DNA from: Burkholderiales bacterium | Lineage (GTDB): Bacteria; Pseudomonadota; Gammaproteobacteria; Burkholderiales; SG8-39 | Assembly (NCBI GenBank): GCA_038206915.1 | Contig: JBBRAI010000002.1 | Coordinates: forward strand, 78,079-142,078 | Direction of reading: 5' to 3' | Length of the DNA stretch: 64,000 nucleotides | Shown: piece after piece, positions 1 through 64,000 of the stretch | Layout of the letters: every line of letters starts with the position of its first letter | How positions within the stretch are numbered: the first letter of the stretch is position 1 | Notes under the pieces: generated by a model | Databases searched by the model: none | Told to the model about the DNA's origin: nothing | Seen by the model: the letters and a program-made list of their open reading frames with translations, nothing else | Program-made: the position numbers and the translations under genes

Positions 1-660
1 GGCCCGGCGGGTCTTCTGTTTGCCGCAAAGATAGTAGGAGGCTTCGAATTCCAGTCCGAACCTGCGGCACAATTCGTTCATCGAAGGCGGCGTTATCCAG
101 CAGGTATGTTCGAGATTCGCCGGAACCGAGTCGTGGTGCCACACGCGCTTAATGAACTCATAGGCGTGCGGATTGGGGGTCGAAATGACCAGTTGGCCGC
201 CCGGTTTCAGCGAATCCCGGCAAAAGGAGATGAAGCCGCCGAGATTGTCCACATGCTCGATGACATCTCCGGCATGGATCGCATCGAAGTACTCGCGCTT
301 GAACGGCTCCCCGGTTGCATCGTAGGTCATTAGGCGATCCCACCCATAATGGCCGCGCACATATTCGATGAGTTCATGATTGATGTCGAGGCCCCAGATT
401 TCGTTGGCAGGCTCCAATTCGCGCAGCTTGAGATGGAACCAGCTGCTCTTGGTGACATATTCCAGGGTGTGCTCTGCGATGCCTATATCCAAGACGCGGC
501 CATTGACATTGAGCAGATCGCGCACGAAATCATGATGCGTCTTGTTCTTGCCGAGTTCCGGCAGGAACACGAGCTTACTGATGGATGAATAATAATCGGA
601 CCATCCAACCAGGCTCGGGCCGTGGTTCGGATCGGCGGATAGGGCAGTCCAGTCGAACAT
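1..660 (-). CDS. Class I SAM-dependent methyltransferase, runs off the left window edge
   Basis: Not in the ORF track. Manual translation from ATG at 660: MFDWTALSADP...GRVLDIGIAEH...WGLDINHE...FDAIHAGDVIEHV...SLKPGGQLVISTPNP, which contains the typical SAM-MTase motifs. Confidence 0.8.
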   Translation of the reverse strand, partial: MFDWTALSADPNHGPSLVGWSDYYSSISKLVFLPELGKNKTHHDFVRDLLNVNGRVLDIGIAEHTLEYVTKSSWFHLKLRELEPANEIWGLDINHELIEYVRGHYGWDRLMTYDATGEPFKREYFDAIHAGDVIEHVDNLGGFISFCRDSLKPGGQLVISTPNPHAYEFIKRVWHHDSVPANLEHTCWITPPSMNELCRRFGLEFEASYYLCGKQKTRRA

Positions 661-673
661 AGTTCTTTACCTT

Positions 674-1672
674 CTATCGAGCAACCAGTGTGATGGATCC
701 CGACGGCGTCAGCTTGCGCAGACTCCTGGCCGCTGTGATCAGATTGCGTGCCCGCTGTTCGTAAGTGTGCTCCCGCACTACCCGCGCGTGGGCGGCTTCG
801 GCGATGCGGCGCGATTCCTCGAAGTGGGCAAGCCAGTACTGGATCCTAGCTATGCAATCCGCCAGGTCGGTGAAGCCAGCCCATTCCGCGGCCAGGTCGA
901 AATCGTCGGCTGCATGGCGGCGTTCATCGGTGAGCAGGAAACCGCCCCGCGCAGGCACCCCGTAACAGCGTTCCGGCAGGCCCCAGCTTAGCGTGCCGCC
1001 GTGGTCGCAGGAGGAGCGATAGGACAGGTTGATGCGGGAGCGCTGAATCACGCGAATTTGCTCCTCTTCGCTGATCCCGGAAGAGTGCTCGATGTAGTGG
1101 CGGATACCCAGCGTGTCCAGGCGCCGCCGCAATTCGGCGAAAAAGCGCGCGCGTTCGGCATGTTCCTTGTAGCGCTCACCATCCATGTTGCCGAGGAAGG
1201 ACACGTCGTACTCATAGAAAGCCGGATCGCGCATCTGCTCCAGCGTGTGGCCGTGCAGGTTGAAGTTGCGCACCCAAACGGCATTCGCGCTGTATAGCTT
1301 GACCGGCGCGAAGTTCCAGGTCGGTTGCAGGGTATGGCTGGCGTAGATGTCCAGGGGGCGCAATAGCCGGAACAGGGCCAGGCGGCGCCAACGGATGCCC
1401 ATGTGCCAGGGGGCGTCGCGGTCCAGGCCGATCAGCGGCACCCCCGCAGAGCTCAGACGGCGCTTGAGCCCGAGCGCAGCCCAGGGTCTGCGGATTGCCT
1501 CGTACACGTTGACCACGCAGGCTTCGGATTTCGCGATCAGATCCGGTGCCGGTGTCCATGCGTTTTCCACCACGCGGCAGCCGATGTTTTCAAACGCTTC
1601 CTTCAGCGGCGGGAAGCCTTTGCGATAGTTGAGGATGACTGTGTCGCGCGGCATGGATGGTTTAGCGGACAT
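674..1672 (-). CDS. CgeB-family (Glyco_trans_1_2-type) glycosyltransferase
   Basis: YDVSFLGN, SRINLS, PERCYGVPARGGFLLTD and C-terminal HTYEQRA motifs. Confidence 0.75.
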   Translation of the reverse strand: MSAKPSMPRDTVILNYRKGFPPLKEAFENIGCRVVENAWTPAPDLIAKSEACVVNVYEAIRRPWAALGLKRRLSSAGVPLIGLDRDAPWHMGIRWRRLALFRLLRPLDIYASHTLQPTWNFAPVKLYSANAVWVRNFNLHGHTLEQMRDPAFYEYDVSFLGNMDGERYKEHAERARFFAELRRRLDTLGIRHYIEHSSGISEEEQIRVIQRSRINLSYRSSCDHGGTLSWGLPERCYGVPARGGFLLTDERRHAADDFDLAAEWAGFTDLADCIARIQYWLAHFEESRRIAEAAHARVVREHTYEQRARNLITAARSLRKLTPSGSITLVAR

Positions 1673-2813
1673 GTTCGGCGATCATCCGGGCCGTGGCTTG
1701 CGTCAATCGGGCAACCCGCTGGGTGAATGCGGTTTCGGAGAACTGCTCGAGGTGGTGTTTGGCCGGCCCGGGCGAAACATGAAAGGGCTGTGCGACGAGT
1801 CGGCGCAGGAGCTCATCGAAACTTGCGCCGGCATCGGCGCGCGGGTCCTCAAAAAAAAGGCCAGTTACGTTGTCGGCGACGGTCTCGGTAAACGGGCGGG
1901 CGTTGACCGCAAGCACCGGCGTGCCGCAGGCCTGGGCTTCCAGGACGTTGAGCCCGAGCGCCTCCTTTTCGGGCAGCCCGGCGAGCAGGTAGTCGAGTTT
2001 GCGGTAGACGGCGCCGACATCGCGCTGTTGTCCCCAGAAGCGCGCGCGTTCGCCGATCGGCGCCAGCTCCCGGCGCAGGTCGCGCACCGAGGCATAGCCG
2101 CCGGCGCCGAATATTTCCAGCCGGAATTCGGGATGGCGTGCCAGTACCGGGGCGATGTGCCGGAACAACAGGGGGAACTGCTTGATCGGCGTGAGGCGGG
2201 AAACCAGTCCAAGGGCGATACCGGGTGCGCGCGCGAACCGGGGTCTTGAGCGCAGCGTGTCGTAGAGCGGATAGATCCAGGAGAGCAGCCGGTCGCGGCC
2301 TTTACGCGTATCCCAGTCGTAGGGCGAGGTGGCGAAGATCGGCGTGTCTGCGCTTCCGCCGCGTCCCCGCAGATCGGCGATGCCCCAGAGAGGTTCCGTA
2401 TGAACCTGATGGATGCTGGCCGCATGCAAGCTGTCGACGACGTGCGCGGATACCGCGTAAACCAGGTCATAAGAACGCAGATGAGTGGGGTCGCGGCCAT
2501 ACAGCGGCATATGCGCGATGGCGCTGAGAAAGTGTCCGGCTTCGCGCAACGGCGCGAGTTCGCCTTCCCTGGCGGGAGTGTGAAACAGCAGCCAGCTCGA
2601 TGAGCCGGCGAGGTTGCCGCTGATGTCGGCTATGCTCTTCACCGGTATGGCCGTGCATTCGGCCGGCAGATGCGCCGCCCAGTGCGGGTTACCGGGGTGT
2701 ACGAACAGGGTTGTGGGAATCTGCAGGCGTAGCAGGGCGCGAGTGAAGAATACGCTATAGACCTCGCCGCCGCCCCAGCCGGTCTGCAGGTTGACCTGGT
2801 AACAGCGGGTCAT
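1662..2813 (-). CDS. GT4 glycosyltransferase
   Basis: N-terminal WGGGEVY; EALGLNVLEAQACGTPVLA (Ex7E). Confidence 0.85.
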   Translation of the reverse strand: MTRCYQVNLQTGWGGGEVYSVFFTRALLRLQIPTTLFVHPGNPHWAAHLPAECTAIPVKSIADISGNLAGSSSWLLFHTPAREGELAPLREAGHFLSAIAHMPLYGRDPTHLRSYDLVYAVSAHVVDSLHAASIHQVHTEPLWGIADLRGRGGSADTPIFATSPYDWDTRKGRDRLLSWIYPLYDTLRSRPRFARAPGIALGLVSRLTPIKQFPLLFRHIAPVLARHPEFRLEIFGAGGYASVRDLRRELAPIGERARFWGQQRDVGAVYRKLDYLLAGLPEKEALGLNVLEAQACGTPVLAVNARPFTETVADNVTGLFFEDPRADAGASFDELLRRLVAQPFHVSPGPAKHHLEQFSETAFTQRVARLTQATARMIAEHVR

Positions 2814-3775
2814 GCCAGCCAGCTCCTCAACCAGCTTTTCGCGATGCGGCGGCGCTGCGCGATATTAGTAGTGTTGTTCCACAGCAGGGCGTAGACGCCG
2901 TCGTGGCGCAATTGGTGGTAGAGGCCGCGGCGCAAGCCGGGCGAGCGCACCTTGCGCAGCTTGTGGAAGATGGACAGCGCGCCGTCCACCAATTGCCAGC
3001 GCAGCAAGGCTTGCAGTTCCGCATCTTCGCCCAGCGTTGCGGCCAGATCGGCTAGTCCACGCGCGTTATGCGCGGAGCTGGCGATGATGGCGTCCAAGCG
3101 CTGGTCCATGATGTCAGCGGGCAGAGGACGGACGCGCTGGCGGTAGAAATAGCCCGGCGCGGGGTCGTAGGCCACCCGCTGCGCTTGCAGGAACGCGCGC
3201 GTGGTCCACAGCACATCTTCGTGGATCAGGCGCGGGACGAAGCGCATCCCCAGACGCTCGATGAAATCACGCCGATACAGATGCATCCACACCATGTGCA
3301 GCAGGGTCTTCTGCGCCAGGCGGCGGCGCAGCACCTCGCGGCCCGGCATGACCTCCGTGGACAGCGCATCGCGATAGATGGGGTGGTCTTCGCGGCGGCC
3401 CTCGAAGTGATACATGGCATTACCGTGCGCCAAGTCCAGATTTTTCGAGCGGGCGAGCTCGAGCAGGCGGCGGTAATAGCCAGGCTCGATATAGTCGTCG
3501 GAATCGACGAAAGCCAGATACTCGCCGCTGATGCGATCCAGCCCGGTGTTGCGTGCGGCGGAAAGACCGCCGTTGTCCTGGCGGATCACGCGCATTTGCG
3601 GATGCTGCACCGCGTAGCGGGCGAGGATGGCAGGGCATTCGTCGGTGGAGCCGTCATCGACGAGCATGATCTCTACGCCGTCCAAGTTCTGCGCGGCCAG
3701 GCTATCCAGACAGCGCTCGAGAAAAAGCGCGACGTTGTATACCGGCACGACCAGGCTGAGCAGCGGACGATTCAA
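2810..3775 (-). CDS. GT2 glycosyltransferase
   Basis: LSLVVPVYNV, VDDGSTD, NGGLSAARN, FVDSDD, HEDVLW. Confidence 0.9.
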   Translation of the reverse strand: MNRPLLSLVVPVYNVALFLERCLDSLAAQNLDGVEIMLVDDGSTDECPAILARYAVQHPQMRVIRQDNGGLSAARNTGLDRISGEYLAFVDSDDYIEPGYYRRLLELARSKNLDLAHGNAMYHFEGRREDHPIYRDALSTEVMPGREVLRRRLAQKTLLHMVWMHLYRRDFIERLGMRFVPRLIHEDVLWTTRAFLQAQRVAYDPAPGYFYRQRVRPLPADIMDQRLDAIIASSAHNARGLADLAATLGEDAELQALLRWQLVDGALSIFHKLRKVRSPGLRRGLYHQLRHDGVYALLWNNTTNIAQRRRIAKSWLRSWLA

Positions 3776-4497
3776 GATCCTTCCCTGAACAGGTAAAAGA
3801 CGTGCTTGCGCATATTGCCCAGATCCAGGGCAAAGCCGGCGGCGAAAAGCCAGCCCAGCATTTCCGAAATGCGGGTGTAGCCGAGCGCCTGCGGATGTAC
3901 CTCGATCACCATCTTGCGGATGGGATCCAGTCGCGCATGGCGCAAGAACTCATATTCGCCGCCCTCGATATCGAGGATCATGAAACTCGGCCGGACGCGC
4001 CGAATCTCCTGATTGAGGTCGATCTGCCTGACCCGAATGGGGGTGGAGTCCTGAGACAACTGGATCAGCGACGAAGCCCAGTAATCTTTTTCCAGCCAAA
4101 AAGTCTGCTCGCCTTCACCCTCGCCCAGAAGAACATTGCTTACCGTGGGCGTCACCTGGTTGAGTTCATGCACCTGCCTGATTACATCCATCAATTGCGG
4201 GTTGGCCTCATAAGTGAACACCTGCTCACCGCCAATGACTTTCGCGCACAGCGCCGACAGAAAGCCGATGCCGGCGCCGACTTCCATCACCACATCATCA
4301 GCGGCGATCTTCTTCGTCACCAGTTCGGCTTCCTTGGATTCGTATACGCCAAAAAAAATGTCCTTGACGATCGGCGGCGTGATCGCTGGGTGTTTGATGG
4401 GCAGTTTCACGCCGAAATTGGTCGAATAGCTGGGCTTCGGGAAGTGCCAGAGGATGCGTTTGATGCGTTTTTCCGTCTTTCCGCCAGGTCTGATCAT
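3772..4497 (-). CDS. FkbM-family methyltransferase
   Basis: VMEVGAGIG, YEANP, LDIEGGEY. Confidence 0.8.
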   Translation of the reverse strand: MIRPGGKTEKRIKRILWHFPKPSYSTNFGVKLPIKHPAITPPIVKDIFFGVYESKEAELVTKKIAADDVVMEVGAGIGFLSALCAKVIGGEQVFTYEANPQLMDVIRQVHELNQVTPTVSNVLLGEGEGEQTFWLEKDYWASSLIQLSQDSTPIRVRQIDLNQEIRRVRPSFMILDIEGGEYEFLRHARLDPIRKMVIEVHPQALGYTRISEMLGWLFAAGFALDLGNMRKHVFYLFREGS

Positions 4498-4509
4498 GGT
4501 TTGCTCTCT

Positions 4510-6354
4510 TCAAGCGCTCGATACGTTGTGTCCGGCTAGCCAGATCAGCAATACCACGAAGGTGTAGGCCAATCGCCGCGAAGCCTTGCCCTGCTTCGCA
4601 GCATGCCAAAGCCGGCGCACGGCCGCGGCATTCAGGAAGGGCGCCAGTTCCTCGCAGCGGGCGACGTAATGCTCGCAGGCGGCGTTCCATTGTCCGTTGA
4701 AATAGTGGTTCAAGGGCAGCGAAAATCCGTGCTTGGGCCGGTTCCACACGGCTTCCGGCAAATGCCGGCGGGCCAGGGCACGCAGCAGCGCCTTGCCACC
4801 ATCGATGTCGTAGTGCACGTCGGCCGGCCAATCAAGGACCAAGTCCAGCACCGGCTTGCCCAGCAGCGGTACGCGCACTTCCAGGCTATGGTCCATGCTC
4901 GCCCGGTCGGTCTTGACCAGGCAGTCCTCGGACAGATAGGTCCAGAGATCGGCGCGCATCAGGCTGGCGGTATCCATGCCTCGTCCATAAGCCAGAGTCA
5001 GTCCGCGCCATAGCATGAGCGTATCCTGCGGCCGGCAGGCGACCAGAGCGGCCGGGCTGAGATAGCCGGCCAGATCCTTGCGCGAACGCGCGAAGGGACC
5101 CAGCTCGACCTGCTTGTAGAGCATCATTTCGCGTCCGGCCAGGCCCCGGCGCAGCAGGATGCCGGGCAGCCAGCCGGCGCGCGCGCCGTTGCGCAGCAGG
5201 CGGCGGCCGAAGCTGTCGGGAAAGCGATCTTCGGTCTGCGAAAAACGCGGGTAGCCGGCAAACAGTTCGTCGCCGCCGTCGCCGCTGATGGCCACGGTGA
5301 CCGCGTGCCGGGTGAGGCGGGACAGTTCATGGGTCGCCACGTAGGCCGGATCGGCCAGCGGTTGGTCCAGCGCAGTGATGGCGGCTTCGAAGACGGCGCC
5401 GTCGATCGCCGGCGCATCAATCACCGTGTGCTCAGTGGCGTATTGCTCGGCGACCGCGCGTGCGGCCGGATTTTCGTCAAAACCCGCTTGCGGAAAACGG
5501 ATGTTGAAGGTCTTCAACGGCCGCACACCCGCCTCGGCCATGTAATGCACCATCAGGCTGGAATCGATGCCGCCGGACAGGAAGGCGCCGAGCGGCACAT
5601 CGGCCACCATCTGCCGGCGCACGCTCTCGCGCAGCGCGGCGTCAACCGCCTGCAAGGCGTCGGCGAAAGCTGGCGCGGGCGCGCGCGGCGCCGGCGGCTG
5701 CCAATAGCGGCGCAGCGTCAGCCGGCCGCTTTCATGTTCGAACAGCAGCAGGCTGGCGGGCGGCAACTGGCGGACATCACGCAGGAAGGAATGCGGCGAC
5801 TGCACTGCCTGGCAGGCCAGATAGTCGCGCAGGGCTTCGTAGTCCAAGCGGCGCGGGAAGCCGGGGAGCGCGAAGAACGGCGCCAGTGTAGAGGCGAAGA
5901 CCAGGCCGCCGTCCAGCGCCGCGTAGAACAGTGGCTTGACCCCTACGCGGTCGCGTGCCAGCACCAGGCGCTTCGTTTCTGCATCCCATAGCGCGAAGGC
6001 GAAAATGCCGTCGAGCCGGTCCAGCAGCGTTTCGCCCCAGGCGCGCCAGCCCTGCAACAGCACCTCAGTATCGGATTGCGTGTGGAACGGCCACCCTTGC
6101 GCTTCCAGTTCCTGGCGCAGTTCCCTGAAATTGTAGATCTCGCCGTTGAAGGCCAGGGTCCAGCGACGGTCTTCGCTTTGCATCGGCTGCGCGCCGCCGG
6201 CGAGGTCGATGATGGCGAGGCGGCGATGGCCAAACACCGCCGCGCCTGCATCCACCACACCGTGGCCATCCGGGCCGCGTGGGCGCAGGGTTTCCAGGGC
6301 CTCGTGAACCTGGGCGCGCCAGCGGGTGCCGACCATGCCGAGGATGCCGCACAT
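4510..6354 (-). CDS. asnB: Asparagine synthase (glutamine-hydrolysing)-like amidotransferase, polysaccharide-cluster type
   Basis: MCGI N-terminus, RGPD, HRRLAIID, FNGEIYN, LSGGIDSS, SGDGGDELFAGY; lies inside a glycan cluster. Confidence 0.9.
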   Translation of the reverse strand: MCGILGMVGTRWRAQVHEALETLRPRGPDGHGVVDAGAAVFGHRRLAIIDLAGGAQPMQSEDRRWTLAFNGEIYNFRELRQELEAQGWPFHTQSDTEVLLQGWRAWGETLLDRLDGIFAFALWDAETKRLVLARDRVGVKPLFYAALDGGLVFASTLAPFFALPGFPRRLDYEALRDYLACQAVQSPHSFLRDVRQLPPASLLLFEHESGRLTLRRYWQPPAPRAPAPAFADALQAVDAALRESVRRQMVADVPLGAFLSGGIDSSLMVHYMAEAGVRPLKTFNIRFPQAGFDENPAARAVAEQYATEHTVIDAPAIDGAVFEAAITALDQPLADPAYVATHELSRLTRHAVTVAISGDGGDELFAGYPRFSQTEDRFPDSFGRRLLRNGARAGWLPGILLRRGLAGREMMLYKQVELGPFARSRKDLAGYLSPAALVACRPQDTLMLWRGLTLAYGRGMDTASLMRADLWTYLSEDCLVKTDRASMDHSLEVRVPLLGKPVLDLVLDWPADVHYDIDGGKALLRALARRHLPEAVWNRPKHGFSLPLNHYFNGQWNAACEHYVARCEELAPFLNAAAVRRLWHAAKQGKASRRLAYTFVVLLIWLAGHNVSSA

Positions 6355-6356
6355 GC

Positions 6357-7445
6357 TCAGCGCACCTCCGCTGCCAGCGCCGCATAGCGCGCTGCCACGG
6401 TGCCCGCGTCGAAAGCGTCGAGTTCATCGGGCCGCCGGGGCCGCGCTTCCTGCAGGGCTTCGCGGATTCGTGTCGCCAGGGCGCTTGCATCGTCCATCGG
6501 CACCAGCCAGCGCGCCAAGTCACCGCGCAGCACCTCGCGCGGCCCCGACGGACAATCGGTACTGACCACGCGGGTGCCGCAGGCGAGGGCTTCCACCAGC
6601 ACATTGGGCATGCCTTCGTGATCGGAGCACAATACCAGCAGCTCGGCCGCAGCGATCCAAGGGAAGGGATTTGGATGGAAGCCTGCTACTGTGACCCGGC
6701 CAGACAGTCCTTTGGTTTCGATCAGGCGGCCGAGCTCGGCCGCGGGCTCGGTAAGCAGCACCAATTCCATATCCAGGCCTGCCAGGCTCCATGCGTCCAA
6801 CAGAAGATCGTGGCGTTTCTGCGGGGAAAAGCGTCCCACATGGATCACATAGGGACGCTTGGGCAGGTCCGGCTCCCGCATGCCGGCCAACTCGAGAATG
6901 CGCTGGAAATCGAAGGGATTATGAATTACCGCGATGTCGGAGGAGAGACCCAGGCGCTCACGCAGGTCCGCGGCCACGCCCTCCGATACGGCGATCAGCG
7001 ACTGACCCTCGTAGAGGGAGCGGTAACGCGCCAGACGTCGTTTGGCTTTCGCCGCGCTGTTCCGAATAAGCTGGTCAATTTCGGCCGAAAGAGTGTTGGC
7101 GATGCGGTAGCGCACACGCGGGAGACGCGCGCGGCGTACCACCTCGTCGCAATAGGGCAGGGTCGAGACCGTAAGTCCTATAGGTCGGCAGGCATCGAGT
7201 CGTTTCCATAGCCGGGCAAGGCGCCAGGCGGCAATGCGCTTGCCCAGCCAGCCGTGGCCCAGCGTGCCCCCCGGCGAGGTGACAATATGCAGCCTGATGC
7301 CTTCGGGAACCGTATGCTCGATCACCGGCTCAAGCAGAATCAAGTCCACGCCATGCTCTCTCCCGGCGAGCGTAGCCGCGATATTGAGCATGGCCCGTTC
7401 GGCGCCGCCGCCGGCGAGGTTGGTCACGATCAGGGCGAAGTTCAC
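6357..7445 (-). CDS. GT4 glycosyltransferase
   Basis: GGGAER, VGRFSPQKRH, EGMPNVLVEALACG, TDCPSGPRE. Confidence 0.9.
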   Translation of the reverse strand: MNFALIVTNLAGGGAERAMLNIAATLAGREHGVDLILLEPVIEHTVPEGIRLHIVTSPGGTLGHGWLGKRIAAWRLARLWKRLDACRPIGLTVSTLPYCDEVVRRARLPRVRYRIANTLSAEIDQLIRNSAAKAKRRLARYRSLYEGQSLIAVSEGVAADLRERLGLSSDIAVIHNPFDFQRILELAGMREPDLPKRPYVIHVGRFSPQKRHDLLLDAWSLAGLDMELVLLTEPAAELGRLIETKGLSGRVTVAGFHPNPFPWIAAAELLVLCSDHEGMPNVLVEALACGTRVVSTDCPSGPREVLRGDLARWLVPMDDASALATRIREALQEARPRRPDELDAFDAGTVAARYAALAAEVR

Positions 7446-8455
7446 GCCAGCGCCTCGCGCACCTGAGCTAGCACCATGTCCACCGAAATATCCGTCATCG
7501 GGTAATCATCGGGAGAAGTTCCCTGTCCGGCGCGCGGGTGGTCCACGGTCCACAGGCAGGGGTGCGCCAGCGGCGCCAGCAGACGACTCGGAGAAGAACC
7601 GTGATACATCGCGACCATAGGCCGATGCAGGGCCCCCATGATATGCGTCGGGCCGGTATCGACTCCGATGTACAGGTCCAGTTCGTTCATCAGCGCCGCG
7701 GTCTGGCGCAGCGACAGGCTGCCAGCATAATGGGTCGAACACTCCGGAAGCGCGTCATGCAGGGCCTGGGTGCGTTCCCGTTCGAGGCTGCCGCCGAAAA
7801 TCAGGAAGTGCGCATGCGGATGCTCGGCGCGGATGCGACGGCATAATTCGATGAATCGTTCCACGGACCAGTCGCGGTAACCCTTGGTCGGAAAACTGGC
7901 GATCTGCAGGCCGATCAGCGGCCCGGCTCCGGGCATACGCATAGGTGCCAGACGGGTTGCGGCCCATTCGCGTTCGGCGGCACTGACGACATAAGAGAGG
8001 TGCTTGCCCGCAGGTGCTAGTCCGATCGCGTCGGTGAGGGCGAGTTGATAGTCCACCGCATGCCGGCTTTGAAACGCGGGTTCTTCGACGGCGCGCCAGA
8101 GCCGCGCATCCAGCGCCGGATAACGCTGGCGGAAGGCGACAACCCTGCGCGCCACGCGCAAGGCATAGGCGACCAAGGACTGGTCGAAGCCGAAGACCAG
8201 CGCCAGATCGTAGCTGCGGCCGGGCAGCCAGCCACGTGGGAGGGCTAGATTCTTCGTGATGCGGCCCAGATGATGGACATGGGGCAGGCCTTGCAGAACC
8301 TCGGCCCGCTTTGGGTGCGCCAGGCAGGTCAGGCGGGCCTTGGGGTAGGCCGCAGCCAGCGCACGCAACACCGGAGTGACAAGGAGGGTGTCGCCGATGC
8401 GCGAAACCTGCACTACCAGGATGTCGTGCACGGCATCTGTTTCAATGTCCATCAC
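7442..8455 (-). CDS. GT9 ADP-heptose:LPS heptosyltransferase-like protein
   Basis: SRIGDTLL and IGVDTGPTHI GT9 motifs. Confidence 0.85.
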   Translation of the reverse strand: MMDIETDAVHDILVVQVSRIGDTLLVTPVLRALAAAYPKARLTCLAHPKRAEVLQGLPHVHHLGRITKNLALPRGWLPGRSYDLALVFGFDQSLVAYALRVARRVVAFRQRYPALDARLWRAVEEPAFQSRHAVDYQLALTDAIGLAPAGKHLSYVVSAAEREWAATRLAPMRMPGAGPLIGLQIASFPTKGYRDWSVERFIELCRRIRAEHPHAHFLIFGGSLERERTQALHDALPECSTHYAGSLSLRQTAALMNELDLYIGVDTGPTHIMGALHRPMVAMYHGSSPSRLLAPLAHPCLWTVDHPRAGQGTSPDDYPMTDISVDMVLAQVREALA

Positions 8456-8469
8456 GTGATACCCGAGCC

Positions 8470-8664
8470 CTAGCGGCGTGTGCGCCCGGACTTCAGGATC
8501 CGATGCGGCTTTATCCTGCGGGCACTGAGGCAGAAAGTGAGCATTTCCGAAAACCGGATGTCCTCGCGTTGGCAGCTAGCGCCGGCGATGAGCGTCTGGA
8601 GCGTTGCGAGCACGGCGGCGGCATCGCGACTGCGCGCGTCGGCCGGCTCGTGTTCAGTGGCCAC
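8470..8664 (-). pseudogene. Truncated remnant resembling the N-terminus of a methyltransferase-like protein
   Basis: 64-aa ORF coupled to the upstream GT4 stop, ending ...IRFSEMLTFCLSARRIKPHRILKSGRTRR-stop within a putative SAM-binding motif I. Family similarity is recalled, not searched. Confidence 0.4.
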
Positions 8665-9745
8665 AACTCACCAGTTCAAAAACGCGCTGCATCGCGTCCA
8701 GCATGGAATCCCGCGTGTAGCGGCTGAGCGCCGTCAAGCGGGCGTCTGCGCTTAAGCGTTTGCCCAGCTCGGAATCGTCCAGCAGGCGTTGGATGGCCTG
8801 CGCGAGCGCCTGAACGTTTTCGGGTGCAACGATCAGCGCGCTCTTCTCGTGCTCAACTACCTCGGGAATGCTGCCGACAGGGGTGGTCACGATCGGTATG
8901 CCGACCAGCATGGCCTGGAGCATCGCCTGCGGCACGCCTTCGTTGGCATAGGAGGGCAGGCAGAACAGGTCGAAGGCCGGCAGCCAGCGCTCCGGATCGT
9001 CGCACTGACCGAGAAAGCGAACCCGATCGCCCATCTGCAGACGCGCCACCATTTCGTGCAGATAGTCCCGTCTCGGGCCGTCGCCGATAATCAACAGGCG
9101 CCAGTCGTGGCCCTTGATCTGGCGGCAGGCGTCGATCAAATAGTGGTGGCCTTTCCAACTGCGCAGTGTGGCGACGATGCCGATATAGCGTAGATCGGGA
9201 TCGAGACCGAGATTCCGGCGAGCGGCCAGGCGATCTCCCGGCTGGAAGCGTTGCGGGTCGATGCCGGTGGGGACGGAAGTAATCATGCCGCCCGGATAGC
9301 CGTTGGCGCGGATCAATGCCTCGCGCAAACGCTCCCCGGTAGTGACGATGTACGTGGTGGCACGGGTGTAGAGCCAGCGCGAGGCGGCATTGCGCGGAAT
9401 CGGTGCCGAGATGTGGCGGGTGCGTACCAGCGGTGGCGGTGCCGAGAGAAAAAGTCGCGCCAGTGCCACCAACCAGGCATCGGTGGAACTGTGAGCATTG
9501 ATGACATCGGGCCGGCTGCGCACGATATGGCTGCGCAGCTCGAGCAGGCCGCGAAGACTCTTGCGCCCGATCGGCAGTGCGACGGCCGGCACGCCGTAAC
9601 GTCCCGCCTCGGAAAAGATTCGCGCCTCGGGCGGGCAGGCCAGGCTGACATCGTGACCGCGCCCGATCAGGCCGCGGGCTTCCTCCAGAATGCGGATCTC
9701 CTGGCCGCCCCAGCCGCATGAGGCTTCGGTGTGGAGGATTTTCAT
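8654..9745 (-). CDS. GT4 glycosyltransferase (LPS core region type)
   Basis: Start refined to MKILHTEASCGWGGQEIR; LRSWKGH, EGVPQAMLQAM. Confidence 0.9.
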   Translation of the reverse strand: MKILHTEASCGWGGQEIRILEEARGLIGRGHDVSLACPPEARIFSEAGRYGVPAVALPIGRKSLRGLLELRSHIVRSRPDVINAHSSTDAWLVALARLFLSAPPPLVRTRHISAPIPRNAASRWLYTRATTYIVTTGERLREALIRANGYPGGMITSVPTGIDPQRFQPGDRLAARRNLGLDPDLRYIGIVATLRSWKGHHYLIDACRQIKGHDWRLLIIGDGPRRDYLHEMVARLQMGDRVRFLGQCDDPERWLPAFDLFCLPSYANEGVPQAMLQAMLVGIPIVTTPVGSIPEVVEHEKSALIVAPENVQALAQAIQRLLDDSELGKRLSADARLTALSRYTRDSMLDAMQRVFELVSCGH

Positions 9746-9879
9746 CCCGCGCGTTGTGATGCCAGCTCGGCGGACAGCTTGACGATGCGTTGGGCGGGTG
9801 CCGCGGCGGCGTGTTTCCCGATTGGGCGGGCCTCGGTGCCGACCCAACTGTTACGCTTTCGGACGATGCGCGATTTCAA
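9742..9879 (-). pseudogene. Possible deletion scar of a WaaG/RfaG-like GT4 gene (N- and C-termini joined)
   Basis: TTG overlapping the upstream stop reads LKSRIVRKRNSWVGTE...AQRIVKLSAELASQRAG-stop, and that stop overlaps the next ATG. Resembles MKIAIVRQRYNPFGGAE and ...AQRLxxLYxEL GT4 termini. Confidence 0.4.
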
Positions 9880-10931
9880 CGCCGGTGCTCCATCAATTCC
9901 AGCGCTGCGTCCAGGACCCGCTCGACCGGGATGATTTCCAGGCAGTCGCTGCGCTTGCTCCCGCCGCAGCCGTCGAAGCCGCAGGGGCGGCAGGAGTGAT
10001 CCGATGTAATGACACGGGCGGGCACCCGCCACGGTCCCCAGATGTCCGAGCCGCTCGGGCCGAACAGCGCAACGACCGGCGTTCCGACAGCCGCTGCAAT
10101 GTGCATGGGCGCCGAGTCCATGCCGATGAACAGGCGCGCGCGCGCCGTCAACGCAGCCAGCTCTTTTAGGTTCAGTCCGCCTGCCAGGCTGGGGGCAGGG
10201 ACGGGCATGCGGACCAGAATGCGCTGAATCATTCCGGTTTCCTGCGCGTCGGGACCGCTGGTAAAGAGCAGGGGGAAGCCGTGCCCGGCCAGGCGGATTG
10301 CGAGTTCCGCAACCTTGTCTTCGGGCCAGCACTTGAACTGCCAGCGCGAGCTCGGGTGGATCAGAATGAACTTGCCCGCTTCGAGGCCGAGTTCATGCAG
10401 ATGTTTCTGCGCGCCGCGTTCGGCATCCGCACCCGGGACCATGACCAGTTTCTTGTCCGTTTCCTCCGGCCAGAGCCCGATCCGGCGCAGCGCGTCCAGA
10501 TTACATTCGACCATGTGGCGCGCGTTAGCTTGAGGATACAGATGAGTGAAGCTGTTTCGATACAGCCTGCCGGGGTGCCTCGGCGCCACCGAAATCGCCG
10601 GCCTCAAAACCCGCGCCAGCCAGGCGCCACGCGCGCTGCTGGTGAGGTGGATCATGAGGTCGTAGCGGCGCGAGCGCAAGGTCCGGAGCAGGCGCCATTC
10701 TTCGCGCAGGGAGCCGCGCTTGGCGACCAGATGCAACTGGTCCAGCGCCGGGTGCTCCGACAGCATATCGCGTGTGTCCTGATAAACCAGCGCGTCGATG
10801 TTCGCCAGCGGCAGATGCCGTTTGAGCGTGCCGAGCACCGGGCTCGCCAGCAGCACATCGCCTTGGTGGCGCAGCTTGGTGACCAGTACGCGGCGGATAC
10901 GATCAGAGTCCAGGGAGTCGCTTATGCTCAA
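9876..10931 (-). CDS. rfaQ: LPS heptosyltransferase III (GT9)
   Basis: VLVTKLRHQGDVLL, HPSSRWQFKCW, IGMDSAPMHIAAA, LFGPS. Confidence 0.8.
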   Translation of the reverse strand: MSISDSLDSDRIRRVLVTKLRHQGDVLLASPVLGTLKRHLPLANIDALVYQDTRDMLSEHPALDQLHLVAKRGSLREEWRLLRTLRSRRYDLMIHLTSSARGAWLARVLRPAISVAPRHPGRLYRNSFTHLYPQANARHMVECNLDALRRIGLWPEETDKKLVMVPGADAERGAQKHLHELGLEAGKFILIHPSSRWQFKCWPEDKVAELAIRLAGHGFPLLFTSGPDAQETGMIQRILVRMPVPAPSLAGGLNLKELAALTARARLFIGMDSAPMHIAAAVGTPVVALFGPSGSDIWGPWRVPARVITSDHSCRPCGFDGCGGSKRSDCLEIIPVERVLDAALELMEHRR

Positions 10932-11048
10932 GGTGGCTTAGGGTGCAAAACGGGCCGCAATTTTATTCGGAAGTTGCTGGCGAGTATAGCCGCAATTTCC
11001 ATGCGGTTCAGTGCGTTGAATTCGCCCGGTATGTCCGTTTCCACCGCA

Positions 11049-11508
11049 GCCAACGGCAGTGTCGCCAGCCCCCAGAATTAGCACCGGCTTTCCCGTCGCG
11101 CCGAGCACACCGCGCAGACGGCGCTCCTTCCACACGCGGTAGCCGAGCCGGCTTCCGCCGAGCATCAGGATCAGCAGCAGCGGATCGAGCAGCATCACCG
11201 AGCGCGGCACTGGCGGTTCCTGATGCGGCAGCATTACCAGCGCCAGAGCGATCATCAGGGTCGATACCCCGACAGCGAGGGCGATGCGCTGCACGTCGGG
11301 CACGCTGGCATAGCGCCAGATGCCGCGGTACATGCCGAATCCAAAAAACGAGCGCCTGCAGCGGCACCACCCACAACATCGTTCCCAGCATGTTGGAGAT
11401 GTTGTATAGCGGGACGTCCGTGTTGAAACGCAGCCAGTAGGCGAAATATCAGGCGATCGCGGCCGCAACCGCATCGTGACCCAGCGCCATCCGGTTGCGG
11501 ATATGCAT
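11049..11508 (-). pseudogene. Disrupted 5' fragment of a PglF/WbpM/CapD-type membrane-bound nucleotide-sugar dehydratase
   Basis: HDAVAAAIA-TGA-YFAYWLRFN (in-frame stop at 11449-11451); frameshift near 11345 into FGMYRGIWRYAS...PRSV...GGSRLGYR...KPVLILGAGD; homology then ends before the catalytic domain. Confidence 0.85.
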
Positions 11509-11510
11509 GC

Positions 11511-12749
11511 CTAGACAGTCGCCGCGCGCATGACTTTCGCCACTGCGTCGCAGGTATCGCGCATGTCCTGCCGGGCGAGCCCCGGGTGCAGCATGAACAT
11601 CAGGGTCGAATCGGCGAGCCGGCTCGCCGACGGCAGCGGCTCGTTCGGGCCGAGGCCGGCGTTGATGAATGCCTTTTCGAGGTAGATCTCGCTGCAGGCG
11701 CCGGTGCCGCAGGGGATGCCCTCGGCGTCCAGGGCCTCGAGGATTCTTTCCACGTTCCATCCTGGGCACAGCATTTCAGTACGGACGAAGGCGTAGTACT
11801 TGTAATAGGCATGCTCGCTATGGGCGGGCGGTGCGGCGAGTCGCAGGCCGGGAATCACGGCCAGCCCCTTTTTGAGCAGCGCGGCGTTGCGCCGCCGCTC
11901 GCCGAGCCAGTGCGGCAGTTTTGCCAGCTGCAGCCTGCCGATGGCGGATTGCATTTCGGTGATGCGCGCATTGCTGCCGAAACTCTCGTGCAGCCAGCGA
12001 AATCCATAGTGGAGCTCGCGCTCGAACACCGCGGCGTAGCTCTTGCCATGATCCTTGTGGGACCAGGCTTTCTCCCACAGCGCGCGCGAATTCGTGACCA
12101 GCATGCCGCCTTCGCCGCCGGTCGTGATGATCTTGTCCTGGCAGAAGGAGAACGCGCCGATATCGCCGATCGATCCGGTTGCGCGTCCCTTGTAACGCGC
12201 GCCCATGCTTTGCGCGCAGTCCTCGACCACGGTGAGGCCGCGCGCCTTGGCAAGGGCGAGGATTTCGTCCATTTCGCAAGGCCAGCCGGCAAGGTGCACC
12301 GCGATCACGGCCTTGCTGCGCGGGCTCAGCGCTTTCTCCAGGCTTTCGGCCGTGATGTTCTGGCTGTCGGGGTCGACGTCGGCGACCACCGGCGTTGCGC
12401 CCATGCGCACCACGCAGCTCGCCGACGCGATAAAGGTTTTGGACGGAACCACCACTTCGTCCCCCGGGCCTATGCCCAGGGCATGCAGCGCCAGTTCCAG
12501 CGCGAGCGTGCCGTTGGCGAGGGCCACGGCATACTTGACGCCGACGTAGCGCGCAAACTCGCGCTCGAATTCCTGCGACTGATCGCCGGTCCAGTAATTG
12601 ACCCGCCCGGAGCGCAGCACCGCGGCCACTGCTTCGACCTCGTCCGCGGCGAAATGCGGCCACGGCGCGAAGGGCGCTTTGCGCACGGGGGCGCCGCCAT
12701 CGAGCGCCAGGCGCTGCGCTTCATCGGCGGGCAAAGCGTCCGGCCCCAT
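11511..12749 (-). CDS. DegT/DnrJ/EryC1/StrS (PglE-like) sugar aminotransferase
   Basis: NGTLAL, VEDCAQS, FSFCQDKIITTGGEGGM (PLP lysine). Confidence 0.9.
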   Translation of the reverse strand: MGPDALPADEAQRLALDGGAPVRKAPFAPWPHFAADEVEAVAAVLRSGRVNYWTGDQSQEFEREFARYVGVKYAVALANGTLALELALHALGIGPGDEVVVPSKTFIASASCVVRMGATPVVADVDPDSQNITAESLEKALSPRSKAVIAVHLAGWPCEMDEILALAKARGLTVVEDCAQSMGARYKGRATGSIGDIGAFSFCQDKIITTGGEGGMLVTNSRALWEKAWSHKDHGKSYAAVFERELHYGFRWLHESFGSNARITEMQSAIGRLQLAKLPHWLGERRRNAALLKKGLAVIPGLRLAAPPAHSEHAYYKYYAFVRTEMLCPGWNVERILEALDAEGIPCGTGACSEIYLEKAFINAGLGPNEPLPSASRLADSTLMFMLHPGLARQDMRDTCDAVAKVMRAATV

Positions 12750-12751
12750 GC

Positions 12752-13390
12752 TCACTCCCGGGTGCGCGCGGGCACGCCGGAAATCTTCGACCCGTCCGCC
12801 ACGTCGCGGACCACGGCGGAGCCTGCGCCCACAATGACATTGCTGCCGATGCTCACTTTGGGCGTTACCGTGGTGCCTGCGCCGAGGAAGCTGCCCCGGC
12901 CGATGCTCACGTCGCCGCACAGATGGCAGCCCGGAGCAATGTGCACGCCCTCGGCGATGCGGCAGTCGTGGTCTATGGTCGCGCCGCTGTTGACGATGCT
13001 GTGAGCGCCGATGTGCGCGTCGGCATTGACCACGCAGCCTGCCATGATCACGCAGCCCGGCGCGATTTCAACGCCGCGGCTGATGCTGGCCCGCGGGTGA
13101 ACCGCGACTGCAAATTCCCAGTTCTGCGCGGACAGCAAGGCGGCGAGTGCGCTGCGACCGGCGTTGTCGCCGATGGCGACAAGGGCCAGGCGCAAACCGG
13201 ACGAACGCAGGCCAGGCAGTTCCGCCCGCGTTCCAAGCACCGTATAGCCGAAAAAGCGGTTGCCCTTGAGCGTGGCGTCGTCGTCGAGCACGCCGGCAAT
13301 GTCGAAGATGCCCTGCTGCTCGATCAGGTCGATCACGACCTTGGCGTGGCCGCCGGCGCCGAATACGAGGAGTTTTTCCTTCGATTTCAT
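12752..13390 (-). CDS. PglD/NeuD-family sugar acetyltransferase
   Basis: FGAGGHAKVV, AIGDN, hexapeptide repeats with IDHDC, GVPAR. Confidence 0.9.
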   Translation of the reverse strand: MKSKEKLLVFGAGGHAKVVIDLIEQQGIFDIAGVLDDDATLKGNRFFGYTVLGTRAELPGLRSSGLRLALVAIGDNAGRSALAALLSAQNWEFAVAVHPRASISRGVEIAPGCVIMAGCVVNADAHIGAHSIVNSGATIDHDCRIAEGVHIAPGCHLCGDVSIGRGSFLGAGTTVTPKVSIGSNVIVGAGSAVVRDVADGSKISGVPARTRE

Positions 13391-13995
13391 TTCTTTTCGC
13401 TGCTTTTCGAACCGGTGAATTTGGGCATGGTGGCGTGGCCAGGCTGCGAAATGCCCCGCGGCCGCAGCATGCGCCATGCCGTCATCGCAAGGATTCTCAG
13501 GTCGAGCCAGAATGAGCGGTGCTCGATATACCAGAGATCGAGCTCGAAACGTTCCTCCCACTGCAGCGCATTCCTGCCATTCACCTGCGCCCAGCCGGTA
13601 ATGCCCGGCCGCGCTTCGTGGCGCCGCGCCTGGCGCGCGTTGTACAAGGGCAGGTATTCCATCAGCAGCGGACGCGGCCCGACCAGACTCATATCGCCTT
13701 TGAGCACGTTGAACAGCTGCGGCAGTTCGTCCAGGCTGAATTTTCGCATCAATTTGCCCAGGGGTGTCAGCCGTGCCGCATCCGGCAGCAGCGCGCCCGC
13801 GGCGCCGCGCGTATCGGCCATGGTGCGGAATTTATAGAATTCGAACGCCGCGCCGAGGAGTCCCGGCCGCAGCTGCGCAAACAGTACCGGACGGCCCAGC
13901 GTCCAGCGCACTGCCAGGGCCAGCAGCGCGAGCAAAGGCGAAAGCGCGACCAGCAGGACGAAGGCGGACAGGAAATCGAAACTGCGCTTTAGCAT
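13387..13995 (-). CDS. PglC-type phosphoglycosyltransferase (sugar transferase)
   Basis: KRSFD, KFRTM, SLDELPQLFNVLKGDMSLVGPRP, RPGITGWAQVNGRN. Confidence 0.92.
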   Translation of the reverse strand: MLKRSFDFLSAFVLLVALSPLLALLALAVRWTLGRPVLFAQLRPGLLGAAFEFYKFRTMADTRGAAGALLPDAARLTPLGKLMRKFSLDELPQLFNVLKGDMSLVGPRPLLMEYLPLYNARQARRHEARPGITGWAQVNGRNALQWEERFELDLWYIEHRSFWLDLRILAMTAWRMLRPRGISQPGHATMPKFTGSKSSEKK

Positions 13996-14009
13996 GTGAT
14001 CGGAAATCG

Positions 14010-16091
14010 TCAGTCGGCCTGCGACGGGGCCAGCAGCGTGATGTAGTAGTCGACCCAGGCGGATGTCACGACAGCGGATGAAAAGTCGCGCGCCGCCCTG
14101 TGCCTCGCGCTTTCGCCCATGCGCCGGCGCATGCCTTCGTCGTCCGCCAGTGTAGCCATGCATAGCGCGAGCTGTCGCACGTTTCCTGCTTCGAACAGCA
14201 GGCCCGTTTCATTTTCGACAATGGCGTCGGTAATGCCATAAATGCGCGAACCGATTGCGGGCACGCCCGCCGCCGCAGCCTCGATGATGGTGGTGCCGAA
14301 TCCCTCGCGGTAGCTCGGCAGGCAAAATACGTCCGCGGCAGCGAAAAAATCCTGCGGCCGATCCGTGAGCCCGGCGAAGTGCAACCTCGCGGCACAGCCC
14401 GCAGCCGCCGCGCTGATCTCGGCGCGCAGATCGCCTTCGTCCGGGCCGACCAGGAGCAAGTGTGCTTGTGCGTGCACTGCGCCGACCTCGGCAAACGCCC
14501 GCGCCAGGTCGACCAGGCCTTTGTCGCGGTTGATGCGCCCGAGGTAGAGATATACGACCGCAGCGGGTGCCAGGCCATGGCTGGCGCGGACGCGCTCGCG
14601 CGCGGCAGCATCGGGGCGAAAGCGCGCCATATCCACGCCGCAGATGGAGCCCCGGGCAAGCACCGCCGATTTGCGCGCCGTCACGATGCCCTCGGCGATC
14701 AGGAAGTCGCGCTGCGAATGGCTGTCGGCGAGCACGTGGGTCGCCAGCTTGGCGATCATCCGGTCCACGCCTTTTAGCAGCGTCCGCATCCAGCCGCGGC
14801 GGGTAATCCAGACCTGGCCGGTGTAGCTGTGCAGGCGCAGTGGCACGCCGGCTAGCTTTGCGGCGAGCATCGCGAGCAGGCCGGCTTTGGGCGTAACCGA
14901 GTGCACCAAGTCGAAATGCTGCGCGCGGAACAGTCGGTACAGCGCCAGCAGCGCGACGAGGTCGGCCCAGGGCGCGATTGGGCGCGCGATCGGGATCGCC
15001 ACGCGGGACAACCCTGCGGGCCAGGGAAAGGACTCGTCTTCCGGCGCGAAATCGGCCACAGCCGTGACCTGGGCAATCTCGGTCAGCGCATTCAAGTGCT
15101 CGAGCATGAATGCCCTCAGGGTCAGAGGCGCAGCAACGACGATGCAAATGCGCGGCCGCTCGTGTCGATCAGGACTCTCGGAGATGGCGGAATCTGTTGC
15201 GCTAGGCGAAGGCGGCGACGCACCGGACCGCGGTTGGGACTCTTTCCAGATTTCCCTCCACCGGTTGATTTCCTCCTGCGGGGCGCCGCGCGCCTGGCGC
15301 TGGACGAACAGGCGCTGTGCCCCCGCTGCGGCCAAGGCGGCATCCGCCATGGCCTTGAGGGCGTAAGCGAGGAAGCCCAGCACCGCTTGACCGGGATGTC
15401 CCTGCGCCATGTTCACGGACCACTGCGAAATGGCGAGATGCTTGCGCGCGAGCAGGACTTTCCTTAGGGGCAGCCCGGTCTGTCGGTAGCCCAGGAGTAC
15501 TTCGGGGAGGCAGGCGAATCGGCTCGTCCGATAGCTCCGCAGCAGCAGCTCCTGATCCTCCGCCCGCACGTATTCCGGAATGCGGTAGCGGTGGCGCCGA
15601 AACCACTCGATCCTGCCCATCCATGTGGGATGGGGAAGAAAGAAGCCGCGCCACGGCGCGGCACAGATCTCGCGGTGCGTGCGGCGCAATGGTGACAGTC
15701 CAACTATGGAACCATCGCCGCGGAACAGCAGCGTTCTGCTCGCCACCAGGTCGATGTCCGGATTGCTTTCTAGGAAGTTCGCCTGTAGCTTCAAGCGCTC
15801 GGGATAGGCGATGTCGTCCTGGTCCATGCGCGCCAGATATCGCCCTCGTGCCAGGTCGATGCCCTGGTTGAGCCGGGCCGCAAGGCCTTCATTGCGCCCA
15901 TCCTGGACCACTCGCACACGGGGATCCGGCACGCCGAAGCCCGCCATGCATGCGTCGGTCGAGCCGTCGTCTATGAGAATGAGTTCCCATTCCTGGAATG
16001 ACTGGCGGAAGACGGAGCCCAGCGCCAGGGGAAGAAGCGTGCCGGCGTTATATACCGGCAGCACGATGCTGACGATGGGCGCGGGAATCAT
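14010..16091 (-). CDS. GT2-GT4 fusion glycosyltransferase
   Basis: N-terminal VSIVLPVYN/IDDGSTD/ARMDQDD (GT2); Pro/Ser linker; C-terminal HSVTPKAG...EGFGTTIIEAAAAG (GT4). Confidence 0.85.
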   Translation of the reverse strand: MIPAPIVSIVLPVYNAGTLLPLALGSVFRQSFQEWELILIDDGSTDACMAGFGVPDPRVRVVQDGRNEGLAARLNQGIDLARGRYLARMDQDDIAYPERLKLQANFLESNPDIDLVASRTLLFRGDGSIVGLSPLRRTHREICAAPWRGFFLPHPTWMGRIEWFRRHRYRIPEYVRAEDQELLLRSYRTSRFACLPEVLLGYRQTGLPLRKVLLARKHLAISQWSVNMAQGHPGQAVLGFLAYALKAMADAALAAAGAQRLFVQRQARGAPQEEINRWREIWKESQPRSGASPPSPSATDSAISESPDRHERPRICIVVAAPLTLRAFMLEHLNALTEIAQVTAVADFAPEDESFPWPAGLSRVAIPIARPIAPWADLVALLALYRLFRAQHFDLVHSVTPKAGLLAMLAAKLAGVPLRLHSYTGQVWITRRGWMRTLLKGVDRMIAKLATHVLADSHSQRDFLIAEGIVTARKSAVLARGSICGVDMARFRPDAAARERVRASHGLAPAAVVYLYLGRINRDKGLVDLARAFAEVGAVHAQAHLLLVGPDEGDLRAEISAAAAGCAARLHFAGLTDRPQDFFAAADVFCLPSYREGFGTTIIEAAAAGVPAIGSRIYGITDAIVENETGLLFEAGNVRQLALCMATLADDEGMRRRMGESARHRAARDFSSAVVTSAWVDYYITLLAPSQAD

Positions 16092-17023
16092 GACGGCCCG
16101 GCCGCGCCGGCGAAGTGATTCCACGTCTCCCCGATTCCGCTTTCGAACGGAATTTGCGCCGTCCAGCCGGAGATACCTCGCAGGCGTGAGCTGTCGAGAA
16201 CGTTTGCGGGTACGTCAAAACCGCGCGCCTGTTCGACGCGCAGCTCGATGCGAAGTCCATGGGCGGATGCAAGCGGTTCGATAGCCCTCAGCACATCCAG
16301 ATTGGATCGTCCCGCCCCGGTGCCAATGTTGTAACAGCAGCCTGGCTGTCCGAGTTCCAGCGCAGAGCATATCCCCCGTGCGATATCGGCGACATGGACG
16401 TAGTCCCGTATCGTTCCTTCACGCCCGTAGATGGTCACGCCGCGTCGGCTCAGCACACGGGCGATCGCCGCCGCGACGAATCCCTGCCCGCTCTCGGAGA
16501 ATTGCCCGGGGCCGTAGGCGTTCCCCGGCCGCACGATGATCACCGGCAGTCCGGTCAATTGGTGAAACATCAGGCCGTATTTTTCGATGGTCAGCTTGGT
16601 GATGCCGTACGGCGAAATCGGATCGGTGGGGTGTGCCTCGGTGATCGGAAGCGATTTCGCCACACCATAAACGGTACCGCCCGATGAGAGCAGCACAATT
16701 CGTTTCAGGCGCATTTCGGCGCCCAGTTTCAGCAGCGTTACGCTGGGCGGCAGATTGGCCTGGAGGTCGAATACCGGGTCCGCGAAGCTGGTCTGCGGGA
16801 CTGTCGCGTAGGCGAGATCTATGATCTCATCGGTTTGTGCGAGAAGCTGTCGCAGCAGTTGCCGGTCGCCGTAGTCCCCGCTGACGTAGCGCACGCCTGC
16901 GGGCAGCTTGCGCAGCGGCGCGGCGCTGCGCCCTACAACGGTGAGGTCCCTCCCGCTCGCCGCAAGCAGCGGCACGAGATGACTCCCGATGAAACCGCTG
17001 CCCCCGATCAGGCAGCAGCGCAT
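16088..17023 (-). CDS. NAD-dependent epimerase/dehydratase
   Basis: GGSGFIG, SSGGTVYG, YGITK (YxxxK), RDYVHV. Confidence 0.9.
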   Translation of the reverse strand: MRCCLIGGSGFIGSHLVPLLAASGRDLTVVGRSAAPLRKLPAGVRYVSGDYGDRQLLRQLLAQTDEIIDLAYATVPQTSFADPVFDLQANLPPSVTLLKLGAEMRLKRIVLLSSGGTVYGVAKSLPITEAHPTDPISPYGITKLTIEKYGLMFHQLTGLPVIIVRPGNAYGPGQFSESGQGFVAAAIARVLSRRGVTIYGREGTIRDYVHVADIARGICSALELGQPGCCYNIGTGAGRSNLDVLRAIEPLASAHGLRIELRVEQARGFDVPANVLDSSRLRGISGWTAQIPFESGIGETWNHFAGAAGPS

Positions 17024-17054
17024 AGGCGGCCTCCGGCTTGTCCTGTCCCTGGCA

Positions 17055-17930
17055 TCACATTCGAATCCAGTTGTTCGGAATCAGGTCGGAGGTGTCGCGA
17101 GAAACGTTCAAGAACCAGCGCTTCGGCGCGACCACGATTCTGGAAGGGTTTGCAGCCAGCCATGCGCCCCACCAGCTGAAGGAGCTGTTGGCAATGATCT
17201 GGTGGCTGCATGCGCGCATCAACATCAAATCCAGTTCAGGCCTTTCGGCGTTACCCTTCACAAATACTGCGGAAGAGTCCAGCGGGAGCTCGGCTCGGGC
17301 CCATTCCAGATCATCGGAAAAGACCAGGAAACGGCATCCGGGGCTGCGCTCTCTGAGCAAACTTATCGCGCGCCGATAATAATCGATAGAGCACAATCCG
17401 TGCATTTGCGCCGCGGCCTTGAGCTCGGCGAAATCTCCCCGGCGCACATGCAATCCGACACTGTTGCCGGAATGCGCGTGTTCCAGGCTTTGCGCGTTGG
17501 TGCCGGTCAGCGGCTCTTGAAGCGTGAAATCGCCGCGAATCCGGTCTGCGCTGTCGATGAAATAGCGCTCCGATTGCCAATAGCCGACCAGGCAGACGGG
17601 AGCTTGCAGCGTCCGCACGCCCGGGTCGTAGGAAAATGCGGGTTCGAAATGCCAGCGCCGAAACAAGGGGCGAAACAACGGAAGTCGCATGCCGACCTCC
17701 GTTACCCACTTTGGCCAGGTTTTGAGCTCCGCCGGCGCCGCAACTCTTGCGCGCAGCTTGAATTGCCCAAGCGCATATTCACGGCGGGAGTAAGGATGGA
17801 ACGCGAGCGTGTGCCCGAATGCGCGGGTGTCCAGTAGCAGTTCGGCGCCCAGACGGTCGGCCAGGGCCCGTCCGGCCGCGTACTGAAACATCTGGTTTCC
17901 CAGGCCTCCGGTCAATCGGGCGACAAGCAT
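17055..17930 (-). CDS. GT11 alpha-1,2-fucosyltransferase-like protein
   Basis: GGLGNQMFQY, GYWQSE, HVRRGD, FSDD, NSSFSWWGA. Confidence 0.9.
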   Translation of the reverse strand: MLVARLTGGLGNQMFQYAAGRALADRLGAELLLDTRAFGHTLAFHPYSRREYALGQFKLRARVAAPAELKTWPKWVTEVGMRLPLFRPLFRRWHFEPAFSYDPGVRTLQAPVCLVGYWQSERYFIDSADRIRGDFTLQEPLTGTNAQSLEHAHSGNSVGLHVRRGDFAELKAAAQMHGLCSIDYYRRAISLLRERSPGCRFLVFSDDLEWARAELPLDSSAVFVKGNAERPELDLMLMRACSHQIIANSSFSWWGAWLAANPSRIVVAPKRWFLNVSRDTSDLIPNNWIRM

Positions 17931-18044
17931 GTGTCGTGCTCGCTGGAACAATCTTGTGCGGTCATCGGACCGGCATTCTGCCGTGGCGTGCGGCAGCGAA
18001 CTGAGCGGCGGCGCATCTTCCGCGGAATTGCACATGCCTCCGAC

Positions 18045-18851
18045 CTAAGCCGCATTGCTTCCGCTTGGGCCGGTTTTTGTAAAGACAAAGACACCCAGTG
18101 CATAACGCTGCTGCGCCAGTGCGGACAGCTGCGCTTCGTCCAGGGAACATGCTGTCAGCCTTCCTCCCTGGTGGATGACGCTAAGGGCGGTCACCTGGAG
18201 CGCGTTATCCCGCGCAAGGCCAATAATGGCGCGAGGATCGAATACGCGGTTGGCATTGAACTCGACCCGATCGATTCCGATCGGAACCGATAGATAAAGG
18301 ATCCCGCTCGTTCTGAGCAGGCGGGCCATGTTGGCAAGGCCGCGTTCTGCACCTTTGGGATCAATCGGGTCGCCGTACCGTCCCAGGCCGAAATGTTCCA
18401 ACGCATGCAGGCAGGAGAGGGAATCGCAATAATCCGTCATTCCTTCCGCCGGCTGCATCAGGCTTGCCTGCCTGAATGTCACGCCCGGTACTTGCGCCGC
18501 GATCGGGCGTATGTCAAAAACTTCGATTTCGCGGAAACTGGCCACATGAGCGACGAACCCGTCCACCCGCGATCCGACATCCACGTGCCTCTCCGGCCTG
18601 GCTTCAAAGATCCTCCGCGCTACCAGCAAATCCTGCCAAAAATATTCGAGCTTGGTCGCCCCGGCTTCGTCGTACCAGTCCTGCAGGCAGGGTACCAATT
18701 CGAGACGCCCGACATAGCTGGAACGAAAACGCAACAGATCGCCGAAATAGCGCGGCAGGCCGAGCAATGACCTTAGCGCGACTCTCGGGGCAACGCCGAT
18801 TTGAGTCGTCAGCAGCCAATGAAGCCGCAGTGCCACTCCTTTCAGCGTCAT
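18045..18851 (-). CDS. DUF268-like (methyltransferase-fold) protein
   Basis: YFWQDL, HVDVGSRVDGFVAHVAS, SLSCLHALEHFGLGRYGDP; GAGGAG ribosome-binding site before ATG 18851. Confidence 0.75.
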   Translation of the reverse strand: MTLKGVALRLHWLLTTQIGVAPRVALRSLLGLPRYFGDLLRFRSSYVGRLELVPCLQDWYDEAGATKLEYFWQDLLVARRIFEARPERHVDVGSRVDGFVAHVASFREIEVFDIRPIAAQVPGVTFRQASLMQPAEGMTDYCDSLSCLHALEHFGLGRYGDPIDPKGAERGLANMARLLRTSGILYLSVPIGIDRVEFNANRVFDPRAIIGLARDNALQVTALSVIHQGGRLTACSLDEAQLSALAQQRYALGVFVFTKTGPSGSNAA

Positions 18852-18965
18852 GCCGGGCTCCTCATACACGCGATATACAAGCCGCGCTTGATTCCGCCAG
18901 CGCCGGCTTCAAGGGTGCGCTTGGGTTGTCAATCGGATCCATATTCAAATCGCTCGACAGTGCGT

Positions 18966-20498
18966 TCAAGGCGTTTCTTGCTGCTGGCGTACGTTCTCGA
19001 CGGAGCGGCGCCGCATCATCGCGATAAGTCCTGGCCGGATGCGGTCAGCCAGCGCGGCCGAGGCCGCCAATGCGAGGCAGCCTGTAATCAGCAAATAGGT
19101 GAACCAGAGCCAGCGACCTTGATAAACATCAGGCTGCAGCAGTCTAGCAGCCAGCACGACGGCGAGTGCTCCGCCAGCGGGCAGGAGAACGTCGGCAAAG
19201 TACCAGGTCCATTTCTCCCGGGGAATCAGCCGGTGGTGCATGAACGGGATGGAGAACAGGACAAAACCGACATTCACCGCCACCCATACCCAGGCGGCGC
19301 CGACCGCGCCGTAGTGCGGGACCACCCAGAAGATGGCCGGGATGAGTATGACCGCTCCTGCCAGATTTCCTTTGAAGACAAGACTGGTCCAGCCATGCGC
19401 GAGTTGGCATTGATAGGGCATCCACATCAAGCCGTTCAGGAAAGCGCCGAGCGCCAAAACCGAAAGAATAGGCGCCGCATTTTCCGCCAGGCCGGCGCTT
19501 CCGGACCACATGAAAACCACGCCTCCGGCGAAGCCGCCCAGCAGCATTGCAACAGGAGCGGTCAGGACGGTAACCAGCTGCGCGCCCTTGTGGTAAACGG
19601 GAATAAGCGCGGCAATATCGTCCTTGGTCGAGAGTTCCACCATGGAAGGAAATAGCGCCGCCGTGATCGGCGCGACGAGCAGATACGATACGCCGGCGAC
19701 GGTCGCTGCAAGGGTGTAATAACCGAAAAGCTCGAGCGACAACAAGCGCGAGAGCAGCAGCTTGTCCACCTGTGTAAGGAGCAGGGCGACAAAGCTGATT
19801 CCTATCATTCCGCCGGCAAACTTCCAGATGCCATAAAGCGATTCGCGTGAAAATCGAGGCCGCAAGGGCGCATCAGGCAGCGTCCGATGCACGCTCAAGG
19901 CAAACACCGCGACTGAAACGACGGAAATGAGGGCGTGCCAGAGAAAGAAGGCCTGGGCCGTGGCCGATATCCATATCAGAACCGCTACCGCGCCCCCATT
20001 GCGAACGGTGGCGAGTACGGCGTTCGTTGCGTTGTACCAGACCTGTCGCTGCAGCCCGAAAAGCGAACCGCGATAGATACCCTCCACGAAACGCAAGGCG
20101 ACGACCAGGGCGATGTAGGACAGCGCGTGCGCAACTACCGGAACGGGGAGCGCTTCGGCTTTGAGCCAATTGCTCGCCAGATAGCCGGATGCGCCCCACA
20201 CGCTCAAGCCGACCACTGCGGCCAGGCCGAAACAAAGAATTTCCAGGCTGCGCAGCAGGTCCCTGATGTGCTGAGGGCTATGGATCCCCGCTGAAAATCG
20301 GGCCATTTCGCGGTTCAGGGTGGGCGTCATGCCCATGTCCAGCAGCGCGAACCACGCCTGCAGCACGCCCATCAGGCCGATGAGGCCGTAGGCTTCCATG
20401 CCGAGGTAGTGGATGTACAGCGGAATGAAGACCAGGCCCATGACGGCGGACCAGCCTTGGCCGAGAAAGTTGGCGATGACGTTGCGTCTTACGGACAT
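18966..20498 (-). CDS. wzx: Wzx-type oligosaccharide flippase
   Basis: MSVRRNVIANF, LGMEAYGLIG, LLDMGM, QVDKLLLS, FGYY; many hydrophobic segments. Confidence 0.8.
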   Translation of the reverse strand: MSVRRNVIANFLGQGWSAVMGLVFIPLYIHYLGMEAYGLIGLMGVLQAWFALLDMGMTPTLNREMARFSAGIHSPQHIRDLLRSLEILCFGLAAVVGLSVWGASGYLASNWLKAEALPVPVVAHALSYIALVVALRFVEGIYRGSLFGLQRQVWYNATNAVLATVRNGGAVAVLIWISATAQAFFLWHALISVVSVAVFALSVHRTLPDAPLRPRFSRESLYGIWKFAGGMIGISFVALLLTQVDKLLLSRLLSLELFGYYTLAATVAGVSYLLVAPITAALFPSMVELSTKDDIAALIPVYHKGAQLVTVLTAPVAMLLGGFAGGVVFMWSGSAGLAENAAPILSVLALGAFLNGLMWMPYQCQLAHGWTSLVFKGNLAGAVILIPAIFWVVPHYGAVGAAWVWVAVNVGFVLFSIPFMHHRLIPREKWTWYFADVLLPAGGALAVVLAARLLQPDVYQGRWLWFTYLLITGCLALAASAALADRIRPGLIAMMRRRSVENVRQQQETP

Positions 20499-20583
20499 GG
20501 TTTGCCGCGCGCGGCTCGTCGCATTGCGGAAGGCAGACCCCGCATCCAGCGGGGAAGAACGACGCCGCTGCCGGCATTGACCA

Positions 20584-21450
20584 TCAGGCCAGCGTCCGCG
20601 GCCAGATATTCTTTCCCGGCTCGACAAAGAGGAAGTTGTGCGTGGACAGGTCGGGCTGTTCTCCCCGCAGCACGCGGTCAATGTCTTCAGGGAGAATCCG
20701 GCGGCTTTGCCGGGTCGCGGTCCATGCTTCGTAACCCCTGTCCCAGAATGTCTTGAACGTGGCCGCAAGCCCGGGGTTGATGGGGACGCCCGTGGGCTGA
20801 TGCTCCGCGACGGTAATCTCCACCAACCAAATCGGTTTTGGCTCCATGTTTAGGAGCGCCTGCGCGCCGTCGAGCATGGATTTTTCGGCGCCCTCGATAT
20901 CGATCAGCACAAGGCATCTCGTGCCTCGAAACCTGGATCCCAGGACGGCATCCATGGTCGCAGCCGCCACCAGAGTAGGATACTGCTGCGGGGTCTTGGC
21001 CCAGCCCTTTACCAGGGACGCCCCGGTGCCGCCGCCATAGATCTTTACGGCGCCCTGTCGGTCGCTCAATGCCAGGGGAAATATCTCCACCCTGTCGGAC
21101 CATCGATTGGCTTCGATATTCTTGATCAGGTACTGAAGATTCAGCGCGACCGGCTCAAACGCAAGCACCCGCTTGTTCATCTTGGCAGCTATGCAGCAAT
21201 AGTAACCAATGTTGGCGCCGACATTCAGCAATACGTCTACCCCCAGCAGCAACGCCTTCACCAGCGCCGTCTCCTCGACTTCGAACAGCCCTTGCTGCAT
21301 TGCCTTGTTGCCGACAAATTTAAATCCGAGCGCCGTGGGCTGAGGTTCGTCCATTAGCTGCCAGTGGGCTTGCACCAGCCGGTATGCCATCGCCAGCTTC
21401 GGGAAGCGCTCTACCAGAGGTTTGAGTAACCGAATGACGGCGTGCCTCAT
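20584..21450 (-). CDS. FkbM-family methyltransferase
   Basis: NVGANIGYY, AFEP, IDIEGAE. Confidence 0.85.
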   Translation of the reverse strand: MRHAVIRLLKPLVERFPKLAMAYRLVQAHWQLMDEPQPTALGFKFVGNKAMQQGLFEVEETALVKALLLGVDVLLNVGANIGYYCCIAAKMNKRVLAFEPVALNLQYLIKNIEANRWSDRVEIFPLALSDRQGAVKIYGGGTGASLVKGWAKTPQQYPTLVAAATMDAVLGSRFRGTRCLVLIDIEGAEKSMLDGAQALLNMEPKPIWLVEITVAEHQPTGVPINPGLAATFKTFWDRGYEAWTATRQSRRILPEDIDRVLRGEQPDLSTHNFLFVEPGKNIWPRTLA

Positions 21451-21579
21451 GCGGATAGACTTTCCATCACCGTAGCCCGCCCGAGCCTGGCGCACGCTTC
21501 GCCATTCACGCGCGCGGTCTCCGCGGTGCGGGCCGGCCGCCGACCGCTCCGGATACCAGGGAACTGAGCACGGCACTGC

Positions 21580-22515
21580 TCATCGCGCAGCTTGCCCAGG
21601 GAAGCCAAGTCGCCTGGATAGCCTCAACCTGAACAGTTCCCAGGAGCGAGTCAGGGCAGAGCTGTGCAGGGACGACAGGATTTCCGCGGGAATGTCGCCG
21701 TCATAGCCGGATTGGCGTATGTCTTCGACCGACCGCGCTCGGGAGGTATAGATCAATTCGATCAGCTGGTCGATATAAGCCTGACGCGATTCAGCCGGTA
21801 TCTGGCGTCTTATTGCATCGAAGAGATAGAAATACTCATATATATTGAGCCGTTCATTCCCGGCGCAGAGCTTGGTGACCTGGTGCGCCGCCTGAGTCGT
21901 GCTGACGATCAGCGGTTTTTGCGTCGCGACGAAGCCGCTCGACTGCAGTACATGAATATACTGGGCAATATCCACAAGCCATACGAGATTTTCGCGATAT
22001 TCCACGAACGATGCGCGGCGGATCAGCGTGGAACTGGGCGGACCGATGAAATTGCCGCAAAATAGACACGTAGGCTCTATGCGCAGGCGTGCGATCTGCC
22101 GCTCCGACGCGTGGTGGTGCCAGGTCTTACCTGAGGCGGCAATGCGCGCTGTTGCCCCCGAAAACGCAAACCCGGCCTTGGGATTCGAGTCGAGCATTTG
22201 CACGTATTCGGCAAGGCTCGAAGGGCTGGCGAACCAGTCGTCGTGATGCAGCATCTTTATGTATTCACCGCGGGAATGCCTGACCGCCCGATTCCAGTTT
22301 GCGGGCGATCCCAGTTGCGCCGGATTGCGCACGTAGATAAGCCTGGATCCGAAGGCGTATTCGCGGACCAGGTTTTCCACCGTCGCATCGGGCGTGTCGT
22401 CGGCGATCACGACCTCGTAGTCGTCATAGTCCTGACGCAGAATCGAGTCGAACGTCGCCCTGAGGAAGTGGGTCTGGCGGTAGGCCGGTATGCAAATGGA
22501 TACCTTGGGATTCAT
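21580..22515 (-). CDS. GT2 glycosyltransferase
   Basis: VSICIPAY, IADD, NWN, LHHDD. Confidence 0.85.
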   Translation of the reverse strand: MNPKVSICIPAYRQTHFLRATFDSILRQDYDDYEVVIADDTPDATVENLVREYAFGSRLIYVRNPAQLGSPANWNRAVRHSRGEYIKMLHHDDWFASPSSLAEYVQMLDSNPKAGFAFSGATARIAASGKTWHHHASERQIARLRIEPTCLFCGNFIGPPSSTLIRRASFVEYRENLVWLVDIAQYIHVLQSSGFVATQKPLIVSTTQAAHQVTKLCAGNERLNIYEYFYLFDAIRRQIPAESRQAYIDQLIELIYTSRARSVEDIRQSGYDGDIPAEILSSLHSSALTRSWELFRLRLSRRLGFPGQAAR

Positions 22516-23219
22516 GCGGCCGCGTCCGCTTTTCTGGCAACGCAAACGACGAAGTCCTTGTCCGGCAAGGACTTCACGACATCATGCGACTTGTAGTTCT
22601 GATAGAAGAAGCTTTCGGGTGAAAGCCCGGCCCGCGCCAGCCACGATCGAATCTTTGCCTCGTCGATATCGAATGTGAGATGAAACCCAAGCTCCACGGC
22701 TTCACGCGATCTTTTCTGGAGATACGGCGTCGAGAATATCAGGATCCCGTCAGGCTTCAATGCCCTGGAGAAATTCCTGAACAGGCGGATCACATCGTCC
22801 TCTTGCACATGCTCGATGGTTTCAAAGGAGCTTATGAGGTGATAGACGCCGTCGAATTCGATGCTGCGCAGGTCATCGCAGAGGAACTCGACGTTGTGCA
22901 GCTTTGCGTATCGATCGGCCACGGCGTCGATCACGTTCTGCTTGATGTCGATGCCGGTGACCTTGTCGGCCGTTTCCGCCAGCAGCGCGCTGCCATAGCC
23001 GCTGCCGCAGGCGAAATCCCCGCAGACCATCCCGGCCCGCACATATTGCCTGGCAAACAAGTACCTCTTGTAGTGGCTCTTTTGGTACATGTCCATCAGC
23101 GCGTAGTGCGGTTTTGAGCTGAGATCGATATCAACCCGCTCGCCGTTTTCCGCAAGCGCGGAGGGTCCGATGAAAATCGCTTGGAGGCGGCGCAAAATCC
23201 TGCCCAGCAGACCTAGCAT
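22512..23219 (-). CDS. Class I SAM-dependent methyltransferase
   Basis: DFACGSGYG, SFETIEHV, LKPDGILIFSTP. Confidence 0.85.
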   Translation of the reverse strand: MLGLLGRILRRLQAIFIGPSALAENGERVDIDLSSKPHYALMDMYQKSHYKRYLFARQYVRAGMVCGDFACGSGYGSALLAETADKVTGIDIKQNVIDAVADRYAKLHNVEFLCDDLRSIEFDGVYHLISSFETIEHVQEDDVIRLFRNFSRALKPDGILIFSTPYLQKRSREAVELGFHLTFDIDEAKIRSWLARAGLSPESFFYQNYKSHDVVKSLPDKDFVVCVARKADAAA

Positions 23220-23228
23220 GGCGATGCC

Positions 23229-23981
23229 TTAGGGTTTGACAATGAGGCCCTGGCACGTGGGCAGAGTAAGTATTTCGACGCCTTTTGACCGGGCAAATTC
23301 GTCATGGGCTCGCTTCTGATCTTCTGCCCCGGGATATGCGTAGTCGTCCAGAATGATCATTGCGCCGCGCACCAGCCGCTCCCAGAAGAACTCCAGCGCG
23401 GCGGCCTCGGGCATGACGCAATTCATGTCGATGGATAGATATGCCACTTTGTCCGTGTCCACCCTTGCCAGCGTCTCCGGTACCGATCCTTTGATGATCT
23501 TCGCCTTGAATCCTGAAAACGTCTCCTTGGCCTGTTCATATAAATCGACTTTGTCGCCGTAACCGATTCTATGATGGCGCGCCATCTCGTAGGCGGAGCT
23601 ATATTGCGGATCCAATCCGGTGAATGTATCCAGAAGGTAATACGTCTTGTCGAGTTTGTTGAAATCCACATACTCCATGACCGCGCGGGAGAACAAGCCG
23701 GTATTGACGCCGCAATCGACGAAGTCGCCTTCGAGATGGGTCGCGTGGCTTGCGGCCCAGCAGAGCACGTGGATGCGCCATTCGATACCGCCGCCGGTAA
23801 TGCCCGAGGTATCGAGGCGCTCGACGTGCGAATAGGCTTTCCGGAAAAGCGGATTTTTCAGGAAATCAGCATTGTTGTAGGTATAGAGCAGGTCCTTCTC
23901 GTAGGTGATCTTCGCGCGCGACAGCAGGATGTAGCGATTGCCCGTCAACCGCGTGAACAGCTTTTTCAGATGATGCTTCAT
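23229..23981 (-). CDS. TylF/MycF/NovP-family O-methyltransferase
   Basis: EGDFVDCGVNTG, LLDTFTG, IIKGSVPETL, SIDMN, ILDDY. Confidence 0.85.
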   Translation of the reverse strand: MKHHLKKLFTRLTGNRYILLSRAKITYEKDLLYTYNNADFLKNPLFRKAYSHVERLDTSGITGGGIEWRIHVLCWAASHATHLEGDFVDCGVNTGLFSRAVMEYVDFNKLDKTYYLLDTFTGLDPQYSSAYEMARHHRIGYGDKVDLYEQAKETFSGFKAKIIKGSVPETLARVDTDKVAYLSIDMNCVMPEAAALEFFWERLVRGAMIILDDYAYPGAEDQKRAHDEFARSKGVEILTLPTCQGLIVKP

Positions 23982-24018
23982 AGAGGTGCGGAATCGGAAA
24001 AGGCGGGCTCGGACGCGA

Positions 24019-24783
24019 TCATTCTGCAGCGGCGTGTTTGCGCTGCAGCGCAATCAGCTTGGCGTACTTGTGGAAACTATTGCAGCAGCCAATGACGATA
24101 TGCACCAGGCCGGGCATGCCGTCGAGAAAGCCCAGCCGCAGGACGTAAAACTTTACGAAGCGCAGCAGCGGCGACAGCAGAAGCTGCGCCGGGCCCGCGC
24201 GCTTGCCCGCGTCGAACAATGCCTGCGCCTGCACGCTGGTATAACGGTTCTGCTTGTCCAGATAACTGTCCAGCGTTTCGGCCGAATCGTGCAGCAGGTC
24301 CCCTGCAATGCACGCAGCCGGCGCGCCGGCGAGCACTTTTTCGTGCACCGGGTCGTCGCTCCAGCCCGCGTGGCGCCGGTCGAACAAGCGCAGGCTCCAG
24401 TCCGGATAGCCCTCGCCGTGCCTCAACCAGCGCCCCATGAAGCGATTACAGCGCGCCATGGCATAGGCGTGCGCCGCAGGCGCCTCCAGCACCGCGAGGA
24501 TGCTTGCGCGCAGCGGCGCGCTCACGCGCTCGTCGGCGTCCAGGCACAGCACCCAGTCATGCCTTGCCGCGCCGACGGCGAACTGCTTTTGCGGGCCGAA
24601 GCCCAGCCACTGCTGCTGCAGCACCCGCGCGCCGCGCGCCGCGGCGAGTTCGGCAGTGCCGTCGTCCGAGTCTGAGTCGACCACCAGCGTCTCATCGGCA
24701 AATGCGGCGCTCTCCAGGCATGTCCCAAGCAGGCTTGCGGCGTTCCTGGTGATGATAACGACGGAGAAGGGCTGGCGGGACAA
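24019..24783 (-). CDS. LPS core GT2 (WaaE/KdtX-like)
   Basis: WLGFGPQKQFAV, LDADE, GEGYPD, VHEKV; divergent from waaC-waaA. Confidence 0.85.
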   Translation of the reverse strand: MSRQPFSVVIITRNAASLLGTCLESAAFADETLVVDSDSDDGTAELAAARGARVLQQQWLGFGPQKQFAVGAARHDWVLCLDADERVSAPLRASILAVLEAPAAHAYAMARCNRFMGRWLRHGEGYPDWSLRLFDRRHAGWSDDPVHEKVLAGAPAACIAGDLLHDSAETLDSYLDKQNRYTSVQAQALFDAGKRAGPAQLLLSPLLRFVKFYVLRLGFLDGMPGLVHIVIGCCNSFHKYAKLIALQRKHAAAE

Positions 24784-24853
24784 GAGGCCGGATACCTTAT
24801 AATCGATTTCGCGCGGGCCCCTATTCTAACAAAGCGCGTTCAGCCCTTTTCCC

Positions 24854-25825
24854 ATGCCCAATATCCTTCTCATCAAGACTTCCTCGCTCGGCGATGTGGT
24901 GCACAACCTGCCGGTGGTGAGCGACATCCGCGCGCGTTTTCCGCGCGCGCGCATCGATTGGGTGGTGGAGGAAGCCTATTGCGACATTGTCGGCATGCAT
25001 CCGGGCGTGCACCGGGTAATCCCGGTGGCGCTGCGGCGCTGGCGCGGCAACCTGCTCCGGCCGGCGCACTGGCGCGAATTCGGCCATTTCCGCCGCGCGC
25101 TGTCCGGGATGCGCTACGACTGCGTCATCGACACCCAGGGTCTGATCAAGAGCGCGCTGCTGGCGCGGGCCGCCTCGGGCGTGCGCCACGGCTTTGCCGC
25201 CGCCAGCGCGCGCGAGCCGCTGGCGGCGAAGTTCTATGACTTTGTCCATGTGGTGCCGCGCGACTTGCACGCGGTCGTGCGTAACCGCCGCCTCGCCGCG
25301 CTGGCGCTCGGCTACGAACCGCCTGCTGCGCTCGACTACGGCATCGCCGCGCCTGCTGCGGGCGGGCCGGCGGTGTCCGGGCCCTACTGCGTATTGCTGC
25401 ACGCGACCAGCCGCGCCGACAAGCTGTGGCCGGAACCCGCGTGGGTGCAGATCGGCGGCGAGCTTGCGCGCCGCGGTTGCGCGCTGGTCCTGCCCTGGGG
25501 CGATGCGGTGGAGCGCGTGCGCAGCGAACGCATTGCGCACGCGCTGCCGGGCGCGTCGGTGCCGCCGGCGCTGGACATCCCGGCGCTTGCCGGCCTGCTC
25601 GCCGGCGCGCGCGTGGTGATCGGCGTCGATACCGGACTGACGCATCTGGCGGCGGCGCTGGGGCGCCCCGTGGTGGCGCTGTACTGCGGCTCGCGTCCGG
25701 GCCTGACCGGCGTGTACGCGGGACGGGACGCGCCGGTGCGCAATCTGGGCGACGCAAACGCGCTGCCCTCCGGCGCCGAAGTGCTCGCGGCGGCGGACGC
25801 GCTCATGGCCGGTAACGCCGCATGA
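24854..25825 (+). CDS. waaC: LPS heptosyltransferase I
   Basis: IKTSSLGDVVH, DTQGLIKS, HAVVRNR, GVDTGLTHLA. Confidence 0.92.
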   Translation: MPNILLIKTSSLGDVVHNLPVVSDIRARFPRARIDWVVEEAYCDIVGMHPGVHRVIPVALRRWRGNLLRPAHWREFGHFRRALSGMRYDCVIDTQGLIKSALLARAASGVRHGFAAASAREPLAAKFYDFVHVVPRDLHAVVRNRRLAALALGYEPPAALDYGIAAPAAGGPAVSGPYCVLLHATSRADKLWPEPAWVQIGGELARRGCALVLPWGDAVERVRSERIAHALPGASVPPALDIPALAGLLAGARVVIGVDTGLTHLAAALGRPVVALYCGSRPGLTGVYAGRDAPVRNLGDANALPSGAEVLAAADALMAGNAA

Positions 25826-27084
25826 TCTGGCGCATCGGATACCGGCTGCTGCTGTGGCTCGCGTTTCCCTGGGCGCTCGTGCACCTGTGGTGGCGCGGCC
25901 GGCTCCAGCCCGCTTACCGCGAAAATATCGCCGAGCGCTTTGGCCGGTACCGGCAGCGGCCCGAACGGCCGCTGATCTGGCTGCACGCGGTGTCGGTGGG
26001 CGAAACGCGCGCGGCTGAGCCGCTGGTGCGCGCGCTGGCCGCGCGCTACCCAGGATACGAATTGCTGCTGACCCAGATGACGCCAACCGGGCGCGAGACC
26101 GCGCAGCAGCTGTTCGGCGACGCGGCGACCATCGCCTATCTGCCCTACGACTATCCCAGCGCCGTGGCGCGCTTTCTGGCGCGCTTCCGGCCAAGCCTGG
26201 GCATACTCATGGAAACCGAGATCTGGTTCAACCTGGTCGAGGCCTGCGCGCGGCAGGGGGTGCCGCTGTTTCTGGCCAACGCGCGGCTGTCGGAAAAATC
26301 GGCGCGCGGCTATGCGGGCGTAGCGCCCCTGACCCGCGCGGCACTCGGCCGCCTGGCGGCGGTCGGCGCGCAGACGCGCGAAGACGCCGGGCGCCTCGAG
26401 CAACTTGGCGCGCACGACGTCGAAATAACCGGGAATCTCAAATTCGATGTCGCGATCGCGCCGCAGCTGCTGCAGCTGGGTGCCGAGCTGAAGCGGCGCA
26501 TCGGGCCGCGCCCGGTGCTGCTCGCCGCGAGCACGCGCGCGGGCGAGGAAGAACTGGTGCTGGATGCGCTGGAGCGTATCGATGTAGAGGGCCTGTTGCT
26601 GCTGCTGGTGCCGCGCCATCCGCAGCGCTTCGGCGAAGTAGCGGCGCTGCTGGAAACGCGCGGCCTGCGCCATGCGCGCCGCAGCGAAGGGCGCACGCTG
26701 CCGCCGGACTGCCGCGTGCTGCTCGGCGACAGCATGGGGGAAATGGCGGCCTACTACTTCGCCTGCGATCTCGCCTTCATCGGCGGCAGTCTCCTGCCCC
26801 TGGGCGGGCAGAACCTGATCGAAGCCTGCGCGGTGGGCCGCCCGCTGCTGTTCGGGCCGCACATGTACAACTTTGCCGAAGCCTCGCGCCTGGCGCTCGC
26901 GGCGGGTGCGGCAATCGAGGTTGCGGACGCGCCCGCGCTGGCACAACGGGCGCAACAGCTGCTGCGGGATCGGGCGGCGCTGGCGCGCATGGCGCAGGCC
27001 GCGCTTGAATTCAGCCGGGCGCACCAGGGCGCGACCGCGCGCAATCTGGCGATTTGCGAGCGCTTGCTGGAAAAACGCGTCTAA
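25822..27084 (+). CDS. waaA: Kdo transferase
   Basis: WLHAVSVGE, METEIW, NARLS, GNLKFD, VPRHPQRF, GGQNLIE. Confidence 0.95.
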   Translation: MIWRIGYRLLLWLAFPWALVHLWWRGRLQPAYRENIAERFGRYRQRPERPLIWLHAVSVGETRAAEPLVRALAARYPGYELLLTQMTPTGRETAQQLFGDAATIAYLPYDYPSAVARFLARFRPSLGILMETEIWFNLVEACARQGVPLFLANARLSEKSARGYAGVAPLTRAALGRLAAVGAQTREDAGRLEQLGAHDVEITGNLKFDVAIAPQLLQLGAELKRRIGPRPVLLAASTRAGEEELVLDALERIDVEGLLLLLVPRHPQRFGEVAALLETRGLRHARRSEGRTLPPDCRVLLGDSMGEMAAYYFACDLAFIGGSLLPLGGQNLIEACAVGRPLLFGPHMYNFAEASRLALAAGAAIEVADAPALAQRAQQLLRDRAALARMAQAALEFSRAHQGATARNLAICERLLEKRV

Positions 27085-27091
27085 CGGCGTT

Positions 27092-28435
27092 TCAGTTGGT
27101 ACCTAGGAGCCGGTTGACCGCTTCCAGGTCTTCTTCGTTCAGCGTGCCGGCAGCGGCCTTGAGTTTGAGTCCGTTCACCAGCGTGTCGTAGCGCGCCTTG
27201 GCCAGGTCGCGCTTGGTCGAGAACAGCTGCTGCTGCGCGTTCAGCACGTCGATATTGATGCGCACGCCCACTTCGTAGCCGAGCTTGTTCGAATCGAGCG
27301 CGCTCTGGCTGGAAACCAGCGCCTGCTCCAGTGCGCCGACCTGCGCCATGCCGTTGCTTACGCCGAGATAGGCCTGGCGCGCCGCCTGCGCTGCGCTGCG
27401 GCGGGCCGCCTCGAGGTCCTGGCGCGCCTTTTCCTGGTTCGCGATCGCCTGGCGCACCAGCGAGCTGGTGGCGCCGCCCGAATACAGCGGTATCGCCAGT
27501 TGCAATCCGATACTGCTGCTGGTGCTGTCCGTGCCCAGGCTCACGGTGCCGATGGTGCTGATGCTGGCGGAGTTATGGCCGTAGCTTCCTACCATGTTCA
27601 GCGAAGGATAATGCCCAGCGCGGCTGCGCTCGATTTCGCGTGAGGCGACCTCAAGTGCGGCCTGCTGGATGCGCACAGTGAAATTCTGGTCCTCGGCGCT
27701 GGCGACCCACGGCTCGATCGCATTGGGCTGGGGCGGGCTGAGCTGCGTCGCCGGACTGAACGGCGCCAGCCCGTCCGGATATTTGCCGATGATCTGCAGC
27801 AGCGCACTCTTCTTGATTTCGAGATCGCTTTGCGCGGCGATCTCCTGGCTCACAGCAAGATCGAAGCGCGCCTGCGCTTCGTGCGTGTCGGTGATGGTGG
27901 CGGTGCCGACCTCGAAGTTGCGCTTGGCCTGCGCCAGTTGTTCGGAGATCGCGGACTTTTGCGCCTGGATGAAAGCGAGGCTGTCCTGCGAGGCGAGCAC
28001 ATCGAAATAGGCCTGCGCCACGCGCACGATCAGGTCCTGCGTCGCCTGTCCGAAAGCCGCCTCGGACTGGGCCACCTTGAAGCCCGCCTCCCTGTACAGC
28101 ATGATGTTCTGCCAGTTGAACAGGGGCTGCGTCAGAGACACACTGTAGCCGTTGGTGTTGCCTTCGCGCTTTGACGGCGGCACGGCACCGCGAAAGTCGA
28201 TGTCGATGTTGTTCATCTGGGTGAAACCGCTGGCGCTGACGCTCGGCAGCATCAGCGCCAGGCCCTGCGGCAGGCTTTCGCGGCCGGCGTCGCGCGCCGC
28301 GCGTGCCGAGGCATATACCGGGTCGTTGGCACGCGCCTCGCGGTAAGTTTGCAGCAAGTCTGCCGCCGCGAGCGGCTGGCTGAAAGCAAGTACGGCGAGG
28401 AAAATCGCCTGTCGTTTCACGTCTGGCTGTTTCAT
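27092..28435 (-). CDS. tolC: TolC-family outer membrane channel
   Basis: Signal peptide, YFDVL, RNFEVGTATITD, GYEVGVRINIDVLNAQ. Confidence 0.9.
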   Translation of the reverse strand: MKQPDVKRQAIFLAVLAFSQPLAAADLLQTYREARANDPVYASARAARDAGRESLPQGLALMLPSVSASGFTQMNNIDIDFRGAVPPSKREGNTNGYSVSLTQPLFNWQNIMLYREAGFKVAQSEAAFGQATQDLIVRVAQAYFDVLASQDSLAFIQAQKSAISEQLAQAKRNFEVGTATITDTHEAQARFDLAVSQEIAAQSDLEIKKSALLQIIGKYPDGLAPFSPATQLSPPQPNAIEPWVASAEDQNFTVRIQQAALEVASREIERSRAGHYPSLNMVGSYGHNSASISTIGTVSLGTDSTSSSIGLQLAIPLYSGGATSSLVRQAIANQEKARQDLEAARRSAAQAARQAYLGVSNGMAQVGALEQALVSSQSALDSNKLGYEVGVRINIDVLNAQQQLFSTKRDLAKARYDTLVNGLKLKAAAGTLNEEDLEAVNRLLGTN

Positions 28436-28442
28436 TTCAGTC

Positions 28443-28766
28443 TCAGTATCGGGGCATCGCGGGTTCGACCTGGTCGGCCCAGGCATTCACCCCGCCCTTC
28501 AGGTTGTACAGCTTGGAAAAGCCGTTGCGCTCCAGAAACAATCCGACGTGGAAACTGCGTACCCCGTGATGGCAGATCACCACGGTATCGGAATCGCGGT
28601 CCAGGTCCTGTACCCGCGCCGGGATGGTATTCATCGGCGCGTGCATTGAGCCGTCGATACGGCAGGTCTGGTATTCCCAGGGCTCGCGCACGTCGAGCAA
28701 TACCGGCGGTTTGCGCGCCTTGTCGGCGAGCCACTGCTGCAGCAGCTGCGGCGTGATCTGGGTCAT
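28443..28766 (-). CDS. Single-domain rhodanese
   Basis: LLDVREPWE, ICHHGVRS, NLKGGVNAW. Confidence 0.88.
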   Translation of the reverse strand: MTQITPQLLQQWLADKARKPPVLLDVREPWEYQTCRIDGSMHAPMNTIPARVQDLDRDSDTVVICHHGVRSFHVGLFLERNGFSKLYNLKGGVNAWADQVEPAMPRY

Positions 28767-28768
28767 GC

Positions 28769-29431
28769 TCAGAAGCTGAAGCGCTCGCCCTGGAGCGCGT
28801 TCGCGAGCGGCGCAATCCGCGTCTCGAGCAGATCGATGGAACTGTAGCTGCCTTCGCCGGCACAGCTGAACAGCCGCGCCGCCATCACCGGCGGCTCGCC
28901 CACGACTGCGAACAGGCGCGCGCCCGCCTTCATCTGCTGCAACAACTGCGGCGGCAGCACTGGGGTGGAGCCGGTGAGCACAATGACGTCGTAGGGTGCG
29001 TGCTTGCTCCAGCCGCGCGCTGCATCGCCGAGCTCCAGCGTCACGTTTGCAATCCCGGCGCGGCGCAGATTGGTCTCGGCCGATGCCTTCAACTCGGGCT
29101 GGATTTCGACGCTGTAGACATGCTGCGCGAGGCGCGCGAGCAGGGCGGTGAAGTAGCCCGATCCGGTGCCGATCTCCAGCACCTGATCGCCCGGCTTCAG
29201 CGCCAGCTCCTGCAATACGCGCGCTTCCAGCTTGGGCGCCCACATCTGCTCACCCTGGCCGATCGGAATTTCCAGGTCGGAGAACGCCAGCATGCGGTAG
29301 GCCGCGGGGACGAAATCCTCGCGCTTTACCGCATACAGCAGGTCCAGGACTTCCTGGTCGAGCACTTCCCACGGGCGGATCTGATGCTCGATCATGTTCC
29401 AACGGGCTTGTTCGACGTTCATCGCAGACAT
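28769..29431 (-). CDS. pcm: Protein-L-isoaspartate O-methyltransferase
   Basis: QIRPWEV, REDFVP, VLEIGTGSGY, APYDVI. Confidence 0.88.
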   Translation of the reverse strand: MSAMNVEQARWNMIEHQIRPWEVLDQEVLDLLYAVKREDFVPAAYRMLAFSDLEIPIGQGEQMWAPKLEARVLQELALKPGDQVLEIGTGSGYFTALLARLAQHVYSVEIQPELKASAETNLRRAGIANVTLELGDAARGWSKHAPYDVIVLTGSTPVLPPQLLQQMKAGARLFAVVGEPPVMAARLFSCAGEGSYSSIDLLETRIAPLANALQGERFSF

Positions 29432-29506
29432 GGCTGATTGACTCTCGCAGGCGGTTTGACGAAGGCAAATTTTACCACCGTTTGCAGCGCTTTCTTGTGA
29501 CCCTAG

Positions 29507-32500
29507 TCACACACCGCGCGCGGCGTTAGCCGGGTCGGACGGTCCCGGGGCGCCCGCGCCGCCGGCTTGCGCATCGCGTTTGCGATCCGGCGCACCCGCG
29601 CCCTGCGCGGCCCCGAACCAGTGCCGCGCGCGCTGCGCAAGATCGTCCAGATAGGTGTAGATCACCGGCACCACCACCAGGGTGAGCAGGGTCGAGGTAA
29701 TGATGCCGCCGATCACCGCGTGCGCCATCGGTGCGCGCTGCTCCGAACCCTCGCCGATGCCCAGCGCCAGCGGAATCATGCCGAATACCATGGCGAAGGT
29801 CGTCATCAGGATCGGGCGCAGCCGGATGCGGCCGGCTTCAAGAATCGCCTGCGCGCGCTCCTTGCCCGCCGCGCGCAGCTGGTTGGTGAAGTCCACCAGC
29901 AGGATCGCGTTCTTGGTCACCAAACCCATGAGCATGACAAAGCCGATGATCGAGAAAATGTTGAGCGTCGAGCGCGCGATCAGCAGCGCGAGCAATACGC
30001 CGATCAGGGACAGCGGCAGCGACATCATGATCGCCACCGGCTGCAGGAACGAGCCGAACTGGCTCGCCAGTATCAGGTAGATGAAAATTATCGCCAGCAG
30101 CAGCGCCGACAGCGCGTATCCCATGGTTTCCTGGATGTCCTTGGTCGAACCGCCCATGACGAAGCGATAACCCGGCGGCGTCGGGACCTTCGCCAGTTGC
30201 GCGGCGATTTCCTTGCCCAAATCGCCCGCGGGCCGGCCCAGCGCGTTCGCCGTGACCAGCACTTCACGCGTCAGGTCCTTGCGGTTGATTTGCGTGGCGC
30301 CCAGGGTCGGAACGAATTCCGCAACCTGGCGCAGCGGGACCATTTTCGGGCTGCCGTCGGCGCCTGACTGGTTGCTGGCGATGTAGATGCGCCCGAGGTC
30401 GCCGCGGTTTTCGCGCTCACCCTTGGGCAGGCGCACCTTGACGTCGTAGTTTTCCTCATCCGGCGCCTTCCAGCTGGAGATCGCTTCTCCCGCGAGCAGC
30501 GGCCGCAGCGCCTCGCCGATCTTGCCCACGCCCACGCCGAGGTCGCTCGCGAGTTCGCGGTCGATGCGCACCGCCACCGTGGGTTTGGCGGCCTTGAGGC
30601 TGGAGTCGATGTCCACCAGGCCGTTGATCCCGCCCATGATCGCCTTGACCTGCTGCGACAGCCGTTCGATTTCCGCCATGTCAGGGCCCTGCACCGAGAC
30701 CTGCAGCGGCTTGCCGCTGCCGATCGGCGCGTATACGCCGAGGTTGGTGATTTCAATGCCCGCAATTTGGCGCAGGCGCTCGCGCATGCGCTTTTGCAGC
30801 TGTTTCAGATTGGCGGCGCGCTGGCCGCGATCCACCAGCCTGACGAATATGGTGGCGTAGTTCTTGCCGGGTGTGGTTCCAGTGTTGAGCGTCGCGTAGG
30901 TGTAGATCACTTCGGGATACTCGCGCAGCGCGCTTTCCGCCTGCTGGACTTTGGCCTGGGTGAATTCGAGCGAGGAGCCCACCGGCGTGTTCAGCTGCAC
31001 CAGGATCTCCGCCAGGTCGGCCTCGGGCACGAATTCGGAGCCTATTTTCGGCACCAGCGCGAACGCCCCGACAAAACTCGCCAGCGCGATGGCGATCACG
31101 CTCTTGCGGTGTGCGAGCGCCCATGAAAGCAGGGCGGAGTAACGTTCGCTGACGCGCTCGATCATGGCTTCATTGCGCGACAGCATGCGCGCGAACCAGC
31201 CTTTGCCGTGCACTCCATGCGCAGCCGGGTCGTACCAGACCGAGGACAGCATCGGGTCGAGCGTGAAGCTCACGAACATTGACAGCAGCACCGCCGCCGC
31301 GACGGTGATGCCGAACTGGTGGAAAAACCTGCCGATGATGCCGCCCATGAAGCCCACCGGCAGGAACACCGCCACGATGCTCAATGTCGTCGCCATCACC
31401 GCCAGGCCGATCTCCCTGGTGCCGTCGAGCGCGGCGTCGTGGTGGCTCTTGCCCATGGCAAGGTGACGCACGATGTTCTCGCGCACTACGATCGCGTCGT
31501 CGATCAGCAGGCCCACGCACAGGCTCATCGCCATGAGCGTGAGCATGTTGACGGTGAAGCCGGCCGCATACATCACGAGGAAGGTGCCGATCAGCGAGAT
31601 CGGCAGGGTGAGACCGGTAATCACCGTGCTGCGCCAGCTGTTGAGGAACAGGAATACGATCAGGATGGTAAGCGCCGCGCCCTCGAGCAGGGTGTGCTTG
31701 ACGTTGTTGACTGAGTTGCGGATGCCGCGCGAAGTGTCGCGCACCACCTCCAGCGTAACGTCGGTGGGCAATTGCTTCTTCAGCGCAGCCACGACCTGGA
31801 GCACGTTGTCCACCGTGTCTATGGTGTTGGCGCTCTGCGATTTGACGATGTCCAGTGAAATCACGCGCCTGCCGTTGACCAGCGCCGCGCTTTCCTCTTC
31901 TTCCTGGCCGTCGACCACGTTGGCTACCTGGGACAGATACACCGGCTGGCCGCCGCGGCGCGCGACGATGACGCGGTTGAACTGCTCCGGCCGGGTGATA
32001 CGCCCTTGCACCTGCACCAGCTTCTCGGTATCGCGCGTCGTGACCGCGCCTGCGGGCAGCTCCTGGTTTTCGCTGCGCACCGCGGCGATCACCTGGTCGA
32101 TGCCTACGCTGAGGGATTCCATCTCGGCGGGCTTGAGGAAGATCTGGATCTCGCGCTTTACCCCGCCTACCAGCGTTATCTGGCCGACGCCGCGCGCGGT
32201 CTCGATGCGTTTCTTGATCACCTGGTCGGCAAGCGTGGTGATTTCGCGCAGCGGCCGGGTGTCCGAGCGCACGGCGAGCGAGACGATGGGCAGGTCATCC
32301 GGGTTGAAGCGGGTGACGCGCGGCTCCTTGACTTCCTTGCGGAACGCGACTTTGACCACCGCCACCTTTTCGCGCACGTCCTGCACCGCGACCGCCGGAT
32401 CGACACTGAGGTCGAATTCCGCGATTACCACCGACAGGCCTTCGTAGGAGCGCGAGGACAGCGTCTTGATGCCGCTAATGGTATTGACCGCTTCCTCGAT

Positions 32501-32698
32501 CTTGCGGCTGATGTCGGTTTCAACGCTCTCGGGCGAGGCGCCGGGGTACTCGGTCTGCACCACCACCACCGGGAAGTTGATGTCCGGAAACTGTTCGACG
32601 GCGAGCCGCTGGTAGGAGAACAGCCCGAGCACCAGCAACGCCGCCATCATCATGGTGGCGAATACCGGATTGTTGATCGAAATGCGGGTAAACCACAT
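29507..32698 (-). CDS. RND efflux permease (AcrB/AcrD/AcrF family)
   Basis: 1063 aa; [30 protein letters not shown]. Confidence 0.95.
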
Positions 32699-32710
32699 GC
32701 GGTGGAATTC

Positions 32711-33835
32711 CTAGTTTCGTGCCGGTGCGACCTTGACGGCGGCCCCGGGGCGCAGAGCGCCCGAATTCGCACGCAGCACCAGACTTTGCGCATCGAGCCC
32801 GTCGACGATCTGCACCACGCCTTCGTCCTCGTTCTTCAGGCCGAGCTTCACCGCGCGCTGCTCCAGCCGTCCTTCGGCGATGCGCAGCACATAGGCTTTG
32901 CCCCCTTCCTCGCGCACGGCCGACAGCGGCAGCACCTGCGCCGACTCGATCCGGCTCAGGGTCACGCTGCCTTTGGCGAACATGCCGCCCTTGAGCGCGC
33001 TGTCAGCGTTCGGCAGATGGGCATAGATGACGATTGAGCGCGAGCCGCTTTGCGTGGTGGGACTGATGCGGTCGATGCTGCCGCGGAATTCACGTTCGCC
33101 GAAACCCTCGACGCGAAAGCTCACCTCCTGGCCGAGGCGGACGCTGGGGATGTCGCTCGCGGGCAGCGCCGCCTCGACTTCCATTTCGGCCAGATCCACC
33201 AGCGTGACAATCTTGCCGTCCACCGGGAGTTTTTCGCCCGGCTGCGCGTGGCGCTGCGATACGATGCCCGCCTGCGGCGCACTGACCACGGTATCGGCGA
33301 GCGCCTTCTTCGCCAGGGCCACCTGCGCCTCAAGTGCCTTCAGTTTTGCCTCGGATACCTGGTAGTTGCTCTGCACGCTGTCGAATGCGTTCTGCGAGAT
33401 GAATTTCTGCTGCAGCAGCGCAAGATTGTTGGCGCGGTTCTTCTGCGCCAGGGCCAGCTGCGCGCGGCCGGCTTCCAGATCGGCGATCTTCTCGTCCAGT
33501 CGCGCCTGTGCATCCTGGGCGTCGATGCGCGCGAGCACCTGTCCGGCGCGGACTGCTTCGCCTTCGCGCACCAGCATCGACTTCAGCTCGCCCGCGACTT
33601 TTGCCTTGACCGTGGTCCAGTTGTGCGGCTGCAGCGTGCCGGTGATGGAAATCGCCAGGCGCAGCTCGCGCGTCTTCGGTTGTACCAGGTCGCTTGCCGC
33701 GAACTCGATCGGCGGCGTGCTCGCCGGCTGCGCCGAGGCGACGCTGTTGTCGTGGGTCGCAATGACGCTGGCGACGACTGCCGCGGCGAGGCCGCCGGCC
33801 GCCAGCCACCAATGCTTATTTCTTTTTGCGGGCAT
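32711..33835 (-). CDS. RND membrane fusion protein
   Basis: VKAKVAGEL, coiled coil, APQAGIV, GGMFA. Confidence 0.92.
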   Translation of the reverse strand: MPAKRNKHWWLAAGGLAAAVVASVIATHDNSVASAQPASTPPIEFAASDLVQPKTRELRLAISITGTLQPHNWTTVKAKVAGELKSMLVREGEAVRAGQVLARIDAQDAQARLDEKIADLEAGRAQLALAQKNRANNLALLQQKFISQNAFDSVQSNYQVSEAKLKALEAQVALAKKALADTVVSAPQAGIVSQRHAQPGEKLPVDGKIVTLVDLAEMEVEAALPASDIPSVRLGQEVSFRVEGFGEREFRGSIDRISPTTQSGSRSIVIYAHLPNADSALKGGMFAKGSVTLSRIESAQVLPLSAVREEGGKAYVLRIAEGRLEQRAVKLGLKNEDEGVVQIVDGLDAQSLVLRANSGALRPGAAVKVAPARN

Positions 33836-34490
33836 GCTTTTTCTCCTGCGCCTGCTTCTCTTGCAGGCTGTGCACCAACATATCCAGATAGGCGTCGAGG
33901 TAGCGTTTTGGCTGCAGCTTCTCGTGCTCGCAGCATGCGAACGAGTGTCTCCACACGGCGAGCATTACCAGCGGCGCAAGCGCTACGTGAACCACATGGT
34001 CGACGTCGACCTCGCGGAACTCGCCCGCTTCGGTGCCGCGCTGCAGGATGCGGCGGAACATCGCGTGGGCGCGCAGGATCACTTCGTCGTAATAGAACTT
34101 GGCGAGATCGGGGAAGTTGCCGGCTTCGGCAATCACGAGCTTGGGAATACCCGCGATCTTTGAGGAGCCGGTCAATTCCCACCAGCCGAGCACCAGTTGG
34201 CGTATCAGGTCGGCGGAACTGCCGGGAAAATTCTCCAACATTTGCTCGCCGTGCAGCAGCAGGGGCACGATATTGCCGCGCACCACCGCCTTGAACAGGT
34301 CTTCCTTGTTCTCGAAATACAGGTAGAGCGTGCCTTTGCTTACGCCGGCGTGTGCGGCAACGTCGTCCAGGCGCGTGCTGGCGAAGCCGCGCTCGACGAA
34401 CAGATCAAGGGCGGCGGCGATGATTTCCTCGGGGCGCGCGTCCTTGCGCCGTGCCCAGCGCGGTTGCGGCCTTTTTTCGGGTGCATTCAT
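33816..34490 (-). CDS. TetR/AcrR transcriptional regulator
   Basis: HTH AGVSKGTLYLYFENKEDL. Confidence 0.92.
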   Translation of the reverse strand: MNAPEKRPQPRWARRKDARPEEIIAAALDLFVERGFASTRLDDVAAHAGVSKGTLYLYFENKEDLFKAVVRGNIVPLLLHGEQMLENFPGSSADLIRQLVLGWWELTGSSKIAGIPKLVIAEAGNFPDLAKFYYDEVILRAHAMFRRILQRGTEAGEFREVDVDHVVHVALAPLVMLAVWRHSFACCEHEKLQPKRYLDAYLDMLVHSLQEKQAQEKKHARKKK

Positions 34491-34510
34491 GTTTCTTTCT
34501 GTTCGTTTGA

Positions 34511-34528
34511 TAACTGACCGGTCAGTAA
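34511..34528. promoter_or_regulatory. Probable TetR autoregulatory operator
   Basis: Perfect 14-bp palindrome ACTGACCGGTCAGT (34513-34526) just upstream of the tetR start. Confidence 0.65.
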
Positions 34529-34641
34529 GATATAGAGCCTTCGCGGGAAAGTCAACAGCAACGGGGCTTCCGCGCGCCGGGCCGGCCAAGGTCCCGGATC
34601 GCGTTGCAAAGCAGGGGTGATTGCGGTACCTTGGCCTCATG

Positions 34642-34734
34642 ACGTTGGGGGTCCTGCGCTTGTGGTCTAGACCGCAGCGCGGGTGAGAGAGTCCCTTTGA
34701 ACCTGATGCGGATAATGCCGCCGCAGGGAAGCGT
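34642..34734 (+). ncRNA. TPP riboswitch
   Basis: GGGGTC...GGGTGAGA...CCCTTTGAACCTGATGCGGATAATGCCGCCGCAGGGAA upstream of thiC; downstream GCTCCT (34758-34763) can pair with the AGGAGC ribosome-binding site. Confidence 0.92.
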
Positions 34735-34797
34735 GAGCAGATCCCCCTCCTGTCTCCGCTCCTGCGGCTATTGTCGATTCCGGCGACGCCGGACTAG

Positions 34798-36720
<1,923 letters not shown>

Positions 36721-36739
36721 AGCCTCAACGCCACAAGGG

Positions 36740-36769
36740 AAACGGCGCGTTCACGCGCCGTTTTTTCTT
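36740..36769 (+). terminator. Intrinsic terminator after thiC
   Basis: AAACGGCGCGT-TC-ACGCGCCGTTT stem-loop followed by a T run. Confidence 0.8.
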
Positions 36770-36849
36770 GGCGCGCGCGCCTGGGTGCCGTGCAATATTT
36801 TTGCGCTGCCGCGCATGCCGGACCCTGCCAGCGCTTACAATCCGGTCCC

Positions 36850-37674
36850 ATGGACCAAATCATTCTTGTGAAAGCGCTGATCCTCGGGGTCGTCGAAGGG
36901 CTTACTGAATTCCTGCCGGTATCCAGCACCGGGCACCTGATTCTTGCGGGCGACCTGCTCAATTTCAACGACGAGCGCGGCAAGCTGTTCGAGATCGTGA
37001 TTCAGTGCGGCGCGATTCTCGCGGTGTGCTGGGAATACAGGATCAAGATCACCAAGGTGATCGCGGGCCTGGGCTCGCAGCGCGAGGCGCAGCGTTTCGC
37101 CCTGAACCTCGTGATCGCATTCATTCCCGCAGCGGTGCTGGGACTGGCTTTCGGCAAGGCGATCAAGGCGCAGTTGTTCCAGCCGGTACCGGTGGCGCTG
37201 GCGTTCATCGTCGGCGGGTTAATCATCCTGTGGGCGGAAAAGCGCAAGCACACGGTGCGCATCCAGGAGGTGGAGGAGCTGCGCTGGAGCGACGCGCTGA
37301 AGCTCGGATTCGCGCAGGCGTTCGCGTTGATCCCGGGTACTTCGCGCTCCGGCGCCACGATTATCGGCGGCCTGCTGTTCGGCCTGTCGCGCAAGGCGGC
37401 GACCGAGTTCTCGTTCTTTCTCGCGATACCGACACTGTTCGCCGCCTCGGGCTACGAGCTCTACAAAGAGCGCGCGCTGCTCTCGTTCAATGACTGGGGC
37501 ATGTGGGTCGTGGGATTTGCCGCCGCGTTCGCTTCGGCCTTCCTTTGCGTGCGTTGGCTGCTGCGCTATATTTCCAGCCACGACTTCAGCATATTCGCCT
37601 GGTATCGCATCGCGTTCGGGCTGGTGGTGCTGGGCACGGCCTACTCGGGGGTGGTTGACTGGAGCGTGCACTGA
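36850..37674 (+). CDS. uppP: Undecaprenyl-diphosphatase
   Basis: [25 protein letters not shown]. Confidence 0.95.
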
Positions 37675-37720
37675 GCCGTTTTCGGCGCCGGTGTCGAGGG
37701 GCGCCGAAGCCGCAAGCCGT

Positions 37721-39322
37721 TCAGTAGGCGGCAACTGCGCCGTCGGATCGCGGGTCGGCGCCACCTTCGAGCACACCGTTCGGATGGCGCACGATCGCGC
37801 CCGCGTGCCCCATGGTTTCGTCCCAGTCCCGCAGCACTTCCACATCGTGGCCCAAGCGCCGCAGCTGCGCGACCACTTCGGCCGGAAAACGCGCTTCCAG
37901 CTTTAGCGTGTCGCTGACCTGCCCCCAGGTGCGGCCGAGCAACCAGCGCGGCGCGCTCACCGCTTCCTGCGGATTCATGCCGAAGCAGGCATAACGCGTG
38001 AACACCGCGCTCTGGCTCTGCGGCTGGCCGTCGCCGCCCATGTTGCCGTAGACCATGCTGCGGCCGTCCGCGAACAGCGCCAGCGCGGGATTGAGCGTGT
38101 GGAAGGGCTTGCGCAGCGGCCGCAGCGCGTTCAGTGCGTGTTCGTCGAGCGAGAAGCTGCAGCCACGGTTCTGCCACACGATGCCGCTATCCTTCAGCAC
38201 AACGCCGCTGCCGTACTCGTGGTAGGTGCTCTGGATGAAAGTCACCGCGCGTCCTACGCCGTCGATTGCGCCCATCCACACGGTATCGGCCGGGCCTTGG
38301 CCCGCGCCCCAGGGCGCGGCACGCCCGCGGTCGACGGTTGCAGCCAGAGCGCGTACCGCGGCCGGTTCGAGCAAGCTCTGCGCGTCGAACTTCATGTAAG
38401 CCGGGTCGGTGACGCTGCGGTCGCGGATCGTGAACGCCAGCTTGGTGGCTTCCACGCACAGATGCACGTACTCGGCGCCCGCCGGATCGACTTTGTCGAT
38501 TTCAAGCGCATCGAGCATGCCCAGGATCAACAGCGAAACCACGCCTTGGGTCGGCGGCGTCATGTTGTACAGCGTTCCTTTGGAATGCTTCAACGCGAGC
38601 GGGAAGCGCCATTGCGCCTGGTGCCGACGCAGGTCGGCGAGCGCGAGCGGGCTGCCGGCCGCCGCCAGATCGCGCGCAAGTGATTGCGCAAGCTCGCCGC
38701 GGTAGAAATCGTCCAAGCCTGCGCGCGCGAGCCGTCGCAGCGTCGCACCCAGGCGCGGCTGCAGAAACACACTGCCGATCGCAGGCGGCGCCGCGTCAAC
38801 CAGATAGGTTTCGTCGAAGCCGTGCACGCCTCTCAAGCCTTCGAGTTTGGCCGCCGTGGTGGCGTTCTGGCTGCGCGTAACCGCGATGCCGTTCTCGGCG
38901 CAGTGGATCGCGTCGGCGAACAGGCGGTCCAGCGGGAATTTTCCGCCCAGCTCCTTGCGGCTGAAATCGTACGCTGTGTTCCAGCCGGAAACGGTGCCGG
39001 CGACGGTGTTCGCAGCGCTGCCGCCGCGAAACGGGATGCTCCCGGTGCTGCCGCGCTCGACGTACCACTCTATCGAAGCTGCGGCGGCTGATGCACCGCA
39101 GGCGTCGATCGCGCGCGGCGCCTGGCCCGGAACATGGATCAGCCAGAACGCGTCGCCGCCTATGGAATTCATGTGCGGATACACCACGGCGATACTCGCC
39201 GCGGCCGCGATCATCGCCTCGATCGCGTTGCCGCCTTCGCGCAGGATGGCGAGCGCTGCCTGTGCCGCGAGCGCGTGCGGCGCTACGGCCATGCCGCGTG
39301 TGGCGCGGACGGAATTGAACAA
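37721..39322 (-). CDS. Gamma-glutamyltransferase-family Ntn hydrolase, HpxW (oxamate amidohydrolase)-like
   Basis: GMAVAPH, VYPHMNSIGGD, GPADTVWMG (nucleophile Thr), IVWQNRG, PFHTLNP, MGGDGQPQ, PRWLLGRTWG; the TTG start is uncertain. Confidence 0.8.
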   Translation of the reverse strand: MFNSVRATRGMAVAPHALAAQAALAILREGGNAIEAMIAAAASIAVVYPHMNSIGGDAFWLIHVPGQAPRAIDACGASAAAASIEWYVERGSTGSIPFRGGSAANTVAGTVSGWNTAYDFSRKELGGKFPLDRLFADAIHCAENGIAVTRSQNATTAAKLEGLRGVHGFDETYLVDAAPPAIGSVFLQPRLGATLRRLARAGLDDFYRGELAQSLARDLAAAGSPLALADLRRHQAQWRFPLALKHSKGTLYNMTPPTQGVVSLLILGMLDALEIDKVDPAGAEYVHLCVEATKLAFTIRDRSVTDPAYMKFDAQSLLEPAAVRALAATVDRGRAAPWGAGQGPADTVWMGAIDGVGRAVTFIQSTYHEYGSGVVLKDSGIVWQNRGCSFSLDEHALNALRPLRKPFHTLNPALALFADGRSMVYGNMGGDGQPQSQSAVFTRYACFGMNPQEAVSAPRWLLGRTWGQVSDTLKLEARFPAEVVAQLRRLGHDVEVLRDWDETMGHAGAIVRHPNGVLEGGADPRSDGAVAAY

Positions 39323-39435
39323 GGAGGACTCCGGAAAGTGTTGCGGCCCGGCGATTCTACCGGATGCCAAACGCGCGCCTTGCCAATGCAGCGCAGGTCA
39401 GAGTATGCGACGCGGATTCTGGTGGGAGCTTGCGA

Positions 39436-39888
39436 TCAGTTTTGCGTCCAGGGCAGGCCGGCCGCGCGCCACCCGCCGAGGCGGTTGCGCTGGCCGCCGG
39501 GGTCTTTGTCGCCCTCGAATCCCTGCAGCACATTGTAGGCTTTGGCGTAGCCGACCCGGGCCAGGGCGATGGCGGCGTGATGCGAGCGCACGCCGCTGCG
39601 GCACAGGAGCATCACGGTCGCGCTCCTGTCTACCAAGGCGTCGAAATCGGTTATGAAATCGAGATTGCGCCCGCCGCCTGGCCAACTGTTCCATTCGATC
39701 GCGACGCTGCCCGGCACCTTGCCCACCCATTCAAGTTCGGCGCGTGTGCGCACATCAACCAGGCGGGCGTCGGGCAGTGCGTGCATCAGGGCATGCGCTT
39801 CGGCAGGCAGCAAGGCGCCTGCGTAAGACAGCTTCAGATCGCGGGCGCGATCCTGTGCCGCAAGGAGGATTTCTTGCGCGGACGGCAT
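39436..39888 (-). CDS. Rhodanese-like protein
   Basis: [35 protein letters not shown]. Confidence 0.88.
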
Positions 39889-39964
39889 TTTGTGCTCGGG
39901 TCCTGGATTGCCTGGAGCGCAAAATTATAAGGCAGCCACCGTTGCGAAACTACGGAAGATCGCG

Positions 39965-40011
39965 CGCACAGTATTGGTGCGCAAATTATCCGTTTGCACC
40001 AAATTAGTTCA
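39965..40011 (+). promoter_or_regulatory. Tandem NtrC binding sites upstream of glnA
   Basis: GCAC-AGTATTG-GTGC (39966-39980) and TGCACCAAATTAGTTCA (39995-40011), 30 bp apart. Confidence 0.8.
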
Positions 40012-40075
40012 CCGCAGCCTCGATTCACAACGGAACTTCGCTTGTGGCACAATGCTCTGCTCGTATTTCCCCGGA

Positions 40076-40090
40076 TGGCATGTTTTCTGC
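40076..40090 (+). promoter_or_regulatory. Sigma54 promoter of glnA
   Basis: TGGCATGTTTTCTGC, GG-N10-GC spacing. Confidence 0.8.
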
Positions 40091-40150
40091 TCTCTTACCG
40101 CTGTTTCCCGATTTCTTACCGTCATTAACCGCTTCTTGAGGAGATTTCAA

Positions 40151-41566
40151 ATGGCTATGTCCCCATCCGACGTACTGAAACAGGTCAAGGACAAGGAGGT
40201 AAAATTCGTCGATCTGCGCTTTACCGACACCCGCGGCAAGGAGCAGCACGTAACGGTCCCGGCCAAGCAGTTCACCATGGAAAAATTCGACGACGGCCAT
40301 TTCTTCGACGGCTCGTCGATCGCCGGCTGGAAATGCATTGAAGCCTCGGACATGCTGCTTATTCCGGACGCCGATACGGCGCGCATGGACCCGTTTACCG
40401 ACGAAACCGTACTCAACATCACCTGCGACGTGGTCGAGCCCGCCGACCACAAGGGCTACGACCGCGATCCGCGCTCGCTGGCCAAGCGTGCGGAGGCGTA
40501 TCTCAAGTCTACCGGCCTGGGCGATACCGCCTATTTCGGTCCCGAGCCCGAATTCTTCGTATTCGATTCCGTTACCTGGAATGTGGACATGTCCGGCTGT
40601 TTCGTGAAAATCGATTCCGAAGAAGCGCCCTGGTCCAGCGGCAAGGAGTATGAAGGCGGCAACATGGCGCATCGCGCGCCGGTGAAAGGTGGATATTTTC
40701 CCGTGCCGCCCGCCGATTCCCTGCAAGACATCCGCAACGCAATGTGCCTGGCGATGGAAGCGCAGGGCGTCGAAGTTGAGGTCCACCACCACGAAGTAGC
40801 CGCGCCCGGCCAGTGCGAAATCGGCACCAAGTTCGAGAAACTGGTGAAGCGCGCCGACTGGCTGCAGATTCTCAAATATACGGTGTGGAACGTGGCGCAT
40901 TCCTACGGCAAGACCGCCACTTTCATGCCCAAGCCGGTGGTTGGCGACAACGGCTCCGGTATGCATGTGCACCAGTCGGTTTGGAAAGGCGGCGAAAACA
41001 TGTTCGCCGGCAACAAGTACGCAGGCCTGTCGGATTTCGCGCTTTACTACATCGGCGGCATCATCAAACACGCCCGGGCTCTGAATGCGATCACCAATCC
41101 CGGCACCAACTCCTACAAGCGTCTGGTACCTGGATTCGAGGCTCCGATCAACCTGGCATATTCCTCGCGCAACCGCTCCGCGGCCTGCCGCATTCCGAAC
41201 GTGACCAGCCCCAAGGCGCGCCGCGTCGAAGTGCGTTTCCCCGACCCGACCGCCAACCCCTACCTCGCCTTCTCGGCGATGCTGATGGCCGGACTGGACG
41301 GCGTGCAGAACAAGATTCACCCCGGCGACCCGATCGACAAGAACCTGTACGATCTGCCGGCCTCACAGGCAAAGAAAGTTCCGAACGTCTGTTCTTCGCT
41401 GGAAATGGCGCTGGAGCATCTGACCAAGGACCACGAGTTTCTGACCCGCGGCGGCGTGTTCTCCGACGACCTGATCGAGGCTTATATCGCGCTCAAGATG
41501 GACGAGGTCACCCGATTCCGCATGACCACTCATCCGCTCGAGTTCGACATGTATTACAGCAGCTGA
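40151..41566 (+). CDS. glnA: Glutamine synthetase type I
   Basis: [38 protein letters not shown] adenylylation site. Confidence 0.97.
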
Positions 41567-41584
41567 TAAGGCGGCCGAACCAGG

Positions 41585-41613
41585 AAAAGGCGGGTAAGTC
41601 CCCGCCTTTTTTT
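41585..41613 (+). terminator. Intrinsic terminator after glnA
   Basis: AAAAGGCGGG-TAAGTC-CCCGCCTTTT plus T run. Confidence 0.85.
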
Positions 41614-41734
41614 ATCGACTTGCCGCGCAGCGCAGGGCGTTCCTCCAAGGCAAGGTCGGAGCCTTAGAAAAACTATTTGAAATCAGCCGGATAATGGCAT
41701 AGACTTAAACTTCATTCTGAGTGACCCGAGTTCT

Positions 41735-42223
41735 ATGGCACTGCGCACCGCCCGATGTCTGAGTCTGATCACCGCCTTCACCGGTGTGCTATCGCTGCCG
41801 GCGCTGGGCGACACATTCAAGTGTGTAGACGCGAACGGCCGCGCCACCTACACCAACATTAACGAAGAAACCCGCGGCAAGAACTGTACGCTGGTAATGC
41901 GGGAGATATCGGTGGTCCCCGCCATTCCGCCGGCGCGCGCGGCCAAAGCGCCGCCTTCTCCAGCGGGCTTCCCCAAAGTCGACCCGGCCACCCAGAAAGA
42001 CCGGGACCTGGGCAGGCGCAGGATTCTTGAGGACGAACTCAGCAGCGAGGAGAAGGCGTTGACGCAAGCCAAGGCGGACCTGACGCAGCAGGAATCGATT
42101 CGCAACGGCGACGAGCGGAACTACCAGCGCGTGATAGACCGCCTGCAGAAATACAAGGACGAGGTCGAGCGGCACGAGAAGAACGTCGAAGCGCTGAAGC
42201 GAGAGCTCAGCAGCGTCAGGTAG
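41735..42223 (+). CDS. DUF4124-domain exported protein
   Basis: Signal peptide, FKCVDANGRATYTN, FPKVD..TQ..RD, coiled coil; usual position between glnA and ntrB. Confidence 0.8.
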   Translation: MALRTARCLSLITAFTGVLSLPALGDTFKCVDANGRATYTNINEETRGKNCTLVMREISVVPAIPPARAAKAPPSPAGFPKVDPATQKDRDLGRRRILEDELSSEEKALTQAKADLTQQESIRNGDERNYQRVIDRLQKYKDEVERHEKNVEALKRELSSVR

Positions 42224-42294
42224 TCGCGCGTTTTCGGCGGCGCGGATACGCGCCGCTACGCCTCGGGTAGTCTCTATGCGGCGCTCCGATCCCT

Positions 42295-43335
42295 ATGTCA
42301 TCCAGTTCCTTTTCCGGTCTCGATCTGCTCGCCACGCCGGTGATCCTGGTGGACGACGAGTTGTGCATTGTGCATGCGAATCCGGCCGCCGAAGCTCTGT
42401 TCGCATTCAGCCTGAGGAACGTGAGCGGACACCCTTTGGCACAGTTGTTCTTCGATGCGGACGAGCTCATCGCCAGTCTGGGCGAGGTGCTCGTGCAAAG
42501 CTGGAGTTACACCGGCCGCGATCTTACGCTGACGCGCCCGGCGCAGCAGAGTCTGCATCTGAATTGCCTGATCACGCCGACCGAAACCAGCGCAGCCTGT
42601 TTCCTGATTGAATTTCGACCGATCGACCAGCAGCTCAAGCTTGCGCGCGAACAGCGGCAGCTGGACCAACAACAGGCGAACCGCGAGCTGATACGCAATC
42701 TCGCGCACGAAATACGAAACCCGCTGGGCGGGCTGCGCGGCTCGGCACAGCTGCTGGAGCGCGAACTCGACCGCCCCGATCTGCGCGAATACACCCAGGT
42801 CATCATCAAGGAAGCCGACCGCCTGCAGGTGCTGCTGGATCGGCTGCTCACGCCGCATCAACCGCCGCAGTTCGCCTCGCTGAATATTCACGAGGTGCTG
42901 GAGCGGGTCAGAAGCCTGGTGCAGGCCGAGTTCCTTGACGACATACGCATCGCGCGCGACTACGATGCCAGCCTGCCCGAACTGCACGGCGACAAGGAGC
43001 AGCTGATCCAGGCGGTGCTCAATATAGTGCGCAATGCGGCGCAGGCGATGAACGGCAGGGGAGAGATCGAATTCCGCACGCGCGCAGCGCGCCAGGTAAC
43101 TTTGGCCAAGCAGCGTTACAAGCTGGCATTAGAATTGCAAGTGGTGGATAAGGGTCCGGGGATTCCGGAGGAACTGCGCGAGCGGATTTTTTATCCTTTG
43201 GTATCGGGCCGGGAGGGCGGTAGCGGACTTGGGTTGACGCTGTCGCAGACGTTCGTGCAGCACCACCGCGGCACGATTGAATGCGACAGCAGGCCGGGGC
43301 GCACCTGCTTTACGATCATGCTGCCACTGGAGTAG
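42295..43335 (+). CDS. glnL: Nitrogen regulation sensor kinase NtrB
   Basis: PAS domain, LAHEIRNPLGGLRG, FYPLVSGREGGSGLGL. Confidence 0.95.
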   Translation: MSSSSFSGLDLLATPVILVDDELCIVHANPAAEALFAFSLRNVSGHPLAQLFFDADELIASLGEVLVQSWSYTGRDLTLTRPAQQSLHLNCLITPTETSAACFLIEFRPIDQQLKLAREQRQLDQQQANRELIRNLAHEIRNPLGGLRGSAQLLERELDRPDLREYTQVIIKEADRLQVLLDRLLTPHQPPQFASLNIHEVLERVRSLVQAEFLDDIRIARDYDASLPELHGDKEQLIQAVLNIVRNAAQAMNGRGEIEFRTRAARQVTLAKQRYKLALELQVVDKGPGIPEELRERIFYPLVSGREGGSGLGLTLSQTFVQHHRGTIECDSRPGRTCFTIMLPLE

Positions 43336-43421
43336 ATGCGCAATGGGCGATGCCTGATGGCTGAGCGCGGCGATCGCCGCGACTGACCGCTACCGGCGCT
43401 TCCATTGTTCATGGACAAAAC

Positions 43422-44831
43422 ATGAAACCAGTCTGGGTCATAGACGACGACCGCTCCATACGCTGGGTGTTTGAGAAGGCGCTGGCGCGCGAGGGCATTC
43501 CGTACAAGACTTTTTCCGGGGCGCAGGAGGCGCTGGATGCACTGGAACAGGGCGCGCCGCAGGTGCTCGTGTCCGATATCCGCATGCCAGGCACCTCGGG
43601 CCTGGAGTTGCTGAATAAGGTCAAGCAGCGCCATCCAGGCCTGCCCATCATTATCATGACCGCGTACTCCGATCTGGAGTCGGCGGTAGCGGCGTTCCAG
43701 GGCGGGGCGTTCGAGTACCTGCCCAAACCCTTCGATGTCGATCAGGCGGTGGACCTGATACGCCGCGCCATAGGCGAAAGCATCCGCGAAACCGAGGGCG
43801 AGGAAGCGCGCGAGACTTCCCCCGAGATTCTCGGCCAGGCGCCATCGATGCAGGAAGTGTTTCGCGCCATCGGCAGGCTGTCCCAATCCAACGCCACGGT
43901 GCTGATTACCGGAGAGTCGGGTACTGGCAAGGAGCTCGTCGCGCTGGCGCTGCATCGCCATTCCAGCCGCGCCGCAAGGCCCTTCGTCGCGATCAACACG
44001 GCGGCGATGCCCAGGGACCTGCTCGAATCGGAATTGTTCGGCCATGAGCGCGGCGCGTTCACCGGGGCGCAGACGATGCGCCGCGGGCGCTTCGAGCAGG
44101 CCGAGGGCGGCACGCTGTTCCTCGATGAAATCGGCGACATGCCGGCCGAGCTGCAGACACGCTTGCTGCGCGTGCTGTCCGATGGCCAGTTCTATCGCGT
44201 TGGCGGCCACCAGACGATAAAGGCCAATGTGCGCGTGATCGCGGCCACGCATCAGGACCTGGAGGAGCGCGTGCGCCAGGGTCTGTTCCGCGAGGACCTG
44301 TTCCATCGTCTCAATGTGATCCGGCTGCGCCTGCCGAGCCTGCGCGAGAGGCGCGAGGATATCGGCTTGCTCGCCAGGCATTTTCTTGCGAAGAGCGCGC
44401 ACGAACTCGGCGCCGAGGGCAAACGTTTGTCGAGGGAGGCTATGAGCTACCTGGCGGCGCAGGATTTTCCGGGCAATGTGCGCCAGCTTGAAAACCTGTG
44501 TCATTGGCTTACCGTCATGGCGCCGACGCAGACCATAGAGGTGGCGGACCTGCCGGCGGAGCTAAAACTTGCAGGCGGAAAATCTGCGGAGTCCGACTGG
44601 GTCGACGCATTGGAGCGCGAGGTCGAGCGCGCGTTCGCGCGCGGCGAAACCGGTATTCTGGACAAATTGGCGCAGGCCTTCGAAAAAGCGCTGATAGCCA
44701 AAGCGCTCGCGCGCACCGGCGGCAGGCGCATCGAGGCGGCAAACCTGCTCGGCATGGGACGCAATACGATCACGCGCAAAATCGCCGAACTCGGGCTTGA
44801 GGAAAAGGACGCTCCGGACGAGGCCGCCTGA
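43422..44831 (+). CDS. glnG: Nitrogen regulation protein NtrC
   Basis: Receiver, GESGTGKE, ESELFGHERGAFTGA, Fis-type HTH GRNTITRK. Confidence 0.95.
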   Translation: MKPVWVIDDDRSIRWVFEKALAREGIPYKTFSGAQEALDALEQGAPQVLVSDIRMPGTSGLELLNKVKQRHPGLPIIIMTAYSDLESAVAAFQGGAFEYLPKPFDVDQAVDLIRRAIGESIRETEGEEARETSPEILGQAPSMQEVFRAIGRLSQSNATVLITGESGTGKELVALALHRHSSRAARPFVAINTAAMPRDLLESELFGHERGAFTGAQTMRRGRFEQAEGGTLFLDEIGDMPAELQTRLLRVLSDGQFYRVGGHQTIKANVRVIAATHQDLEERVRQGLFREDLFHRLNVIRLRLPSLRERREDIGLLARHFLAKSAHELGAEGKRLSREAMSYLAAQDFPGNVRQLENLCHWLTVMAPTQTIEVADLPAELKLAGGKSAESDWVDALEREVERAFARGETGILDKLAQAFEKALIAKALARTGGRRIEAANLLGMGRNTITRKIAELGLEEKDAPDEAA

Positions 44832-44979
44832 GACGGTTCTGCCCGCCGGCGCTTGTGCCGCCGCTCAGACCTGGGATTGTCGGTTTCACAATCCGGGATG
44901 GAATTCGTATTGCGGAATGCGCCGCCGACCAATAAAATAGCTCCATTTTTTTCGCAAACCGCAACCTGGAGCTCCACCA

Positions 44980-46575
44980 ATGAGCGAGAAATTTCCCGGC
45001 GGCGTGGAAATCCACGGCGCGATTACACCGGAATTTGCGCAAATCCTCACGCCCGAGGCTGTTGCCTTCATAGCGAAGCTGTGCCGCAAGTTCGAACCGC
45101 GCCGGCAGGAATTACTGGCGTCGCGCGTAGTGCGCCAGAAAGAGTTCGACGCCGGCAAGCTGCCGGACTTCCTGGCGCAGACGGCCAGCGTGCGCAGCTC
45201 GCATTGGACGGTCGCGCCGCAGCCCGCCGATATGCTCGACCGCAGGGTCGAGATCACCGGGCCGACCGAGCGCAAGATGGTGATCAACGCGCTCAATTGC
45301 GGCGCATCTGTGTTTATGGCCGATTTCGAGGACGCACAGACGCCGACGTGGCACAACGCGGTCGACGGACAGATCAACCTGCGCGATGCGGTGCGCCGCA
45401 GCATCACCCTGGATCAGGGCGGGAAGAAATATCAGCTGAAGGACAAGACTGCGGTGCTGATGGCGCGGCCGCGCGGCTGGCATTTGAACGAAAAGCACGT
45501 ACTCATCGACGGCAAGCCGGTTTCCGGCAGCATATTCGATTTCGGGCTGTACTTTTTTCACAACGCCAAAGAGCTGCTCAAGCGCGGCAGCGGCCCGTAT
45601 TTCTACCTGCCGAAGCTGGAATCGCATCTCGAGGCGCGCCTGTGGAACGACGTCTTTGTGATGGCGCAATACGAACTCGACGTGCCGCAGGGTTCAATCA
45701 GGGGCACGGTGCTGATTGAGACAGTGCTGGCGGCGTTCGAAATGGACGAGATTCTATGGGAATTGCGCGACCACTCGGCGGGACTCAATATCGGCCGCTG
45801 GGACTACATGTTTTCCTGCATCAAGAAGTTCCGTTCCCACGACGAGTTCTGCCTGGCCGACCGCGTCCATGTCAGGATGACGGCGCGCTTCATGCGCGCC
45901 TATGCGCTGTTGCTGGTGAAGACCTGCCACCACCGGGGCGCGCCGGCCATGGGCGGCATGGCGGCGCAGATCCCGATCAAGAACGACCCGGCCGCGAACG
46001 ATGCGGCGATGACGAAGGTGCGCGAGGACAAGCTGCGCGAGGTGACCGACGGTTGCGACGGCACCTGGGTGGCGCATCCCGGTCTGGTGCCGATCGCCAA
46101 GGCGGTGTTCGACCAGTACATGCCCGGCGCCAACCAGTACGACCGGCAGCGTCCAGAAGTGAATATCACGGCGAAAGAGCTGCTCGATTTCGAGCCGGAG
46201 ACGCCGATCACCGAAGGCGGCCTGCGCTATAACATCTCGGTCGGCATCCAGTATCTGGGCGCCTGGCTCGCTGGCAACGGCTGCGTGCCGGTGTTCAATC
46301 TCATGGAGGACGCCGCCACCGCCGAAATTTCGCGCTCGCAGATCTGGCAGTGGATCCGCTCGCCTAAGGGCGTGCTCGACGACGGGCGCAAGGTGACCAA
46401 GGATTTGTTCCGTACTCTGCTCGCCGAGGAATTGCCCAAGGTGAAGACCTATCTGGGCGATGAGGCGTGGAACGCGGGCAAGTACGAACAGGCGGCGGAG
46501 TTGTTCGCGAAAATCACCACCGACGACAACTATGTCGAATTCCTTACGCTGCCCGCCTACGAACTGATCGACTGA
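44980..46575 (+). CDS. aceB: Malate synthase A
   Basis: [42 protein letters not shown]. Confidence 0.95.
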
Positions 46576-46708
46576 GCCTGCGCGGCGCGCTCTTCGGAGC
46601 GCCGGGCATGCCCGGCGCGTTGTTAAAGACAGCCCGCGCAAGTAGCTCGCGCGGACTGTTTAAGGGCCCGTGCCTCGCGATGCGCCGAGTGCCGGGCGCC
46701 TTGCCGTG

Positions 46709-47476
46709 TCAGGCGTCGATCTCGGCGATGACCGGCGCGTGGTCCGAGGGGCGCTCGTTGCGGCGCGGTTCGAGGTCTATTGAACTTCCGGTGCAGTGCG
46801 TCGCAAGTTCCGGGCTCAGCAGGATGTGGTCGATGCGCAGGCCGAGGTTGCGCTTGAAGCCGTTCATGCGGTAATCCCACCAGGAGTAGGACTTTTCCGG
46901 CTGTTCGAACAGGCGGAAGCTGTCTTTGAAACCGAGCGCGATCAGGCGGCGAAAAACCTCGCGCTCGGGCGGGCTCACCAACACCTGGCCTTCCCATGCT
47001 TTCGGATCGTGCACGTCGCGATCCTCCGGCGCGATGTTGTAATCGCCCAGTACCGCCATCCGCGGGTACCTGGCGAGTTCGCGCTCCAGCCAAGAAGAGA
47101 ACGCGGCGAGCCAGCCGAGCTTGTAGCGGTACTTGTCCGAATCCACGCTCTGGCCGTTGGGCACATACGCGCATACCAGGCGCATACCGGCGACGTCCGC
47201 GCTGATCACCCTGCGCTGCGGGTCCTCGTATCCATCGATGCCGCACACCACGTTTTCCGCCGGTGACCGGCTCAGGATCGCGACGCCGTTATAGGTCTTT
47301 TGTCCCGAGTATGCGCAGTTGTAGCCCGCGGCCGCCAGCGCGGCCGCGGGAAAGTTCGCGTCCTCGAGCTTGAGTTCCTGCAGGCAAAGCGCATCGGGCT
47401 GGTGCCTGGCGAGCCAGTCCAGGACCTGCGGCAGACGAACTTTAAGCGAGTTGACGTTCCAGCTGGCGATCCGCAT
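46709..47476 (-). CDS. xth: Exodeoxyribonuclease III
   Basis: [40 protein letters not shown]. Confidence 0.95.
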
Positions 47477-47734
47477 GTCCAATCCATCTCTTTGTATTGC
47501 CGTTATATTATGTTGGCCGCCCGCGGCCGTGCGCTTGCCGTGGCAGGCCGATCCGCGCGCTCGCGCGGCAAGCGCGCGGACAGCGGAAATCAGTGTAGCC
47601 GGGTCGGCGGCGCCTCGCCAGCACGGGCGTAGCAAGCGCTTCGCGGCGCCAGGCGGGTGCTGGCTTGGCTGCGGCGGCGACGCCGCCGGTGTTGGCGCTA
47701 TCCCCCACGCGTGCGGTCGTTTCCAGTTCCTGGT

Positions 47735-47776
47735 TTGATGCCGGTCAAACTTGGTCCAATACGGACCTGCTAACCT
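47735..47776 (+). promoter_or_regulatory. FNR/Crp-family box with class II promoter
   Basis: TTGAT-GCCG-GTCAA (47735-47748), with extended -10 TGc-TAACCT starting 22 bp after the box. Confidence 0.65.
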
Positions 47777-47898
47777 GATGATTTCCGGAATACTCCGGTA
47801 ATTCTTACAGATCCAGCGTCGCGCTCATGGCCGCCATCCGCCAGTATGAACTCCCAACCCGGTCGCGCCCGGATCAGGCTTAGCGCTCAGGGACCGGA

Positions 47899-49523
47899 AT
47901 GCGTTCGATAACGCTCAAGTTCAAGATTGTCTTTTTTCTGGCGCTGGCGTTGACGCTCGCGATGCTGGTGTTCATGGTACTCGTCGTCCGCCACCAGCGC
48001 GAAGAGCTGCTGGACGACGCGGTAAGCCATGTCAACCAGATTTCGGAGGTGATCAAGAAAAGCACCCGCTTCGCCATGCTTACCAATCAGCCGGCTTATG
48101 TGGACAACATAATCCGCGACGTGGGCAACCATGGAAACATCGAAAAGGTCAGGATACTGAGCAAGGACGGTACGATCATCCACTCAACCTATCTGCCGGA
48201 ACTCGGGTTGAAAGTGGATCGAAAAGCCGAGGCCTGCGTGATCTGCCATCGCAACGACGCGCCACTGGAAGCGATTGTGCAAAACCAGCGCTCACGGGTC
48301 TTCATCACTCCGGAAGGCAGGCGCATGCTCGGCAGCATGAGCGTATTTCGCAACGAGCCATCGTGCTACACCGCCAACTGCCATGGGCACAAAAAGTCAC
48401 AGTCGGTCCTCGGCGTCCTCGACATCGTATATTCGCTCGACGACATCGATCGAAAAATGCAGACCAACGCGGTCACCATGGCGGCGTTGTCGCTGGGATT
48501 CATCCTGATCGCGGCACTCAGCGTGGGCTTCTTTGTGCACCGTCTGGTGTATGTGCCCCTGCGCGACCTCGAGGCCGGAGCGCAGCGGCTGTCGGCCGGG
48601 AACCTGGATGAGATGATCCCGGTGCGCAGCGACGACGAGTTCGGCCGCCTGGCGTCCTCGTTCAACTCCATGATGGCGGCGCTGCGCCAATCGGAAGCCG
48701 AGCTGCTGCAATGGGGCCACACGCTGGAGCAGAAGGTGGAGGAGAGAACCCAGGCACTGCGCATCGCAGAGACCGAGACGGCGCGCAGCGAAAAACTTGC
48801 GTCGGTGGGGCTGCTCGCCGCCGGCATCGCGCACGAACTGAACAATCCGCTCACCGGGGTGCTTACTTTCACCACGCTGCTGCGCAAGAAACTGTCCGAC
48901 GGAAACCCGGATGCTGAAGACCTGGACCTGGTGATCCGCGAAACCAAGCGCTGTGCGGCGATCATCAGGCGGCTGCTCGACTTCGCGCGCGAAAAAACAC
49001 CGGAAAAGAAATTCACCGATCTCAACCGGGTGATCGAGGATACGGCGCGGATCATCGAGCGGCCCGCTTCGTTTCGCGATATCGAGATCGCCATGGATCT
49101 CGATCCGGAGCTGCCGCAGGCCTGGATCGACGCCGATCTGATCAAGCAAGTCATCATGAATATGCTGGTCAATGCCCAGCACGCGATCGAGCACCAAGGC
49201 AGCATCACCGTGCGCAGCCGCAGGTGCGCGCATCCGAGAAGCCCAGGGCCCGGCATGGAGCCGGTGCCGACGCTGGAGATTGCGATCATCGATACCGGAT
49301 GCGGTATTCCGGAGAGGAACCTCAAACGGATCTTCGATCCCTTCTTCACCTCGAAGGAAGTGGGCAAGGGCACCGGGTTGGGCTTGTCCGTGAGTCACGG
49401 CATCGTCAAGGCGCACGGCGGCAGCATCGAGGTGGAAAGTACGGTCGGCAGGGGCTCGATCTTCCGCATCTATCTACCGGTGGAGCCTCCCGCGGGAGAC
49501 GCAAAAAGCAGCAGGAGCGGTCA

Positions 49524-49527
<4 letters not shown>
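47899..49527 (+). CDS. Membrane sensor histidine kinase with periplasmic heme-c motifs (TM-sensor-TM-HAMP-HisKA-HATPase)
   Basis: CVICH and CYTANCH between two TM helices; AHELNNPL, NAQHA, DTGCGI, FDPFFTSK, GTGLGL. Confidence 0.9.
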
Positions 49528-50951
<1,424 letters not shown>

Positions 50952-51122
50952 TCCCGGCCTGCACCAGGTACGCAAGCGCCGGAGGCAGTACCGCCCTGCC
51001 ATGGTCTCTCCGTTTTTTAGCACCAATGGCCGATGCTGAGCCGCATCAAGCTTGCGCGCCGCTGCTTCACGCGTCGACGAATCTGCTGCTGCATCGTTCG
51101 CTGCGGCCGATCAAAGAAACTT

Positions 51123-51163
51123 TTGACAATTGTCAACCGACCGGGCAGGGCCGTGCGTAAGCT
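51123..51163 (+). promoter_or_regulatory. FNR/Crp-family box with candidate -10
   Basis: Perfect palindrome TTGAC-AATT-GTCAA (51123-51136), with TAAGCT 21 bp downstream. Confidence 0.6.
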
Positions 51164-51460
51164 TTAATCACCGCTAATTTTTATGTCCTCCCTTCGATCA
51201 GGGAGGGTATGCATGTCAACTTCCATGAGAAAAACAGGGCGTCGCGCGACTAGTATGGCGCGCACGCATTGCGTCACGTTCGTCCAGTTTGCATCCCGAC
51301 CGCGCTCGAGCTTCCGGAGGATATCCCACATCGTCGCGACTGTTGGTCGGCCTTTCGGCGGCATCTTCACTCCAGATCGGTCGGCGAAGCCTGCTGTGGA
51401 TCCGCCTAGTCCCGAAGCCCACTGGATGCAAAACACGTCAAGCACACACGGAGGCATGAA

Positions 51461-52624
51461 ATGATTCTGCTAATTGTCGTCGTTACGATCATCGTCTTCA
51501 TACTGGTTGACGTTTCGCTGCGCCTCTACTTCCAAAGAAGGCAGGCGCAGAAGCTCAGAATAGAGCGCGAAGCGGCACTGGACATCGGACTGAAGCTGGA
51601 CTATTCGGATGAGGCGACGACGCTGAAGCGGGTGGAGGTCAAAGACCCGAAAGCGAGAATCCTGGCGGTGGACGACGAACCGATCATTCTGGACAGCTTC
51701 AGGAAGATTCTCGTTGTCGCCGGGTACAGCATCGACACCGTGGAAAAAGGACGCGAAGCGCTGGGTCTTATTCGGAAGCGCGATTACGACTTCGTCTTTA
51801 CCGATCTGAAAATGCCGGAAATGGACGGCTTGGAAGTGACCAAGGCGGTAAAACATCTGCGCCCCGACATCGACGTAATCGTGATAACCGGCTATGCATC
51901 AATCGAGACGGCCGTGGAAACCATGAAATATGGCGCGATGGACTACGTACAGAAGCCATTTACCGAAGATGAGCTGATCAATTTCTTCAACAAGTGCCTG
52001 ATCAAGCGAAATGACAGGAACGAACGCCAGATGAAGCCGACGGTCCGGCTCATTACTCCATCGACAAAGGAATCCGGCTCACAGCGCGAGTTCAATGTTC
52101 CCGCCGGGATTTTTGTCTCACCGAATCACACCTGGGTGAACATAGAAATGAACGGCACGGTGCGCATCGGGCTCGACGACTTCGTGAGAAAGACAATAAA
52201 AGGCATCGACGCCGTAGTACTGCCCGGCGTCAACAAGCAGGTAAGGAAGGGCGAGCCGCTGTTTTCGATCAAACACAATTCCCACAGCACCAGCATCGCG
52301 TCCCCGATCAGCGGCAAAGTAACCTCGCTGAATACGGAACAGGTCGAGCATCCGGAGTGGATCTCGTCCAAGCCGTTTGAACTGAGCTGGATGTGCTGCA
52401 TCGAACCGTCCAATCTCCCGGAAGAGCTTCGTTCGCTGAAGATCGGCGTGGATTCCGTCAAATGGTACAAAGAGGAGATAGACAGGTATGCCGAAATCGT
52501 GAGGGCGGCGGAAAGCGGGAGCGCGCAAGCCGGGTCATCGGGCAAGGCGCGCGACGAAGCAGGCAACCGGGAAGCGGACGAAAGGATTGCGGGTGAGTTC
52601 GCAAGGGCGTTTCTCGCTCGATAA
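51461..52624 (+). CDS. N-terminal TM + receiver domain + GcvH-like (non-lipoylated) domain fusion
   Basis: Hydrophobic N-terminus; ILAVDDE...FTDLKMP...ITGY...KPF; then HTWV...VRIGLDDF...V.KGEPL...SPISGKV..LN...P...W (GcvH fold); GGAGG ribosome-binding site. Confidence 0.85.
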   Translation: MILLIVVVTIIVFILVDVSLRLYFQRRQAQKLRIEREAALDIGLKLDYSDEATTLKRVEVKDPKARILAVDDEPIILDSFRKILVVAGYSIDTVEKGREALGLIRKRDYDFVFTDLKMPEMDGLEVTKAVKHLRPDIDVIVITGYASIETAVETMKYGAMDYVQKPFTEDELINFFNKCLIKRNDRNERQMKPTVRLITPSTKESGSQREFNVPAGIFVSPNHTWVNIEMNGTVRIGLDDFVRKTIKGIDAVVLPGVNKQVRKGEPLFSIKHNSHSTSIASPISGKVTSLNTEQVEHPEWISSKPFELSWMCCIEPSNLPEELRSLKIGVDSVKWYKEEIDRYAEIVRAAESGSAQAGSSGKARDEAGNREADERIAGEFARAFLAR

Positions 52625-52676
52625 ATCCAGAGCGCCAGGCAACGGCGCCGCCAATCAATCAGCTTGCCCAAGAGAG

Positions 52677-53141
52677 ATGGTCATGATCAAACACGTTCTC
52701 GCAGTGCTCGGAGCGCTTGTGCTCTTCGCAGCATGGCCGCTGGTCAACGCAAATGCCGCGGATATGCCGGCGGAGAGAGTCTTTCCTTCGTCCGCGGGAG
52801 AAGTGATTTTCCACCACGAGATGCACGTGAAGGACCTCGCAATCAAATGTGCCGATTGTCACCATGCGATATACGCGAAGAAGTTGAGTACGCCGCACCC
52901 CGATTATCTGAAAGCATCCGCGATCAAGTGCGAGATTTGCCACAACGAGTCCGAGAAGATCAAAAAGAAAGCCTATACATGCTCGGCATGTCACGCGACC
53001 AATCCGATGAATATCGCGGACGAGACGCTCAGCGCAAAGGTGGTGATTCACAAGCAATGCTGGAAGTGCCATCCGGTGGCCACCGGAAAGGACGCTAGCA
53101 CCGCCTGCGGAAAATGCCATTCAGGGAAGAAGGGGTTCTGA
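52677..53141 (+). CDS. Class III (c3-like) cytochrome c with five CXXCH motifs
   Basis: Signal peptide; VIFHHEMH; CADCHH, CEICH, CSACH, H..CWKCH, CGKCH. Confidence 0.88.
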   Translation: MVMIKHVLAVLGALVLFAAWPLVNANAADMPAERVFPSSAGEVIFHHEMHVKDLAIKCADCHHAIYAKKLSTPHPDYLKASAIKCEICHNESEKIKKKAYTCSACHATNPMNIADETLSAKVVIHKQCWKCHPVATGKDASTACGKCHSGKKGF

Positions 53142-53185
53142 CCGGCGGCGTTCCATTGGCGAAGAGCTCTTAAATAGGATAAATC

Positions 53186-54070
53186 GTGGATAGAAGACAG
53201 TTTTTGATTGTGTCCGCAACGGTCGGGGCAGGCGGCATACCCAACGTGAACATAAAGGCGGATGCCACAAAGGAACCCAAGGAATTTGTCGGGGTGCTGG
53301 TCGATACCACCAGGTGCATCGGGTGCAGGTCCTGCGAGGTGGCCTGTTCGGAGACGCACGACAACTATGTCCCGGACATAACCAAGGACAACGCGCTCGA
53401 GAAAATCCGCGATACGAGCGAACGGCAGTACACGGTCGTAAACCGCTTCATGACGGAAAAAGGCGAGGTGTTCGTCAAGAAGCAATGCTTGCATTGCTGG
53501 CAGCCGGCCTGCGCGGCGGCCTGTCTGGTAAACGCGATGCTCAAGACTAAGGAGGGGCCGGTAACCTGGGACGGAGACAAATGCATGGGTTGCAGGTTCT
53601 GCATGATCTCCTGCCCCTTTGATATCCCGAAATTCGAGTATTCCGGCTGGAACCCGAGAATAATGAAATGCAACATGTGCTACGAGCGGCTACAGGAAGG
53701 CAAGAAACCTGCCTGCGTCGAAGCGTGCCCGGCGGACGCGCTGATGTTCGGCCAAAAAAGAGAGCTGATGGAAATTGCGCGGCATCGCGTTTATAGCCAT
53801 CCGGACAAATATGTGCACCACATTTATGGGGAAAACGAGGCCGGCGGAACCGGCTGGCTATACCTGTCAGCCGTTCCGTTCAATCAAATCGGTTTCAGAA
53901 CGGATCTCGGCACAACCCCCTATCCGGAATACACCAGGGAATTTCTGATCTCCATTCCGCTCATCGAATTCGGCGTCCCTGCGTTTCTGCTGGCGCTGAA
54001 CATGCTGACGGACAGAAAGGATGAATTGCGTGAAGACCGCGACTGGACAGAGCGGGGGGCGGACAAATGA
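53186..54070 (+). CDS. Tat-exported 4x[4Fe-4S] protein, HybA/HmcB-like
   Basis: DRRQFL Tat motif; CIGCRSCEVAC, CLHC..PACAAAC, CMGCRFCMISCP, CNMC...PACVEACP; YGENEAGGT; C-terminal TM. Confidence 0.9.
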   Translation: MDRRQFLIVSATVGAGGIPNVNIKADATKEPKEFVGVLVDTTRCIGCRSCEVACSETHDNYVPDITKDNALEKIRDTSERQYTVVNRFMTEKGEVFVKKQCLHCWQPACAAACLVNAMLKTKEGPVTWDGDKCMGCRFCMISCPFDIPKFEYSGWNPRIMKCNMCYERLQEGKKPACVEACPADALMFGQKRELMEIARHRVYSHPDKYVHHIYGENEAGGTGWLYLSAVPFNQIGFRTDLGTTPYPEYTREFLISIPLIEFGVPAFLLALNMLTDRKDELREDRDWTERGADK

Positions 54071-55269
54071 ATACCGCAGCGATCGCGACGAACGAATTCG
54101 TCAGGTTCGGGAAATTCTTTCTGCAGGAGCTGAAGCCCAGAGGAAAGTGGCTCACGCCGTTCAATGTCATTTCCATCCCGATCATCCTGCTTGGGTTGTT
54201 CATACTGTATTTCCGTTTTACCCAGGGGCTAGGATCGGTCACCAACCTTTCGCAGAAATATCCATTCGGCTTCTGGATCGGCTTTGACGTGATGACCGGC
54301 GTCGCGCTGGCCGGCGGCGCCTACGTGATCTGTTTTGTCGTTTATGTCCTGAGGCTCGAAAAGTATCACTCGATTCTCAAGGTAACCATCCTGAACGGAC
54401 TGCTGGCGTATGTCTTTTATTCGGGAGCATTGTTGCTGGATCTGGGCCGGCCCTGGCACATCATCAATCCCATTATCGGAAATTCCTTCGGCTACAACTC
54501 GGTGCTGTTCCTGGTGGCCTGGCATTTTCTGCTTTATACGGGGGCCTTGTTTCTCGAGTTTTCGCCGACCATCGCCGAATGGGCGCACTGGGAAAGGCTG
54601 CGCAGATTTCTTACCAGCCTGACGCTCGGCACCGTCATAGTGGGCATTACGCTCTCGATGCTCCATCAGTCGGGCATCGGCGCGATGTTCCTGATGGCCA
54701 AGCCGAAAATACACCCGCTCTGGTATTCCGAATACATACCGCTGCTCTACTTCGTTTCGAGCATCTTTGGCGGACTGGCAATGGTCATTTTCGAGGGCAC
54801 GGTCAGCGGCAAGGTATTCAGCAATCTGATCGGCCGGACGTCCCACCATTCGCACGACGAAATAGTGCTTGGACTGGCCAAGGGAGCGGCGATCACAATG
54901 TTCGTGTACTACTTCTTCCTCGCATTTATTTTCATGCACGGAGAAAAATGGACGCTGCTCAACGGCCCGTGGGGATACTGGTATCTTATCGAGGTCATCG
55001 GCTTTGTGCTGATACCGTGCTTCATGTTTGCCTATGGAGTAAGAAACAAGAGGCTCGGTGTGATCAAGGTCGCTGCCGTCATGACCGTATTGGGCGTAAT
55101 TCTGAACCGGCAGAACGTGTGTCTGATCGCCTATAACTGGTACGTACCCGTAGCCGACAAGTACTACCCCTCCTGGCAGGAGTTTGTCGTCACGCTCATG
55201 GTGGTATTCGTTGAAGTATGGGTCTTCAGATGGGTCGTTACGCGCATGTCCGTCTTCAGTAAAGACTAG
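54067..55269 (+). CDS. NrfD/PsrC-family quinone-interacting membrane protein, HybB/HmcC-like
   Basis: GLGSVTNLS..YPFGFWIGFDV..GVALAGG, DLGRPW, LSMLHQSGIG, HPLWYS; about 10 TM. Confidence 0.9.
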   Translation: MNTAAIATNEFVRFGKFFLQELKPRGKWLTPFNVISIPIILLGLFILYFRFTQGLGSVTNLSQKYPFGFWIGFDVMTGVALAGGAYVICFVVYVLRLEKYHSILKVTILNGLLAYVFYSGALLLDLGRPWHIINPIIGNSFGYNSVLFLVAWHFLLYTGALFLEFSPTIAEWAHWERLRRFLTSLTLGTVIVGITLSMLHQSGIGAMFLMAKPKIHPLWYSEYIPLLYFVSSIFGGLAMVIFEGTVSGKVFSNLIGRTSHHSHDEIVLGLAKGAAITMFVYYFFLAFIFMHGEKWTLLNGPWGYWYLIEVIGFVLIPCFMFAYGVRNKRLGVIKVAAVMTVLGVILNRQNVCLIAYNWYVPVADKYYPSWQEFVVTLMVVFVEVWVFRWVVTRMSVFSKD

Positions 55270-55283
55270 AGCAGGGACGCACA

Positions 55284-55445
55284 ATGGAATATTACAGCTA
55301 CGTAAACATATTCGAGACGAAGGGTCTGGCTTACCTCCTGTTGCTATCCTTCCTCGTAATGGGCGTGCTATTGATCAGATACCTTTCGCACCCGAAGAGA
55401 GAAGATTCCAACGGTCGAGAGCGGGATCAGAGTGGCAGCGACTGA
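55284..55445 (+). CDS. 53-aa single-TM protein, HmcD-like (not in the ORF track)
   Basis: MEYYSYVNIFETKGLAYLLLLSFLVMGVLLIRYLSHPKREDSNGRERDQSGSD; AGGGA upstream; directly after the NrfD gene. Confidence 0.7.
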   Translation: MEYYSYVNIFETKGLAYLLLLSFLVMGVLLIRYLSHPKREDSNGRERDQSGSD

Positions 55446-55511
55446 GAACCGGGACGCGTTAGCCCGGCCTGGCCGGATGAACGCCGGAACAGCGCGCGGG
55501 AATCGAGCGAA

Positions 55512-57374
55512 ATGATCACCAAGATCGGCTTACGACTGATTATTGCAGTCGGCATCATTACGGTGCTGATCGTCGGGGCGTTCTCCTACCTCAGCATCAG
55601 AGCCCAAACCAGTGCATTGATAACCCAGGCGGGAATCAATGCAAACCAGTTGAGCGAAGCAATAAAGAACAGCACGCTGGCGAGCATGCTGGGAAACAGG
55701 AGCGACGAAGTACATTCGATAATAGATACCGTGTCGCACGATTCGAGCATCACGGAGATCCGGATACTCAACAAGGAAGGGGTGGTGCGATTTTCTTCCC
55801 GCAAGGATTCGATCGGGAAGATGGTCAACAAGCACGCGGAAAGCTGCTACGCCTGCCACACCGAAAATGCGCCCTTGCAGCGCCTGCCTATCGACGAAAG
55901 GATGCGCATATACAGGATCAGCCCGGAGTCTTCGCGCACGCTCGCGGTGATAAATCCGATCTACAACGAAAAATCCTGCTATCAGGCGGCCTGCCACGCG
56001 CACACAAAGGACCAGACGGTGCTCGGGGTGCTCGACGTGAAAATGGACTTGAGCCATGTAGACCGGCAAATCGAGGAAAACAAATTCCGCTTGATCGTGT
56101 TTGCCGCTATTTCGGTTCTTGCACTGAGCATCTTCATTGCCTATTTCGTGCGGAAATGGGTCGGCCGGCCCGTCAGCGAACTGGTAAGGGCGACCAAGCA
56201 GGTGAGCGCGGGCAATCTGAACTACGCGATTGAAAATCCAGGGAAGGATGAACTGGGAATCCTCGCAAGCTCGTTCAACAAGATGACCAAGAACCTGGCT
56301 GAAGCGAAGCTGCAGCTTTTCCAAGCTGACAAGATGGCTTCGCTCGGGCGGCTGGCGGCGGGCGTCGCCCACGAAATAAACAACCCGCTGACGGGGGTAT
56401 TGACCTACAGCAGCTTTCTCCTCAAAAGGACCAAGAACGATCCCGAGATGCAGGAAAACCTGGAAGTGATCGTCAGGGAGACGATACGCAGCAGGGAAAT
56501 CGTCAAAAGCCTGCTCGACTTCTCACGCCAGTCGCCTCCGAAAAAGCACGATGCGGACATATACAATATCCTGCGAAATGCAATTGAGGTGGTTGCCAGC
56601 CAGCTATTGCTCAAGAAAATAGAACTCGACGCCCGCTTCGACGCGTCCCTGCCGGAAATAAAGGTGGATGCAAATCAGATCCAGCAGATCGTCATAAATT
56701 TGCTGGTAAATGCCGCCGACGCGATTGGAGACGGCGGGGGAAGGATTTCCATAACGCCGTCGCTGATCTCTCTGGCGCCGCATGGATTGGCACAGATAAA
56801 GGCTGCAGTTTGCTCCAAAGGGCATGACCTGATGGACAGCGAGTTGAGAATCTATGGACTCCCGACCGTGAAGGTCAAAGTCGTCTCCAACGGCAATGTC
56901 GGGAGCGTCAACCTCGATCCTGTCTATGGGAAGCACAGGCACGAGTACGGCATCGAAATCGAGGGTGGAAAGAATTTGCAGGTATCGTGCCCGCAATGCA
57001 ACGTGTCTTTGATCGAAGAGAATGCCAGGTGCCCGAGCTGCGGCTCGTCGATTTATCAGTTCGAAGTGCTGTCGCACGGAGTCTTCGAGGGCTGTACCAA
57101 TCCCAGATGCAATTGGGAAAGATGGCAGGTAATGGATGAAGCCGGGCACAAGGACTACATAGAAATCAGGATCTCGGACAACGGTCAAGGCATTGCGAAA
57201 GAAGATTTGGCCAGAATATTCGAGCCGTTTTTCACGACGAAAGGGGAGCACGGAAACGGGCTCGGATTGGCGGTCACCTGGGGAATAATCGACAGCCACG
57301 ACGGAACGATCAATGTCGAAAGCGAGCTTGGAAAGGGCACGACGTTCATCGTTCATTTGCCCCTGCCCGCCTAG
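55512..57374 (+). CDS. Second heme-c-motif sensor histidine kinase, with a Cys-rich insertion in the HATPase domain
   Basis: CYACH and CYQAACH periplasmic; HAMP; AHEINNPL; N box NAADA separated from DNGQGI by a ~127-aa insert (CSKGH, CPQC, CPSC, CTNPRC). Confidence 0.9.
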   Translation: MITKIGLRLIIAVGIITVLIVGAFSYLSIRAQTSALITQAGINANQLSEAIKNSTLASMLGNRSDEVHSIIDTVSHDSSITEIRILNKEGVVRFSSRKDSIGKMVNKHAESCYACHTENAPLQRLPIDERMRIYRISPESSRTLAVINPIYNEKSCYQAACHAHTKDQTVLGVLDVKMDLSHVDRQIEENKFRLIVFAAISVLALSIFIAYFVRKWVGRPVSELVRATKQVSAGNLNYAIENPGKDELGILASSFNKMTKNLAEAKLQLFQADKMASLGRLAAGVAHEINNPLTGVLTYSSFLLKRTKNDPEMQENLEVIVRETIRSREIVKSLLDFSRQSPPKKHDADIYNILRNAIEVVASQLLLKKIELDARFDASLPEIKVDANQIQQIVINLLVNAADAIGDGGGRISITPSLISLAPHGLAQIKAAVCSKGHDLMDSELRIYGLPTVKVKVVSNGNVGSVNLDPVYGKHRHEYGIEIEGGKNLQVSCPQCNVSLIEENARCPSCGSSIYQFEVLSHGVFEGCTNPRCNWERWQVMDEAGHKDYIEIRISDNGQGIAKEDLARIFEPFFTTKGEHGNGLGLAVTWGIIDSHDGTINVESELGKGTTFIVHLPLPA

Positions 57375-57487
57375 CGCCGCCTAAGCCGGGACGCGGGCTG
57401 GTTCCGGCCGGGCGCACGATGTCGTGGCGCCGACATGGCCGGAGCCGGTCCGCGCCCGGGCACGCGGTGAACCCGCAGCCAGCGGGC

Positions 57488-57528
57488 ATGATCCAGATCA
57501 AATTCCCACATGCCGCTTCTGCTATAAA
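57488..57528 (+). promoter_or_regulatory. FNR/Crp-family box with candidate extended -10
   Basis: ATGAT-CCAG-ATCAA (57488-57501), with TGc-TATAAA 21 bp downstream. Confidence 0.6.
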
Positions 57529-57767
57529 TGCAGTGTGCTCTACGGTCGAAAAGGCATACGCGCATTGTCCTTGCCTGGCACCGGGGCCGAGCGCCACGCA
57601 ATTGTCTGATTAGGTCTTCGTTCTACATGGAATCTTCAATGCACTGGGGCGCGGCTCTCGCGCCCCCAGGCGCGTCAGCGCGAAGTTGCGTACTTCGATG
57701 GCGGGTTTGTATCGGTTCGTACGATGATCGATAAGACGCTTCCGCGTCATACCTAGGGACGGGAATC

Positions 57768-59057
57768 ATGCAAGGTAGAGGATTTGCAACGCTGGCGCTG
57801 GCCGCAATTTTCGGATTGGCCGGAGCGCTATTCCTGAGTCACGGCGTCGCCCGCGCTGCGGTCGCTTCCAACAAAATCGACCAGCAATGTCTCGCCTGCC
57901 ATTCGACCGCGGGGATGGAGAAGGAACTGCAGGGCGGAGAAAAGCTTTCCCTGCACATCGACGGGGCGAAGTTCGCGAAGTCGGTCCATAGCGTGATCGG
58001 CTGCGCCGTCTGCCACGGCAGCGTTACGCTCGAGAATCACCCGCCGTCCAAGACTAAGATCCCCAGCCTGCGCGAGTACTCGCTCGAGCGCGCGAAGGTC
58101 TGCAGCACCTGCCACGGCGACATCGCCAAGCAGTACGAGAGCAGTATTCATGCCTCGCTAGTCCGCGAGGGCAACCCGGTCGCGCCTATCTGCACCGACT
58201 GCCACAATCCGCATACGGCGAAGGCGAAGTCCGGCTATGACGCGGCCAGCGGGGCTCCGTGCAGCAAATGCCACGGGTCCATCTACGAGGCGTACGCCGG
58301 CAGCGTGCATGGCCAGTCCGGGCTGGGATGCCCCAGTTGCCACCGCGCCCACGACGTGAGCCCCGCCACCAAGGGAGATCAGCTGAAAAGCGCCTGCCTC
58401 GAGTGCCACCAGGGCGCGCTGGCCTCCCATCAAGTCTGGCTGCCGAATGCCGGACAGCATTTCGAGACGGTGTCCTGCCCCGTCTGCCACTCGCCCACGG
58501 CCAAGCGCAAGGTCGATCTCAGGTTATACAACAACTCGGCGAAAGAGCGCGTAGCCGAGAAGGAGGGCGTACCGCAGTTCGAAAACCAGGCGCGCTTGGC
58601 CGACAGAAGGGGCGTTGGCCTGGACGCGATGGCGCTGCGCAGCTTGCTGCAGGGATTCAACCGCGAGGGCGCCAACGATCAGGTCACGCTGCGGGGCCGG
58701 CTGGAGGTCAGCACGGGCATCGAAGCGCATCGGCTCGCGCGCAGCGCCCATGCGGTGCGCGATTGCGCCAGTTGCCACCAGCAGGGCGCCGGCGCATTTC
58801 AGAGCGTTACGGTATCGATCGTCGGTCCTGACGGAAGACCGGTGCACTATGGCGCGAAGCCGGAGGTCCTGCACTCCGTGATATCGATGGATTCGGTGGG
58901 CGGCTTCTACGCCATCGGCGGCACGCGCATCAAGCTGCTGGACTGGCTGCTCGTCCTCGCGCTGATAGGCGGCATCGGCGGCCCGCTTGGCCATATGACG
59001 GTCCGCTGGCTGTTCAAGCGATACGCGAAGAGAATCAGCGGCAAAGAGGACTCCTGA
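57768..59057 (+). CDS. Nonaheme periplasmic cytochrome c with C-terminal membrane anchor
   Basis: Nine CXXCH motifs (CLACH, CAVCH, CSTCH, CTDCH, CSKCH, CPSCH, CLECH, CPVCH, CASCH), repeated SVH/SIH, signal peptide, C-terminal TM ending in GH. Confidence 0.9.
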   Translation: MQGRGFATLALAAIFGLAGALFLSHGVARAAVASNKIDQQCLACHSTAGMEKELQGGEKLSLHIDGAKFAKSVHSVIGCAVCHGSVTLENHPPSKTKIPSLREYSLERAKVCSTCHGDIAKQYESSIHASLVREGNPVAPICTDCHNPHTAKAKSGYDAASGAPCSKCHGSIYEAYAGSVHGQSGLGCPSCHRAHDVSPATKGDQLKSACLECHQGALASHQVWLPNAGQHFETVSCPVCHSPTAKRKVDLRLYNNSAKERVAEKEGVPQFENQARLADRRGVGLDAMALRSLLQGFNREGANDQVTLRGRLEVSTGIEAHRLARSAHAVRDCASCHQQGAGAFQSVTVSIVGPDGRPVHYGAKPEVLHSVISMDSVGGFYAIGGTRIKLLDWLLVLALIGGIGGPLGHMTVRWLFKRYAKRISGKEDS

Positions 59058-59136
59058 AGCGCCGCAACCGGAGGCCGGCCCGGGGTTTCAGGTCGAGCCG
59101 CCGCGGCCGATGCCACCAAGCAAAAGGAACTATGCA

Positions 59137-59775
59137 ATGCCAAGAATCTACGTTCACCCGCTCCCGGTCAGGATCTGGCACTGGATCAACGCCCTCGGTT
59201 TCCTGGCGATGCTCTTCACCGGATTTCAGATTCGTTATATCGGATTGTTCGATCTGATGCCGTTCCGCACGGCGGTAGTACTGCATAACTGGATCGGGTT
59301 TGTGCTCATCGGCAATTTCTTCATCTGGCTGTTGTTCTACCTGTTTACGGACAAGATCCGGGTGTACCACCCGGAATTGAGCCCGATGAAGCATTTCCGC
59401 GCGAGCTTCCGCCAGGCCATGTTCTACGGCTACGGCATTTTCAAGGGCGACCCCAATCCGCACCACGTCAGCGTCTACGACAAGTTCAACTCAATGCAAA
59501 GCATGAGCTATCAAGTCATCATGCTGCTGCTGGTGCCGCTGCAGTTCTATACCGGCGTGCTGCTGTGGGATGTGATGCGCTTCTCCGGCATGATCGACGT
59601 GCTCGGCGGGGTACGCGTGGTGGATACGGCCCATGTACTCATTTTCATTTTCTTCGCCGGATTCATCCCGATGCATATCTATCTTGCAACCCTAGGCCAC
59701 ACCCGCATGGCGCACATCAAATCCATGGTGAACGGTTACGAGGAAGTCGAAGAAGAGCACGGCGGCGCCATATAG
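59137..59775 (+). CDS. Cytochrome b (FdnI/HyaC-type, 4 TM)
   Basis: RIWHWINA, VLHNWIG, KFNSMQ, DTAH, PMHIYL, SMVNGY; AAGGA ribosome-binding site. Confidence 0.88.
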   Translation: MPRIYVHPLPVRIWHWINALGFLAMLFTGFQIRYIGLFDLMPFRTAVVLHNWIGFVLIGNFFIWLLFYLFTDKIRVYHPELSPMKHFRASFRQAMFYGYGIFKGDPNPHHVSVYDKFNSMQSMSYQVIMLLLVPLQFYTGVLLWDVMRFSGMIDVLGGVRVVDTAHVLIFIFFAGFIPMHIYLATLGHTRMAHIKSMVNGYEEVEEEHGGAI

Positions 59776-59810
59776 GCTTCGCGCGCGCCGCAAATAATCA
59801 AGCCAAAAGA

Positions 59811-59848
59811 AAACGCCGGGGAGCATTCCGCTCCCCGGCGTTTGTTTT
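59811..59848. terminator. Bidirectional intrinsic terminator between convergent operons
   Basis: AAACGCCGGGGAGC-ATTCC-GCTCCCCGGCGTTT with A-rich and T-rich flanks. Confidence 0.85.
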
Positions 59849-59868
59849 GCCCGGCCGGTGATTCGCCG

Positions 59869-60657
59869 CTATTTCGTATCGGGGTGATCGGCCAGGGCGT
59901 TGGCGCCGAATTTGCCCCAGGCCTGGAACCCGAACCAGAGCAGCATGCCGAGCCCTACGATCGGTCCGATGATGACATATGCCAGCCCGATGAAAGGCGC
60001 GGCCAGGAATATGGCGGTGCTTTTCGCTATGCTGGAAGTGACCGGCAGCGGATGCAGCATTGCCGCTTCCGCGGATTTCTTCTGTTGCGACTGGATCGCC
60101 ATCCAGGCGAGCATGCCCAGACCAACGATGGGGAAGGTGAGGATATAGGCCAGCCCGACGAAGGGCGCCGCCAGGAACAGAGCGACATTCTTGACCCCGC
60201 GCGCGACGCTCTGTACTGCACCTGATGCGGGAGCCGGCGCAGTTTCGGCCGCGACCGGAGCGGCAGCGGTGTCGTGCACGGCAATGACCCGTTCCGACAG
60301 CGCTTTTTCCGCGCTGCTCTCTATCATCTCGGGCGACAGCGGCTTGCGCAGGAAACTGGACACGCCGGCGGCCTGCGCCCTGGCTTCGTTGTCGGGCGAA
60401 CCGTATCCGGTAACGATCACCACCGGCAGCCAGGGCTGACGCAGTTTCAGCTGCTCGGCCATTTCAAGGCCGCTCATGCCCGGCATCTTGATGTCGGTGA
60501 ATACGAGGTCGTACTTTTCCGCGTCAAGCTTGCTTAGCGCCTCCTGTCCGTTGCTCGCGGTGATTACCGCGTAGCCTTTGCCGGAAAGAACCCGGTCGAA
60601 ACTCTTTGCGACCACCGGGTCGTCGTCGACTACCAGAACTTTGTGTAAGGCACTCAT
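59869..60657 (-). CDS. Receiver-domain protein with duplicated C-terminal hydrophobic repeat
   Basis: KVLVVDDD...FTDIKMP...TGY...KPL, then two FLAAPF(V/I)GLAY...PIVGLGML repeats. Confidence 0.85.
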   Translation of the reverse strand: MSALHKVLVVDDDPVVAKSFDRVLSGKGYAVITASNGQEALSKLDAEKYDLVFTDIKMPGMSGLEMAEQLKLRQPWLPVVIVTGYGSPDNEARAQAAGVSSFLRKPLSPEMIESSAEKALSERVIAVHDTAAAPVAAETAPAPASGAVQSVARGVKNVALFLAAPFVGLAYILTFPIVGLGMLAWMAIQSQQKKSAEAAMLHPLPVTSSIAKSTAIFLAAPFIGLAYVIIGPIVGLGMLLWFGFQAWGKFGANALADHPDTK

Positions 60658-60674
60658 GACATTCTCCTTGCGCT

Positions 60675-61136
60675 TCAATTGGTGAAATTGCTGGATTTCA
60701 AACCGGAACGGGCGGCTGCGCCGATTCCGGCGTCCGCGCGCTGCTTGTCTTTGTGCAGCGCCCATTTCTTCTGCGTGATGGCGCCGCTGGCGACGTTGAT
60801 CACTTCATCCGGACCCACCGGCTTGGCCAGGTAGTCGTACGCGCCAAGGCGTACCGCCTCCTTGGCAGTCTCTATGTTCGGGTAGCCTGTGATGATGACG
60901 ACTTCGGTCTCGGGCCACATTTGCTTGATCGTTTTGAGCACCGTCATTCCGTCCATGCCCGGCATGCGCAGGTCGAGCAGCACCACATCGGCGGGCCGTT
61001 GCTCCATCACGCTCAAGGCCTCGCTGCCGTTCTTGACCACTTCGACGTCGCAGTGAATGCTCGAGAGCGTGCGGATATGGCTTAGGCGCACCACTTCTTC
61101 GTCGTCCACCACCAGAATTTTGGTCTTCTCGTCCAT
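60675..61136 (-). CDS. Stand-alone response regulator receiver
   Basis: ILVVDDE, LLDLRMP, ITGY, YLAKP; GGAG ribosome-binding site. Confidence 0.88.
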   Translation of the reverse strand: MDEKTKILVVDDEEVVRLSHIRTLSSIHCDVEVVKNGSEALSVMEQRPADVVLLDLRMPGMDGMTVLKTIKQMWPETEVVIITGYPNIETAKEAVRLGAYDYLAKPVGPDEVINVASGAITQKKWALHKDKQRADAGIGAAARSGLKSSNFTN

Positions 61137-61173
61137 TTCGATCTCCTAGCTCGCGTCTCTTGACCTAAGCAAC

Positions 61174-61188
61174 GCAACAGCCGTGCCA
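61174..61188 (-). promoter_or_regulatory. Sigma54 promoter for the two receiver genes
   Basis: Minus strand TGGCACGGCTGTTGC, a near-perfect TGGCAC-N5-TTGC. Confidence 0.85.
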
Positions 61189-61512
61189 GGCATCAACCGA
61201 GGAAGAACTTGTCTTTATCAAGTAACGAGTTAGGCGGGGTAATCGGGTGCGCGGCAGAGCTCCGCGCGGCACCGTCGGACGACCTGGAGTATATTTTTTT
61301 TGTACACGCCGACGCGCGTTCCAAAAGTTTCGTGTGAATTTTCAATCTGTTACGTCAGATGACAGGGAGTAATTTAGATATACACCGGCGGCGCGGCAGA
61401 ATCCCGGCGGGCAGCGAAGGCTCGCGCCCGCGGCGGACGCGCAGCAATCGTGGAAGGTGCAGAAGGTCAGGGCCGGCGCATACGTGCGCGCGGACCCCGC
61501 AGCGCGTCGGGT

Positions 61513-61986
61513 CTAGGGCGCGGTGCCCTTGGGATATCCGGCGGTGTTAAGCGCCTCGGTCCAGCCCTGCTCTTCGAAGTCTTTCAGGGTGACGACGCCG
61601 ACGACCATCACCGGCACGCGCGGGGCGCCGGCAAGTTTGATCAGTTCGTCGATTTCAGCGCGCGTGGCAACGACCTTTTCCGCGAACGGCACGCCGCGCT
61701 TCTTCAGGTAATCGGTTCCTTCCTTGCACGGCTTGCCGCATTCCTTGGACGTGTAAAGCGTTACGGGGAAATTCTTGACTGCCTGTTGCAGCGCGTAAGA
61801 CTGCTGGGCGGCGGCCACTTCAGCTTCGCCGACGCGGGCTCTGCCCTTCTTTTCCACGTTCTTGGCGTTGGCCGGAGGCTGTCTGTCGGTGTAGTGCACC
61901 TTGCCGCTTTCGTCGGTCCAGCGATAGAGCTGGGCCTGTACGGCGAGGGCAAATACCATGAGAGTAAATGCAGTGATTGCGCGCAT
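61513..61986 (-). CDS. DUF4124 + glutaredoxin-like exported protein
   Basis: LYRWTDESGKVHYTD; PVTLYT..CGKPC; GVPF; RVP. Confidence 0.85.
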   Translation of the reverse strand: MRAITAFTLMVFALAVQAQLYRWTDESGKVHYTDRQPPANAKNVEKKGRARVGEAEVAAAQQSYALQQAVKNFPVTLYTSKECGKPCKEGTDYLKKRGVPFAEKVVATRAEIDELIKLAGAPRVPVMVVGVVTLKDFEEQGWTEALNTAGYPKGTAP

Positions 61987-62023
61987 AAATCACCCGGAAA
62001 GCTTGTTTTACTGCTGCGGATTC

Positions 62024-64000
62024 TCAGGCGCCAATCATACCACTGTGCCGCAGCAGCGCATCCGGCGTGGGGTCGCGGCCGCGGAACGCCCTGAATGATT
62101 CGAGCGCCGGACGGCTGCCGCCCACCGACAGGATCTCGTCGCGGAAGCGCTTGCCGCTGTGCGCGTCGAGCACGCCGGTTTCCTCGAACAGTCCGTAAGC
62201 GTCGGCCGAAAGCACCTCGGCCCACTTGTAGCTGTAGTAGCCGGCGCCGTAACCGCCCGCGAAAATATGCGAGAAGTTGTTCTGGAAGCGGTTGTAGGGC
62301 GGCGGCGGCGCCACCGCTACCCGGCTGCGGATTTCGTCCAGCAGCTGCTGCGGCGTCTTGCTGCCATCGGCGTCGAAATCGTAGTGCAGGTGCATGTCGA
62401 ACAGCGAGAATTCCAGCTGGCGCACGGTCTGCATGCCGCTCTGGAAGTTCTTCGCGGCGAGCATCTTGTCGTAGAGCGCTCGCGGCAGGGCTCCGCCGCT
62501 GTCGGCGTGCGCGCTCATGTGCGCGAGCACCTCCCATTCCCAGCAGAAATTCTCCATGAACTGGCTCGGCAGTTCGACCGCATCCCATTCCACGCCGTGT
62601 ATGCCGGATACGCCCACATAGTCCACGGCGGTAAGCAGGTGATGCAGTCCGTGGCCGAATTCGTGGAACAGCGTCAGCACCTCGTCGTGGGTGAACAGCG
62701 CCGGCTTGCCGCCCACCGGCGCCGAAAAGTTGCAGGTGAGATAGGCCACCGGCGTCTGCACCCGCGCGTCCAGCCTGCGCCGGCTGATCGCCTCGTCCAT
62801 CCAGGCGCCGCCGCGCTTGCTGTCGCGCGCATAGGGATCGAGATAGAACTGGCCGAGCAGCCTGCCCTCGCCATCGTTGACGCGGAAGAAGCGCACCGTC
62901 GGATGCCAGGTTTCGGCCGTATCGGGTTCGATGCGCACGCCGAAGATCGTCTCGACCACGCGGAACATCCCCTCGATCACCTTGGCTTCCGGAAAATACT
63001 GCTTCACCTCCTCATCGGAAAAAGCGTAACGCGCGACACGTAGTTTCTCCGAGGCGTAGGCGAGGTCCCAGGCCTCGAGCTGCGCCAGGCCGAGTTCGGC
63101 CGCGGCAAATTCGCGCAATTCGGCGTAGTCCCTGCGTGCGAAAGGCTGTGCCTTGAGCGCGAGGTCTTCGAGAAAATCCAGCACTTGCTGCGGCGACTGC
63201 GCCATTTTCGGCACCAGCGAGACCTCGGCATGGTTGGCGTAGCCCAGCAGCCGCGCCGCCTCCTGGTGCAGCTTGAGTATGCGCGTGATCAGCGGCGTGT
63301 TGTCGAGCTCGGGCTTGCCGAATTCGCTGGCCCGCGTGACGTAGGCGCGGTACATCTGCTCGCGCAGCGCGCGGCTCGCAGCGTATTGCATGAACGGCAC
63401 GTACGAAGGCGCCTGCAAGCTGAAATTCCAGCCGGACTTTTCCTCCTTTGCGGCCGCGGCGCGCGCGGTCTCGAGCACGTCCGCGGGAATGCCCGCAAGC
63501 GCGCTGCGCTCTTCGACGTGAAGCGAATACGCGTTGGTGGCGTCAAGCAGGTTTTCGGAAAATCTGGTTGCCAGCTGCGCCAGTTCTTCCGAGATCGCGG
63601 CAAAGCGCTGCTTCCCCTGCGGCGGAAGTTCGGCGCCGGACAGGCGGAAATCGCGGATCTCGTTGTCGATGATTCTGCGCTGCGCCGGCGTGAGCGCGGC
63701 GAATTCGGGTGCGGCCCGCAGCGCCTTGTATTTTTCGAACATAGCCAGGTTCTGGCCCAGCTCGGTGTAGTACTGGACGATCTTCGGCTGGTTCGCGTTA
63801 TAGGCGGCGCGCAGCTCCGGCGAATCGAGTACGCCGTGCAGGTGTCCGACCGCACCCCAGGCGCGCGCCAGCCCCTCGTTCGCGTCCTCCAGCGGCGCCA
63901 CGAAAGTGGCCCAGGTGGAGGGTGTTTGCGGCCGCGTCAAATTGTCGATGCGCGCGCGGTTATCCACCAGCAGCCGGTCGACGGCCGGCGCGATGTGTTC
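62024..64000 (-). CDS. prlC: Oligopeptidase A (M3 family), N-terminus beyond the window
   Basis: FHEFGHGLH, VELPSQFME, KRGGAWM, HIFAGGYGAGYYSYKWAE; frame open to 64000. Confidence 0.95.
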   Translation of the reverse strand, partial: EHIAPAVDRLLVDNRARIDNLTRPQTPSTWATFVAPLEDANEGLARAWGAVGHLHGVLDSPELRAAYNANQPKIVQYYTELGQNLAMFEKYKALRAAPEFAALTPAQRRIIDNEIRDFRLSGAELPPQGKQRFAAISEELAQLATRFSENLLDATNAYSLHVEERSALAGIPADVLETARAAAAKEEKSGWNFSLQAPSYVPFMQYAASRALREQMYRAYVTRASEFGKPELDNTPLITRILKLHQEAARLLGYANHAEVSLVPKMAQSPQQVLDFLEDLALKAQPFARRDYAELREFAAAELGLAQLEAWDLAYASEKLRVARYAFSDEEVKQYFPEAKVIEGMFRVVETIFGVRIEPDTAETWHPTVRFFRVNDGEGRLLGQFYLDPYARDSKRGGAWMDEAISRRRLDARVQTPVAYLTCNFSAPVGGKPALFTHDEVLTLFHEFGHGLHHLLTAVDYVGVSGIHGVEWDAVELPSQFMENFCWEWEVLAHMSAHADSGGALPRALYDKMLAAKNFQSGMQTVRQLEFSLFDMHLHYDFDADGSKTPQQLLDEIRSRVAVAPPPPYNRFQNNFSHIFAGGYGAGYYSYKWAEVLSADAYGLFEETGVLDAHSGKRFRDEILSVGGSRPALESFRAFRGRDPTPDALLRHSGMIGA

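Follow-up and report, generated by a model that had tools for sequence, protein, structure and literature searches.

A receiver protein with a predicted membrane anchor and an H-protein fold lacking the lipoyl-lysine heads an NrfD-type respiratory gene cluster

The regulator gene and its neighbours

The window, that is, the whole stretch of 64,000 nucleotides analysed here, comes from a Burkholderiales bacterium and contains a gene for a 387-residue protein, with GGAGG placed 6 nt ahead of its ATG (Table 1). The original prediction described the product as a transmembrane helix and a receiver followed by a GcvH-like fold at approximately 52097–52410. This turned out to be right, the Pfam match to GCV_H lying close to that interval. 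The database matches listed (119 besides the query) are 76–87% identical to the protein, and all of them carry both PF00072 and PF01597. In an AlphaFold2 model built on a 58-row alignment (mean pLDDT 82), a helix at residues 2–45 covers the N-terminal region, where the MV.LIV..T start is conserved among orthologues. Basic residues (R21, R26, R27, K31, R33, and R36) lie around and after the transmembrane helix, which by the positive-inside rule suggests an N-out, C-in topology.

Table 1. Coordinates of the regulator gene, its parts, and the neighbouring genes in the window
Feature	Position	Strand	Basis
Upstream kinase HK1 (47899–49527, same haem motifs as HK2) and NtrC-type sigma-54 activator	47899..50951	+	Pfam, motifs
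TM-REC-GcvH-like protein gene (387 aa, P0001)	51461..52624	+	ORF and translation
N-terminal transmembrane helix, residues 2–22	51464..51526	+	Read off the sequence
Receiver domain, residues 67–174 (phospho-acceptor D115, codon 51803–51805)	51659..51982	+	Pfam Response_reg
Long alpha-5/linker helix, residues 169–190, joining receiver and H-fold	51965..52030	+	AlphaFold2 model; NtrC1 match extends through residue 191
GcvH-like barrel without lipoyl-lysine, residues 222–331	52124..52453	+	Pfam GCV_H, Foldseek
Ser274 codon, lipoyl-lysine position	52280..52282	+	Ungapped alignments to 1dxm, 3ift, 3hgb, 3a8i
C-terminal helical extension, residues 330–385	52448..52615	+	Model helices 330–357 and 366–385
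Small periplasmic cytochrome c, 5 CxxCH	52677..53141	+	Pfam Cytochrome_C7, Cytochrom_CIII; CxxCH count
HmcB/HybA-like iron-sulfur subunit, twin-arginine N-terminus (MDRRQFL)	53186..54070	+	Fer4_11
HmcC/HybB-like NrfD-family membrane subunit	54067..55269	+	Pfam NrfD
Sensor histidine kinase HK2, CxxCH and CxxxCH in the periplasmic part	55512..57374	+	HAMP, HisKA, HATPase_c

The receiver is recognized by Pfam with 5.5e-31 and 107.5 bits. D71, D72, D115, T143, and K165 are all present, each being kept in 53–56 of the 58 orthologue rows. Judged by these residues, the receiver is intact, with the acidic pocket, the phospho-Asp, the Thr, and the Lys all in place. Its best PDB sequence match is the receiver plus linker of NtrC1 (1zy2, 4.3e-22, residues 67–191). 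The protein thus resembles NtrC1/DctD-type regulators in its receiver, in the linker helix that follows, and in the retained phosphorylation residues. Unlike them, it has neither an AAA+ nor a DNA-binding domain, and its receiver is located between a transmembrane helix and the H-fold. A Pfam search of the 387 residues finds GCV_H (6.6e-18, 65.2 bits vs. a cut-off of 22.2) as the sole domain past the receiver, and the protein fits none of the known output types of response regulators, whether DNA-binding, enzymatic, or stand-alone CheY-like.

The genes that follow resemble those of the Hmc and HybAB systems. The iron-sulfur and membrane subunits score 331 and 393 bits against the NCBIfam models HmcB and HmcC, below the respective cut-offs of 420 and 550, and the window also differs from the Hmc complex in lacking the 16-haem HmcA and HmcDEF. 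No HmcF/DsrK-type CCG subunit was found in the cluster. For this reason, and because the HmcB-like subunit has a twin-arginine N-terminus, the cluster encodes no soluble part on the cytoplasmic side other than the H-fold and the kinase core. Gene linkage makes HK2 a candidate kinase of the receiver. Also encoded in the window are a multihaem cytochrome carrying a transmembrane helix at its C-terminus and a cytochrome b.

A scan for the sigma-54 consensus yields 70 matches in the window, where 86.8 are expected; the 510-bp gap ahead of the gene contains no match. Scans for sigma-70 promoters and terminators reveal no excess over chance. Between 51461 and 59775, no terminator-like site occurs in the intergenic gaps on the + strand; the sole + strand site of that span (55170–55182) is inside the HmcC-like gene.

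In the fetched part of three canonical hmcABC loci with sufficient flank (L125, L127, and L128), neither an H-fold gene nor a receiver match was found. At locus L130 (the same place as L123), two H-fold genes are divergent from hmcA. Rrf1 of the Desulfovibrio hmc operon was considered as a named relative and dropped; the literature search yielded nothing useful on it, and the three canonical loci show no such match.

An H-protein fold without the lipoyl-lysine

The C-terminal domain of the model superimposes on E. coli GcvH (3a7l/3ab9) with a target-normalised TM score of 0.90–0.93 and an rmsd of 1.2–1.7 Å, as determined by Foldseek. The two share the barrel-sandwich fold of PF01597 at 23–26% identity, and they have in common the fold markers H223-x-W225, G237-x-D239, P282-x-x-G285, N291, P305-[FY]306, and W310. 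In a protein atlas, solely generic GCV_H clusters were retrieved, with scores of 0.82–0.86, under the 0.9 mark. The window protein differs from GcvH in that it adds a helical tail of ~55 residues, a transmembrane helix, and a receiver. Its gene also lies away from gcvT and gcvP, having cytochrome, iron-sulfur, and NrfD neighbours instead. The absence of gcvP/T and lipoate ligase genes from the window, noted in the original prediction, is correct: the canonical gcvT-gcvH(VIESVKAAS)-gcvP set sits on contig C43, the window being part of contig C2.

The principal difference concerns the lipoyl-lysine, which is a serine here. The phmmer alignments to the H-proteins of pea, M. tuberculosis, and E. 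coli run through the hairpin without gaps, and in four ungapped alignments S274 stands opposite the lipoyl-lysine, exactly at the codon that had been named for it. The ESVK motif is absent, and K271 stands opposite its conserved Glu. The hairpin strands of the model comprise residues 266–272 and 275–280; therefore, the turn is N273-S274 and K271 is within a strand. Hairpin residues 271–276 are variable both in the 58 orthologue rows and in the family rows. The H-protein fold is retained and the lipoyl-lysine is absent, and the domain is predicted to be unable to carry lipoic acid.

A lipoylated K271, which would make the protein a regulated lipoyl carrier, is highly improbable. This lysine is only three residues ahead of the canonical position, and genes of the BPL_LplA_LipB family are present in the genome, on contigs C38 and C4. 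However, K271 faces the Glu and lies off the turn, and no more than 21 of the 58 orthologue rows and 24 of the 154 family rows have a lysine there. Lipoyl domains generally lose the modification once the lysine is shifted off the turn. The case that would have counted against the original prediction, with the lysine of IKHN in the lipoyl turn, was not seen in the alignments or in the model.

The loss of the defining residue, together with an NCBIfam GcvH score (NF002270) of 65.1 bits that falls below the cut-off of 117, could also mean that the domain is a functionless, decaying remnant of a duplicated gcvH. We regard this as the least credible of the explanations, since the full fold is predicted at high confidence, the fold residues and the tail residues W335, E339, and R342 are conserved across phyla, the reading frames are intact in the loci examined, and there are thousands of relatives.

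The H-protein fold has been found outside glycine cleavage before. In the parts of the sources available, LbpA of the sHdr system and S. aureus GcvH-L likewise occur in redox contexts, and the lipoylated GcvH-like LbpA works with Hdr-like systems (PMC6067878). According to the accessible part of another source, lipoylated GcvH-like carriers keep a strictly conserved, lipoylated lysine (10.64898/2026.10.01.755906). As far as these partial accounts go, LbpA and GcvH-L therefore differ from the window protein and most of its family, in which the lysine is missing.

The LbpA precedent raises the question of whether the fold could hold a small group in some other manner, be it on a different modified residue, as a Cys312 persulfide, or as a non-covalent ligand. 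The invariance of C312 (58/58 receiver-form rows) is in line with such a carrier or sensor, and so are fusions of the same fold to CCG or FlpD redox enzymes and to acetyl-CoA synthetase. Nevertheless, C312 stands opposite Ile/Leu/Phe of the solved H-proteins and in the wider family is replaced in a manner typical of a buried strand position (C68, V26, Y17, and L17 of 154); it looks like a core beta-strand position, not a reactive site. The hairpin is variable, as described above, and no lipoate ligase, LipA, or Hdr gene lies within the window. We consider this explanation quite improbable.

The same residues bear on the suggestion, made in the original prediction, that the domain possibly binds a metal or a thiol; a His-rich loop and a WMCC pair had been noted there. 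The pair is indeed present at residues 310–313, and the loop has two histidines, H272 and H275; "His-rich" is an overstatement, as these are His in only 12 and 13 of the 58 orthologue rows. C313 is Cys in 20 of the 58 rows. Since neither the loop nor the second Cys is conserved and C312 occupies a hydrophobic core position, metal or thiol chemistry is unsupported, and binding through either element was rejected on conservation grounds.

Conservation of the gene block and of the wider family

A set of 57 loci was collected with a peptide pattern specific to the receiver subfamily, using a 7-row alignment, and 49 of them include 4.2 kb or more of downstream sequence. In 46 of these 49 loci, the receiver-form gene is directly followed by those for the cytochrome c, the HmcB-like protein, and the HmcC-like protein, a count that describes this subfamily only because of the pattern by which the loci were found. 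With the same scope, the haem-motif kinase HK2 is encoded immediately after the HmcC-like protein in 41 of the 49 loci and at another place of the locus in 5, and the module is absent directly downstream in 3 (L055, L057, and L058). The source MAGs are labelled Betaproteobacteria, Gammaproteobacteria, Ignavibacteria, KSB1, Calditrichota, Acidobacteriota, and Myxococcota. The proposed place of the gene at the head of a redox-complex operon thus holds over many phyla. Carriers of the gene block are mostly uncultured bacteria of sediment, soil, and groundwater.

The receiver form is part of a large family, of which 3328 representatives are recovered at E ≤ 1e-3, and 1168 when the limit is set at ≤ 1e-10. 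Among the best 150 members, 90 have an N-terminal hydrophobic helix without a receiver (84 of these being 200–299 residues long) and 21 have a receiver; the family consists mostly of ~230-residue proteins made of a transmembrane helix, a lysine-less H-fold, and a helical tail. Across 154 family rows, the lysine column contains G53, D23, A15, S14, and K8, and the column after it R75 and K28. In the tail, W335, E339, and R342 are kept in 136, 139, and 112 of these rows. The window protein has the N-terminal helix, the lysine-less GCV_H fold, and the tail with W-x3-E-x2-R that mark the family, and it scores 225.8 bits (E 7.8e-67) when its genome is searched with a profile of 36 members. None of 300 further genomes sampled from the phylum to which the window belongs has a member at E ≤ 1e-28.

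Our literature search yielded no description of a lysine-less H-fold family or of a signalling output built from a cofactor-carrier fold that lacks the cofactor, and no receiver-GCV_H fusion appeared among the matches listed. Thousands of related genes are labelled in the sources as glycine cleavage H-protein, CheY-like protein, or response regulator.

Linkage to the respiratory genes extends to members without a receiver. In a sample of 20 regions from the phylum of genome G340, a lysine-less H-fold gene lies beside HmcB and/or HmcC homologues in 14, and in 6 regions the HmcC gene runs into the H-fold gene with a nominal overlap of 22 nt (longest-ORF starts). Of the 9 same-genus genomes with the regulator, 7 also carry an HmcC orthologue, whereas none was found in the 31 relatives without the regulator that were searched. 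This co-occurrence may reflect only the gain and loss of one gene block.

Taken alone, the gene neighbourhood fits both a subunit of the module and a signalling partner of the kinase or activator. In the latter case, the H-fold would bind the sigma-54 activator or a kinase and act, tethered to the membrane, as a co-regulator, an anti-activator, or a phosphate sink, and the output would still be the transcription of respiratory genes. A kinase and an NtrC-type activator do lie directly upstream in the window, an arrangement that recurs in L011 only, among the 57 loci, and a kinase-activator pair is found beside many plain family members in the G340-phylum sample. Moreover, in 6 of its 20 regions, family members are accompanied by kinases and activators, and no HmcB/C homologue lies within about 8 kb; multiple paralogous REC-H-fold genes often follow a kinase gene. 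On the other hand, an NtrC-type gene was seen in the flanks of just some of the 57 loci (e.g., L011, L030, L041, L045, L051, L055, L057, and L059), whereas the module and HK2 occur in nearly all. The conserved core of the subfamily loci includes no DNA-binding regulator, and the plain ~230-residue forms, which have no receiver, are encoded by genes that abut the HmcC gene. This purely signalling role appears to be unlikely, although it is the strongest competitor.

A candidate docking subunit of quinone modules

In our preferred reading, the protein is a membrane-tethered response regulator at the cytoplasmic face whose output is a lipoate-free H-fold; it would dock onto the quinone module as a subunit under the control of phosphorylation, without acting through transcription. 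We put the probability of this at roughly 0.48, i.e., slightly short of even. The repurposing of the H-fold as a receiver output, as originally suggested, is favoured by the kept fold, the lost lysine, and the lack of any other output domain behind the intact receiver; the metal/thiol component of that suggestion falls away. A direct effect of the signal on respiration is probable, as the gene heads a cytochrome/iron-sulfur/quinone cluster that many phyla have in common.

We assume the following sequence of events. HK2 would sense the periplasmic or quinone-pool redox state via its haem motifs and phosphorylate D115. The NtrC1-type receiver and the long helix that links it to the H-fold would then pack differently, uncovering or covering the H-fold and the helical tail. 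These would gain or lose a protein contact at the inner membrane face, for which the NrfD-type subunit is the most likely partner and the kinase another possible one. If contacts are switched in this way, the output is post-translational control of the quinone module, not transcription. Lipoate, aminomethyl transfer, and thiol chemistry would play no part. A complex prediction that paired the HmcC-like protein with the full-length regulator scored 0.00 in both runs (alignments A5 and A4), which were performed without controls, and this score weighs neither for nor against binding.

Two sub-threshold Pfam matches, NQRA_N (E 0.0032) and RnfC_N (E 0.028), both under their cut-offs, may be mentioned here. 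NQRA_N and RnfC_N represent a cofactor-less lipoyl-like barrel that belongs to a peripheral subunit of respiratory complexes in the membrane. The barrel-sandwich domains of NqrA and RnfC are an analogy only, there being no significant sequence relationship to the window protein.

The same H-fold is fused in relatives to acetyl-CoA synthetase, to a Fer4-FlpD-Molydop_binding protein, and to an FAD-oxidase-CCG protein. As these enzymes are unrelated, the partner of the fold is not necessarily an NrfD protein. A broader generalization is tentative and, in our estimate, somewhat unlikely to hold in full: the lysine-less H-fold could be a hitherto unrecognised type of subunit that docks onto NrfD-type quinone modules from the cytoplasm. 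In the receiver form, a haem-sensing kinase would switch the respiratory complex on and off, or between coupling modes, by phosphorylation-controlled docking and with no change in expression. Elsewhere, the fold would act as a homotypic or heterotypic tag bringing other enzymes, e.g., the acetyl-CoA synthetase and redox-enzyme fusions, to the membrane site. Response regulators that act on a respiratory enzyme instead of DNA are rare. If the docking model is true, it would provide a direct route from periplasmic redox sensing to the control of quinone-linked electron flow, and a role could be assigned to thousands of genes that now carry generic labels.

The Geobacter CbcBA-BccR locus is described with a set of genes similar to that of the window, in which a multihaem cytochrome with a C-terminal transmembrane helix is joined by a cytochrome b and by a sigma-54 activator plus kinase (10.1101/2021.04.15.440034). 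The available part of that source makes no mention of an H-fold protein for the cbcBA locus, the word "glycine" occurring 0 times in its main text. It calls GSU0596 of the cbcBA operon only a response regulator. The idea that GSU0596 is a family member was dropped. In the window, the gene block adjoins a CbcBA/BccR-like low-potential respiration locus.

The regulator and its H-protein domain

The regulator starts with a hydrophobic stretch (residues 2-22) followed by six Arg/Lys, so that by the positive-inside rule the protein past residue 22 is probably cytoplasmic. Pfam places a receiver at residues 67-174 (5.5e-31) and GCV_H at 222-331 (6.6e-18, 65.2 bits vs. a cut-off of 22.2), with no further domain above its cut-off. 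The receiver has D71, D72, the phospho-acceptor D115, T143 and K165; among solved structures, the NtrC1 receiver and linker helix match best (4.3e-22, regulator residues 67-191). In an AlphaFold2 model from a 58-sequence alignment (mean pLDDT 82, pTM 0.54), a long helix (169-190) connects the receiver with a beta-barrel, and two helices (330-357 and 366-385) lie C-terminal to it. As determined by Foldseek, the barrel superposes on H-proteins from E. coli, Thermus, cattle and humans (target-normalised TM 0.89-0.93, rmsd 1.2-1.9 Å). Together with the Pfam match this bears out the GcvH-like fold of the original prediction, and the anatomy described here is almost certainly right.

Regulator residues 205-345 were aligned by phmmer to 13 solved H-proteins, and the hairpin was inspected in four of these alignments. 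All four run without gaps across it, placing S274 (codon 52280-52282) in the lipoyl-lysine column and aligning K271 with the Glu of ESVK. The modelled strands of the hairpin cover residues 266-272 and 275-280, which makes N273-S274 the turn. The serine and its codon are therefore those proposed earlier, and K271, the nearby lysine that might have occupied the turn, does not. The NCBIfam GcvH model gives 65.1, below its cut-off of 117. As had been noted, gcvP/T and lipoate ligase genes are absent from the window: a canonical gcvT-gcvH-gcvP lies on contig C43 of the same genome, its H-protein reading VIESVKAAS, and the LplA/LipB-family genes lie on contigs C38 and C4. The domain is thus an H-protein by fold that lacks the defining lipoyl-lysine, and, since the lysine, the NCBIfam score and the gcvT/P context all fail, it is not classed as GcvH.

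The original prediction of a repurposed, phosphorylation-linked H-fold can be kept, but its suggestion of metal or thiol binding finds no support in residue conservation. Among 58 orthologue rows, His occurs at H272 in 12 and at H275 in 13, and Cys at C313 in 20. C312 is Cys in all 58; its column holds Ile, Leu or Phe in the pea, M. tuberculosis and E. coli H-proteins, and C68, V26, Y17 and L17 across the wider family (n = 154). Variation of this kind is expected at a buried position in a strand, and C312 therefore lends no support to such chemistry.

The lysine-less family and its gene neighbourhoods

A search with residues 196-387 against 1.84 billion cluster representatives yielded 3328 proteins at E ≤ 1e-3, 1168 at ≤ 1e-10 and 17 at ≤ 1e-30. 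The best 150 of the 3328 were sorted by a rough hydrophobicity criterion and by their match to a receiver profile. An N-terminal hydrophobic helix without a receiver was found in 90, 84 of them within 200-299 aa; 21 have a receiver, eight with the helix too and the other 13 mostly N-terminally truncated fragments; 39, many of them fragments, have neither. The lipoyl column reads G53, D23, A15, S14, E11, N9 and K8, and the next column R75 and K28 (n = 154). Beyond the H-protein fold markers, the first helix of the tail has W335, E339 and R342 as conserved family residues, and most plain forms (about 230 aa, without the receiver) end in a DGG...G.L...D..W..F...FL block. In a FastTree tree of 153 domain rows, a weak method, one supported 40-row clade takes in 21 of 22 receiver-bearing rows; it further includes five plain forms of full length and 13 rows with a truncation or no N-terminal helix. 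This distribution would fit one or a few receiver insertions. Four proteins of a family alignment (P0133, P0136, P0137 and P0164) carry a receiver-sized insert in which the DD pair, along with other residues of a receiver, has been lost; with a TM helix on one side and the H-fold on the other, these inserts look like pseudo-receivers.

Species-representative genomes were scanned with a pattern from seven close sequences, which gave 57 loci of the receiver form, all from MAGs; among their labels are Betaproteobacteria/Burkholderiales, Gammaproteobacteria/Xanthomonadales/Woeseiaceae, Ignavibacteria, Bacteroidota, KSB1, Calditrichota, Acidobacteriota, Myxococcota and Desulfobacterota-type names. 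Eight stop no more than 2.3 kb past the regulator gene, and the counts use the other 49. Homologues of the cytochrome c, HmcB-like and HmcC-like genes follow the regulator immediately in 46 of the 49; a homologue of the downstream kinase HK2 comes next in 41 of these and elsewhere in the locus in five. The order in L034 and L048 was read separately, since the automatic tally had taken a paralogue as the main match. The exceptions are L055, L057 and L058, the last with a more distant HmcB/C pair in that place. In loci outside Betaproteobacteria, the genes after the kinase usually encode a soluble REC-GCV_H protein and a second REC-GCV_H paralogue of the membrane type (Pfam-confirmed in L033); neither occurs in the window, and the regulator is the sole family member in its genome. 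The conserved core of these loci contains no DNA-binding regulator.

Of 22 genomes from the same genus, 9 have the regulator, and 18 further relatives all lack it; 300 sampled genomes of its phylum gave no family member at E ≤ 1e-28. An HmcC orthologue accompanies it in seven of the nine and is absent from all 31 relatives without it; in G015, one of the two exceptions, the regulator lies at a contig end. The block looks like an accessory unit, gained and lost as a whole.

In the phylum of genome G340, 66 of 201 sampled genomes have family matches at E ≤ 1e-28, frequently as several tandem genes. From each of the 20 genomes that scored best next to G340 itself, the top-scoring place was taken, a chosen rather than random set. 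HmcB and/or HmcC homologues adjoin an H-fold gene in 14 of these 20 regions, frequently in the order H-fold, HmcB, HmcC, H-fold and close to genes for a haem-motif kinase and an NtrC-type activator. The HmcC gene abuts the H-fold gene in six regions, with a nominal 22-nt overlap that depends on longest-ORF starts. These plain members look like fixed accessory subunits. The remaining six regions (L112, L114, L118, L120, L121 and L124) have no HmcB/HmcC homologue within about 8 kb, which favours the main rival explanation, a purely signalling role aimed at the sigma-54 activator or a kinase; so does the HK1/NtrC pair upstream of the regulator in the window.

Proposed output and comparison with known systems

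We give direct contact with the respiratory module, as the output of the regulator, a probability of roughly 0.45-0.5. The cytochrome c has 5 CxxCH. Because the HmcB-like protein bears a twin-arginine leader and no HmcF/DsrK-type cytoplasmic subunit was found in the operon, the H-fold is the operon's only soluble cytoplasmic part besides the kinase core. In the receiver form, the NtrC1-type receiver stands between membrane anchor and H-fold. HK2, with its periplasmic CxxCH and CxxxCH, would phosphorylate D115; the receiver and linker would then repack, and the H-fold and tail would bind or release a partner protein, most likely the NrfD-type subunit, at the face of the membrane. Such an output would be non-transcriptional. 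The results themselves establish the anatomy, the loss of the lysine, the conservation and the gene linkage, from which phosphotransfer and contact are inferred. Family H-folds also sit C- or N-terminally on longer proteins (L118, L122 and P0143, the last with three GCV_H copies fused to an FAD-oxidase/4Fe-4S/CCG protein), which suggests a general docking or regulatory tag, not strictly NrfD-specific.

The described GcvH-like proteins LbpA, GcvH-L and HdGcvH_1 all keep a lipoylated lysine, according to published work including 10.64898/2026.10.01.755906, whereas the regulator domain lacks it. The HmcB-like and HmcC-like proteins resemble those of Hmc/Hyb, yet score below the NCBIfam HmcB/HmcC cut-offs. 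In having a 9-CxxCH cytochrome with a C-terminal TM helix, a cytochrome b, and a sigma-54 activator with kinase, the window is similar to the Geobacter cbcBA/bccR locus (10.1101/2021.04.15.440034). Searches of openly accessible main texts turned up no H-protein described as lysine-less, membrane-anchored or fused to a receiver. To that extent the output of this response regulator, an H-protein fold lacking its cofactor, is undescribed.

Other features of the window

Features of the window and H-fold fusions in other loci
Feature	Location	Strand	Remarks
Upstream genes	39890-46575		glutamine synthetase, PAS histidine kinase with NtrC-type regulator, malate synthase; ordinary housekeeping context
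HK1	47899-49527		upstream kinase
Palindrome	51123-51136		TTGACAATTGTCAA; perfect, 14 bp
Regulator ORF	51461-52624	+	387 residues; GGAGG 6 nt 5' of ATG
HK2	55512-57374		downstream kinase
Cytochrome c, then cytochrome b	57768-59775		9 CxxCH and C-terminal TM helix; Ni_hydr_CYTB type
Hairpin	59811-59843		15 bp, GC-rich, with T-runs
Response regulator	59869-60765	-	298 aa; C-terminal half is two copies of hydrophobic segment AAPF.GLAY....P.VGLGML
Fer4-FlpD-Molydop_binding fusion	L118:7998-10913	-	GCV_H-family domain in longer protein
Acetyl-CoA synthetase fusion	L122:4112-6751	-	GCV_H-family domain in longer protein

Each kinase has a single CxxCH, at residue 113 or 112, and a single CxxxCH, at residue 156; both motifs lie in the periplasmic part, past the first TM helix and ahead of HAMP, and suggest haem-c-binding redox sensors. 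The HATPase_c match of HK2 covers only profile positions 35-110 (residues 547-619). Ahead of it, about residues 420-546 are Cys-rich with weak zinc-ribbon matches (DZR, Zn_ribbon) and look like a ~125-residue insertion within the ATPase domain. HK2 homologues are similar in length in most related loci.

A gap of 510 bp separates the NtrC-type gene from the regulator gene and contains the palindrome; a search of this gap for -24/-12 elements, allowing up to 2 mismatches, gave no match. Pfam assigns no output domain to the 298-aa response regulator. Most betaproteobacterial loci have its homologue just ahead of the REC-H-fold gene and in the same orientation; in the window it is instead downstream and convergent. 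The hairpin separating it from the cytochrome b gene is likely a terminator, possibly active in both directions.
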